Below are positions 1 through 64,000 of a DNA stretch of 64,000 nt, one piece after another. The notes below the pieces were generated by a model. That model had not been told where the DNA came from. It was given only the letters and a program-made list of their open reading frames with translations, and did not search any database. The stretch covers positions 33,544,001 through 33,608,000 of the forward strand of contig CM119372.1 in assembly GCA_051294905.1 (NCBI GenBank). The letters run 5' to 3'. Source of the stretch: Botryllus schlosseri (lineage: Eukaryota). Every line of letters starts with the position of its first letter. Position 1 is the first letter of the stretch. Both the position numbers and the translations under genes were made by a program.

Positions 1-1046
1 TTGTCGCAGAAATAACTATGAATCCGACTTCTGACACCAATTGTTATGTTCTTGATCTTGTTTGAACAATAACTCAATACGACGAGGTTGCAATACGAAA
101 TCAGTATATTTTACAACAGTATGACTTTAAGGCAGCGACACGATCCAGAGTACAGTTAAATGAAAAGACCCCGAGACAACAGAACACAGGGTATAAATAC
201 AAGCATGACACACGAGGAAATAATGATTGGCTGAAATTACTAATCCTATAGAAAGAAAGAGTTCTACGACACCGAACGTAAATGCACGAACATAACACGT
301 TTCACCATGAATGATGATCGGCTATTAGCTCTATCGAAAGATACTACGTTCAAAATCTTGATTTTGAAGATATTACCGCTGATTTTGCTTCGGCGAGAGC
401 GCAAATTTTGGAACGGCAATTGACCGTTTATTTGCCTAATACCTTTGTTCTCCATTTTGTCTTTTATTTTGCCTTAACGCCAAGACAGTGAGGCTTCATT
501 CTCAGGCAATATAAAACTTCTGAGTTGCGGCAAATTATTTATAATTCTTTTAATGGAACGACTGCTTGAACATGAAACTATTTCCGAATTGTTGGAGTCG
601 GAGTCGGACTCGTGAAAAAATACTGGCTGGAGTGCTGATCGCAGTTGTGAAAATGTCCCTATGACTCCGACTTCCTTGTTATGAAAACAAGTTCTTTCAG
701 AGGTCTTTTGAAATTACTAGTATTAAATACAATATGATTTGTATGTATCAACAATCACTGCTATTATAGTAATGATATTGAATAAATTGAACATTATTTG
801 CAAATTGCAATTGAGTTACATAGAGGAAGAACATTGCAAGATGCATATATTCGTGACCAACGCAAAAATGATGACGCTATTACTATAGCTGCAATTTTGG
901 GACTTATGCCATGATACTGTGAAAGAGTAAATAGATCGTTTGGTTTTGTAAGTGACAAACATCATTTGTAAAGTTGATGCAGACATAACAAACGCTGATT
1001 CCCACTTGACAAAATCAAAATATTTGTAGTAAGAAGGGGAGATGTG

Positions 1047-4000
1047 AGTAGTAGGATGAGCTGGGTTTGGCGCAGACCAATCAGAGAGCGCCACGTCATC
1101 CTAATTGCCACGCCCATTTTCATGCCCTAAGGGTACATTCATCTGCTACGTCATCTGTGCCACATCATCAAGCGCCACGCCTATAGTGCCACATCATCCA
1201 TCCATTGCCATATCATCGCTGCATTGATTGCCGCATCTTGATACTTTTCTCAGATATTGTATTATGTGTATTTAGGACTAATATCATCCGTCCATATTTT
1301 CAACTTGATTTTATGTGTACAAGTTACGGTTTCTGCAGTTTCCACATTTTACGACTTATGATTGCCGCGTCAAAACTTACCTTGGCTAGAATCGACAGAT
1401 TTTCTATTATGTGTATTTAGGACTATGTAATTAAATTCCTATTCAGATTATACATAAATGCGAAAACTATGATGTCTATGCAAGGTTATATTCTCCGGAT
1501 AATATTATTAATATCAAAGTTCTACACATCATCACTAATTACTTAATATAAAATGCGATTTTGAGCGCTGCGACTTGATAATATGAATCCCTACGCTTCT
1601 GATGCATGATTTTTTGTGATAATGACCTAGGTAATATTCATAGTCTGCTACGATTGTTTGGATATACATTATAGCAATACCCCACTAAACTATAGGCGGT
1701 TTTATTACTCTATTGGTCAGAGATAACTCATCCGTCCATATTTTTAAACTTGATTTTATGTATATAAGTTACGGTCTCTGCAGCCTCCACATTTTACGAC
1801 TTATTTTCATTAGACGCAGGCAAGCGATTCTCTAGGTCGGAGCTACGGAAACAAATCACTCGCATGTGAGCGTTCCGAATAGTCTTATAGAAATTTCTAA
1901 AGTCGTAACAGCTTAGTAGCATATGCGCGAATCCCAAGGCGAAAATAATCGAATGAACTATAGCCGCAGGCGTGCGATTCGCAGGACTTTAATTATACAA
2001 ACAGTTTCGATGCCTGTACGCGAACCCCAGCGTTATAACGATGAGGTCTAATTAGCACGTTCTGAAGCCGTAAATTTAGTCAACATCATTGAGATAGCCA
2101 TGATTTAAAGATGGTGATCGAGTGTGACAATAGCACTCGTCAAGGTTAGACAAACATAACTACTCTCTACTTCACAAAATATAAAGTTATAAAAGTAAGC
2201 AGATTTCTATGAAAACCCGTCAAATAGAAGTAAAATTAGCCTAGAACCATAACTACTTACTGAAAAATCGTTACGTAGAAGTGGGGTTAGTCTACGAACA
2301 TAACCACTTACTTTCTTTGAAATCTCTACTTGTACTTGTATTCGAGCGGAATTGCGACCGATGCATTAATGACTTTAATACTCTGTATTTTAAATTATCA
2401 TCGCAAAGTGCACGAATTTCCATGTTGATCAAATACCACAAACTTTGCTTGCTTTCAGAGTTAGTAACTAAGCGCATAACAGAATTTACCCAAAAAATCG
2501 GTACTCCGAAAATTTTGTAAAGTAGAGCTTTTTGGTGTTGGACTCAAGTTCCAATGAACAAGTGTTCACGTAGCTTCGAGGTCTGAATGAGTCTTTTAAA
2601 GTAGATAAAAACGACAAAAACTAACCGAAAAAATTTACGAAGTTTGGATGCGCCATATTTAGATTTTTAAAAATTATTCATACCCATGATTCGAAATATT
2701 GTTAACTAACTTATGTTTTCGACATAAGATAAGCGTGAAGTGTACAAATTTCGATGTTGCGCAAATACCAAAAACTTTGCTTGCTTTCAGAGCCGGCAAC
2801 TAAATGCAAGACAGACTTTACGCAAAAAGTTGATATTCTGAAAATTTTATCAAGTTAATAGTTTAAAAAATTATACTTGAGCACTACGAAATGTACAAGT
2901 ACTTTACCTTTACACGACGTTTTTTGTAAAATGAATACTAATTTTATTTAAAAAACTATGGGAATGAGGTATTAGAAAATACCAATTCGAGAGGTTCTCT
3001 ACTAGATAGTGCCTAGCTTTCTCCATCGCCAATACCTGATGCTGTCGGATAAGTTTATGAAACTGACACCTCTCATCCAGAGCAATGAAAAAAGTACATT
3101 CCAACCTTTTATTATCACTAAATTTCTTCTAAAGTACAGGAAGTGCAGATCTCAAACAAGTGAAAAAGTACGTATTAAAGGTATAGTTTGCCAGATAACT
3201 GAAAATAATAAATAAAATTAAAAAATTAAAAAGCGCAAAATATTACATTTTATCCCGGAACGCAACAAGAAATATCGTATGAGTTTTGTAAAGTAGATAG
3301 AAAACTATGCCTGATAACTGAAAATAATAAAAATAAAATTAAAAAGTGCGAAAATCACATTTTATCCCGGAACGCAACACGAAAATTCGTATTACTTTTT
3401 TAAAGTAGAAAGAAAACTACACTATTCCGATGCACTAAAGACTTTTACACTCCGGATTTTGTATAGTACATAATAATTTTACATTGCGGGGTATTCAGTA
3501 AACTTTAATCCAGTGATCCTCCGTCTATTTTCAATCACGCTCCTTTTATTAGTCTAGGTTTCGAACCACACATCCAGTACGTTTTTATGGGGATTAATAT
3601 TTTTAGACTCAAATACTTTTCCAATGTACTAAAGTCTTACAGTACGGATTTTGTAGAGTAGTTAGAAAACTACCTTTTGAGTCGATAGCGAAGTACTTGT
3701 TCATTTTGGAGTACTCAAGTATTGGTTTGGCCTTGGTAGCAATATACTCAATCAAGTGATTATCTATTTACAGCGCATCTACTTCTATTTCAGAGTTTTC
3801 GGTTTTCAGACAAACTATACCTTCAATACTTACTGATTTACTCGTTCGGAAATCATCACTTCTTGCACTTTACTAAAAATTTACTGATACTAAAATGTTA
3901 AAATGTACCTTTTCAATGCCCTCGATGAGCAGCGCCAGTTTCCACTATATTCTATCATGCATTTTCGCGCTGCAGAATGACTTATCGCAACGAAAAATAG

Positions 4001-5901
4001 CAAAAATACATCGAGAATCTGCAAACTCTCACTGCGAAATATTTGAGTTTTACGAATTATCCTTCAAAGTGAGCTTACATATTGGATATTATCAAAATCC
4101 TCTCCATATCGAAATAATTGTACATTTGGAGTACTCAAGTATAGGTTTCGCCTGCTTGCGCTATACTTAATCAAGTGATTATCTATTTAGACTTCATCTA
4201 CTTCTATTTCAATTTCAGAGTTTTCAGTTATCAGACAAATAATAACTTCAATACTTACTTTTTCACTCGCTCGGAAATCAGCACTTCATGTACTTCAGAA
4301 GAAATTTACTGGTAATAGAATATTGAAATGTACTATTCCATTGGCCTTGATGAGCGGGCCCCGTTTCATCTATATTCTACAATGCATTTTCACACTTCAG
4401 AATGACTTATCGCAATGAAAAATAGCACAAATACATCGAGAATTTGCGAACCATCACTATACGATAATTGAGTTTTACAAATTACCCTTCAAGGTGAACC
4501 TACATGTTGCGTATTATCCAAAACCTCGTAGAATTTTGCTCCGAGCGACAAATCCTTTGAATTAAGGTGGAAGTACCTATTTCCGACTAAGTAAAACGTC
4601 AGAGTTCTAGGTCTATTTCTGCTTAATTCTGAAACTATAACGGATTTGAAGCAGTACAATATCATAAACACTTGAGAGTATTTGTTGCATGTAGGCAAAA
4701 AACGTACTTGAGTACTCGGAAGAAGTCAATACTTACTTGTTTACCCGCTCGGACATCGTCACTTCTTGTACTTTAATAGAAATTTACTACTGATAAATGA
4801 GTAATCGACTTTACTCGATATTCGCGTACTATGAAACTGAAGAATGAATAGACGCGTTTTCAAACTATAGAATGATATAGTCTCTACAAAATGTTTTTGA
4901 TAACAAGATAACTTTTTACATGAATGGCTACGTATTCTAATATTCAAATAACCCAACACAGAGCTCGTACTTACAGGAATATCGTAGTTCTTGTAATAAA
5001 GTTGCATGTGCACAATATATGTTTAAGGTGAGTCCTACATATTCATGATTTCGTCCGAGTTTGTATTTTAGAAAATATTATACAACAATTTACTTTACTA
5101 ACAAGAAGTGTCGAGTTATCGAATGATTTTCCCTTCCGTCAAAACAAATAGAATGTGAAACTATATTTCTAACGTTTCTAACCCTTTGCACACCAGTGGT
5201 AAATCACAAAAGCAACAAGTTTCGAGAATCGAGTTATTGAATAACGTGAAAGCGTTTTTTCAGTGTCAAGTCGTTATGTTGATTAAAGCGTATATTTTAA
5301 TACCCCGAAGTGAGACTTCGAAACTATCGTCAGTTCTCCAAGAGCAAATATCGTGTTCTACAAGTGTTAAGTTGTTGCATTATGTAGCTGGTAATTGGTG
5401 CACGTAAGCCAAGGATCGAACCAACTTGTGTTAACTTGCGTTATTATGTACCTAGTAATTGGTGCGAGTAATCCCGCAACTGCTGCTGTTCAATGGCTTT
5501 ACCGCGTTCTTACCAAGTACCTTAATGAGGATAGACAGCCCCAAGCTGATAATGTAAGTATGTATGTATGAATGATGGGTCTTATGGTGCTTGATGATAG
5601 AAGCTGGTCTTCTATTCTATATTCCGAAATAATCAAGCTGGTGGTTTTACCAGCACCGAGCCACATAGAAACTTTAGTAGAATCACTTATTATAACTCCT
5701 CACGTTCACTCAAGTAAATCTAATTTGATACTCGAGTACTGAACCTTAATTTTCCAGCAGTGTGATAAACGCCGTCAGATGGTACTCAACATCGCGCAAT
5801 TCCGCTCGAATACAAGTAAAAGTACAGATTTCAAAGTAAGTAAGTGAGTAACTGCTGGTTATGTTTGTAGACTATATCTCCACTTCTATCGTTCAGAGAT
5901 G
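1047..5901 (+). repeat. Left inverted arm (~4.86 kb) of the Polinton-like element
   Basis: Reverse complement of 8926-13483. The ORF track mirrors accordingly (2281+/12311-, 3895+/10660-, 5186+/9420-) with only isolated substitutions. Confidence 0.97.
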
Positions 5902-5902
5902 G

Positions 5903-6359
5903 CAAGTGGCATTATCAGACATGAAAATGATATTATCACCTAATACCAGAAGTTAACACACGTCAATGTGGTTCGGAATTCACGAAAATTGGTTACTAAG
6001 AGAAGTATATTCTTGTATACACAATAGCGGAGAGAATCTTTAAAATGTAGTAAGCAGGCCGATGGGTATTCGTTGAGTTGTACAAGCATAAAAAGCATTC
6101 CCGCGCGCGTCTTAGGATTAGGTGGTAGGGTTAGAAAGAGTTAGGTCTATGAGCGCGCGGGAATGTTTTTTATGCTTGTAAAACTCAACGAATACCCATC
6201 GGCCTGCTTACTACATTTTAAAGATTCTCTCCGCTATTGTGTATACAAGAATATACTTCTCTTAGTAACCAATTTTTCGTGAATTCCGAACCACATTGAC
6301 GTGTGTTAACTTCTGGTATTAGGTGATAATATCATTTTCATGTCTGATAATGCCACTTG
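5903..6359. repeat. Near-perfect hairpin (~205-bp arms) with a 44-bp telomere-like loop
   Basis: 5903-6108 is the reverse complement of 6153-6359 with few mismatches. Loop: gtcTTAGGaTTAGGtggTAGGGTTAGaaagagTTAGGtctatga. Confidence 0.95.
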
Positions 6360-8925
6360 TCAAGGTAATACAAACGTAAGCTCAAGCTACTTTAATGTTA
6401 ATTCATTCAATTAGCTTGTGTTTATCTTGAAATTACTTGGATTATGCTGAGTTTCGCTATTAAAAAACACTGCAACATGACTGAGTTAATCAAACACAGC
6501 GCAAATAATTACAAATCGCCTGCAGTAGGTATTATTTTATGATATACGAAGGAGGATGACACGAATATCTTATAATACTCTAGTAATTCATTTATTTATC
6601 TTGTGTTAATTATGAAATCACTTGGCTCACGCTGTAAAATTACACTGCAACGTGAAAAGTTATTATATTTAATCTCATAAGTTAGAGCTAAATTTGAACT
6701 CGTTGGAAAAATAAGATTCAGTAGGCCTACTTGATTATCAAATTAGATTTACTTGAGTAAACGTGAGGAGTTATAAGTTATTCTACTGAAGTTTCTACGA
6801 GGTGAGGTCCTGTCAAAAACCACCAACTTGATTATTTCGGAATAGAATAGACGATCAACTTCATTCGTCAAGCGGCATAAGACCCCTCATACATACATAC
6901 ACAGTACACACTTACATTAGCTGATTGGGGCTGTCTATCCTTACGAGGATGCTTGGTAAAAACGAGGAAAAGGCCTTGAACAGCAGTTGCGGACTTACTT
7001 GCACCAATTACTAGCTATATAATACAACAAGTTACCACTCGTTGATGTAACTGTCCTCATTTGTATGCATAGCCTACGAGAAATTGCTTACTGAGGGAGG
7101 TACTTTTTTGAAGATTGCAACAACATAGCCATATATGTATTCATCCCGTATACACAATATTTTTATAACACGATATTTGAAGGTGGAGATGAACTAACGA
7201 AATTTGGTGTCGTGGTACATAATTTTAAACTGTCGTAACTTCGTATCGCTATGATGTCATATAACACTGTTCCAAGTCCCAGGACTATCACTGAAGAGCT
7301 CGTCGAATGAATATCGTTAGTCAAGATGATCAAACAGAACGAATAGAAGCTCACCGTAACATATACTGCTATTTGACAGACTTCAAATATAGCGAAAAGT
7401 AATTATGTAAGTCATAACACATAGTCAAGTGTACAAGTACATATAGAATTAATAATAAATGAGATTTACTTGCTACACTCAAGTACAGGTTAAAGAAAAG
7501 ATTTCCGAATGGGTGAATGAGCTAGTTTTTTATTCCAAATTTTGTCTCAAACTGAAACTGTCAAGAACTGATAAAGTACTCTAAAACCTAGTCACTTTTT
7601 ACGTGGAGTGAGTCGATAGCGAAGTACTTGCACATTTTGGAGTACTCAAGTATAGGTTTGGCCTGCTTGCGCTATACTTAATCAAGTGATTACCTATTTA
7701 CACTGCATCTACTTCTATTTCAGAGTTGTCGGTTTTTCGAGCAAACTGTACCTTCAATACTTACTTTTAACTCACTCGGAAATCACCACTTCTTGTCCTT
7801 TACTAGGAATTTACTGCTACTAAAATGTTGAAATGTACTTCTTTTCAGTGGCCTTGGTGAGCGGTGTCAGTTTCATCTATATCCTACGATGCATTATCGC
7901 GCCGCAGAATGACTTACTGCAATAAAAATATCAAAAATACATCGAGAATTTGCGAACTCTCACTGCGCAATATTTGAGTTTTACGAAGTACCCTTCAAAG
8001 TGAGCCTATATGTTCGATATTATTCAAAACCTCATAAAATTACGCGTCGAGCGAGGAAACCTTTAAAATAAGATAGAAGTAGTCATTTCCGAGTAAGTAA
8101 AACGTTAGTACTCCAGATATATTTCTGCTTAATACTATAACTATCATGAAGTTGAAGCACTTCGATATCATAAGGACTTGAGAGTATTTGGTGCATGTAG
8201 GCAAAAAACCTACTTGGTATACTCTGAAAAAGTACGAGTACTTCTTTACTTAACAACTCCAAAGGTTAGCACAGTTTGTGGTATTACGATTACCTGCTAA
8301 TAAAATGTTGAAATGTAATGTACTTTTATTCAGGGGTCTTGATGAATTGTACCAGTTTCATCTATTTCCTACAATGCATTTCGCTGTCCTGAATGACTTA
8401 TCATCACCGTGAAAAAATAGCAAAAATATACCGAAAATTTGGGAAGTCCTACTATGCGATATTTGAGTTTTTCAATTTACATTTCGAAATTAGCCCAGTT
8501 GGATATCAACGAAAACCACGTAAAATTTCTTTTCAAGCGTTATGGCTTCAACTCGAGCAAATACGTATTCCGAATTTTATGAGTGAAATAACCCTTCTTA
8601 TGTTAAATCTACATAGGGCAGAATGAATCGAAAAAAAAATGCGGAAGCCTAGGCATCGAGATATAGCTCGGCGTCACACCGCGGTCCAATAACGAGAGTG
8701 GAATAATATAGAAATCATACCGAACCATTGTAAAAGTGACGTTTCTTAGTTTATGCATATAAAATTTCACATTGTAAAAGTTAGTATTCAAGGTCCATTT
8801 TTGTTCAATACTGAAACTGTCTTGAATTTGAAACAGGCCTATATCATAAACACTTGAGTAGTTGGTGCATGTAGGCAAAAAAACACTTGAGTACTTTGAA
8901 GAAATACATGTACTTCTCTGCTCAA

Positions 8926-11900
8926 CATCTCTGAACGATAGAAGTGGAGATATAGTCTACAAACATAACCAGCAGTTACTCACTTACTTACTTTGAAATC
9001 TGTACTTTTACTTGTATTCGAGCGGAATTGCGCGATGTTGAGTACCATATGACGGCGTTTATCACACTGCTGGAAAATTAAGGTTCAATACTCGAGTATC
9101 AAATTAGATTTACTTGAGTGAACGTGAGGAGTTATAATAAGTGATTCTACTAAAGTTTCTATGTGGCTCGGTGCTGGTAAAACCACCAGCTTGATTATTT
9201 CGGAATATAGAATAGAAGACCAGCTTCTATCATCAAGCACCATAAGACTCATCATTCATACATACATACTTACATTATCTGCTTGGGGCTGTCTATCCTT
9301 ATTAAGGTACTTGGTAAGAACGCGGTAAAGCCATTGAACAGCAGCAGTTGCGGGATTACTCGCACCAATTACTAGGTACATAATAACGCAAGTTAACACA
9401 AGTTGGTTCGATCCTTGGCTTACGTGCACCAATTACCAGCTACATAATACAACAACTTAACACTTGTAGAACACGATATTTGCTCTTGGAGAACTGACGA
9501 TAGTTTCGAAGTCTCACTTCGGGGTATTAAAATATACGCTTTAATCAACATAACGACTTGACACTGAAAAAACGCTTTCACGTTATTCAATAACTCGATT
9601 CTCGAAACTTGTTGCTTTTGTGATTTACCACTGGTGTGCAAAGGGTTAGAAACGTTTGAAATATAGTTTCACATTCTATTTGTTTTGACGGAAGGGAAAA
9701 TCATTCGATAACTCGACACTTCTTGTTAGTAAAGTAAATTGTTGTATAATATTTTCTAAAATACAAACTCGGACGAAATCATGAATATGTAGGACTCACC
9801 TTAAACATATATTGCTGTGCACATGCAACTTTATTACAAGAACTACGATATTCCTGTAAGTACGAGCTCTGTGTTGGGTTATTTGAATATTAGAATACGT
9901 GGCCATTCATGTAAAAAGTTATCTTGATATCAAAAACATTTTGTAGAGACTATATCATTCTATAGTTTGAAAACGCGTCTATTCATTCTTCAGTTTCATA
10001 GTACGCGAATATCGAGTAAAGTCGATTACTCATTTATCAGTAGTAAATTTCTATTAAAGTACAAGAAGTGACGATGTCCGAGCGGGTAAACAAGTAAGTA
10101 TTGACTTCTTCCGAGTACTCAAGTACGTTTTTTGCCTACATGCAACAAATACTCTCAAGTGTTTATCATATTGTACTGCTTCAAATCCGTTATAGTTTCA
10201 GAATTAAGCAGAAATAGACCTAGAACTCTGACGTTTTACTTAGTCGGAAATAGGTACTTCCACCTTAATTCAAAGGATTTGTCGCTCGGAGCAAAATTCT
10301 ACGAGGTTTTGGATAATACGCAACATGTAGGTTCACTTTGAAGGGTAATTTGTAAAACTCAATTATCGTATAGTGATGGTTCGCAAATTCTCGATGTATT
10401 TGTGCTATTTTTCATTGCGATAAGTCATTCTGAAGTGTGAAAATGCATTGTAGAATATAGATGAAACGGGGCCCGCTCATCAAGGCCAATGGAATAGTAC
10501 ATTTCAATATTCTATTACCAGTAAATTTCTTCTGAAGTACATGAAGTGCTGATTTCCGAGCGAGTGAAAAAGTAAGTATTGAAGGTATTATTTGTCTGAT
10601 AACTGAAAACTCTGAAATTGAAATAGAAGTAGATGAAGTCTAAATAGATAATCACTTGATTAAGTATAGCGCAAGCAGGCGAAACCTATACTTGAGTACT
10701 CCAAACGTACAATTATTTCGATATGGAGAGGATTTTGATAATATCCAATATGTAAGCTCACTTTGAAGGATAATTCGTAAAACTCAAATATTTCGCAGTG
10801 AGAGTTTGCAGATTCTCGATGTATTTTTGCTATTTTTCGTTGCGATAAGTCATTCTGCAGCGCGAAAATGCATGATAGAATATAGTGGAAACTGGCGCTG
10901 CTCATCGAGGGCATTGAAAAGGTACATTTTAACATTTTAGTATCAGTAAATTTTTAGTAAAGTGCAAGAAGTGATGATTTCCGAACGAGTAAATCAGTAA
11001 GTATTGAAGGTATAGTTTGTCTGAAAACCGAAAACTCTGAAATAGAAGTAGATGCGCTGTAAATAGATAATCACTTGATTGAGTATATTGCTACCAAGGC
11101 CAAACCAATACTTGAGTACTCCAAAATGAACAAGTACTTCGCTATCGACTCAAAAGGTAGTTTTCTAACTACTCTACAAAATCCGTACTGTAAGACTTTA
11201 GTACATTGGAAAAGTATTTGAGTCTAAAAATATTAATCCCCATAAAAACGTACTGGATGTGTGGTTCGAAACCTAGACTAATAAAAGGAGCGTGATTGAA
11301 AATAGACGGAAGATCACTGGATTAAAGTTTACTGAATACCCCGCAATGTAAAATTATTATGTACTATACAAAATCCGGAGTGTAAAAGTCTTTAGTGCAT
11401 CGGAATAGTGTAGTTTTCTTTCTACTTTAAAAAAGTAATACGAATTTTCGTGTTGCGTTCCGGGATAAAATGTGATTTTCGCACTTTTTAATTTTATTTT
11501 TATTATTTTCAGTTATCAGGCATAGTTTTCTATCTACTTTACAAAACTCATACGATTTTTCTTGTTGCGTTCCGGGATAAAATGTAATATTTTGCGCTTT
11601 TTAATTTTTTAATTTTATTTATTATTTTCAGTTATCTGGCAAACTATACCTTTAATACGTACTTTTTCACTTGTTTGAGATCTGCACTTCCTGTACTTTA
11701 GTAGAAATTTAGTGATAATAAAAGGTTGGAATGTACTTTTTTCATTGCTCTGGATGAGAGGTGTCAGTTTCATAAACTTATCCGACAGCATCAGGTATTG
11801 GCGATGGAGAAAGCTAGGCACTATCTAGTAGAGAACCTCTCGAATTGGTATTTTCTAATACCTCATTCCCATAGTTTTTTAAATAAAATTAGTATTCATT

Positions 11901-13483
11901 TTACAAAAAACGTCGTGTAAAGGTAAAGTACTTGTACATTTCGTAGTGCTCAAGTATAATTTTTTAAACTATTAACTTGATAAAATTTTCAGAATATCAA
12001 CTTTTTGCGTAAAGTCTGTCTTGCATTTAGTTGCCGGCTCTGAAAGCAAGCAAAGTTTTTGGTATTTGCGCAACATCGAAATTTGTACACTTCACGCTTA
12101 TCTTATGTCGAAAAAATAAGTTAGTTAACAATATTTCGAATCATGGGTATGAATAATTTTTAAAAACCTAAATATGGCGCATCCAAACTTCGTAAATTTT
12201 TTTCGGTTAGTTTTTGTCGTTTTTATCTACTTTAAAAGACTCATTCAGACCTCGAAGCTACGTGAACACTTGTTCATTGGAACTTGAGTCCAACACCAAA
12301 AAGCTCTACTTTACAAAATTTTCGGAGTACCGATTTTTTGGGTAAATTCTGTTATGCGCTTAGTTACTAACTCTGAAAGCAAGCAAAGTTTGTGGTATTT
12401 GATCAACATGGAAATTCGTGCACTTTGCGATGATAATTTAAAATACAGAGTATTAAAGTCATTAATGCATCGGTCGCAATTCCGCTCGAATACAAGTACA
12501 AGTAGAGATTTCAAAGAAAGTAAGTGGTTATGTTCGTAGACTAACCCCACTTCTACGTAACGATTTTTCAGTAAGTAGTTATGGTTCTAGGCTAATTTTA
12601 CTTCTATTTGACGGGTTTTCATAGAAATCTGCTTACTTTTATAACTTTATATTTTGTGAAGTAGAGAGTAGTTATGTTTGTCTAACCTTGACGAGTGCTA
12701 TTGTCACACTCGATCACCATCTTTAAATCATGGCTATCTCAATGATGTTGACTAAATTTACGGCTTCAGAACGTGCTAATTAGACCTCATCGTTATAACG
12801 CTGGGGTTCGCGTACAGGCATCGAAACTGTTTGTATAATTAAAGTCCTGCGAATCGCACGCCTGCGGCTATAGTTCATTCGATTATTTTCGCCTTGGGAT
12901 TCGCGCATATGCTACTAAGCTGTTACAACTTTAGAAATTTCTATAAGACTATTCGGAACGCGCACATGCGAGTGATTTGTTTCCGTAGCTCCGACCTAGA
13001 GAATCGCTTGCCCTCGTCTAATGAAAATAAGTCGTAAAATGTGGAGGCTGCAGAGACAGTAACTTGTATACATAAATCAAGTTTAAAAATATGGACGGAT
13101 GAGTTATCTCTGACCAATAGAGTAATATAACCGCCTATAGTTTAGTGGGCGCCTATAGTTTAGTAGTTTTGACGCGGCAGTCATAAGTCGTAAAATGTGG
13201 AAACTGCAGAAACCGTAACTTGTACACATAAAATCAAGTTTAAAATATGGACGGATGATGTTAGTCCTAAATACACATAATACAATATCTGAGAAAAGTA
13301 TCAGGATGCGGCAATCAATGCAGCGATGATATAGCAATGGATGGATGATGTGGCACTATAGGCGTGGCGCTTGATGATGTGGCACAGATGACGTAGCAGA
13401 TGAATGTACCCTTAGGGCGTGGCAATTAGGATGACGTGGCGCTCTCTGATTGGTCTGCGCCAAACCCAGCTCATCCTACTACT
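8926..13483 (-). repeat. Right inverted arm (~4.56 kb) of the Polinton-like element
   Basis: Starts CATCTCTGAACGATAGAAGTGG, the reverse complement of the left arm's inner end. Lacks the equivalent of left-arm 1378-1680. Confidence 0.97.
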
Positions 13484-15406
13484 GATGTGGGAGTGTTGAT
13501 ATATAACTGTGACGTCATAACTATAGCCTTCACGCTAACTAGAGCAAACTAGAATCTAGTACAGTGGATCTCAAACTTTTCGTATTTACGCCGGCAGCCA
13601 TAATAGGTGATTTTAATCCGGCGTTTAAAAGCGTGACAATCAACAAAAAGTACCATCGGCTTAATATATTTTTGTTGCGAATGATTAGTATGTATAGGCA
13701 ATGTAAAACCGAGCCTTGTGAGTTGCAATTAGATGCTACGTTTTATCAATCTGTAACGTTGCAGATCGGTGGAAAACCACATCCTTCAGTTACGCAGTCA
13801 CGGACGCGTCTGTAATACGATACGTTATTGTTCCACACGGCGGTAGCTCCACGATACATCATTTTGACAACTAGCTTCAGAATTAAAGAGCAGCCGGAAA
13901 TGAGGATAACTGAAATCCTCTTGCTTCTTATTACAAATCTACATACTGCTGTACGATCGTCTTGAAGCTGTCGCGCTGTGGCCTGCTATGGAAACCGCTG
14001 TATAGCATGGCGAAAAAATTGTATAGCATGGCGAAAAAATTGACGCGAGCAGACGCAACCTACAATGGATGTGGTAGCGGTGTTAGTTATGTGTAAATAT
14101 ACAGTGTTGTAAAATTTATGTTTAGGAGTAACGAAAATCCTTCGATCTCGGTTCATATCCTAATCGCGCAAAGAGGTTATGTATAGTATCTGATACATCA
14201 TATATTTATCGCTCATCGTCTTACTAACTAAAGACCTCGTAATAGTGGAGGCCTCATAAGGTCTCATTTTCTGAAAAGAGCAATGAGGTGAAAAAAGGGG
14301 AATAGAACGACTGCGGTCGAATCCTTATGCTGTTAAAATTATGCATCTCTCACGGGGAGTGGATGGCAACACAGCCCAGCCCTGACCCTCAGCATATGCC
14401 AATTTCCAGATTTTGATGAAGCATCAAATTCTACTTCTACTTGAAGTAGCTTTGGGCGACATCGAACAGCACTACTTCTACTCGTACTTGAGTAAAATTC
14501 TGCCTCGCTACTTCGACTTCTACTTGAGTAGCTTTCCTGACTCCTTTGACCACATTTGTTTTCATCCCACTGATTTCCTGTCATATCAAATGCACGTTAT
14601 TTACAACATTCATGTTCTGGAGAAGCAGAAATCTTTTGCGTGGGCCGCTAGGTGTTTAGCTCATTGATGCTTCGCTTGGTATGCATTCTGTTCGGTTCAC
14701 TCCGGATAGCCTCGTCGATCGATGTGAATCGTGAATTATCACCGGGTCATTGTGAAAACCCCTACTAATCAGCGGATGCCTATATATGTGTCCCGATTAC
14801 GCTAACAAAGAAAGTCACGAAATTATCAATTAACTTGACGAATACATTTTTCATCAACACATATAGTTTTATGACGAATCGGAATATAAGTACACGGAAG
14901 TTACAGCACGACGGAATTCGGCATGCACGAATAACTCAATATGGCACGGCATACGGGCAAGAGAATGAAAAGCCCCACATAACCTTCGTGAAACTAAGGC
15001 TGCAATTAGGTTTGAATAATATCATTCCATCTTCAATCGATAGTTCTGCACTGAATAATCATTTCAAATGCATTCGATTCCGATAACGCCATGCTTGGTA
15101 TTCTGATATCACCAATACTACGAACGACTTTTGCCTGGTGATCTGACGCATTAACACAAAGGAATAGTACTAATAGAATTTAAGGCTTGTATGTACTGTA
15201 CGAAGTGTTCCGGATAGCCAAGTCAATGACTATTCATGCTATAGCTATAGCTGCAGTTATCTATACACTGCTCTAGAGACCCAAACCAGATTATACAACA
15301 CCAAACACTAATAATAAAACCTGGCAAAATTCAAATTTCATGTTTATAGTCTAGGCCAGGACCAACAATACGTTCACGTCCATGGGGAAACTACGAGGGT
15401 GAAATG

Positions 15407-16405
15407 TAGGGATGGTGTGAACGCGAGGTTCACGTTCGCGTTCTGTGTGTGAACCTCGGAAATTTAGAGGTTCACGTTCACAACAGAACCTTGGTAGGTT
15501 CTGCACCGTGAACCTTTCGCGTATATTACAATTTTCACTTCATTATGACATTTTTCGTTCAAATTTATTGCATTTCAACTGCGAGCCACTCAATGCATGG
15601 CGCTGGCAGTATAAAAATCAACAGTAAACGACCAAACGACCATGCACCTTGACAATCTCAAAAGTTTTACTTGCTTTGTTACAATTGTTTGCTCGAAATA
15701 TCCAGCTTTATTACCCTTTGTGAACATTTAGTGACTCTCTGCTGTGAGCTTGACCCGCAATCACACAACATCACGAGCGAAATGCGTAGTCAGCAATGAT
15801 GCTTACTCCACCAATCAATGAGATTAATATCGTTTTCTGATGTAAAAAATCTAGCAGGAGTTCAGGGTCAATCTTGACTGCATAGGTTCACTGTATCATT
15901 AAATCCAAATCCGTACGGTTGAGGTGTTGGCTACTGCTGTATAACTTGTTAATGGAGTAAAATCGGTAGCAAGTATAGAAACCTGTTTTACACTCTGCTC
16001 GATATCAATGTAGCAATACTCAGACGCCGAATACATTGTCCGGTCTGGGCTAGACCGTTGAGGCGTAAGCTCTTATTCCCTGGTAATTCGTCGTCGAAAT
16101 TGTTGGCTAGACGACGGAAAATATTGATTTTATGGGATTATTATATCACTTGATTGCATCAGTTGATACATTTAGCGACGTTTAAAACGCCAATATGTAC
16201 CTCAGCATTGTGGCATTATGTTGTCCGAGTCGTCACTAGGTATTGTGTACAGCTGGAAGCTATCACTTCACTGAAAGATAGGATTGGAATTAGCAATATG
16301 ACGTCACGTGACGTCATGAGGTTCACGTTCGTGTTCACACAGAACCTTTCAAAAAGGTTCGCGTTCACACGAACCTGAACCTTTCAGAGGTTCGCACCAT
16401 CCCTA
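15407..16405. mobile_element. hAT-type MITE (GTTCAC/GTGAAC subterminal-repeat family)
   Basis: TIRs TAGGGATGGTG...CACCATCCCTA; perfect 8-bp TSD GTGAAATG. Same family as 48470-51162 and the fragment at ~30890-31430. Confidence 0.9.
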
Positions 16406-16429
16406 GTGAAATGCTGTTCAAAATGTATC

Positions 16430-17854
16430 TCATTTTGTTTTCAAATATGACCAGCAGAAGACATACAGAATGACACAAACGAAGTAGAAAGGTAGTGGAA
16501 AACACGCGGAAACGGCGACATTAATCGTATTGATCATGAGTCGTACTATAGCTGTGCTTATTGGGATGCTTATGACAGACCCGCAACTCGTAAGACAAAC
16601 CGCCCTTAACCGAATAGAAAAAGGTTGATCTATCATTACCGCCACTATGCGATGAGTTAGACAGACGAATGCAACATATCTCGTGCACTCAGCAAAGCTA
16701 GTTGCACCGATCACTAATGCTAAGGAATGTATATATTCCGATAAACCCAACGACACTAAGACGATCCCCATCATACTGCAGACTGTGAGCACGATCAACA
16801 CAAGGCGTGGCCTATCATATCGATCAAGAATGTATCCTAAAAGGGCTGAACCAATAGAGGATATGCATACGTTGCACATGAAGACTGTTCCAGCAAATAC
16901 ATCATTTGTGCCCGTGAACGTTGATGTGATGATGGAAGATAGGAGTATTTCTGTCAAAGGCAAGATTGTATATACGAACGAGCTTGCCGCAAGTAGCAAG
17001 ATATACGGTCGATTGTACCATACGTGTAAAAATCGTTTCAAGTCCTGCGGAAGATTCGGTGGTAGCTCTTCATTGGTGGTTTCTTTGAAATGTGACTGCC
17101 CGTCTTCCTGTGCTTTCGGGGGCGCTTCAGAAACTATAAACCATGAAGTCAGACAGCACAGAAACGATATTGACAATAGAGTGCCGAAGACAATCATGTA
17201 AGTTTTCGAATACTCTTCAGTTAGGTGACGTTTCACAAAGCTGTCCGTCGCGTTTAATGGACGTTCCGTCGCTAGGTTTGTAATACGTCCAATGGATCTT
17301 GTAGCAACAGCGTTCGACAGTATTGAAGTTATCCGTCTTGCGACAAGGGGTAGAGCGACAGCCCTTCCTCTTTCATACTTCGGAAACCAGTTCATAGCCA
17401 CCAATTGCAACAGCACTACTGTCAACGCAGACGATACTCCGGTCAACACCTGACCAAACATCACAAATCCAATATTATTTTGCGATGAAACACCAAATGC
17501 GATGAATGCATTGGCAAAAACCATAACGCCAGACGACAATAAAGTCATGTTTCGAAATTTTGCTCTGTCGCTGAAGAAACATACAACGATACCCGACACC
17601 ACTCTTGCCATATGATTAATGGACGTCAGTACGTCCACTACGGCTGGTCTGGCGGCGAAGAACACAGCTGTGATATCGTTTATGAATCCGAAGAACGACA
17701 AGTTGAAAATATCCAGCATCAAAATAAAACTTACGAGCAATAGCAATACCCATCGCTTCAGACAAATCTTGTAAATTGTGCCGTGGAGTTCAAATGTTTC
17801 CTGTTCCGTCGGCGGCTTATCGCCGCTTTCAATCTTTTCGTAAGCTGATCTCAT
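16430..17854 (-). CDS. Intronless MFS transporter, SLC49/FLVCR-like (474 aa from the first ATG)
   Basis: Long ORF with about 12 hydrophobic segments. Motifs YKICLKRWVLL, NWFPKYERGRA and the MFS motif-A-like GYILDRYDRPR resemble SLC49/FLVCR. First ATG is at 17854; the track start at 17872 is GTG. Confidence 0.85.
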   Translation of the reverse strand: MRSAYEKIESGDKPPTEQETFELHGTIYKICLKRWVLLLLVSFILMLDIFNLSFFGFINDITAVFFAARPAVVDVLTSINHMARVVSGIVVCFFSDRAKFRNMTLLSSGVMVFANAFIAFGVSSQNNIGFVMFGQVLTGVSSALTVVLLQLVAMNWFPKYERGRAVALPLVARRITSILSNAVATRSIGRITNLATERPLNATDSFVKRHLTEEYSKTYMIVFGTLLSISFLCCLTSWFIVSEAPPKAQEDGQSHFKETTNEELPPNLPQDLKRFLHVWYNRPYILLLAASSFVYTILPLTEILLSSIITSTFTGTNDVFAGTVFMCNVCISSIGSALLGYILDRYDRPRLVLIVLTVCSMMGIVLVSLGLSEYIHSLALVIGATSFAECTRYVAFVCLTHRIVAVMIDQPFSIRLRAVCLTSCGSVISIPISTAIVRLMINTINVAVSACFPLPFYFVCVILYVFCWSYLKTK

Positions 17855-19729
17855 TCTCAAGAATATACACACTTCATCACTTGCACCGCTCGGTATGGAT
17901 TGAGATGCGCAATGCGCATAAATCGATCAATCGCTTCCTGTTAAGGATAGTTGGTTCACGCACTCGTTCGTCCACAAATGAAAATTACGAAGTATGTCGG
18001 GCACCCGAAACACGGTGGCTCCTATTTTATATATGTATGTAGGAAATGTGAGAAAAACGTGACATTTACGTAACATCTGTACACGATATTGTAACATACA
18101 GGACGAAATCATTGAGATCAGTGGTTCTTCATATTTAATAATCTGCGGAACACTTACGGTAATATGCAAGCCCTCGCGAAGCCCCAAATTTTCGCTGAGT
18201 CATGAAAACAGAAATCTACCACAATACACATCTAACTACAGATCTAATACATTGCTATAGATTGCTGTGCATCAACAGCGTGGTAAAACAAAAACATTAA
18301 AACACGATTTCCACGCAAAACCAAAACATTATAATGAATATTCATTGAAAATCGGCTGTTCCCTTCCAGACACGAGATACCAGTTCAGAAATGCGAGGTT
18401 TCACATTGTTAAGTGTCATGGTCACCGTGTTGATCGCTCAAACGAAAGCGTGATACCAATTGCTTCATTGCAAATGATCTTGTTAATATTGGTAATTTTG
18501 TTTCCCAATATCGAACCTCAACCTTCCCGCGTATGCCACAACAGTCATGATTCGACTGCGCGGGCCTAAATATCTGCAAACAAAGATGGCCAAGAAGGGC
18601 GTATCTTCACTAGGGCGATTTTTTTAACCTAAAAAACGGAAGATTTTGACACAAAAAACTTGATTTTAACCAAATTCTGACCTCACATATGCAGATTAGG
18701 TGTTTCCGCACATAATGTTAAAATTGTACTACTTAGCTTCATTTCAGGTTGAAATTGTCTGTTCTTACGAAGTAATTTGGTCGGATATACATTGATCATA
18801 ACACCATGTTAACCTATTTGTTTCATTTGACCGTTTATGATTCACAATGAGCAGACAATCGGCCGCCTTTAACGGTGGGCCCATAAAGAAGGCTACAAGC
18901 TGTACAATATGAAATGATAAGTTCACTGACAGTGCAAAATCTACGATACAAACGAAATGTGTCTTGGCCTCTACAGAGCCCCCGAGACTGACTCCGGGTA
19001 CCCCTAGTGTTCCATAGAACACCGCCTGAGAACCACAACAATGTAGATTGCAGAGATAGAATTGTCCTTTCAAAGGAACGGGGTTCCGATTCTAAACCTA
19101 AACCCCTGCGCATGGCACAGCACACGACCTGTAACCACGGCATTTACAATTTGGATAGTTATTGAGCCTAATTCCCTGCACCCAATAATGGTGTGTCATC
19201 ACAAGTCATACAAACGAGTTTTGTGCGTCTTGGCCTTCTGCGGAACGCCTGGAACACCAGTTAAGAACCAATGATTCAGATGCTTTATAGTCTCCATGTC
19301 TGTAAGAGAATTCGTGATATCCTCTGGTAGGGCAATCCAACGAAGAATATATTTAGTGCAATGCAGCTTTATTAGAACCACATGATTCATAACTATACAT
19401 TTGCGGTTGTACGCATCATTTTCATATCACACGATACCTAGACACATTAACCCGAACACAAACATAGTTACATGTACAGTGTACACCACACATTACACAG
19501 ATATACAAATTCCATACCTAACATAAATGTATATATGCCGGCGATGATTTTCCGATGTTTGAGTGTTAGTTCTTCGGTACCTTCTTGCGAGGCAGAGCAT
19601 AGTAAATTAGTTCTACAGATTACGGTGTAACAATATAGTGAATGTATTGAGGATGATATCTGTGGTGATTAAGTTCCTTTGACCACTAGAGGGTGCTTCT
19701 GCTGATTGCATTATGATAAACCTTTACAC

Positions 19730-20536
19730 CACGGGTGGCCAACCTCTTCGGCCAAAGGCAACATGAGATTTACGAACCATTGCGCGGGCCACTTGACTGT
19801 TGATGACCCTCTTTTAGTCGTGTGACAGCAGTGAACTTGGTTAAATAGCGGTGCAACAAGACTTATATTGCTACGCATCAAAATCGCGCAACAATTATGT
19901 CGTTAAAACTTACTGTGCATTCATGTCCTAGCCGTACCGAGGGCGAAAATCTTTTCAACGGTATTGAATGAATTCGGCCAACAAAAGTGTTACTTTAGGA
20001 TCTGTATAGCGCTGGGCTAATTTAGCAAGGACAGGAATATTTGGCGCTTAGACGTATAAATATAGAATATTTCAGCGAATATGCGTCTATCATTTGGTGC
20101 GAAGGTTTCATTGCCGATGATCTTTCAGCGAGTTCAGACGCGAAGTCGGATGTTGGACGACACGCTCTCTCATAATTGCGAATATAGTTAGTCCCAATTC
20201 TGTATATTCGGCGAATTTGTAATTTTCAGGAGGTGGTACCAATAGATCTACGAAAAGCAAAAAATCGGGTGACAATAAATCGCGCGAAGTGCTAAGAAAA
20301 ATATCAAGTCAAATAAATCTGTCACGAAATATTCTACTTTATGATCAATTGGTCATATACGAAGCTTTACGAAAAATGTGGTTGGCGCATGGCTATGTCA
20401 ATGCGTTCGGATGGATATTCATCAACATCCCAAATTTCAATGGTCAGGAATATCACATTTTCGGTTGGAGTTGCAAGTTTTGAAATTATAACTAATTTCG
20501 AGAATTACCTTGCGGGCCACCGGATGGCCGGCCCTG
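19730..20536. mobile_element. hAT (Charlie/Buster-type) MITE
   Basis: CACGGGTGGCCAACC...GGATGGCCGGCCCTG; TSD CTTTACAC/CTTTACAG. Confidence 0.7.
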
Positions 20537-20628
20537 CTTTACAGGGGCACTATTCATTTCATTCTGCTGGCTACTAGTTAAGTGTGGAATCGGTTCTGTT
20601 CGTTGTAGCCTACATGCGATAACTCTGT

Positions 20629-20634
20629 TTTATT
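20629..20634 (-). terminator. Candidate polyadenylation signal of PIPOX
   Basis: AATAAA on the minus strand about 170 nt downstream of the stop codon. Confidence 0.4.
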
Positions 20635-20804
20635 GTCGTATTGTATTCAGATATACTAGCTTTCTTTTTTTGTCAATAATAGCCTAGAAACCGATCGTAT
20701 TGCGAGTTCTATCAAAAGGTACAACAATATCCCTAACGATAACTATGATGAATTGCTGTTTAAAAGGAGGTCATTCAATAGCACATGAACAAGTCCCTTG
20801 TTAA

Positions 20805-20929
20805 TTACAGTCTTGATATACTGCTGCAGCGACGCAGTGCAAATGGCTCTGGGTTGTACGGTGGTTGAAGACCAAGAGCCATGTTGGCCAACATATGTCC
20901 AACAGAAGGTGCTGTCTTGAATCCATGTC
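20805..20929 (-). CDS. PIPOX: PIPOX exon 9 (last, PTS1)
   Basis: GHGFKTAPSVGHMLANMALG...SSISRL-stop. Confidence 0.9.
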
Positions 20930-23900
20930 CTAAAGAAATTGTTGATGTCTCATTTTATACTTTGCTCATGTTCTTGGACTATCACACCCATAGTGTGTCC
21001 TTGAACCCACGGTAAGCTATGGATATTTGTACATGATTTCTTTCAGAGAATATTATCAAAAGCTCGAACTATACAAAGAAGAAGTAAAATCAGTATATTA
21101 AGAGACTCAATGAACTTCGATATAAGATTGAATATATTATTCAAAAGTAGTATTGTCGACATCCGGAGGGGAAAACAGTCACGAGGCACAACATGGGCAG
21201 AGGTGGTCACGTAGTAACTGTCGATACTCAATTACAAGTATCAATAATATCGTAAACGTCTACTCAACTATAGGTAAGATAAGCTTTTGACTAGACATGC
21301 AAAAATAAGTTCAAAATGAAATAGAAAACGCGAGGTAAGTACTAAAGTAAGTTGTTCGAAGGAGAAGAATACCGGTCTAGTTTAAAATGAACATAAATGT
21401 AGAAATATACTATGGATACGGGGTGTCGCATAAATTTGGTTAGTCAATCGTAGGCGACAGTTTTTAGAATTGCGAAACGTGTCTTCGCCAGTAACGCAGA
21501 ATAGCTACTAATGATGATAAAAGTACTTGCAATTTCTGAAATTATATTTTGGGATTACAAGCTGTCACTGGAAATTCACCGACGAAAATTACGCAAAACT
21601 ATTAAAACTGTCTACCTGACAAGATCTGAGCCATAAAAGATAAGAAGAGTTTAGCTTCTTGTAGTTCAAGTAACAGTGAAAACAGCTTGGTTTTATTCTG
21701 ATTTGTGTGGAGATGGTGTTAGATATGTGAACAGTCTTGGGAAAATCACTTCATTCCAGATCACAGTACATTACTACAGACGTACCGGAAAATCCAGATC
21801 CGATGACGATGTTGCGGTGTTCTGGGTGGTGATCGATGATAAAATTTCTGTCAGGAGTTTCCTGTCGAGAATGACAGTACAGCATTGAAAGGAGGTTTGA
21901 ACATGTAAAAATATCACAAATTTCGGGAATGTCTGGAGTATTAAGAATTAATTCCCATGAAAAAGGCAGATGTGTTCGAAGTACTTCTGTTACCAGTAGA
22001 AGTAACTTGGTGAATTCCCACTCAATTACTTGTAGAAGTGGCGATTTCCTATACCTGTCCAAAGTAGTTTAAGTACAAGTAGAATAGTATGTCAGAAGAA
22101 CATTGGAGTGAGTAGTTTCAGGCAGTGTTGGGATGACTCGAGTCATGACTTGACTCGAGTCAGACTCGAGTCACCTTTTTCGTATGACTTGACTTGACTC
22201 GAGTCACTTTGCTAAAATGACTTGACTTGACTTGACTTGGCGTATCAGAAATGTGGATTGACTCGTGACTCGGACCAAAATTCACGAGTCAATTTCAAGT
22301 CATCAAGTAATCAGTGTCGATAAAAATCACTGTATCTTGCATATGTTCGGATTGTTCGAGAAACGCTGGTATAACCCTGGAGAGCGACCAATCATTCATT
22401 GATCGAGTATTTTACTGAGCCTCGATTGTTCTCTCATAAATAAATTGACCGCAAACGAAGTGATCGAAGCTTGTCGTAAACTCTAGTAGTACAGTAAAGT
22501 AATAAAATAGCAAAGTGTATCTGTCTCTGTTCTTTTTTTCCTTACCAAACCTCTTGTTTTATTGAAATTGAATTCTAATATACGTTATATTGTCGTCGAC
22601 CATTAGCGCATGCTCGAATTGTATCATATCTATTTTTAAATGGGTAATGTATAAAATCTTATCACTTCGTTTCTCCATTCTGGATTTTGGTTGGTGACTA
22701 TTAACTGAGGCCATGCAACATTTCTACGCATACGTGAGCGATACAACGTCTTCTAGCGTGTATATTTACCTCTATATTCGTTCATCGGTTCGGAATCAGT
22801 GACCACTCAATCTGTATTTCAGACAGCTAGCAACTTACAATGACGTAATCATGCCTCACACTTCGAAAATGCAACTTGACTTGAAATGTGACTTGACTCG
22901 TGACTTGACTTGACTTGACTCGACTTGACTCGAGTCACCTCGGAAAATCGATTGACTTGACTTGACTCGAGTCACCTTTGAAAATCGATTGACTTGACTT
23001 GACTCGAGTCAAAATGTCCAATGACTCGGAATGACTCGTGACTCGAAGGTAGTGACTTGATCCCAACACTGGTTTCAGGGAGTATGGGTTCGATCTTTTA
23101 TCAGTTCATTAGAGGCGGCTATTTTCTATATGGCAATATTTTATCTTCTTGCCTAATACAAAATATAAAATGACGATATAAATGGGTGAAATCCGCAAAA
23201 AGATATGTAGTTACCGCGATTTCACCCAGTTGCTTTGATGAGTTCACTCTTCAAAGGGATGCAAACATGTCCCAAACCGAATGTGTACTTTCCCAAACGG
23301 AAGTAGTTTTTCCAAAACAAATCCTAACACCGCTTGCCTGAAACAGGCAACGGGATCGATTAACGCAGTGGTTATTAAAGTATAAGTCTCGAAGGGTACA
23401 AATTGGGGTCACGACTAGGACTGGTCGCAATGATTTGCGTACTCGAATCTGATCGAGCACTTAATCTAATAATTCGAGTCGATTAATGTAAGATGATTTT
23501 TCCCAGTACTGAAATTATACGGTCCGTGTCACTAAGAGATATTTTACCGACGGAACTGCAGTATGTATACTATTTGCCACTGCGGGAGGTTGTACACCTG
23601 GATTTGTCGTAGGCCTATTGCAGCATACAAACAAGTACAAAGCCACGCACCAGAACTAACATTTATTGTAGGCCTAAATCATATTTGCGCTCCAATCGAA
23701 CGTCTGTAGTCGCCTTGGTCGATTGCGTATCAATTGTGTCTGGTATCATAGCCAATAAGTTGAACGCGCACCTACGTATCTACGACAATATGTCATGATC
23801 ATGAAAGATGTGCCCACCACTGTATCATACAAGCAGAGTTGTAACCAAGACACTATAGGCTCCGAGTCACAAGTCAAGCTCCCTTTTATAGTTTTGACTC

Positions 23901-26900
23901 GAGTAAAGTCGAGTCATTTTCAATTCACCACCGAGTCAAGTCAGAGTCAAAATCAACGATCAGAGGGTCAAGTCCGAGTCATGGTATTATGACTCGAGTC
24001 CGAGTCCAAGTCATTGTGTCGACTGCTCAGTTTCCAGTTAAAGTCTTGTTGAACCCACTTTTTATAACTGTTTGGTGATATAGAATGATTCGCATTTATA
24101 ATATACTACTTTTCCTCAATTATAGCAGTTTCTGGTCGCATTTTTAAGTACCAGTACCAATAGACGAAATCCCATTAGTGTGGTTACTTTACTATTCTTC
24201 GAAATTACAATGAAATGTCGATCTTGGACGTCAGAGTCTTTAGTCATATGACTTGGTTCGAGTCAATGACTCGAGTCCAAGTCGAGTCAATACACAGATT
24301 GACTCGAGTCGAGTCGAGTCATTTCCGTATTTTGAGAAAATGACTCGAGTCATCAGAAAATCGTGACTTGAGTCAGACTGGAGTCATTACATTCCTGCAT
24401 ACATGTCGGTTTGATGTCACATATACGTGGTACGGATACCTACTACGTTTGTCTGCAAAGCCATGACTACCAGGGTAAAGATAGTCGCTACGGGATATGT
24501 ATTGGAATCACTCACACTTAACAGACCAAACTAAAAGAAAATCTCTTTCGATTCCAAACTCGCATTTCGTCATAATGCAAAATATTTTCCTCTACGGGTG
24601 GCGTTGATATCGCGCGGCTGCATGCCCATGATTATTCAGTGCCGTTCATCTCAGTAACTGGACATGTGAATATGGCCAACACGGCGGTGCTCTGCGCCAG
24701 TCGGAGAAGCCATGAGTACCAGTAACACTGATTTCGTCTTTTGACTGACTCGGCTGGGGATTGAACCAATGACCTACTGATCAAGAAGCCGGACGATCCA
24801 CCATTGCGATATTTTGTCGATCGCCTCCCCGAATTTAAGAATTGTTTTGTAATGAATTATGTTTCCTAGAACTGCAAAGCTTAGAACTGGTTGTCTGCAC
24901 CTTCTCTATTTCATACATGCACGTAAATTGCTACACTACAATAACATTAGAATGCGTTTCTTTAGATGTATGAGGCTTAGGTCACGAGATGTTACACTGA
25001 GATTTAGATCGGGCTATAGAAAGTTTAAGAGCCACTGCCTTATCAAATCTGTTTTGTCTCCATTGGGGTGAACATTCGAAAAAACTAGGTGAAATCGACT
25101 AGGAAAAAGTTGAACAAAAATAGCTTTAGAAGTAACCGTATACCGAATTCGGCTGTGGTGTTGCATTTACGTTTGTCAATAAACCATAAAAGTTGGGTGC
25201 GCGTTTCGGGGGCGTCACGAATTTCAAGTTGACTACGTCTGCGTCAAAAAATCATCTCGCGGCCACTTTTGGAACGCGCGCCAGGGGTTGCCGACCCTGA
25301 TTTAGATCATTTGCACCACCCCGCTATTTCCCTACTCTTACTGTGTAAATGCATGATTCGATTAGAGCTGGATCTGAACTATCGACATCGGTGTAGTGGG
25401 TTTGGATATTCTTCCTGATGGCTTCAATGTGACTGTCAGCTGCTCTTCTCCATTCAGGAGTCAGTTGATCTCTGGCTGTGGGGTCGCAAGGCGTGCCGAT
25501 ATGCCAGCCTAGCTGTAAATACAAATGCGATGTAATTAGGAATGAATGTCAGAAAAAATTACACTCATTTTACCTTCATCAATCCCGAATATTCTAGTGA
25601 TGGCATGCAATAAAAGCAAGCCAGCCCGTGAGGTATCATAACACAGGGAAATCCATTCGAGGCCGAATATTTATCTTTCGATGACGTGTCCTTCCAGTAC
25701 GTGACTTGAACTCGCAGCAACTTTGGTTGATAAAAATTAATTAGTAAACTGCTAAAATTCGTTGCCGGAACTTACCATGAAGCAAGGCGAAAGTATAAGT
25801 AAATATATATATATATATACTAGAGGTCGACCGATTATCGGCCAGGCCGATTATCGAAGCCGATATTTGAAACTTTCACGATTATCGATATCGGGCTATG
25901 AAGGCCGATATCGCGGTCGATATATTTTATAAAAAAGAATATTGGAAATTACATGCTCAGTGTTCCCAATCTCAAGAAATCGGCGAAGCAAAAGGGCGAT
26001 ACGTGATAGATTACATTTGCAGGAGGACAAGTTGAATTGGTGAGCAGGCAGAGAAGCTGTGCTTCCTGCATTGCAATTTACCTCGACTGGACTGCCCAAT
26101 TCAGCAATAATTCTTTTAATTTCAATTTGCTTGTTTGTTGCTCAGCTATATAATCTTTTTTTGGGAAATGGTTCTCTGCTCCTCCCATATTAATGTCGGC
26201 CTGTGTTATCGGTTACCGGCCTTGCGAGTGTGTCGATAATCGGTATCGGTATCGGCCTTCAAATATCGATATCGGTCGATCTCTAATAAATATATATACA
26301 TTATATATATACCCACGAGGATGGCTTAAATACTTTAAAATATATTTTGCGATTCAAAATGTGAATAAATATGTCCCAACTCCAACATTTGAAAGAATTA
26401 GGCCAAAAATACCTTCTCCTTTCACATACTAATTACAAGCGACATCGCTACCCCGGAAGGTAATGGTTACGGTTAACGAATTTCTATAAGCACGAACCTA
26501 TGAGGTCACGAGGACTTAATTAGCGTAGTTGGTTAATCAACCGCCATCGGCTTGTGAAACTGCGGTTCGAGTCTAGGCACGTTTCGAAGTGTTTGGTTAT
26601 TTATATGGGCTCCTCCTCCTTTGCGTCGATGTTATGACGGTTTCATTACAATATAGTGCTCAGCTGAAGATCCAGCTAAGGATAAATACATTCTGGGGTA
26701 GATACTGTCTGTTCTTACTAAGTAGCTTGCCAAGAATGGAGAAAGGACATTCAACAGTTGCAGTTGTTGATTGACAACACCGAAGTTGTGCGTACACTGC
26801 TGGTGACACACCGTGCTGCTTCATTATGACAATGCAGTCTGCATCACAATTTTTCATCATGTGCTTCTTGACATAAGAAAAAGCAGAATCTACTCGCGTA

Positions 26901-29900
26901 CCACCTGGAAGACCTTCGCGTACCACTACTGGTACGCGTACCGCAGGTTGGGAACCACTGATTTATACAATACTTGAGGAACTGGGTAGCTGTCTAAACT
27001 CGAAACATCAATAACGTTTGAAAATACGATATCGTATTGGATCATTCATTGGATAACTCTTTCCAAAATCTAGATGAGGAGTTGCATTGGAGAACGCTTT
27101 TGCTTTGTGTCCAAGAACCATTCTGAATAGGATGTTGCGGGGTAGTGTTCACTGTTCATTAATCAGAGTATACGGCCGTCAAATATTGCATCGTAATTAT
27201 AGTGCACGCCATTTCGAGTCTATACTGGAGACAGTCAGCGACGCCGTTCTTCCGTCTTTTGGGAGTAGTTCGGTTAAAAGGCAACACGTACTCAACTGAC
27301 GTTAATTGTTTCTTCTCTATTCTTGTGCGTGTTACGGGCATTAGGGAATATGACTCGCTCCTTCTCTCTCTCTCTCTCTCTCTCGGCACTAGTGGATAAA
27401 GGGAAATAATCGTTCACATAAACCAGGAGTGGGCAAACTTTTGAGCTCGGGGGCCGCATTCAACGTCTGAATCCATTCGCGGGCCGCACTACATAAAATT
27501 GCGGCTATAAACCAAAATACAATATTGGTATTTGATTATATAGTGAGGACTTGGATATAATATATATGCTTATTTAAAACAATCCAAACATTGCTTTGAT
27601 GATATCGTACACGCGTCAGAACCGTGGCGAGATTTCATACACTGGTCGACCCCAATAACCAATTTGTCAAAACTATAGATATGAAAGTCGGTTGTCCCGC
27701 TTCTTAGAACAGGATTGAAATTTAAATCTGCGTGTAAATCTGTTCATATATTTACTATAATTCCACTTTGGGTTCAATTTCAGGACACAAAATTCTGACA
27801 GCATCATGACCAAATTAGCTTCAAACACGCTTATGTGTAGATAACATATAAATACCGTAATTCTACGCATACAGAGAACGAATCTACCTAAAACACGCAC
27901 TGAAATAATTAAAACTGGAGTGGCCAGTCTAAAATCACACTCGTGATCCGAATATGTCAATCTCGTTTAGGATTTCTGTGATGTTTAGTTGAAACCTTTG
28001 AATCTGCGTGGGCGTTGAGATCGGGCTGTCGCGTCAGAAATTAAACATAAAATATAATCTAGGAAGTATATCACAAAACGCAACCAGGATGCTAGCAAAC
28101 CTAATGAATAGTTTGATGGCATGGAAGGTTACGACTGTGGACGAAAGCTCTTTAAATATGAAATTCAGATTAGATGCAGAGCAATAATTATGAGCGGGAT
28201 ATAAATCGCGCAGAGCGCGGAATATTTTTAATTGAGCTCCGCAGAGCGCCCTCTTCAGATGCTTTCACGCTCCAAGGGGGGTGCGCCCCCAGTTTGGGAA
28301 CCCCTCTCTTAGAATTGTCATGGTGAAATATACTAAGAAAAAGTTTAATCAAGTCCCTGCGTTAATTCGATTTTCAGTACGCATTTTATCAATACTTTTA
28401 ATAAGTTTATTTAGACTCTCGTGGACCGCACAGAACGGTGTGGAGGACCGCATGCGGCCCTCGGGCCGTAGTTTGCCCACCCATGACATAAACACTCACC
28501 TCTACTGGGAGTTTCAAGTTGTTTTTCTCCAATAGCTTGTTGATATATGGACCGCAAGTGAGAATAACGGATTGGCAGTGGTATGTATCCTTTACTGTCT
28601 TCACCGAAACCTTTTCTCCATGCAAAGGTTTTACAGAAAGTACCTGCTCGGATTCGCGCAACTCAATTCCCTTTCGCAACACCAGGCTCTGTAAGAAGTG
28701 GAGAAAAGGAAATGCTCAGATGTTTTCGCCAGTTATTGATGACAGGAAAGCAAATGTTTGTGATATTTAAGTTTAGAGATGTGCTAACACTGCTATTAGC
28801 CATAACACATTTATTGATTTGCATTGATTTGTACGCGAAATGGAGTGATTGACATCTCCTGCCATGTAATGATATGATGCGCGTAGCATCTCGCTGATGA
28901 TAATTACACGTCGTACAAGCGTATGGTTCTTAACCTGGGTTCAAACGAAACCTGCGGGCTCACTGAGCTAGTCTCAGGGTCTCAGACACACACACCCGAC
29001 GACCGACGTATGCTAAGTAATGACATGTCCAACTGGCTCCCATTAGCAGTAGTAAATTAGACTCGTACAGTAGGACTAGTCGAATTATGACTATTGCAGT
29101 GGTACGTCGTGTGTAGTGGCGTATGCAGGTAAAGCTGGTGTTCGAAATCGACACCCAGTGAAAGTTTGGGGTGACCTGTAGTGAGCACTGGCAACAAGAC
29201 AAAACATTGACGTAGGGCAAAAATATGGAAATATCTTATATAGAAAGACAATGCAGTAGGTTTTATAGTTAATAGTTGTAGTTTAAATATAGGACTTCCA
29301 TTGACCTCTTACACTATAGTCCGTTGGGGTCCAAGGGGTGCATGGACCTCAGGCTAACAAACCAAAGTCTCCAAAGACAGATAGGCCTACCTAAACGGTT
29401 GGTAGCACTAACCAGTGCTAATACATCAAATCGACGCATTAATGCAGGCATTGCATCGTACATTAGGGTACATTACAACGGAGCATTTTAAAGATTTTCC
29501 AAATTTTGGACAACCCTATCGTACAGTCATTAAAATGCCAGCTTATATGGTGACATTTTCCGTAATCCTTGATTATTTTTAGTATGCACTTCTAGTTTCT
29601 TAGCGACTGAAATGCGACCCGTATTTGGTTATGTCCGCAATCCACGATGCACAATACTCATACGTTTCCGGTAAACGATATTTAAACTAGCTGGCTACCG
29701 TTTCGAAGGCTCGTTTTCGTATTCACAACATTCACACCTCTCACCAGTTGCTGGCCATCCAAAGCGTGATTCGAAGCTCTACACTAACAGCGATACCGTC
29801 ACAGAGAACCAGGGCTAAACTTGGTGGTATAGTAAACTCTTACCCGTAGTGCGCCAACGCACTGGTCCGCAAGTAAAACTCCAGAGTCAGCATCGTGAAT

Positions 29901-32900
29901 GCCTCTGTGCATCGAATCAAACATCAAACCCGGAAACCTTTTCCCGATTTTATCGCCCGACACGACCTCATGATTAACTTTATGAGTCTCCAGGTTTTTA
30001 AGTATTGAATGAAAATCATCCGCACGCTTGGTTACGTCATATACGGTTAGCAATCCAGTCTTGCTGAAGACAAAATTTTTCCGATGAATATAATAAGCAG
30101 TATGAAGTATAGTGATGGTAGCCCTACTACTGTTTTATTTAAGTTCCGGCCCGATCACAGACGTATGGAAAGGAAAACTTTTGTGGATGAAAAACACAAT
30201 TTACCAAATTGAGAGTAAACCACAAACGCACCCGCAATTATAATGTATAGCTAATGTCGTCTACTCAATACGCAGAGATTAGGCATGCAAAAACATTTCG
30301 ACCAAATCGAAGCGAACACACTGCAACAAAATCTAAACATATATGGGCAGTAATCCCAATCAAAAGATCCAAATCAAAATATGTTTCCGTCTGCTATGAC
30401 GCATACAGAATTCATCAATATGATATAGCCTTCTAGTTACAAGTGTAAAACCGCGATGTTGGTAAGTCGTGTCTAACTCCAAGCGATCTCGGACACGTCT
30501 GTAATCTTCTCATCCCGTCTTTGCATGTGGCCTCGAACAGATGTATCCCAACTAACAGATCGCTTTATTTAGCGACTACCAGCGAAGATCTGATTAAGAG
30601 GGGATATTAAATCATCTATTGCTTGATTTTGTTGAAAATGCACGTGAAGACGGCTTATTCTGCATATGACGCGGAAGTTGACTAAAAAAAGCAGAAATCG
30701 GTTTTCCGAGCACCAATTCGGAAAAATGACTTTTCGTTTTTAGCCAATTCACCAGCGATCAGAGTTTGGTGAATAGATTTCCCGTTGATATGCCCCATTT
30801 TTTGGAGGGGGGGGGGGGCGAAACTTTGCGTCGTACTTGATAAGAGGGCGACGAGTCGAAAAAGGTTGGAAACCACTGGCTCTAGGATATAGGGATAGTG
30901 CGAACCCCTGAAAGGTTCTGGTACCTTTTTCACAGGTACTGCGTGAACGCTAACGTGAACACGAACCTATGACGTCACGTGACGTCATGTTGCTAATTCC
31001 AACCCTTCATTTCCGTGAAGTAATATATTAATGAAGAGGATAACTAGCGCCAACTCAGGCCACATTATGCCGCAATGCAGATGTCATACAGGCTGACTTT
31101 TTAAACGTCACCAAATGTATCAACTGAAGGAATCAAATGCTATATTAATTCCACAACATCATTATCTTCCGTGGCTTTGCCAACAATTTCGACCAGGACT
31201 CGGCAAGACCGGACATATCTATTCATCGGGTTCTCTACTTGCGGCAGATAATATCTCAAAAACAAGTTTTACAGCACCCAACACCCCAATCGGACGGATT
31301 TGGTTTTTATGATACAATTCGGATATCAAAACAAGATAGATCCCGTACGCCTGTTAGATTTTTTACATTTGACATTGATGCATTCTTTATATCAATTTTC
31401 TTGATGTATATAATTGATTGGTTGACTAAGCGCAATATAGAGATTCAATAAAAGATAGAGTCGATTAAATAGCGAACGTTAAGACATTTCGATCCCGCAA
31501 CGTCGTGGAATGACATTTCAAGCATGACACCTAATGACACCTAATTTGTTTTATCACTATACTTTGACCAATTTTAAATAGACATGGGCAAGGCGGACAG
31601 TTTTATCAGATATCCCGACACGGGTGAAATGGCAGAGTTTCAAAACAAGGGTTATTGATTCCGAAAAGTCGAAGAAATGAAACATCTAAATAACGAAGTA
31701 CGTAGATAGCTATATATTATTGTACGTTTATATTTTCTCATTAAATGGATGGAATTATTCTGGGAAAATTATTATCGTAGCTTGAGAGCCCCTCTACAAA
31801 GCAGCTTCAGTAATTAGGACGATGTCTTGACGGATGAAACCACTCTTTTGTATTAGAAATGCATGGTAATTGTAGAATATAGTAAATAGTAGTTGTTTTC
31901 AAGGCTGTGTACGTGCAGTCGTGCAATTACCACTCCAATCATTGCCGCAAACCAATCAATTCATGCGGGATCGGGGCAGGTACTGGTTTTTCATGCCAGT
32001 GGATGGGTACTAGGAAGATAGCTAGCGATAATCGTGCCAGAGACATCTGCTTTGCGGGACCATAAGTGAAACCAGTAAGGTACGGTGGCACAAAGAGAGT
32101 TTGCGGTCTGAAAATTGATTACCTATATTTTGCGGTTCTATACTTCGTAAGCTACAGAACTAGATAAAACAAGGGAAATGAAATATCTTATGAGTTTTCC
32201 GGACGAATAACTCACATGAATAATTTTTTCCGTGCATGATCTTCTAGTTCTTCCCATTTACGAAAGGATTCCGGCATCAAAGCTGCGTATTCTGGTTCGC
32301 AATATGAGGTGCGCGTGATTCTTGATTGGCCGTGAGAGCTTCCTCGTGTATGCGGATAGGCGAACTTCAAAGAGAATTTCACATAGTGCAATGTGCTATG
32401 TCCAGAAGAGATATGTGGAAACACGGAGTGGAACCAGTGATGTATATTACAAAAGTAGTGCTTTCCAAATCAGTGCTGGGATGACTCGCATCTCAATTGT
32501 AATATAGGTCATCCTCCTACCATGAAAATTATACATAATTTATAGAAATAGGCATTTCGGCATCGTTCATTACCGCGTCACGACACACCAGCACATATAA
32601 AGTTTCGACCAACAGGTGACAACGTTAGAGTTACCATACGTCCTCTTTTAGGAGGATTTGTCCTCTTTTTTGACTTTTTGAAAGTGTCCATGGAGGACGC
32701 CTAAATGTCCTCTTTCTTGAGAATTTGTGCTTTTTTTGAAATTAATGTTAAATGTACGTGGAAATTGGAATGAGATGTATAGTAAATCAGCGATCAAGTG
32801 ACGGTCCGGCGGGCTTTCCGGGATTTGAGCCAGAAAAATGGCCTCTTTTTGTTTTTATTTTTTATTTTTGTTGTCACCCAACGGAAAAACGCATAAAAAT

Positions 32901-35900
32901 TGGATATATCGGGAGTTGAGCCGGAAAGTTGACCTTTTTTTAGTCAACCAAGCACAAAAACGGGACTTTTACCACTTTTTCCTGATTTTACTCCAGCATT
33001 CCAAGTCTCAAAATGTTAAAAAAGTGTCCTCGTTTCAGATTTCCAAAATATGGTAACCCTAGACAACGTGAAGTATGCTGGCAAAAGTTAGGCGCCGCGA
33101 AAACCTTGACCAAAAATGACCGCCATCTGTTTACCGAATACTTCGATATATTTATGTCCATTGTCAATCCATTGTCTTAAGAGCTTGAATGGCCGGTGAC
33201 GAATAGTCCAGTCCTTGCAATCTGAACACCTTGATACAACGCATGCGCATCGTCATCTAACTTTATATTCGTTTTCCGATTCTAAATAAAAGCCGACTCA
33301 ATCTGTGTTTCGATCAGATAACAAAATTAACTTTGTGATATGTCTCGTACTTCGAAAATTCAACCAGACTTGACTAGAGTCACCTCCAAAATTCGAGTGA
33401 CATAACCTGACTCGAGTCAAAATCAGAAATTGCTCGACATTACTTGTGACTCAAAGATATCCATGATCGAAATTACGTGTGGAAAATGCATAGCAGCTGC
33501 ATTAGTGAGAAGGTATATGCTCTGCACTACACGGAACCATCGCAACTCCGCAATTCATACTGCACCGTCGGTTCGGAAATTCGATAACTCGTTGTTTTAT
33601 TGCTATGAGATTGTCCTATTCTTAGGCCGTCAATCGATGCGGCAGATTATTTTGTGTCACACCATGTATTGTGTTTCACTGCGCTGCACTGATATTGTAC
33701 GAGTTGACATTGAGTGACAATCACCAGTGGAAGCTGTAATGTGAATGGTCCTTACAAAATGAATAATCGCATTTAATATCCATTTCAGTTAGGGGTGGGT
33801 AAATTAAGCTGCGAGCCGAGTCAAGAATTCGAGATACCAATTATTCCGACGGCATACATAGTGAGAATGAGTTTCAAAGTCAAAATTTATACTCGTCCCA
33901 CAATGAATATTTTCATATTCGTTATCCGTAACTATATGGCAAATCGCTTTCGTTTGATGTTGCTACTCCTGAGTGTCGTGATCATGAACGTACATAGCCT
34001 GATGCCAATAAAGCCGAAGGAGGTTTAAGTGCTTCCACAATAAGAAAAAGTGTCGAAACAATGCTTTAGGGCAGGGGTGGGCAACCTGTTGCCTATGCAC
34101 GGCCGCATTTAGATTACTTATGTAGCCTACGGCCGCATTCCTGTGATTGAGCCGTAATGAACTAACTGGGCGTCAAATACCCATGTTATACCGTCCATGT
34201 CCATTTCAGTTGAACTCCAGACTTATCTAATTTCTCATATCGGCTTTATATACACGCCGACATCGCGAGTGGCCATGTTTTGAATAATCACCGACTCACC
34301 GTGAAAGTGATGGTCGCGATTCAGATTCAGATTCATAATTAAATTTCGTCATCATTATTAGTATACTCACAAATTGCAATCAAATATTTATCCTTTATCA
34401 GCCCATGTGATCAAATCCACTGGTGGAGTTCATAGAGGTGGTGTCTTCCTAAATTTCGGGCAGTTGGTATTGGTCACTTTGTTGCATGCTATTATTTCCT
34501 GACCTTCCATCAGTGAGGTCGGTAGGCTTAGCGGAAATATATTGGAATCGCCTGAACCAGTGGTTCCCAACCTTTTTGGGTGTCGGGGTCACATTTCAAA
34601 CTTCAGAGTACGAATGGGCCGCATGAAAACACTCAAGTATAGGCTAGTTGTAACGAAAATTTAAAGGTAGCTAGCCTACCTCAGCTCTCACCATCCAGCT
34701 AATCAAAAACATGCATAGCACATATTGCACATGGACTTCTATAGATTCTATATCGGTAATTATAGCATTGATACAAGCAAATTGGCGAGTACTATAATGG
34801 CGTGATGTTACAGCTCTCATACATTCCTGCACTTTATGCACTAGTTTGCGGGGAATTATACGCTGAACAATGTTGGATTTATTGCAATTTATACTTGTCT
34901 ATGAGCCTGTACTTTGATGCTAGTAAAATATTGTCGAAATTTACTCCTCACAGTGACGTCATATAACGGTATATGACCAGCAGAACTCAAGATACATCGT
35001 TGTCAGACGGGTATTCATCCATGCGTTCGACGTCAGTCTGCAAGAATTCTTTTTCCCAATTACCAGAAGCGGACTTGGACGGCTTTAGACATAACTAATG
35101 TCCCCCATTTTAGCATTCATGTACAGAAATTGCCTATAGCTATTCATAGAAACAAGCAACAAGCGTCCTCTATTATATTTTTGTGGCATATCTAGAGGTC
35201 AATCAGAGCCGCAAGAAGGCTTTCTTGGAGCCGCATGTGACTCTGAGAGCGGCGGTTGGGAATCACTGGCATAAACGTATCAGAAACAAATTTCTTTCGT
35301 GAGAAGCACACTATACCAAGTAGGTATTTCTATATAGGGCGCATCATTTTTATCTGATGTTGACGTCTGTACTGTGGGGCTCCGATTGGCAACAGCGCTA
35401 CTATGAAGTATAGCATTGAATCGCGTCCAGCGCGAAGAGAATTCCAAGATTATTTAAAATTCAATTAATCAAAATTTCAATTTACCCGTTGACGGCCGCC
35501 AACACATACTAATTAAATTACGTGTCACGGCCGCACAAATTTCCTTCTGCGGCTGCAGGTTGCCCTCCCCTGCTTTAGGGTGTCAATTAACTGTTCGTCA
35601 ATGGAGGGTGCTATATAGCTTTTTACTCGAAAAAAATGGACTCCTACTGCTCCACTCGAAGTAGCATTTCAATCAATGCTCGACTGCAATCCGAGTTCCC
35701 GAATCGTTATGCTCAGAACTCATTTCAGTGATGAAGTGATTTGATTGATACATTGAGACGAAACCCATGCAAATGTAGTCGCAATGATAAATAGTCCCCC
35801 GTTCATTCATTATTTCGTGCGTGGTAGCAACAACAGGGAATCCCGATCACCTGTTCAAAAAGTATCGTCTTTGTTCCATGTTGTGCAAGATGATAAGCAG

Positions 35901-36023
35901 TCCATAAACCAACAATGCCTCCTCCCACAATAATCACATCCGCGTATTGGTCTGAAATGCAAGGTGATGATTGACGCTATTCGTATTTTGTAATCCCCAA
36001 AATTTTGAGAAATCACCTGTCAT
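20805..36023 (-). CDS. PIPOX: Peroxisomal sarcosine oxidase / L-pipecolate oxidase, 9 coding exons, 394 aa
   Basis: Exons 36017-36023, 35851-35951, 32216-32364, 29844-30063, 28500-28688, 25574-25720, 25342-25512, 21786-21861, 20805-20929. All introns GT-AG and phase-consistent (1185 nt total). Motifs: DVIIVGGGIVG (FAD binding), RGSSHGQSRITR, ESCIYT (covalent-FAD Cys), GFSGHGFK, C-terminal SRL (PTS1). Confidence 0.92.
21786..21861 (-). CDS. PIPOX: PIPOX exon 8
   Basis: ETPDRNFIIDHHPEHRNIVIGSGFS followed by |gtacg. Confidence 0.92.
22123..23071. mobile_element. hAT MITE with GACTT/GACTC subterminal arrays
   Basis: TIR CAGTGTTGGGAT...ATCCCAACACTG; perfect TSD GTTTCAGG. A related fragment lies at ~38240-38400. 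Confidence 0.9.
23834..24397. mobile_element. hAT MITE with GAGTC arrays
   Basis: CAG...CTG ends; TSD CATACAAG/CATACATG. Intact relative of the copy split by the LINE (46026-46168 plus 53363-53732). Confidence 0.75.
24640..24812 (-). mobile_element. tRNA-derived SINE head (degenerate)
   Basis: Minus strand reads CGCAATGGTGG...GGTTCAATCCCCAGCCGAGTC, giving A/B-box-like spacing but no full cloverleaf. Boundaries approximate. Confidence 0.45.
25342..25512 (-). CDS. PIPOX: PIPOX exon 7
   Basis: LGWHIGTPCDPTARD...PALIESCIYT followed by |gtaag. Confidence 0.9.
25574..25720 (-). CDS. PIPOX: PIPOX exon 6
   Basis: LLRVQVTYWK...FPC...YCMPSLEYSGLMK followed by |gtaaa. Confidence 0.88.
25821..26285. 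mobile_element. hAT-type MITE with ATCGG subterminal repeats
   Basis: TIR TAGAGGTCGACCGAT...ATCGGTCGATCTCTA, inserted in a (TA)n tract. Confidence 0.8.
26515..26625 (+). mobile_element. tRNA-derived SINE head (degenerate)
   Basis: A box TAGCGTAGTTGGT and B box GGTTCGAGTCT. Boundaries approximate. Confidence 0.4.
27424..28485. mobile_element. hAT (Charlie/Buster-type) MITE in PIPOX intron 5
   Basis: CAGGAGTGGGCAAAC...GTTTGCCCACCCATG; perfect TSD ACATAAAC. Confidence 0.85.
28500..28688 (-). CDS. PIPOX: PIPOX exon 5
   Basis: SLVLRKG...VILTCGPYINKLL...LPVE followed by |gtgagt. Confidence 0.9.
29844..30063 (-). CDS. PIPOX: PIPOX exon 4
   Basis: KTGLLTVYD...RFPGL...DSGVLLADQCVGALR followed by |gtaag. 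Confidence 0.9.
30889..31430. mobile_element. Truncated copy of the GTTCAC-family hAT MITE
   Basis: Starts TAGGGATAGTGCGAACC and follows the 48470 copy (GACGTCACGTGACGTCAT, ACGTCACCAAATGTATCAACTG). The other end was not found. Confidence 0.7.
32216..32364 (-). CDS. PIPOX: PIPOX exon 3
   Basis: FAYPHTRGSSHGQSRITRTSY...RKKLF, with AG/GT boundaries. Confidence 0.92.
32626..33061. mobile_element. hAT MITE (GTCCTCTTTT family)
   Basis: TAGAGTTACCATA...TATGGTAACCCTA; perfect TSD GACAACGT. Confidence 0.9.
34072..35572. mobile_element. hAT (Charlie/Buster-type) MITE containing a nested MITE at 34558-35268
   Basis: CAGGGGTGGGCAACCTG...CAGGTTGCCCTCCCCTG; perfect TSD CTTTAGGG. Inner element CAGTGGTTCCCAACC...GGTTGGGAATCACTG. 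Confidence 0.85.
35851..35951 (-). CDS. PIPOX: PIPOX exon 2 (GxGxxG FAD-binding motif)
   Basis: QYADVIIVGGGIVGLWTAYHLAQHGTKTILFEQ, bounded by ttcag| and |gtgatc. Confidence 0.9.
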
Positions 36024-39000
36024 ATTTTATCCCTTGGTACGAGTGTTGTTATAGATAATTATATATATTATGAATATAATTATTTATAATATTGTATCAG
36101 ATGAAACGAATTTCTAAGAAGATTGTAGATTGTAGAAACATTTCATTACGCGCAAATTCGAAGAGCAGCCGATGGAATTCAAGCAAAATTATAGTTTTGA
36201 ATAGATAATACTGGTCTACACGATTTTTGCGGGCGCTGAATACGGATCACGTCACGTTTGGAAGAAAATATCTCTATCGATTTTTACTACTTTTTCGGGG
36301 TAGTCAAGTAGATTTGTTCTACTTGCAGTACTTTCTGAAGTTGATATGTTTTCAGACTACTTCCACTTCTACCTGAACGATATTTTGGATAAACTATTTA
36401 CTTTTGCAATTTGGATTTTGAAAAGTGGAAAGTAGTTTTGGGAAAAGAATGCACCACTCTCATGAGTTGCATGATCATTAGAACTGCGTGACACAGCCCC
36501 TCAGAGCTAGGTAAGTGAATATAATTTCGAAGGTTCTACCAATAGGTAATGTCATTATGAACGTTTTGCGTTAGCCGAGAAGATAAGTCTTGCGATTTCG
36601 TAGTAGCCACCTCCGATTAACTGTTAAAAGTATGCGACCACCCTCACCCCAACCAAATATACTTAGATATTCACTGGCTTTTAGTAATTCTCATACCTTT
36701 CATTTCGACTTCCACTTGAAGTAGTTTTCACATGTTTTTGAAATAACCACTTCTACTTGTAATTGAGTAGAAATGTAAGGCGCTACTTGTGCTACTTGAG
36801 TAGCAACGCCGATCACTTCGACCGCCTCTAGTTCATAGTAAAATATTACGACAAATCAGCAACCGCCAAAAATGTAAAGCTTTTTGTATTTAGAACTGGC
36901 GTTTAATCATGCAAAGACTAACAACATGCCTCGGAGCCATTTAAAAACATCACTAGAAATCAACCAATGCTTATCTCTGGCTCTGTTCCAGCATAGAAAA
37001 CATGGTATTTGGTGTTGGCCACAGAATGTCAGATGTCGGGACGAATCGACTGTTCTAGAACCGATGCATATTTATTTCTAATGTGAAGTAACACGCACTT
37101 CAGGTTTCGTGTTGAGCTGTTAGTAAGCAGTCTCCGTTCATCTGGTTGTCCATAATAGACAAGGCAAAAGAAGTCCTTTATATCGTGGCAATAAACCAAA
37201 AGTAAAACAGTTCAGATACAGCTTTCCTCGATTCCGATAAAATGTGATAGTATATGGAAACTGGAGAAGAGCAATTAGCATGATAAGTACAGGCCGAGAG
37301 ATTAATGACGATAAACTCTTTCAAGTTCGCATGATAAGCATTTTTTTTCTTTGGAAAAGCAGACATCCTGTTTCTTTTAATGTCTCAAAACTAGCTTAAA
37401 GGGACAAATATTTGGGTCATGTACCAGAGTGAACAATTCTCTTCTACATAATATACCGACAATACAATGTCTATTGTTTGCAATCTTTTGCGTTTTGCGA
37501 GAGAGCAGTGTGCTGTCACAAAATACATTTACTGATGAAGTCTGCAGGACAGATGTACAAAGATAGATAACGTAGGGAACTAAATTATGTCCGGAGCTAC
37601 TAATCACAATCTTTAAACGAAGAGCGGTATACGAAGATGATAAATGCTACCGACTAAAAATACTTGTATCCACCTCTAAATGTAGGGTCGGAAAGAGGTC
37701 CTGAGTACAATGTTTGTTCAAGCGTGACAACAGGAATTGCGTATCTGTAGGTTAGTAATCTATACAAAAACCAATCAGAATCCTAAGTAAAAATATCATT
37801 GGCTATTGCAATCAAAGAGCACCATGAAAACTACAGATAAACAAACCGTAAACTATGAAATCAAATGAAAATGAAGAGACTTGACACTCCTTTACTGAAA
37901 TGTCCGTCCAGTAGGCTACTGGTTAATCAATGACTCGGTTGGTGCTAAATAGTTCTGGCAATTTTAGTTAGGAACAATTTCTTGATCTCTAAGCTCCTCG
38001 AATTATGAAATCAAGAAATGAAGTGTACTCCTTTTCCTCGTTTTGATGTCAACTAGAACACTTAATCCTTTTCGGCAAGATAAATTGTGGAGTTTTGTAC
38101 AAGAACTTTTGGTGTTTGGATGACCATTGACCATGGCTCTATAAAAACAATTCAAAGCTCCTATCCAAAATGCAGCGTGTTTCCGCCACTGAAAAATGCT
38201 TGCAGGCACAAATCGTTTTAACGAGTATGACCAAGTGCTCGGAGGATCCAAGTCATGACCAAACATTTTCGTTTGACTTGACTTGACTCGAGGTACTTTG
38301 CAAATATGACTTCACTTGACTCAACTCGGCGTATCAGAAATGCGGAATTCGTGTAATCAAATGATCAGTGTCGACTGTATCTTGTACGCGCTCAGATTGT
38401 TAGTAAAACGCGCGATACCATCGAACGAATTTAGTTTATAGGTTTATATTAGGCTACTCGCAAACAATTGGAACAGAATGAAACTGTATCTGTTACAGAA
38501 GAGACTTACAAAATCTTAAATCGTATAAAGTTTGCGAAAGTCTGACAAGCGCTGTTCTTGCGGTGCTTTCTTTGGAATACAAGCATATAGTACATTTCGA
38601 TGAAATAGAGCAGTAATATAGAAAAATAAACCTCCTGCAATATTACCACATATATGCTTTCACGGTCACTTCCTTTCTAGCACCGGCATATCATTGCATA
38701 TCAGTCACTGTAACGTTCGTCATCTTAGTATATGCGGCAGTTGCGTACAATAGGAAGATCCAACATACCTCCTTAGTAATCATAACAAGTTGCGGTTTGC
38801 TAACTCGCCTCAGGTGATTTGGAGGAATTCTGCTGAACAATCCTTCTAATCAAAAATAAGACACTTTTAGCAGTCACGGTACTTGACGGCAGTGGATCTA
38901 TGATCTTCACATTTTCGAATTCAAAATAGAGTAGTTCTGATGCAGTATATGCATTTAGTCTTATGACCGTTTCAAGGACATGTGCAGAAAGGACGACATT

Positions 39001-39583
39001 TTCGAGCAGTCTGTCCAGCCTGCTACATTTAGGCTTCGACATGGATCATGTCACCATTATCATTAGTGATGTTATAGCAGCGATATTGAAATATTGTAAC
39101 GATACGTCCATATGCATCCAGGGTAAATTGCGGGAGCCGTGGTAGAATGTCTCAGTGGAACTAAATTTATTTAACGGACGTAGCGTTATAGATCCAATTA
39201 TTAGGTAGTGATTACAGCTGATACCATAATTGTCAAGTCGAAAAATTGGCTGACATTAATGTACACTTCCCTCTTCTTGAATAGGTCGGATGGCCATGAT
39301 GAACAATGATGGATTAGCATCAACATACGACCCTTTAGCATGAAATACTTTAATATGTAACTCTCCAAGACCAAGTTAACCTCTATCCAACCCCCAACCT
39401 TATCCTAGCTGTAACTCAACCCGCACCATACCTTTACCCAAATGGGCAAGTGTCTCATGTTCACATCTCCGGTGCCAACGGAACAACGGTAAAATCAGGG
39501 ACATTGAACATATATATGCGACGCGAACATTTGATGGCTTATTTGCTGGCATATTCTGCTGCTTTCGCCGTGTCTAGTTTATT

Positions 39584-39956
39584 TAGGCTTACCATACGTC
39601 CTCTTTTAAGAGGATTTGTCCTCTTTTTTGACTTTTTTGAAAGTGTCCTCGGAGGACGCCCTTTTGTCCTCTTTTTTTAGATTTTGTCCTCTTTTTTGAA
39701 AATTTAGGCAGATTTAGAGCAAATTGCGAGTGATATGCCGCATATTAGTACAGTAGTGAAGCTCCGGCGGGTATTTCGGAGTGAAAAACGGTGATTTTAG
39801 CTCTGAGCGAAAAGATGACCTTTTTTTTTTTTTTTAGTCAACCGATCACAAAGTGGGAAAAATTAACCGGTTTTTGAGAATTTCACTCCGGTTTTGCAAG
39901 TTGCAAATTTCTGGAAAAGTGTCCTCTTTTTTGATTTCCAAAATATGGTAAGCCTA
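39584..39956. mobile_element. hAT MITE (GTCCTCTTTT family)
   Basis: TAGGCTTACCATA...TATGGTAAGCCTA; perfect TSD AGTTTATT. Very similar to 60227-60754. Confidence 0.92.
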
Positions 39957-39977
39957 AGTTTATTGATCAGCCTATAT

Positions 39978-41631
39978 CAGGAGCGGGCAACATACGGCCC
40001 GCGAAGGGATTTTGTCCGGCCCCCGAACAGTTTCTCGTCCTACATGATAATGTGGCCAGCGGCCCCAGTCTTCGGAAATTTCCCACTACTTGCTTACACA
40101 CGTCAAATTTCAGTGACTGTATGTTATTATACACGTGTATGCGCATTGCGCAGCGACCGAGGGTAGAGCTTACGCGTAAGTTCGTCGAAGCGAGAAGACC
40201 TGCATTATCGGCATTTACGATGTACTCAACCCATATGTCATTTGCGGTAATGTAAAACACCGCTGTTGCCAGGGGTCGCCAACTCAAAACGGGTCGCGGG
40301 CCACTTGCAGATTTCGTAGAGGCCCCGCGCCGCATGAATTCAATATCGAGATAAAATAGGCCACACAGTTGAACAACTATGCTATCTCGTCACCTACTAA
40401 AGTCTAAACCAGTGGTTCTCTCAATCGGGGGTCCGCGTAGCATTTTCAGGGGGTCCGCGAGACCTCCAAATTTTCAAAATAATTAATAGACTAATTTGTA
40501 TTTTTTTTAATTAGGTAAATCAGGAGACAGATTCCCTTCATAACTTGTAAAACTTCACTACTCACATTACAAAAATGGCTTACTACTATCCTACTGTGGA
40601 AACTCATTTTAATTGATAGATTCACATCAGCCTAACGATACAAGCATATATGCTATGTGAAGATGTTTCGTCAGGGTTTGTGAAAAAATAAAAAGTTAGT
40701 GTAGTCAGGTTAATCGGGGTGATTTCGAAGTGTTTACAAATTGTCAGTCTCAGCAAACTAGTAGGCAGTCACTAGAAATGGAAATTATTGATCCATTTTT
40801 TTCTGTAATATATAACCACTCTTCAAGAATAACTTCAAGATGAGTTGCTAGATAGAAATGACTGGACGACGTGGACGTTTATTCAAAAATCTGTTTCTCA
40901 ATTTTGGTCGTCGGAAGCGTTACGAGTTGATATTACATTCGCCACCACCTCTCTTTTTCGAAATGGGTTTCAGCACCCCTTCATATCAAATTGAAAGCGC
41001 GGGTCTTCAAGACGCGATAGCTCATTTCAATAAATACACCTGCAAAATTCACTTTGAAATAATAAAAATCGATGCAATTTACAGATAATGTAAGATATTA
41101 TTTATAAGATAAGTCATTTTGTTGCTGTTTATCACTATACTAAGGCTAAATTTTGCACAAGTCATATCACGGTTGCACGATAATTGAGATAAATTTGAAC
41201 GAAAACTTAAGGGGGTCCGCGGAGGTCCCTGACGGCCAAAAGGGGTCCGTGAAGACAAAAAGGTTGAAAACCGCTGGTCTAAACCCTAATGAATTGATAC
41301 ATTGGTCAATTTGTGGTACCGGGCTCATCGAACGCCTTGAAATCTTAATTAAGGATTGCACCATGCGTTGTTGGATCAGAGAGAAGCAGACATGGTGGTG
41401 CCTGTATGACACTGCTGTTCTCAAATCCACAACGTATTCGTCATTATTGGCGAGAAATGGCTTTGAAGTTGCATTGCTGTAGTTGAAACACATTCATTAA
41501 ATACGATTTATTCCTTGTATATGTAGATAAATGTGCGAATAATGTGTCGATTCAGCAATCCGGCCCGTCAAGTAGGCCTACCTAATTTTCCTATATCAGG
41601 CCCGCCGACTGAGAAGTTGCCCGCGCCCCTG
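39978..41631. mobile_element. hAT MITE containing nested MITE(s)
   Basis: CAGGAGCGGGCAAC...GTTGCCCGCGCCCCTG; TSD GCCTATAT/GCATATAT. Confidence 0.6.
40410..41276. mobile_element. hAT (Charlie/Buster-type) MITE
   Basis: CAGTGGTTCTC...GAAAACCGCTG; perfect TSD GTCTAAAC; GGGGTCCG subterminal repeats. Confidence 0.88.
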
Positions 41632-42407
41632 GCATATATCGATGTCGATGTGGTATGAAATTACCTTTTATATGTAAATGTATAATCTTCCGCTCAATCC
41701 GGCTGACATTTGTCATTTCAACGTGTAGGTAAAGAAATCAGTGTTGCTTCGTATGTAACTTCGTAAGATGCGACGTTTTGTTAATGCTGTTGCATCGCCC
41801 CGAGGCAGGATTACATCGGTGTTGGTGTTTATGGAGCAAATACGTCGATACTGGTGAAATAAGACGGATACAATACGACGCACGTAGTATATGTTCACAA
41901 TCAGAAGAGACGACGCATGTGGCACACGTAGGATATGCAACTGGTCACTTAGAAGCAGGACCGCGAGAAAATAAACTTTAATATGGTCCATGGATAGATA
42001 AGCATGCTACATGCAACACTTCAACATGAGGATTAAAGTTGGTTTGGGTTAGGATGACATTTAGGGTTATGGTTTGGGTTAGGGTTCATTTCATAGTTCG
42101 GATAATGTAAGGGTTCGTTTCGGGGTCGCAGTTACATGCTCAACTGTCGTTTTGATCGAGATGCATACTTTATATCAGTGATTCCTAAACTTTTTACACC
42201 GCGAGCCAAATCCAAGTTTTATTTCATATCGCGACCTAAGCCTCGCGCATCGACATGAAGGCATTTTTAATGACAGTATGCTACGTATTTACTGGCATTT
42301 ATGATATAGAGAAGGCGCAGATGTTGCAAGAAATTTAGCAATCGCGTAGGGCGGTCGCGACCCATACGTTAAGAGCCCTTGCTTCATATGTTACATATAT
42401 TAGCAGG

Positions 42408-44702
42408 ATGGAATTTGTCGATAAAATAGTTATAGTCACCGGCGCTTCAAGCGGCATTGGACGAGCGACAGCGTTGGCTTTTGCGGAGCACGGATGCTTT
42501 CTTACCATAACTGGAAGGAACATGGCAAATCTTAATGACGTTTCAAGCCTATGCAAAAATAAAGGAGCCAAGGACGTAGTCATAGTAAAGGCGGAGTTTA
42601 AAAACCTGGAAGACGTGGAGTCGATTGTACATGCCACTGTCGAAAAGTACAAGAAAATTGACGTGCTTGTCAATAATGCGGGGATTAATGTCGTTGAAGA
42701 TCTGGAAAACACGAAAATGACCAACTTCGACCTTCTATTTCAAGTCAATGTGAAGTCCATGCTACGGATTACCCAACTGGCCATGCCCTATTTGGTGGAA
42801 TCAAAGGGTAACATAGTCAATGTGTCCAGCTACTGTGCCGACAAGCATGTACCCAAGTTTCTCTTGCTTGGCATGACAAAGGCGGCAATCAGTCAACTCA
42901 CAAAGACGACTGCGCTGGACTACGCTCCGAAAGGCGTAAGGGTGAATGCAATATGTCCTTATGTCGTCTTGACCGGTATCGCCAGGTACGTTTGCCACAT
43001 TTTACATGTGTTACTGCATTGTTTTTCACGTGGTGTTCCGCAACAAATCTGCTCGCTTAGCTATATATGATACTTCGAAAGTCCTAACTGTACACCAAAT
43101 TCGGCTCAAATTGTAACATGTAGACGCGACGCTCTTGATGCTCAAGATTATGGATTTGAAATAATAGTATTTACGGGGGGTTGGGAATATCTATATTTGA
43201 TTATAATAAAAATATATATAATTGAAAATAACATTGAAATTAGGCTAAATTTGTAGTACATCGTCTTCGTAACTAGGTTAACAATTCCAATGGGTTGACA
43301 GATCTATTTAAAAACAATTCAAAATAAATTTACCATTTTTTAACTTAAGTAGCTTCAATTCTACTCGTTGGAATGGAGCAAAATTTGGCGTAAAACAATT
43401 CTATCGAATAGCCAGTGAAGTTTGAACTGTAGGCGATCGACTCAACACAGGAGATGTAATGAGCTTACTATTGTGTTTGTATATTCAGTATCACCGACAC
43501 GAATATCTAGTCGTTATTTGCTTCACTTAGCTTCACTTGCTGTGGGTTACCCATATAACTAGACCTGTACACAGCGATTAAAGCAGGCGTACTCGAATGC
43601 GACACTAGAATTAATTGTAATATTTACATGAATCTTCTACAAATCGAAACTTGCGCAGCTGAAACCCACACCAGCCACGTGTGGGTCACATTTTACGCAA
43701 ACTAGTAAAAAAATAGTTGTTTGACTGTAATCAACTTAATAATGTCTTAGTGAAATTTGGGAAGGCGACAGGGACTAACAATAATAGCACACGAAAAATA
43801 TTAAATTCACAAAGCGGAGCCTCGTGACGTAGGACTGTTTGCTGATGTTGTGTCCAAGAGATGCAATTTCGAAACTGATATCCGCGATGTTGATACGACA
43901 CCTGCAGCATGCCCAATGATATTCGCAGCCATACAAGTAGTGCAACACGTTGGGAATTTAAAGTTGTCTTGCTATGCCCTTTATCGTTCGAATTAAGCAG
44001 TCGATAGGCATTTTAGTCTGCAAATTGTCGTGGAAGTAAAATCGAAATGCACAAACATTGACTGGTCATTCAGAACTTGAGTGTGCCGTTGCCGAGAGAG
44101 CTCAATACGAAACGGCTCGCCAATTGTGAGATTCACGATCAGGGATATCTCGTTGTTTACGTAAAATACAGTTGCATATTATATCAACATTTCAACTTCA
44201 TGCAGGACTTATGTAAAAAACCATTTCAAGCTTGAAATTATTGATTCGTGCCAGATCAGGTACAGCGGCCACCAACCAAATGATACAACGCTGTTTTGTT
44301 CATGTGGCTCTTCTATCGTCAGTAGTAATATTGACTTATTTACGGATCTGTTGAGGACCGGCAGTGCGGTTTGGTTATGATTGCAAACATTCTTGCTATC
44401 CTCGCGTATGGTTGGTGTATACGCGGCAATATAGCAACGTGTGCCAGTAAAAAAAAGCTTTGCGTATAACATGTATATACTATTCGAAGAGTTATAAATC
44501 GAATTCTGCCTGCAGAGACCGATTCGACACACGCGAGGAATTCGACAAATATTACAAAGACGCGGCAGCTGCAATTCCTCTCGGTAGAATTGGCGAGGCT
44601 GAGGAGTGCTCCAACGCTATCCTTTTTCTGGCTTCCAACAAATCTGCTTGGACCACTGGACAATGCCTTGTTCTGGATGGAGGCAAGGGCCTCGTGTCGT
44701 AA
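42408..44702 (+). CDS. Short-chain dehydrogenase/reductase (FabG-like), 2 exons (42408-42985, 44516-44702), 254 aa
   Basis: Motifs TGASSGIG, DVLVNNAG, NVSS, GVRVNAICP, PLGRIG, TGQCLVLDGG. Donor AG|gtacg at 42985 and acceptor tgcag|A at 44516 are phase-2 consistent. Confidence 0.9.
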
Positions 44703-47700
44703 TCACAATTGAGCAACGCAATGCAGCGTTACACTACACATTGCAATAATCATAGCACTCATTTTCTTGGAGAGTGAAATCAACGCACTGCATTTTCGGG
44801 CATCACAAGACGTGTAAAGTATACGGTTTCAATTGACCTTATAATAAATTGATCACGGTACATCGCGTAATGCGAAATTTGTATTGTCGTAATGTGACCG
44901 CTGCGGTTGGAGACTGAGAAGAGTCATAAATAGGGCAAGTTTTTGCAACTTTTGCAACTTTTTTTACAGCTTTCGACAGCTTCCTATACCTACACTGTAA
45001 AAAATCTGGTGGATTTACTGGGAAATCCCTGTAAATTTTGCAAAGAATGACCGGTCGCAGCCAATAACTTTGCGTAGCTTGTAATTTTACATTTTGATGT
45101 GTAATATTACCTCAATTTAGCTGTAAAGTCAAGTTACCAGAATTTCTTCGCAAAATTACTGACAGTTACTCGTTACTGAAGTTTACCAGGCTATTGGCAA
45201 AATTGATTAGCTTGAAAATCTCAGCAGCCAATTTATACGTGGAACTGAATGTTACTGATATCACTCTCGTGGTGATTTGACCTGATTCAACCTCGGTCGC
45301 GAGACTGGGGTCTGTCATACGTCAATTGTCGGCCCTAGTAGCAATTTCAGTGTAGTACATAGTAGGGTAAAAGAAACAACTGACAATCGTAGCTAATGTG
45401 GCACACCATAGCCACTATATTATATTATAAGGCTATGGCTATAATGCCGGTCTGGCTGGTTACATTCGTTGTCACGGATCGGACTGATGAGTTAGAAGAT
45501 TAGTTTACGATGCAGGCCTGTAATATTGTTCGGGAAACTAGAAATATCAGCACCGCAGGCTCTGTTGACGATTTGTTGATGGCGAACAACGCGACCTGTA
45601 ATAGGTTACATTAGGTCAGTGGTTCCCAACCTTATTCATCTCGTGCCTCCCTTGGCCGAAATTTAAGCCAAAATTCCCCCTTAGGATAAATCTGCATGCC
45701 CGATGATTAAAAAAGGTCATTTTTACCGCGCAAACACCTGTTGACTGAGAGAATAAGACGGGCGGTACCGAGTGTTTGTTTCTAGCAGTGCTGTAATAAC
45801 ACTTGGTAGACCTCCAAAAGCAATGGTATTGGTCCCAATCAAACAAATTCTGGAAGGCTTGACTCAACAGACCCCCACACTTCCATTTATGTTTTCGACT
45901 TACCATGCACCAATGGCTAATATAACTGTTGTGAAAAATCACTGTGCATACATTTACTGGTCTCGCGATTTTTTTCTAAAGTTTGCGTATATGCATTTGG
46001 CGAATAATATTGGTACTTTCATGTATAGGATGGTTGACCAGACTAGAGTCTGACTCGAGTCACCATTTTCTGATGACTCGACTTGACTCAAGTCATTTTC
46101 TCAAAATACGGAAGCGACTCGACTCGGCTCGACTCGAGACAATCTGAGTATTGACTCGACTTGGACTCAGAGACAGAGACAGAGACAGTTTTTATTGAGC
46201 AAAAACTTACACTCAAAAACAAAATACATGTTGCAGCGATACGGTTCCTTAGGGACCATCTAGTCAGCTGCAGCGATGGAGTACAAAAATCGTCTTTTAA
46301 TAGAGTCTCGCGTCAAGAATAAATTAAAAACAGGTAGAACAGTGGTAAGTTGGAACAACAACAGAGTAACAGGCAACAATAATAAAGAAGTAAACTAAAG
46401 AATGAAATGCAATGAAAACAAAAAATAAATAGAAGATGGATAAATGTACAGAGTTGTCAGTTCAAATTATGAAAAAGAAACAATTTGGCAACATAAGATT
46501 ATCAAATCCAATATACGGCAATACGGCAATTACAATGCAAATCTAACTAACTTCAATATGACAAGAGTAAATGAGATTTAAATTCGCGACAAAAGGCTGA
46601 AAAAGACATTTCCCTCATGGCTAAAGGAATGTCATTCCATATTTTTGGTCCATGATATATGATTGATCTGCGGCACTTACTATTCGTCACACGAGATACA
46701 AATAATTTTTTTGAAGTCGAAGACCGAGAACGGTGTGTATGTACGACACTAGATGGCGTGAACATATCACTAAACAAACTTGGGAGATCACTTCGATCAT
46801 ACTTATACATCAATTTAGCAACCTCGAGAGTGCAAAGGTCCTTTACTTTCAAGATGTTCAGGGATTTATATTTGGGGGAGAGTCGTTCCCGTTCTTTCAT
46901 ACCCCTGATGTATTTGATTGCCAAATTTTGAAGTACTTCGATTTTCGAATAGTAAGTTTTGCAGCTAAGTCCCCAGAAGACTATGCCATAACTGAGCTGA
47001 CTGTGAAAGAGTGAGAAATATAAATTTCTAAGCACAGGTCTTGGGAGACTGTGTCTTGGACGAGAAAAATCCCTACAAACCTGGAAAGTTTCGTAGTAAT
47101 TTTATCGATATGGGATTTCCATGATAAATTATCGTCAATGTGAATTCCAAGGTACTTCACACAGGAGATGGGGTTCACATTTGTATTATTCAGATTCAAA
47201 AATGGAGAGAAGAATGTAACAGGACTAGGCTTTTGGTTAATGATTAGAATTTGCGTTTTAGACGGATTTATGAGTAGCTTGTTCGCATTCATCCAGGAAC
47301 TTATTCGATGCATTTGAGTGTGAACTAATTCTTGCAAGATTGGAAGAGAGGAAGCCGAGACATACAAGCATGTGTCATCCGCAAAAAGTGTCGTGTGAAA
47401 AGGAGAGCATGCGATCAAGTCGTTCAAGTAAATATTGAACAGTAACGGTCCAAGGACCGATCCTTGTGGGATGCCACAGGTAACTAACGATGAAGCAGAC
47501 TTGACAGAAGATAGATCATCAACATATTGCATGCGGTTTGATAGATAAGATTTTATTAGATTGTGCTGAGAGCCTCTCACCCCATATCGAAATAGTTTAT
47601 CGAGTAAAAGACTGTGGTTTACTGTGTCAAAAGCTTTTTGAAGGTCCAGAAAAATACTACAGCCAATTTCATTTTTAGATATTGTTGAATAATATTGAAG

Positions 47701-48469
47701 AAGAAGGTTGAGTACTGCTTGGTTAGTATTGCAGTTGGTACGAAAGCCAAATTGGTTAGGGTACAGTAGAGGTTCAAAGTACTTATATAGACGTGTATGG
47801 ATGAGCTTCTCAAACACTATAGCCATGCAAGATAAGATCGATATAGGCCTATAGTTAGACATATCACTTTTGTCCCCTTTTTTATAAACTGGAACCACCC
47901 TTGCAATTTTAAGTGAGTTAGGGAAAATTCCATTTTCTACACACTGATTGAAGAAGTGGCAGATGTATGGTGTAATAGCTGGTGTTATTACTTTGAGCAG
48001 CTCAACTGGTAACTTATCGTAACCCTCTGCCTTCCCACCCTTCATATTTCTAATTATATCATGTATTTCTCGTTCATTGGCAGGCACCATGAACATGCTG
48101 TTAGCATTGCTCTGGAATGGAGGCAAGATGCATCTGTTGTGCGAATTTTTACACTTCAAAGCAAGATTTGGACCAATTGATGTAAAATATTTGTTGAAAG
48201 TGCATGCTATGGATGCAGGATCAGATATCACCAGCTCATTTTCATCGATAATTTGGGATGGTTTGGTTGATTTATGTGAGCAAGGATTGATGAGATTCTT
48301 TATCCCACGCCACATTTGTTTTTGATTTGAGCTATGTTGATTGAAATATTTGTGAAAGTATGATTTTTTTGCCTTGAATTTAATCTGGTTTAATTTATTT
48401 GCATATGTTTTATACTTGATTCGGTCTAATTCAATACCATTTGTGATCCATATACGATGAAGATTATTC

Positions 48470-51162
48470 TAGGGATGGTGTGGACCTTTGAAAGGTTCAG
48501 GTTCGTGTGAACGCGAACCTTTTTGAAAGGTTCTGTGTGAACGCGAACGTGAACCTCATGACGTCATATCGCTAATTTCAACCCTACATTTCAATGCAGT
48601 GATAGCCTATATTCATGTACAATCCACACGATACACATAAAATGACACAATGCTGAATTACATTGACGTTTTAAACGTCACCAAATGTATCAACTGGGGC
48701 AATCAAATGAAATAATAATCCCATAAAATCAATATCCTCCGTCGCTTTGCCAACAATTTCGATGAGGACTTGTAAGGGAATATAAGCTTACGCCTTAACA
48801 CTAGAACGATCTAGTGGCTTTTTTGACGCATTTTCATTTTTGAAGAGCTGGCATTCAGTCAAATCTTACGCTGTTCGGCTGAAACTTCTTGACTTTTATT
48901 TATTTTATGTAGGCCACCTTACCCATGATTTTCATCACTCATCTAGTACAAATAAAAAAGTTATACACAGAACTACCTAGAACTACCGAGTGGCTGTTTT
49001 GACGCATTACACTTTTTCTACCTTCAGGAATCGCAGTTTCATATTCTTGAAAGTGGTTATGTATCTGATAAACGCAGAAAAGCCGTTTGTAACAACAGAA
49101 CTTTGTTAATATAGACTCGGTCTAACTGTGTTAGCAACAACATCCCTTGTAATAGAAGGCCCTGGATCTTCCTCGTTCCAAGTCACCAAAGCTCTGTAAT
49201 ATTATATTTTTGAAGCTCAGCGTGTTACAGGACATGAAATTTGAAATGTACCATTAGACCAAGCCGACATCTGTATTGTCCATACTAATATACTAGGGTT
49301 GTACAAGGGCAAAGGGTCTTTGCTCCGGTCTACGAGATGGATCTTCGGGGGGAGAGTGAGCTGAATCTAGTGAATTGAATGCATATGAGGACTGAGGGCA
49401 TGGGTGCATTATGTTTAGTCAGGCCCTCTCGAAGAACAAATTTATGGAAGTCATGATCTTTCCATTGACATAAAGAGTAAAAAAAGGTGTGGATTCGATA
49501 AAGATAATATGGTTTTCGTTCATTACATGGTCGAAATGCCAGCAAATAATTGGGGTAAAATGTCAGATGGTGGACGCTGCTGCTACCAAGTATCTGTACA
49601 AGGGCGTCTCATATTTAGGCAAGGATAGGACAGGACACCTCTTCCATAATCTATACATTTGCCAAGCATAGTAATGTGAAGAGTCTGATGTGATCCATCT
49701 CGAAACAATGTTACGTGAATGTGGCTGTATACGCTTGGAGAAGCAAACGAAGTCCCAGTTGACACTATTGTCAAAAGTCGCTTGAAGCTACCCAGGACCA
49801 GAAGGAACACAGGCAGCTTCATGCAGCCACACTTTTCAAAGCTATCATCTTGTTGATAAGCGTAACGGCGAGATGCCAGTGTAGAGATCGAATTTGTACA
49901 CATATATATTGAGTTCACTGCAACCTGTGGTAACTGTTTCCTTCAGAAACAACACAAACAGGAAACCAGTGACGGTTCAATGTTATAACGAAACAAAACC
50001 AGGGGGATATTATTGGTCAGGTTGCAAGGCAGTATTCTACGAGGGTACCAACAAGTCGACGATGGTCCGTGCATGTTTTCTTAGAATGTGAATGATCGTC
50101 TACTTGCCAAAATGCCGATACTCTATAAATATGCAAATCGAGGATTAGTTGCAAAATTGAATTATGCAAATCTTATCTGATAAGCTTTATGATATGTCAG
50201 CAATAACCAACAATGATGATGTGGCTAAAGCGGATCTGGAACCTACTCTAAATTTTTAAAGAACGTGCTCAAATACCAAATGCACACCAGAGCAACACTT
50301 ATATGTTACACCAAAAAATGGCAATTTGTTTTATAAGTGTTAACCTAAAGGTGTATGTAAAATATTGCAAGTAGCTGTGAGCGCAATTAACAATGGTTTC
50401 TGATGCCGTTTGCAGAGATTTGTGCTAATTTTTAGCTCCGGTAAATGCATTTAATCGAAGAAGATTCAACATGCGTCAAAAAAGCCACATGGTAGTTCTA
50501 GGTAGTTCGAAGTTCCGGTAGTTCTAGTGTTAACGGTCTAGGCCAGACTGGACAATGTATTTGGCGTCTGAGTATTGCTACGTGGATATTGAGCAGAGTG
50601 TAAAACGAGTTTCTATGCTTGCCACCGATATTACCCCAATAACAAGTTATACAGCTGTTGCCAACACCAGCGGATTTGGTTTTATGATACAATAAACATA
50701 TGAAATGAAGATTGACCCCGTACGCCTGCTAGACTCTTCTTACATATCAGACAACGATATCAACTTCATTGATTGGTTGAATAAGCATCATTCGCTGACT
50801 AGCTACATGTAGCGTATTTCGCTCTTTCGCTGTTGATGTTGTGTGATTGCGGGTCAAGCTCAAAGCAAAGAGTCACTAAATATTCGAGCAAACTTTTGTA
50901 AAGCAATTGACATTTTTGAGATTTTCCAGGTACATGCTCGTTTAGTGCTAATTTGTACGCTATCAGCGCCATGTATTTAGTGGCTCGCAGTTGAAATGTA
51001 ATAAATTTCAATCAAAGATGTTATAATGAAGCGAAAATCGTAATATATGAAAAAGGTTCACAGTGCAGAACCTACCAAGGTTCGTTTGTGAACGTGAACC
51101 TCTAAATTTCTGAGGTTCACACACAGAACGCGAACGTGAACCTCACGTTCACACCGTACCTA
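48470..51162. mobile_element. GTTCAC-family hAT MITE inserted in LINE ORF2
   Basis: TAGGGATGGTG...CACCGTACCTA; TSD GATTATTC/GTTTATTC. Inverted relative to 15407-16405. Confidence 0.88.
48799..50529 (+). mobile_element. Internally deleted piggyBac element with transposase remnants
   Basis: TTAA TSD; TIR CACTAGAAC...GTTCTAGTG. Remnant peptides GVKCQMVDAAATKYLYKGVSYLGK and KPVTVQCYNETK resemble piggyBac transposase motifs. Confidence 0.85.
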
Positions 51163-52310
51163 GTTTATTCCTTTTCTTAATGGAGCGCAGAATACCTGGA
51201 GTGATCCAGGGTTTGAGATGTAACTTGCGTTGTCTACGTGTAAGGCGCTGGATAGGAATGTGTTTGTTGACTAGGTCAGTGATCTGAGATAGAAAGCTCT
51301 CAAACTGAGCATCAAGATTTTCTTTGGCGAGCGGCTGTAGATCATTACCAGGAAAATAGTCGAATGATTCAACTAATAATGAAGTCTTGGACTCCATTGT
51401 AGGTAGTCTTTTATAAACATAACTACTTTTAAATGGTGGAGATTTGGTAACAACATCGGCCAAAACTGGATAATGGTCTGTAAGATCATTCCGGATAACC
51501 AAAGGATGAATAGGGCACGCAGTTAAGTTGGTGTATATGTGATCAAGTAGTGTTGCAGAGTGATGAGTTACTCGAGTCGGTAAAGTGATAAGAGGAGCCG
51601 TACCGTGAGAGTTCAAAATATTCAAATGGTCAAGAGTTCCCGTTGTAGTAGATAGTAAGTTGATATACAAGTCTCCGAGGATGAAAAAAGTTTTCGTTTG
51701 AGAATTTAGTAATGACAATGTGCGGCTCAGTTCCGCAGAGAAATCTGAGAAGGAGTGACTTGGATGTCTATAGATAACACCAACTATGAAAGAGGGCGAA
51801 TTGCCGATAGGATGAGCTATTTTGGCCCATATTTGCTCTACACCATGAACATCTAGGTCATAAGTATCTGTCAGCGAAACTGGATAAGTCGATTTTATGT
51901 AGAGGGCGACACCACCAGCATTTGTGGGGGATGGTGAATGATAGAAATCGAAACCATCAAGATTAAGATCAGGAGCATTTGTATTGGGTAACTTAGTTTC
52001 GGATATTCCTATATTAGATGGTGCATTATGCAGGCTATAAATCATGTCGCTAAGGTCATCAATATGACTAGCTAGAGATTTAAGATTGAGGTGCATTAGA
52101 GTAACTTTTTCACGGTGCCCTATGTCATCCAGTTTATGTGAAATGTCATCAATGTCGGAGGAGTAACACTCAAATACATTGCTGAAGTTAAATTTGGAAA
52201 TGTCTAACATTTGATTATCATGAGGAGTAGCAATTACCGTATCATGTCGTGATGATGTAGAGGACATCTTTGAGAGTTATTTCTTGATAAAATGGACATC
52301 TGTACTGAAG

Positions 52311-53213
52311 TCACTTGATATTATGTAAGTCACTTTGATTGCATACTTGAAGAATCGATGCATCATCATTCTTTCTCACCAGAACTCTTCCAAACTTAGT
52401 CCAGAGGTATGAGTAGCCATGATCCCTTTTCAATTTCCTGGCATCGAAGAAGAGTTGGCGGTTCTTTTCAGTCAGGTTTTCAATAATGAAGACTTTGTCC
52501 ATGTCAGGAATCCTTGGTGTGTCGGTCGAATTTTTTAGGTTATGGCGGCTTGAATAAACATTGTTTCGGATTTTTCTGGAGGAAAACTTGACTATTATTG
52601 GTGGAGGCTTGGATGAAGTCTCATCAGCATGAAATTTTCGATGTGAGTACGAAATGTCGGATTTGCTCAAGGTAATATTCAATTTGGATACAACTTCATT
52701 GATCAAGGAGTTAGTATCCTCTTTTTGAGTTGCTGCAATCCCATGAAATTCCAGGATATCCATTCTGCATTGACGATCCATTTCTTCCATTTTATTGGTT
52801 AGTTTTTCAATTACTGCAGATTGACTTTGTATCATTTCTTCGTGATCTTTGATGAGCTTTTTGTTATCTTTCAATGTTATTGAGTTGATTTCAATTCGCT
52901 TTTCGAATTCATCAAATTTATCGGTAATAAAGTTCTGACTTCTTTTTATTTCGTCCAGCTCTAATTTCAGATCTTTGATGGATGAATTGACTTCCAAAAG
53001 AGATTTTTGTAGATCAGGATTGGATAGATGGAAGTTTCCTTCTTTGCAAACTTCTTCAAGACAGTTCTTGATAATAGTTGGAAGTTCCGTACGAATTTGC
53101 TGCAGTACGCTCTGGTGTAGGGTACCGGTAGTCACACCAGAATTGTTGGCAGACTTTTGTTTGCTTCCATGTCCAGCAGAAGACCCAGTGGGCTTGTCAC
53201 AGGGCTTCGTCAT
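52311..53213 (-). CDS. LINE ORF1 (coiled coil + RRM-like + C-terminal domain), 300 aa
   Basis: ILEFHGI, PPPIIVKFSSR, VFIIENLT and YLWTKFGRVLVRK are typical LINE ORF1 motifs. Confidence 0.88.
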   Translation of the reverse strand: MTKPCDKPTGSSAGHGSKQKSANNSGVTTGTLHQSVLQQIRTELPTIIKNCLEEVCKEGNFHLSNPDLQKSLLEVNSSIKDLKLELDEIKRSQNFITDKFDEFEKRIEINSITLKDNKKLIKDHEEMIQSQSAVIEKLTNKMEEMDRQCRMDILEFHGIAATQKEDTNSLINEVVSKLNITLSKSDISYSHRKFHADETSSKPPPIIVKFSSRKIRNNVYSSRHNLKNSTDTPRIPDMDKVFIIENLTEKNRQLFFDARKLKRDHGYSYLWTKFGRVLVRKNDDASILQVCNQSDLHNIK

Positions 53214-54414
53214 AGTATTTAACGTAAGACTAGTAGACTTATAACAACCAAATACGCCTTAATACAACCAAATACGGTAAGTAGTGAACAACACATGGAA
53301 TAGATATCAATTTATACGCAATTAAATGGAGAAGAAAGGGACTATATGTAATGATAATTGTGCATGACTCGAATCAAGCCATATGATTCGAGACTATAAG
53401 ACGGCCAAGAACGACATTTCATTGTAATTTCGAAGAACAGTAAAGTGACCACCCTATTGGAATTTCGTCTATTGATCCTGGTATTTGACAATGCGACAAG
53501 AAACTGCTAAAAGTGAGAAAAATTAGTATATCATAAATCCAAATCATTCAATATCACCAAACAGTGTTGACTGGAGTGTGACTTGGACTCGGACTCGACA
53601 CATAGTACCATGACTCGGACTCGACCCCTGCTCGGTGACTTGGACTCGGACTTGACTCAATGATGACTTGAAAATGACTCGACTTGACTCGAGTCAAAAC
53701 TATTAAAGCCTCGTGATTTGGTTGCAGCCTTGATATATAACATACAAGTGATCAGATTCCCTGCTGGAGCTCATTGAAATTTAGGACACCCATTACGTTT
53801 CGGCAACATTGCACCAAGTTTACCATATCTTTTTTCGATCGGGTAGCTGTTCACTGAAAATAAAGCAAGGCTAGCGATCTCTTTGACTTGAATCGATGAC
53901 GTTGGAATATTTTGTCACTGTCTGAAAATGTTGACTTGAAAATATAAGATAAATACTTCCACTAGAGGCCTTGTGATAGACACGGCACGACATTTGCTCG
54001 CTTAGGATATATTTGATTGAGAGGCCGTCGCTGGCCTACAAAATTGTCTTGCGAACTGCAGCACATCTGATCTAATTTTTAAAAAATGGGTGGGGGGGAA
54101 TTGTATGTGAAAAAGAGATTTCAAATAGCATTTGAACATACTTTCAGCAAACAAAACAAACCATAAGGAGCATACGTTCGGATATAACTGGTTGACTACA
54201 TGACAGTTCGGACATGAACAATTTAGGAAATCCAATTCTAAAGTGGAATTCATCCCTAAAAATTGCAAAATTCCCCCCAAGGGGGAATTCCTCCCCGGTT
54301 GGGAACCACGGCATTAGGTTAACGTTACGCGTTAATGATTTTTCTGAGATTCGTAGTAAACAACCAACGCACAACTGTGACATCACAAGCACCGTCTGGT
54401 TTAGTAGGTACGGT

Positions 54415-55710
54415 CAAAGAATGTAGAAGGACAAGAAGTGCGAGGTCATTGTGTCGTCATTTCATTGTTACGTATGGAGTCCGCCATTTTGGTCTCAAAA
54501 GCTGCAACGATCTGCCTTCGGTTTGCCTACAGACGCGCTCACCGGTTCTATTAAAATGTATTTTTTGGATAATTTCACCCTTTATTTATAAAGTCCGACT
54601 ATGAGTGATTAATTTATACTCCAATTAATCATTACTAAGAAACTGGAACGAGCCTCAACCCGAGAATATATTAAAAAAATAAGATAAATGTTCCTGGTAT
54701 CAGAGGATTACTCAGATATCTACACTATCGAATGTTTACATTCGATATAGAAACACTGTTGGAGCTCAAAAACTACCCATGCTTTCCAAATGAAAACCTG
54801 ATTTTCAGTGCTGACATAATTGTATCACCGGCCCATCTGCATCCAGAGGCCTGCTCTTCTCTTTTCAAAGCCTGAATCTGATCCTTGTTGAATATAACCT
54901 TCCTATCCGCCTCCATCTGTTCCTTGCTATCCGAGCTTACATGCAAGTACCAAAACGATCATAAATTGTACAATTCCGCTATTAATCACATTTGGGTATC
55001 TTGTATGGTTTTCATTGTGTATTTGTATCGACAAAATGCTACAATTAATTTCACAAGGATTTCGCATTACCAGCGATTTCAACCGCGCAATTTCTTCATC
55101 TTTCTCCCTGAATTTGTTTGCACTGTATTCCGTGGCACACAAGACCTAAACAGGTGATAAGGGTGACTCTAAACTTTTAATAATAATAATAACGCGCAAT
55201 TTCTTCATCTTTCTCCTGACACCGGCCTTGTAGCTGCAGATTGTAAGATGGGTGACTTTATATCGTAGTGGGTGGTCTATGCTGTTACAGTATCTATGCG
55301 GAAAGTTCCTATCGGCAATATTGAATCTTACTAGCTCCATCTCCTGCTTCAACAGGATACAATTCTCACAATGAGAAGCCTTTAGGTTGAGATTCTAAAT
55401 ATATCGCCATATGTAGACCTACAATTCGGTGCAGCCCAGAAAGGCATTTTGTTGTGGTAGTCCGGAGTGATCTGAAATAAAAACGACCAGCAGACAACGA
55501 AAATACATAAATTCACCTTGGTTTCTATGTCCAATATCCCAGTTGCGAGCGTAATCCCATAAATATCACTGTCAATATGACCGAAAACTACAGCCGCACG
55601 CATAGGTTCAGGCTGTTTTTGTGGTCTTTTGAGACCAAAATGGATGCCGCTGCGTAACAGTGGCGTGACGCAACGATGACCTCGCACTTCTTGTCCTTCT
55701 ACATTCTTTG
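54415..55710 (-). mobile_element. P-element-superfamily non-autonomous derivative with a THAP-like remnant
   Basis: TIR CAAAGAATGTAGAAGGACAAGAAGTGCGAGGTCAT; perfect 8-bp TSD GGTACGGT; CA...TG ends. Remnant MPFWAAPNCRS on the minus strand resembles a THAP N-terminus. Confidence 0.8.
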
Positions 55711-58700
55711 GGTACGGTAAGTAGTGAACAACACATGGAATAGATATCAATTTATACGCAATTAAATGGAGAAGAAAGGGACTATATGTAATGATAAATG
55801 TTTCTGTATGAAAAAACGACCGAAATCAAACATTATACCGCAGTGGCCAGTAAATATTATTGGTGGCATGTCAGCGGATGAATACCACTTATTTCGAAAT
55901 CATTCGAGTGTCGTATCGTCGTCGTCGTCGTCTGGCCATTATTGAGATGTGAGCAATGGGTGGAGCGAAGCTTGTTGTGCTTGAAGAAAGTGGACACGAT
56001 CGTTGAAGACTCCAAGGAATGCTGAATGCGATACGCATCGTTAAAGGTACAGTACTACATAGTATTCGTTACCGTGAATATCTACAACTGACTGTGCACA
56101 CCACCGCCCACCGGGATGACTTTGATTTCATGATTGAAATATTTCATTCGCCGCATTCTCTGTTCTATTTTGGGATATTAGTCGACTTATGTAGTGAACT
56201 GTGACACCACATACTCCGCCGTCGAGGAGTTGAAACTGTTGGCTTGTTAATGTCATTTTCGGGCCATAGCATAGAGATGTTTTCATTGCTGGATTTGTTT
56301 GGCACTCATGCCACCTCAAATGATGAACCTTTTACTTCAATACATAAGATCAGATGGTTCTTAACCTGGGGAACGCAAAGTCTGTGTGAATTCTGACTAA
56401 ACATGTGTTTCGCAACCATTTTCAGAAGACGAGTGTTGAAGATGAAACTTATTTCGTATGAAGAAAACTTGCCAAATTCCAACTCCAGCAGTCGCACTCA
56501 ACTTCATTTGAGCAAATTTTTGATATTCTTTGAAGATTTAGAGGAATTCCCACGTGTAAGTCATTCATTACTTCATAGCTTTGGCAGTAGCCTAAAGCTC
56601 GGTGCGCTGGGTCGCTGTTGTTAATAGCTGGCAAGCTGCACTGCGTAAGACAGACTTGGATGCAATATAGGTTGTTCGGTTTTGCCCTCAATTAAGCTAC
56701 CCTATATCAACACAATTTAATTCAATTCCAAAACTGATCAAATTGGGCATGGCAGTACAGAACGACGCCTTGTTCTCTGTAGTCACTACCAGCATTTGGA
56801 TTAGTCTCAGTGCAACCTACCTTGAAATAGATTGATGTCCTGTTCAATGTTTTTTTTGCTATTTTCAAACAAGTTTGGGGAAATTTGTCAGAAATGTTAA
56901 AGACTGGAATAATATACTATTACATCTGCTGCCGTAGAAGGGAATTAGTGCGGCCGCCGACACCTAATTCAATTAGTATGTGCTAGCATCCGTCGACATG
57001 CAAATTGAAAGTACTTATTTACTCCCCATATTTTTAAGAGATTTTAATTAATCTTGAAATTTTCTTCGCGCTCCGCGCAATTCAACATAACTTAATTTCT
57101 CGATTCTAATATAGTAGCGCCCTTCTAAATCTGAGCAGGAATCAGTATCGTGTGTTCTCGAAAGAAATTTTTTTATGGTACATTTGGGTGATTTCAATAT
57201 ATTTCCACTACCGATACGATGGACAATCCTGATGGGGGGGTCATCAAGTAACAGCATGCAACAAAGTGCATGACTAATAACAATTGGCCCACACGAAGAT
57301 CCATTATCATATATAACTTGCCGTAAATTTTCGAAAGTACTCCGTCCATGAACCCTACCGGTGAATCTGATCATATGGGCTGAAAAAGGATAAATATTTG
57401 ATAGTAATACGTGATACTGCTACTATTACTTACGGTATTCATTCGTGAATCTAAAAAACTTTCGCGCTCCGCTCTGCGCAAAAATATGAAATCCCAGCAA
57501 CTACTCATAGCATTGCCACTCACGATTTCGGTGCGTACAATAGCCCTTTGTGAAAAGTATAATAGTCCAGAGTTCACCGGGAATGGCTATGGACATTGGA
57601 CGGATTAACATAGCCTATTTCTATGTTAGATGATGTGCTCTTTTTGACATGACGATAAGTGCAGGGGCGCAATTTTTTTGGCCATCGCCAAGGGGGGCGC
57701 ATGTCCAAAAAGGTTGAGAACCACTGCATTAGAGAAAGTAAGTCATGAATCTCTGCTATATCATGTAAAGGGCGGAGCCGTCATCACACAATGTACCAGT
57801 ACCGGTACTTCAAAAATTGTTATATTTTTGTTAGCCTATTTGTCTTAGTAGTCTTTATAATGTCATGTCTAGGTTAGGAACTTTGCTTATAGGGACTTAC
57901 GCATGAATTCTTTTTAGTGGAACTGCAAGATACTAGTTACACAGAAGGAATGAGGACGAGAAAAAGAAGCAATTTGAAGTTTGGCCTATGGTGGGAGACC
58001 ACTCGTGTTACTGCATCTCTCCTAAAGAAGAATTAGACCTCCAGCAGCAATACTTTTCCATCGATAACCTTCTCATCGTGAATCATGAATGAATATACAG
58101 TTTGTTCCAATGTCGTTTTGGGGGTGTGAAGAAGCTTTTGCGATATTTTAGCGTCGGGTTGCTTTGCGATAGGTATGGGATGTAGGCTACGTGAATTTAT
58201 AAGCTGGTATGTAATCCTGATTTACGCAGACAGCATGTATGTTGGTAGGCGGTAAAGTTACAGTCACTGTGGCAAATATACAGGAGAAAATGTAGATTGG
58301 ATATACCGGAGGTGACTGTAACATACAGTCTGGCGTGTAAAGTGAGATTACTGGTCGAGTGCAAGTTAAATTTACATTGACTAACGGTAATGTTACATTA
58401 CCACGAAATGTCTGGCTACCGTGCTTTCAAACATTTCGCGGTAAATCGAGTTTTTTTTTACAGTGTAGTATCTATGTACTATGATGTTTTAAGCTTAACC
58501 TGTTTGGAGGGATTTTATAGTGCAACTTTTGCAACTTTTCTATATTTTTCATACCAATTTTTGCTGTAACTTTGGTCAAATAATGCGTCAAAATTTAAAG
58601 GAGGGGTTTAAAAACATGCTAGAGACCATTTCTAACATGGTTCTATTCTCTTTCATTTACGTAACAAAGAGCTATATGATGGGTTAGCTGCATCATCTTA

Positions 58701-58767
58701 GACGCAATGGCTTGCAAGCAAGAAGTTCAACTACCCCTGTCAAGCACGACCGTGTCCGAGCAATGTG

Positions 58768-59301
58768 TAGAGGTGGTCAAAGTAGTCAAGAATGCTACTC
58801 AAGTAGAAGTAGCGACGAAAAAATCTACTCAAGTACAAGTACTTCTATCATGAGCAACCTAAAACTACTTGAAGTAGAAGTAGAATTGACTGACTTTAAA
58901 AGTACTCAAGTAAGTAAGTAGTTGTGAAAACGATCCTGATTGGATGGATTTAAAAAAGGTGCAAATTGAGCTATGTGATAGGTGACGAGATGATTCATAT
59001 TGATGCTTACCAGCAGGTATCCAATTTTCGAAAATTCTGTGCTTTACTAAACTTTTATGAAAATTAAATGTTAATACTCCGTGAAAACAGCTCCGAAATT
59101 CCTCAGGCTATCTTCCTGATTGGAAGATTGAACTACTTCTACTTGACAAACTGAAAATAGCGAAAAGTAAGTAAGTAGATCACAAAATATTAAGAAGTAG
59201 AAGTAGCGACAATCAGATATACTTGAGTAAGTACCAGAAGTAGAGGAAAACTACTTGAGTACTTTGAAAAAGTAGAAGTGCTTCGTTACTGACCACCTCT
59301 G
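58768..59301. mobile_element. hAT MITE with AGTAGAAGT/TACTTG repeats
   Basis: TAGAGGTGGTCA...TGACCACCTCTG; TSD GCAATGTG/GCAATATG. Related fragments at ~14400-14560, ~21960-22110 and ~36280-36830. Confidence 0.85.
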
Positions 59302-59457
59302 GCAATATGTAAATAGATCGCTTTATCAATTCTGTCGTTTAAATTTGAGAGATTTTCCCATTTCACGAACGCCCAGGCGAGACCGCCGAAAATTACGTTT
59401 TCACTGGATCACCTTATTCAGGCTATAGATTGTGTTAAAGCAATGATATATATACAA

Positions 59458-62400
59458 TAGGGTTGTTCAAAATTTGGAAAATGTTTGGAATACTGCGTAT
59501 CCGTGGCTTATTCTGTAGATTATTAAAAAACAATAATGGGCCTGAAAGAAGCTCGCAGGAAAGCCGGTAATATTTGTCTAAATGCGTTTGAAAGTAGCCG
59601 TCGGCGAGTGGGCGGGGCATCGATGAAGTGGGCGGGCAAACAGAAGCCAATAATCTTGATTGGTTGAAGTCGGTAATAATAAGCTACTGATTGGCTGAAA
59701 GACCGACTTTGTGAACACTGCTGGTAACGATTTCTGTGTGCTGTTGTTCAGCCGTTTACGTTGGTGGCATTGCAGACACGATATATTGCCTTTGTTAATC
59801 TTGTCATCGAGAGTCCATAGTACAACATTGCAACCCCCTAAGTTATTATGTAGCTGCAGAACGTATATAACAGTGTTGCTATGTATTGCACAGGTGCTTC
59901 TCATAGTTGAGATACGAATAAACTAAATACATGCATCTTGCTGCCTTCGACCTTTCCAAAACTTACTGACAGTGAGTGAAACTCAAAAATTTCCCACCAG
60001 TAGTCAACATCTCAGAAGTACTTGTTATGTTTAGTCGACGTCTCACTAATAAACGAACGCATTTTACATTTTTTATTCACAATTGAATGAAGACAAAAAG
60101 CACTATTTACAACAGACATTAAAAAAGTACGCTGCAGGATCAGTGTTGCATTGTCAGGCACAAGTTGCAGATTACAGGCTTTTGATTAGAGACGACTTCC
60201 TGTTGTCTCCAACTGTCTTCATATGCTAGGCTTACCATACGTCCTCTTTTAAGAGGATTTGTCCTCTTTTTTGACTTTTTTGAAAGTGTCCTCGGAGGAC
60301 GCCCTTTTGTCCTCTTTTTTGAGATTTTGTCCTCTTTTTTGAAAATTTAGGTCAGATATAGAGGAAATTGCGAGTGATATGCCGCAAATTAGCGCAGAAG
60401 TGAAGCTCCGGCGGGTATTTCGGAGGAAAAAGCGGTGATTTCAGCTCTGAGCGAAATGAAGACCTTTTTTTTTTTTTTTTAGTCATCCACCTAGCAATGT
60501 GGAGTTAAAAACGTGTTTTTGAGCTCTGAGCAGAAGTGATGACCTTTTTTTTTTTTTTTTTAGTCATCAACCTGGCAATGTGGAGTAAAAAACGTTATTT
60601 TGAGGTCTGAGCAGAAGTGATGACCTTTTTTTTTAGTCAACCGATCACAAAGTGGGAAAAATTATCCGTTTTTGAGAATTTCACTCCGGTTTTGCATGTC
60701 TGAAATTTCTGAAAAAGTGTCCTCTTTTTTCATTTCCGAAATATGGTAAGCCTATCATATGCTGTTCCACAGCTTGAAGCAGACTGTCTCCATGTTGTTC
60801 ATTGTCAGTCAAGACTGCAGCATAGTCTGTGCTTAGCTTTAGCCTACACCTCGCTCTGCGACATCATTAACGACTTTGACAGAATTGATGTAGGAGCTCA
60901 TTCTGGTATGGGAATCTGATAAGTTCCAATCATCAACCAGTTGAGTTAGCCACATCCCAGAGCATTCGAAAAGATCAAATATGTACCACGACTGTGGCCC
61001 AATAAAATCAGACAAAGTAATGTCCTTGTTGATTCGTACAGTTACACTTAACGAGGCCGGGCCCCTTCTGAGACTTGAAGTTTGCTCTACTCGCAGTAGC
61101 GTCTTTGCCATATTCTCTCGAGTTTCGATGCTTTCACTCAGCGAAGGCATATACAGCGGTTTCCTCCACGATACAGCAGTCATACTTTATTAGCTGTTGT
61201 AAAGCAGCTTTGGAAATTTGTTCCTTGCGACTCAACATGTCCTGGGTGAATCTAAAGTCATTACCGGCTGCATCACGACCGATGCTGGAATCAACCCAGG
61301 CAGGTATATAAAAGTGAACTAAATACAAATTGAAGCGATGCAGTAGTTCCTCTTCTTCAGATTTGTAATGTTACTGATAAGCCCACATGAACATCTTCTG
61401 AGCATACAGAATTGTGCGCATCCATCTTGCATGGTGTGTCGCACCAGGTTTGTGATGATGTATATCTTCACCTGCACCGAGAATAGCAAGAGCAATAGTC
61501 ACACATTGTCTGTAGTCATCCCGTGTGAAGAAATCTGGGAAGAAATCTTTTCTGGTCAGTAGTAGCTTGGAGTTATCAGCTGTCATTGCTGCTCGTTCTT
61601 TAAAACATATAGGAATAGGGATAGGGATATAGGAATAGGCACAACGTCTTGAATGGCTGTTTTCTATCAAGACGGCTCAAGCTCTTAAGGTGGGCATACC
61701 ATGTGATCACGCCATCTTTCGTGTAGGTTTTGAAGTGATCGCACCACATGTGATGTCTGCATTGTCGCAATCCTCGCCATTTTCCACACTGTCATTACAT
61801 CATCCACCACCACATTACATAGTTCATGAGTAGGGGTTGACTGAGGACGATGCTCATTCAGATGCAGAAAGCATCTCATTACTTGATCTACTCATTACTT
61901 GATCTAAATCTGAGCAGTACTGTACTTGGTCGGATATACTTGCGATTACATCTGTGGCTCGAGATTACCAACTATATGAGAAGTAATGAGATGCTTTCTG
62001 CATCTGAATGCTCATGAATTGTTCTTCGCTGCGGCATGTGTACAATCCTTCGCCGTTTTGCCTCTGCCATGACTGCAATATTGTTGCTCCAAATCATAAA
62101 CTAGGCTACTGCTATCGACTCTAAAGCATTCAAAGAACACGTGTTACAGTACTATTAATGACTCATCAACCCACAACGCGCTCGAACAGAACCACAGCCG
62201 CTACTAACAGACTCGACTTCAGCAAAGCAGACTTTATATTTAGTAAAGCGACGCACCCGAATTCGAGTCAGCTGTTGCAGTAATCATTGAAGCCTAGCCG
62301 ATTACCCAATCAAGAACCGTGCTGTCCGGATTCCCCGCCTTTTTGCAAGTCTGATGTCGGTGGCCCGCCCACTCTTCACCAACGACTTTCAAACGCATTT

Positions 62401-62529
62401 AGACAAATATTACCGGCTTTCCTGCGAGCTTCTTTCAGGCCCATTATTGTTTTTTTTTTAACAATAATCTACAGAATAAGCCACGGATACGCAGTATTCC
62501 AAACATTTTCCAAATTTTGAACAACCCTA
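59458..62529 (-). mobile_element. Decayed hATm-like DNA transposon with ~200-bp TIRs
   Basis: TAGGGTTGTTCAAAAT...ATTTTGAACAACCCTA; perfect TSD ATATACAA. Frameshifted transposase remnants KPGATHHARWM, FYIPAW and VVNDVAERGV at 60839-61880. Confidence 0.85.
60227..60754. mobile_element. hAT MITE (GTCCTCTTTT family) nested in the hATm-like element
   Basis: TAGGCTTACCATA...TATGGTAAGCCTA; perfect TSD TCATATGC; internal ~70-bp unit repeated three times. Confidence 0.92.
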
Positions 62530-64000
62530 ATATACAATGATTGGAAACTGCCACGCCCCTCAACGCTATAAGATAGGTTCCCGGCAAAATCAGTCCGTCG
62601 CGGGATATGCTTGAGTAGAGGTACGGGATTCCGTATGTCGATTGTGGTGGAGTGCTGCAATCGACCTTGCTAGCGTAATAATTCACTGATTTTCCCTGAT
62701 TGGTTTAGTTTTAGTTGGTTTCTTGAGCATAGTGAGGCAGTACTGCATACTATAGGATGTAATACAACTTAACGATGCACATTTATCAAAGTACCGACTA
62801 GCTGCGAGGCATTTTAGCATCGGTTGCAACCATGCATGTACGACACAGCCTAAAAAATTAACAGAGACTGTGCGTGAGCGTCAACATAGATGTGCAGAAC
62901 CTGGAAGGATTGTTAAAGGTCAACTGCATCTTTACAGACAACTTTGCGGAATCATGTTCAGAACTTTTTTTTATACCGAAATTACCAACTTTCCGTGTTT
63001 CAACTCAATCGGAAATTGCCGTAATTTTGACTGAAAGTCCCAATATTGGCATGTTTACAGAAAAAGCAGAATGTGCATCGTGACGTCAAGTACATGATAT
63101 CTATATTCTCACCACAGCGGATATATGTATTCGCCAAGACGCTGGGCGAATATTTGAGTTAGTTGTATGGCGAAGGACTCGCTTGTATGGTGTTGAAACT
63201 GAGTCTGAGTACTTGAATGTAAGTATGAAATGCGGACGCGCTTCAGGTGGGGATTCGCTCGATCCCACATCAGTGGAACCCCTATCAGCTTCGTATAATG
63301 ATAGGTCGGTTGGTAATCTGTAGTGTGATCAGCGTAAAAGCTAAATGAAATGCAGTATGGTAGCGGCCTATGTATAATTCGGTGGATTACTTCGTTTCAA
63401 ATAGGAATCTTGCTACAATCAATCACAGGTGTTAATATGGAGGTTGCCAGCTTAAATGCCAACTATCAGGGAGAGTTTGTGCTGACAGAATAAGAGTGAA
63501 TCACAGCATTACCATGATTTCAATCAGCTTGTTGGGATGGTGATGCATTAAAGATGTCTTACTATAGAACTGAACAGGATTATGGCCACAGAATTATAAC
63601 ATCTAGTTTGATGCATGAGTGAATGAGCCTCATTAAGATGAAACGGCGAGTCCGTTGCCAAGTAATTTCCTAACACAACTACACTTTTCAGGAAGCTGAG
63701 AAACACTGCACAGGAATTTCGTCCGATCGCTACGGGGATTCTGCAGAAAACAACACGGAAAATCCTGCCTGCGCATGTCGTTACTGCCATCCGATCAAAA
63801 GTCACATCCAGTAGTTTCAAAGGATTTCAATTTTGAAATGCTTCATTGTGAATGAAAATAGTTTTATTGAAAATAGTAAACGCAACAAACTAATCCATTA
63901 ACACTGCTACTGTATCAGGAAGAGAAATATATCGGGTTTTGTGTCCAGCAATATCATCATCCGAGCTAGTTTTGACGATGCCGCCACTCAAATAAAATTG

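Follow-up and report, generated by a model that had tools for sequence, protein, structure and literature searches.

The window, a stretch of 64,000 nt from contig CM119372.1 of Botryllus schlosseri, carries near its beginning a long palindrome bounded by Polinton-type ends. The locus raises the question of what kind of element this is, how such a palindrome could arise and by what means it could spread. Direct reading of the window gives GATGTG, then AGTAGTAGG…CCTACTACT, then GATGTG again for the element at 1041-13489, the termini inside these flanks being AGTAGTAGGATGAGC (after 1041-1046) and GCTCATCCTACTACT (before 13484-13489). The target site duplication (TSD) and the Polinton-type ends described in the initial annotation are thus confirmed, and two features of non-autonomous Polintons are present: a TSD of 6 bp and AG...CT termini with short repeats. 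These termini are not a product of chance, since the genome contains 52 instances of the 14-nt terminus versus one of the reversed control, and a longer end pattern gives 251+251 matches (502) versus 0. The right flank of the element is unique in the genome (its one match is itself). Rfam and tRNA scans of window positions 1-15000 gave no match. Coordinates of the features are collected in Table 1.

Table 1. Features of the palindromic element, in window coordinates.
Feature	Position	Strand	Basis
Left TSD copy, GATGTG	1041..1046		Window sequence; 6-bp TSDs elsewhere in the family
Right TSD copy, GATGTG	13484..13489		Window sequence
AGTAGT terminal trinucleotide repeat, element terminus	1047..1052	+	27/30 family ends; present on intact Polintons
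24-nt hypervariable block of fixed length, identical at both ends of the element	1053..1076	+	End comparison
Subterminal region	1077..1395	+	Satellite ~80-192 and 315-349 match helper right ends at 88-90%
Left half of the palindrome (left arm and left stem of the centre)	1047..6108	+	Inverted-repeat search, chained alignment
303-nt left-arm segment that the right arm has lost	1378..1680	+	Shared with copies C29 and C13
2,387-nt tract without difference from its mirror 9816-12202	2628..5014	+	Remaining main arm block: 25 mismatches in ~1,830 nt
Conserved family centre, short palindrome around the loop	5900..6362		Alignment to the centres of C29 and C13
44-nt asymmetric central loop, between CCCGCGCGCG and CGCGCGGG	6109..6152	+	Family-wide turn-around point
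2,563-nt segment of the right half only, family sequence	6363..8925		Chained arms; similarity to other family sequence
Right arm, mirror of 1047-5901	8926..13483	-	Inverted-repeat search, chained alignment

The near identity of the inverted arms, also claimed at the outset, holds. The pair 2628-5014/9816-12202 is identical over 2,387 nt (100%), the pairs 1742-2636/12195-13089 and 5013-5901/8926-9814 both show 99% identity, and the outermost ends (1047-1115/13415-13483) again 100%. When chained, 1047-1377 aligns with 13483-13165 with 5 mismatches and one 12-nt gap, and 1681-5901 with 13149-8926 with 25 mismatches (99.29%). A middle part outside the arms does exist, but it is not the 3-kb spacer that it was taken for: it is composed of the family centre with its 44-nt loop and of segment 6363-8925. 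Of the 2,563 nt in this segment, 1,379 resemble sequence elsewhere in the window element and 1,205 resemble the C1 copy of the family. A nested foreign insertion was considered for it and dropped, the segment being family sequence. For the same reason it would most simply represent a deletion in the left arm. The window copy thus appears to be a damaged palindrome of ~15.3 kb, whose apparent losses amount to 2.56 kb beside the centre in the left arm and 0.3 kb in the right arm.

The element carries no recognizable gene. The initial statement that it has no ORF of 100 aa or more needs one correction, as the longest stop-to-stop frame (8609-8956, minus strand) has 115 aa. A Pfam scan of this frame and of 8 other window frames gave nothing over a cut-off. 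A tblastn search with 14 Polinton ORFs against 7 satellite copies found nothing at E<=1; as a positive control, the same proteins find class C Polintons at 63-65% identity (the ends of the C12 Polinton described below, in which the same search found nothing, are an invalid control). By tblastn and Pfam the genes of autonomous Polintons, namely rve integrase, capsid, protease and packaging ATPase, are absent from the window element. A 10-kb locus (L031) comprising the left arm, centre and inner right arm of the C29 copy has no frame above 131 aa. The search for protein remnants therefore upholds the view of a gene-less, non-autonomous element.

The window element is not a singular oddity. It belongs to an abundant family of palindromes without genes, referred to here as satellites, and is a slightly damaged copy. 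The centre motif gives 110+120 genome matches (230; control 0), and the family has at least about 230 centres. Searching the genome with the terminal 300 bp gave 43 matches from 1,025 candidates, 40 of these being scored; AGTAGT begins 27 of 30 family ends. As had been predicted, sister gene-less copies with distinct 6-bp TSDs are found in number: the duplications are perfect and all mutually different in 10 of the 12 examined end pairs, one further pair matches at 5 of 6 positions, and the twelfth has mirrored flanks and no TSD. The canonical form is a whole-length palindrome of 15.2-15.6 kb around a conserved 44-nt loop. In the C29 copy, for example, self-complementarity reaches 99.74% over 15,594 nt, with 6 differences in 7,735 arm sites and the 44-nt loop; the C13, C16, C7, C1 and C3 copies are likewise palindromes with long arms. 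In several copies bounded by TSDs the loop marks the exact midpoint, and together with the flanking GC stem it is common to all copies examined. The arms contain subrepeats (112-bp tandem repeats and arrays of ~200 bp period). The best sequencing runs listed contain about half of the words sampled from the element, as is expected of a repeat family; no RNA run was among those listed.

Inverted duplications can be created by long-read assemblers, and fold-back chimeric reads might in principle have produced these palindromes. Such an artefact is extremely improbable, because the same architecture is met at 12 examined loci on several contigs with the TSDs given above, and the centre motif recurs 230 times. 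Moreover, the arms differ by point changes and asymmetric deletions, unlike the product of a folded read.

Polintons/Mavericks were reportedly introduced as self-synthesizing transposons by Kapitonov and Jurka in 2006 and by Pritham et al. in 2007. Their 6-bp TSD and AG...CT termini are restated in PMC3014272 and PMC6431247. Intact Polintons of 17.5-19 kb, called helpers below, are present in the same genome and encode pPolB, an A32-type ATPase and an rve-chromo integrase. The helper at C12:13171379-13189258 has the TSD GATATA and a terminal inverted repeat (TIR) of 169 nt, and its frames match Pox_A32 (9.7e-9), rve (1.7e-12) and Chromo (1.9e-8). Its 1,294-aa open frame is a putative polymerase, as suggested by a score of 0.97 against PF03175-bearing clusters (Atlas look-alikes) and by a few motifs which we take to be those of a polymerase. 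Pfam PF03175 gave no match on this frame, and PDB sequence searches with the polymerase frames gave nothing. Six-frame genome searches with PF03175 and the genome search with PF00770 returned 0 matches, their controls being without signal as well. Another five end pairs enclose matches to polymerase as well as integrase (6 in all with C12), and ~30 polymerase matches fall in the 62-64% class. Two of the four Polinton classes were read, C from one complete copy plus the ends of two others and A from a single copy; the remaining classes are those at 67% and 38%. The Pox_A32-type ATPase is among the helper genes identified, and capsid genes are not. With 230 centre motifs the satellites outnumber the confirmed helpers (6 end pairs; ~30 polymerase matches).

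The proposed link to Polintons is borne out by the ends. Helpers and satellites share their termini and 6-bp TSDs (3/3 helpers), as well as the layout AGTAGT + 24-nt block + CCAAT. The terminal 22 of 22 nt are identical between the C12 helper and the commonest (C29) satellite type, the identity over the first 68 nt being 82% for this type and about 76% for that of the window. Both satellite ends match the right end of the helper beyond its ~170-nt TIR in 3/3 helpers examined, over a further 88-113 nt at 88-90% (satellite ~80-192 and 315-349), so that the homology extends over about 200-350 nt. An IMG/VR scan for the conserved subterminal motif returned 0 matches. Most probably, window 1047-13483 is a slightly decayed copy of satellites belonging to the class C Polinton/Maverick lineage. 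The satellites share 6-bp TSDs, AG...CT termini and end homology with the pPolB/integrase elements. They differ in being gene-less, in having both ends derived from one helper end, and in the length of their arms (~7.8 kb each, making up the whole element), compared with a repeat of ~0.17 kb in the helper and of 0.58 kb in the anole Polinton, as given in PMC3014272.

The inverted arms consisting partly of subrepeats and the lack of coding capacity would also suit a foldback transposon from a different cut-and-paste superfamily (FB/MULE-like, P/Galileo-like or similar), with a coincidental likeness to Polintons. Foldback elements of Drosophila (FB) have long inverted arms with subrepeats and produce 9-bp TSDs, those of Galileo being 7 bp. 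FB elements are mentioned in PMC6431247. Like them, the satellites are abundant and mostly non-coding with very long arms. Nevertheless, this explanation is very improbable. Neither 9-bp or 7-bp TSDs nor FB/MULE or P/Galileo ends were found in the satellites; the TSDs are of 6 bp in satellites and helpers alike, and the end layout and 200-350 nt of homology are shared with intact Polintons of the same genome. The satellites also differ in that their arms of 7-8 kb meet at a 44-nt loop and in having a virus-like Polinton as partner instead of a MULE- or P-type DDE transposase. MITE-like transposons are similar in possessing cis-acting ends only, in needing an autonomous partner and in having an interior unrelated to it; they differ in size (<1 kb versus 15 kb), and the satellites are fully palindromic with both ends from the same helper end.

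Because both satellite ends carry the AGTAGT terminus and subterminal motifs of the helper, helper proteins could copy and insert them. Judging from the shared ends and TSDs, the satellites are probably propagated by helper proteins in trans: the helper terminal-protein/pPolB would copy the duplex, and the rve-chromo integrase would insert it with a 6-bp duplication. The copying may be protein-primed, and the satellites may be packaged. The lengths (15.2-15.6 kb for satellites, 17.5-19 kb for helpers) are circumstantial evidence for a packaging limit.

Since the same Polinton end stands on both sides, the satellites look like defective snap-back virus genomes, in agreement with the initial annotation. 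Defective genomes of adenovirus were reportedly found to have an inverted-repeat structure by Daniell in 1976 and by Daniell and Mullenbach in 1978. Their derivation from left-end sequences is mentioned, with reference to this work (Daniell 1976, Daniell & Mullenbach 1978), in PMC5033970, and snap-back/copy-back genomes are understood here as defined in PMC13506859. Such genomes are symmetric palindromes made from one genome end, helper-dependent and somewhat shorter than the helper; correspondingly, the C29 satellite is a whole-length palindrome with right-end-specific helper sequence at both ends. The satellites differ in being integrated in the germline with clean TSDs and inherited in hundreds of copies and subfamilies, and in that their arms are mostly non-helper sequence. 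A probable origin is Polinton copying from the right end that turned back, or self-priming by the displaced strand. Protein-primed strand-displacement synthesis from the right end would have folded back upon itself, or alternatively the displaced strand would have primed its own copying, so that both sides of the resulting duplex carry the right end and the 44-nt turn-around loop lies between them. Past their first 200-350 nt the arms (~7 kb each) have no detectable similarity to the single fully read helper, and a present-day Polinton that simply snapped back in one step is therefore an insufficient explanation.

The palindrome might instead have grown stepwise, from an internally deleted Polinton derivative whose inverted repeats lengthened until the arms met at the centre, by panhandle-type end repair copying one end over the other or by chromosomal arm-to-arm gene conversion. 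The two ends of a helper are identical, hypervariable block included, in 7/7 pairs, which indicates that end-to-end copying operates in the Polinton lineage. In the C16 copy a 303-nt piece of the helper left interior is found at mirrored positions in both arms, meaning that new material was made symmetric after its acquisition, and the difference-free tract of 2,387 nt in the window is flanked by 1.4% divergence. We nonetheless consider stepwise growth rather unlikely. Gradual growth should stop at various points, and one loop and GC stem are common to all examined copies, which a single turn-around event fits better; the 7 copies read fully or nearly so included none in which short repeats flank a long unique middle, as an intermediate would.

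The palindrome itself appears to be the inherited unit, with its arms kept alike. A comparison of the C29 and C13 arms gave 33 sites of AABB pattern, 29 private to a single arm and 0 of ABAB or ABBA pattern. Across 11 end pairs, 521 variable columns are symmetric (297 of them shared between loci), and asymmetry is seen in 29 columns for a single element and in 1 column for several. For 10 of the 11 elements, the nearest sequence to either end is the other end. The satellite arms thus evolve in concert. Palindromes of primate Y chromosomes, whose arms are kept alike via arm-to-arm gene conversion, resemble the satellites in having arms more than 99.9% alike by concerted evolution; they are fixed chromosomal structures, whereas the satellites are TSD-flanked mobile copies with one shared centre. 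As the likeliest mechanism of symmetry we tentatively suggest that displaced strands snap into hairpins in which arm mismatches are exposed to repair. Part of the symmetry may be chromosomal, given 0 differences in 2,387 nt versus 25 in ~1,830 nt in the window; arm-to-arm gene conversion would add to the effect, and the 2.4-kb difference-free tract fits it.

The terminal block behaves differently from the sequence next to it: positions 7-31 have a mean pairwise identity of 53.5%, with 14 variants in 19 elements, versus 100% at positions 32-60. In helpers and satellites alike the block stands between the invariant AGTAGT, regarded as the priming repeat, and an invariant CCAAT-box region. Nearly every element has its own version of the block, although helper-type and satellite-type ends have parts of it in common, and it is the same at both ends in 11/11 satellite pairs. 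Speculatively, and with low probability, the satellites could be germline-inherited defective-interfering genomes of a Polinton virus, the block being a recognition code in a helper-satellite arms race. The terminal-protein/polymerase or the integrase would recognize the 24-nt block, helpers would alter it to escape satellites, satellites would regain it via template switching, and the hairpin of the displaced strand would keep the 7.8-kb arms symmetric in every copying round. If true, this would be the first sequence-level record of protein-primed, adenovirus-like Polinton replication in an animal germline.

Perfect long hairpins are efficient sources of small RNAs, and the satellite arms share 200-350 nt with the helper right end. 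It is therefore conceivable that host use keeps the family, 7-kb hairpin transcripts giving dsRNA or small RNAs against Polinton ends, which is compatible with a satellite nature. This is improbable: the helper matches only a small part of each arm, and about 230 dispersed copies with fresh TSDs resemble selfish spread rather than a host locus.

To our knowledge, Polinton/Maverick replication has been inferred from genes, and we know of no direct demonstration. Hundreds of TSD-flanked palindromes with one helper end twice, a conserved loop and AGTAGT are the product expected of a protein-primed snap-back error, and ordinary cut-and-paste transposition is not expected to yield them. In our literature search, with subscription journals and Repbase entries outside its scope, no account of palindromic derivatives of Polintons came up; PMC3014272 notes that non-autonomous Polintons appear to be absent from the anole lizard. 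The family offers natural substrates for the terminal-sequence needs of the polymerase and integrase, and a natural test both of the capsid size limit, given the lengths of satellites and helpers, and of how perfect inverted repeats of 7.8 kb survive in an animal genome.

One end pair of the family is enclosed in a mirror duplication, at least 39 kb long, which takes in 1.47 kb of non-family flank, so that large palindromes also form in this genome by another route.

The 6-bp duplication GATGTG and the Polinton-type termini that the initial annotation ascribed to the window element were borne out by direct reading (table below). Its near-identical inverted arms are present as well: besides the main pairing, the outermost 69 nt are 100% alike and the blocks adjoining the arm core match at 99% in an inverted-repeat search. 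The supposed 3-kb spacer is indeed a region between the arms, but it is structured and contains a small centre palindrome with its loop and a segment of the right half. In this segment 1,379 of 2,563 nt are similar to sequence elsewhere in the element and 1,205 nt to the copy on contig C1, and by this similarity it is family sequence. Because of that, the simplest reading of the element is a canonical palindrome of ~15.3 kb which has lost 2.56 kb of the left arm, beside the centre, and 0.3 kb of the right arm (the mirror of the left-only segment). No ORF of 100 aa or more had been reported; one stop-to-stop frame reaches 115 aa, but the nine frames scanned gave no Pfam match over the cut-off, and no Rfam families or tRNAs were found in a scan covering the element.

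Coordinates of the window element, its parts and related loci (window positions unless a contig is named)
Feature	Position	Counterpart	Description	Basis
Left edge	1041-1046; from 1047		GATGTG, then AGTAGTAGGATGAGC	read directly
Right edge	up to 13483; 13484-13489		GCTCATCCTACTACT, then GATGTG	read directly
24-nt block	1053-1076	13454-13477	fixed length	
Subterminal region	1077-1250	13280-13453	mirrored; invariant	
Outer arm pairing	1047-1377	13483-13165	inverted; 5 mismatches, single 12-nt gap	chained alignment
Left-only segment	1378-1680		without right-arm counterpart	chained alignment
Main arm pairing	1681-5901	13149-8926	inverted; 25 mismatches, 99.29%	
Arm core	2628-5014	9816-12202	inverted; 2,387 nt, 100%	
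Centre stem	5900-6108	6362-6153	inverted; encloses 44-nt loop 6109-6152	
Right-half-only segment	6363-8925			chained alignment
C29 copy	C29:225413-241002			
Midpoint-centred copy	C1:16020280-16035865			match coordinates
Midpoint-centred copy	C1:17092130-17107389			match coordinates
Midpoint-centred copy	C3:28583709-28599004			match coordinates
Midpoint-centred copy	C10:11843958-11859485			match coordinates
Midpoint-centred copy	C12:22820123-22835273			match coordinates
C16 copy (L043-L045)	C16:11759050-11780356		21.3 kb	
Mirrored ends (L024/L025)	C7:14249804-14253076	C7:14285715-14288987	~36 kb apart	
Lone end (L002)	C2:40221-40520		near contig start	
C11 Polinton (L040-L042)	C11:4506640-4526123		~19.4 kb	
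C12 Polinton	C12:13171379-13189258		17,880 bp	
Retrotransposon-like region	46981-53258		minus strand	
MFS transporter frame	16430-17926		intron-less	
Short-chain dehydrogenase frame	42339-43070			

The genome searched comprises 495 Mb in 219 contigs. The terminal 300 bp gave at least 43 matches at 88–100% identity (1,025 first-look candidates, 40 scored), many of which form inverted pairs spaced 14–16 kb. For the 14-nt terminus AGTAGTAGGATGRG there are 52 occurrences versus 1 for its control, and for the end layout AGTAGT-N20-30-CCAATCNNAGANNGCCACGTC 251+251 versus 0; for this layout and for the centre motif, positions are those of the first 100 matches listed for each. At least 266 matches (2,284 candidates) were obtained with the arm core, and arm modules are common to many copies in shuffled arrangement, with subrepeats inside the arms. 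The long-arm palindrome is present in all seven copies examined over all or nearly all of their length (the window element and those on contigs C29, C13, C3, C16, C7 and C1).

Aligned to its own reverse complement, the C29 copy matches at 99.74% over 15,594 nt. Its arms of 7,774 and 7,772 nt differ at 6 of 7,735 sites, and between them lies an asymmetric loop of 44 nt with CCCGCGCGCG/CGCGCGGG on its flanks. The C13 copy has the same form except that one arm has lost 100 nt, and by alignment the small palindrome of the window element (5900-6362) is this very centre, loop included. Genome-wide, the centre motif has 110+120 matches (control 0) and, among the matches listed, lies at the exact midpoint of copies that include the five named in the table, each 15.2–15.6 kb long. 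The C16 copy contains overlapping palindromes, namely outer arms of 8.64 kb and an off-centre self-palindrome of 9.1 kb. The lone end on contig C2 is 99% identical to the window left end over 557 nt, where the match ceases; this locus represents a fragment or else another element that bears the same end.

The gene-less character of the family withstood a search for remnants of Polinton genes: tblastn of 14 ORFs of a Polinton against all seven copies gave no match at E<=1. Frames do not exceed 131 aa in 10 kb of the C29 copy (locus L031: left arm, centre and inner right arm) and 167 aa in the C16, C7 and C1 stretches.

Integrases of the rve type produce short duplications of fixed length. The sister copies with distinct 6-bp duplications anticipated in the initial annotation were found: the duplication is perfect in 10 of 12 satellite end pairs examined, and all ten differ (GATGTG, GTCGTG, TACATC, CATGTC, TGTGTT, TCCGTC, TGTGTG, GATAGG, CATAAG, TGCCTC). 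One further pair matches at 5 of 6 positions (GCTATT/CCTATT), and one is without duplication because its mirror symmetry continues through 1.47 kb of non-family flank. On contig C7, ends L024 and L025 are mirrored over all 3,273 nt at 99.7%, the 1.47 kb of flank included, so that the element end and its host flank lie together in a palindrome spanning 39 kb or more. The right terminus is missing from the C3 copy, and no empty site for the window element was found in the present assembly. Duplications of 6 bp are ascribed to Polintons in PMC3014272.

A Pox_A32 match led to a Polinton on contig C11 with an A32-type ATPase (1.1e-9), an rve integrase (1.5e-12) with chromodomain (3.9e-10), a caspase-domain frame (Peptidase_C14, 4.2e-13) and a polymerase frame in three pieces. 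Its right terminus finishes ACTACTACT, and at the truncated left terminus ~60 nt are missing. No DNA similarity was found between this Polinton and the window element, and it belongs to a lineage other than the helpers described below. At least 78 genome matches were obtained with its polymerase-like frame (78 of 261 candidates scored), in four identity classes (92–100%, 66–68%, 62–64% and 37–38%) and for the most part in open frames of ~1,290 aa; its integrase gave at least 144 (144 of 770 candidates scored). A six-frame genome search with Pfam PF03175 misses all these polymerase matches. The Polinton load of the genome is heavy, most polymerase and integrase matches sitting in long stop-free frames.

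The autonomous Polintons expected to share the satellite ends were also located. By coordinate matching, satellite-type ends lie on both sides of polymerase and integrase matches in the 62–65% class (class C, the putative helpers) at the C12 Polinton and at five further pairs among the matches listed; two more end pairs bracket an integrase match only. The C12 Polinton, examined over its whole length, has the duplication GATATA, a terminal inverted repeat (TIR) of ~169 nt, Pox_A32 (9.7e-9), rve (1.7e-12) with Chromo (1.9e-8) and further unnamed frames. Its 1,294-aa open frame receives no name from Pfam, and in the protein atlas it scores 0.97, adjoining clusters with PF03175 in 96–100% of members. 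Two other class-C copies, examined at their ends, have the duplications CAAGGA and CTTACT. Un-nested helpers measure 17.5–19.1 kb versus 15.2–15.6 kb for satellites, and the capsid may set a length ceiling. Two larger helper-gene end pairs span 23.8 kb (polymerase and integrase) and 26.8 kb (integrase only).

The C12 Polinton and the C29, C13 and C16 satellites share their first 22 nt without a difference, and identity over the first 68 nt is 82%; in the window subtype the same stretch gives ~76%. Satellite positions ~80-192 match the right end of the C12 Polinton at 88–89%, at a site past its TIR, and its left end gives short motif matches only. Two other helpers likewise match by the right end only (88 nt at 88–90% and 35 nt at 88.6%). 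Since this holds past the TIR in all three helpers examined, both satellite ends are copies of one helper end. On the sequence evidence this is what a snap-back event predicts, unlike a plain internal deletion, and it supports the likeness to snap-back genomes noted initially. Beyond ~350 nt no similarity was detected between the arms and the C12 helper, which was read whole, so ~7 kb per arm is not traced to a helper.

The two arms evolve together. With the C29 and C13 arms in one four-way alignment, 33 sites set the two arms of one copy apart from the two of the other, a single arm differs at 29 (12+11+4+2), and no asymmetry is common to both copies. Among 11 end pairs aligned over their outermost 1.8 kb, 521 variable columns are symmetric in every element (297 with each state in at least two loci), 29 are asymmetric in one element and 1 in several; this alignment is uncertain where divergence is greatest, and the left/right comparison within an element is independent of this. 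The nearest sequence of an end is its own opposite end in 10 of 11 elements. These patterns therefore indicate that the mobile ancestors had a symmetric palindrome, and that symmetry was present again at every insertion. Newly gained sequence turns symmetric too, as follows from a 303-nt piece of helper left interior at mirrored sites in both arms of the C16 copy. We prefer mismatch repair in a snap-back hairpin as the process restoring symmetry. Conversion between arms in the chromosome is a genuine alternative that probably plays a part: the window arm core has 0 differences in 2,387 nt versus 25 in the flanking 1.8 kb (~1.4%), which at a uniform rate has a probability of ~1e-6 by our own arithmetic and looks like a recent conversion tract.

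Protein-primed polymerases begin on short terminal repeats and then slide or jump back, as in phi29 and in adenovirus (CATCAT). The palindrome may have arisen when helper replication turned back on itself, and helper proteins would copy and insert the satellite in trans. Every displaced satellite strand would have to snap back into a hairpin, exposing arm-to-arm mismatches to the preferred repair. The window element has none of the gene-based features of an autonomous Polinton and all cis features of a non-autonomous derivative. In look it is similar to a foldback transposon, yet FB and Galileo have other ends and another duplication, and the homology to helper ends speaks against a foldback transposon of another type. 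It would work like a snap-back defective genome, a class of whole-length palindromes according to PMC13506859. Butterfly Polintons have ~2-kb TIRs bearing genes, as stated in bioRxiv 10.1101/2025.02.07.637071. Palindromic Polinton derivatives were not met with in full-text literature searches or in passages of that preprint, PMC6431247, PMC3014272 and PMC4028283; Repbase and subscription papers lie outside this scope.

The hypervariable 24-nt block separates AGTAGT from the CCAATC... region, both of them invariant, and is seen also at the ends of loci L001-L030 and at the end-layout matches listed. Its mean pairwise identity is 53.5%, with 14 variants in 19 elements, versus 100% at positions 32-60 beyond it in the same comparison. 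The block is the same at both ends in 11 of 11 satellite pairs and 7 of 7 helper-gene pairs (six with polymerase and integrase, one with integrase only), each of the latter with its own block; certain blocks are common to helper-type and satellite-type ends. By eye, the variants look combinatorial, sub-blocks recurring in varied combinations, and a short palindrome, such as GGTACC, GGATCC or TGATCA, is frequent inside. The subterminal region opens with CCAATCAG and contains several GCCAC(G/A)(T/C)C repeats, CCACGTCATC among them. By consensus its motifs resemble CCAAT/Y-box and ATF/CRE-like ACGTCA sites, and this resemblance may extend to the host-factor sites of adenovirus origins.

Elsewhere in the window, a minus-strand region combines RVT_1 (1.8e-35), an AP-type endonuclease (2.3e-9) and baculovirus FP domain 2 (1.4e-14), which suggests a non-LTR retrotransposon carrying an additional, unusual domain. 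The window further contains an MFS transporter frame free of introns and a frame for a short-chain dehydrogenase.
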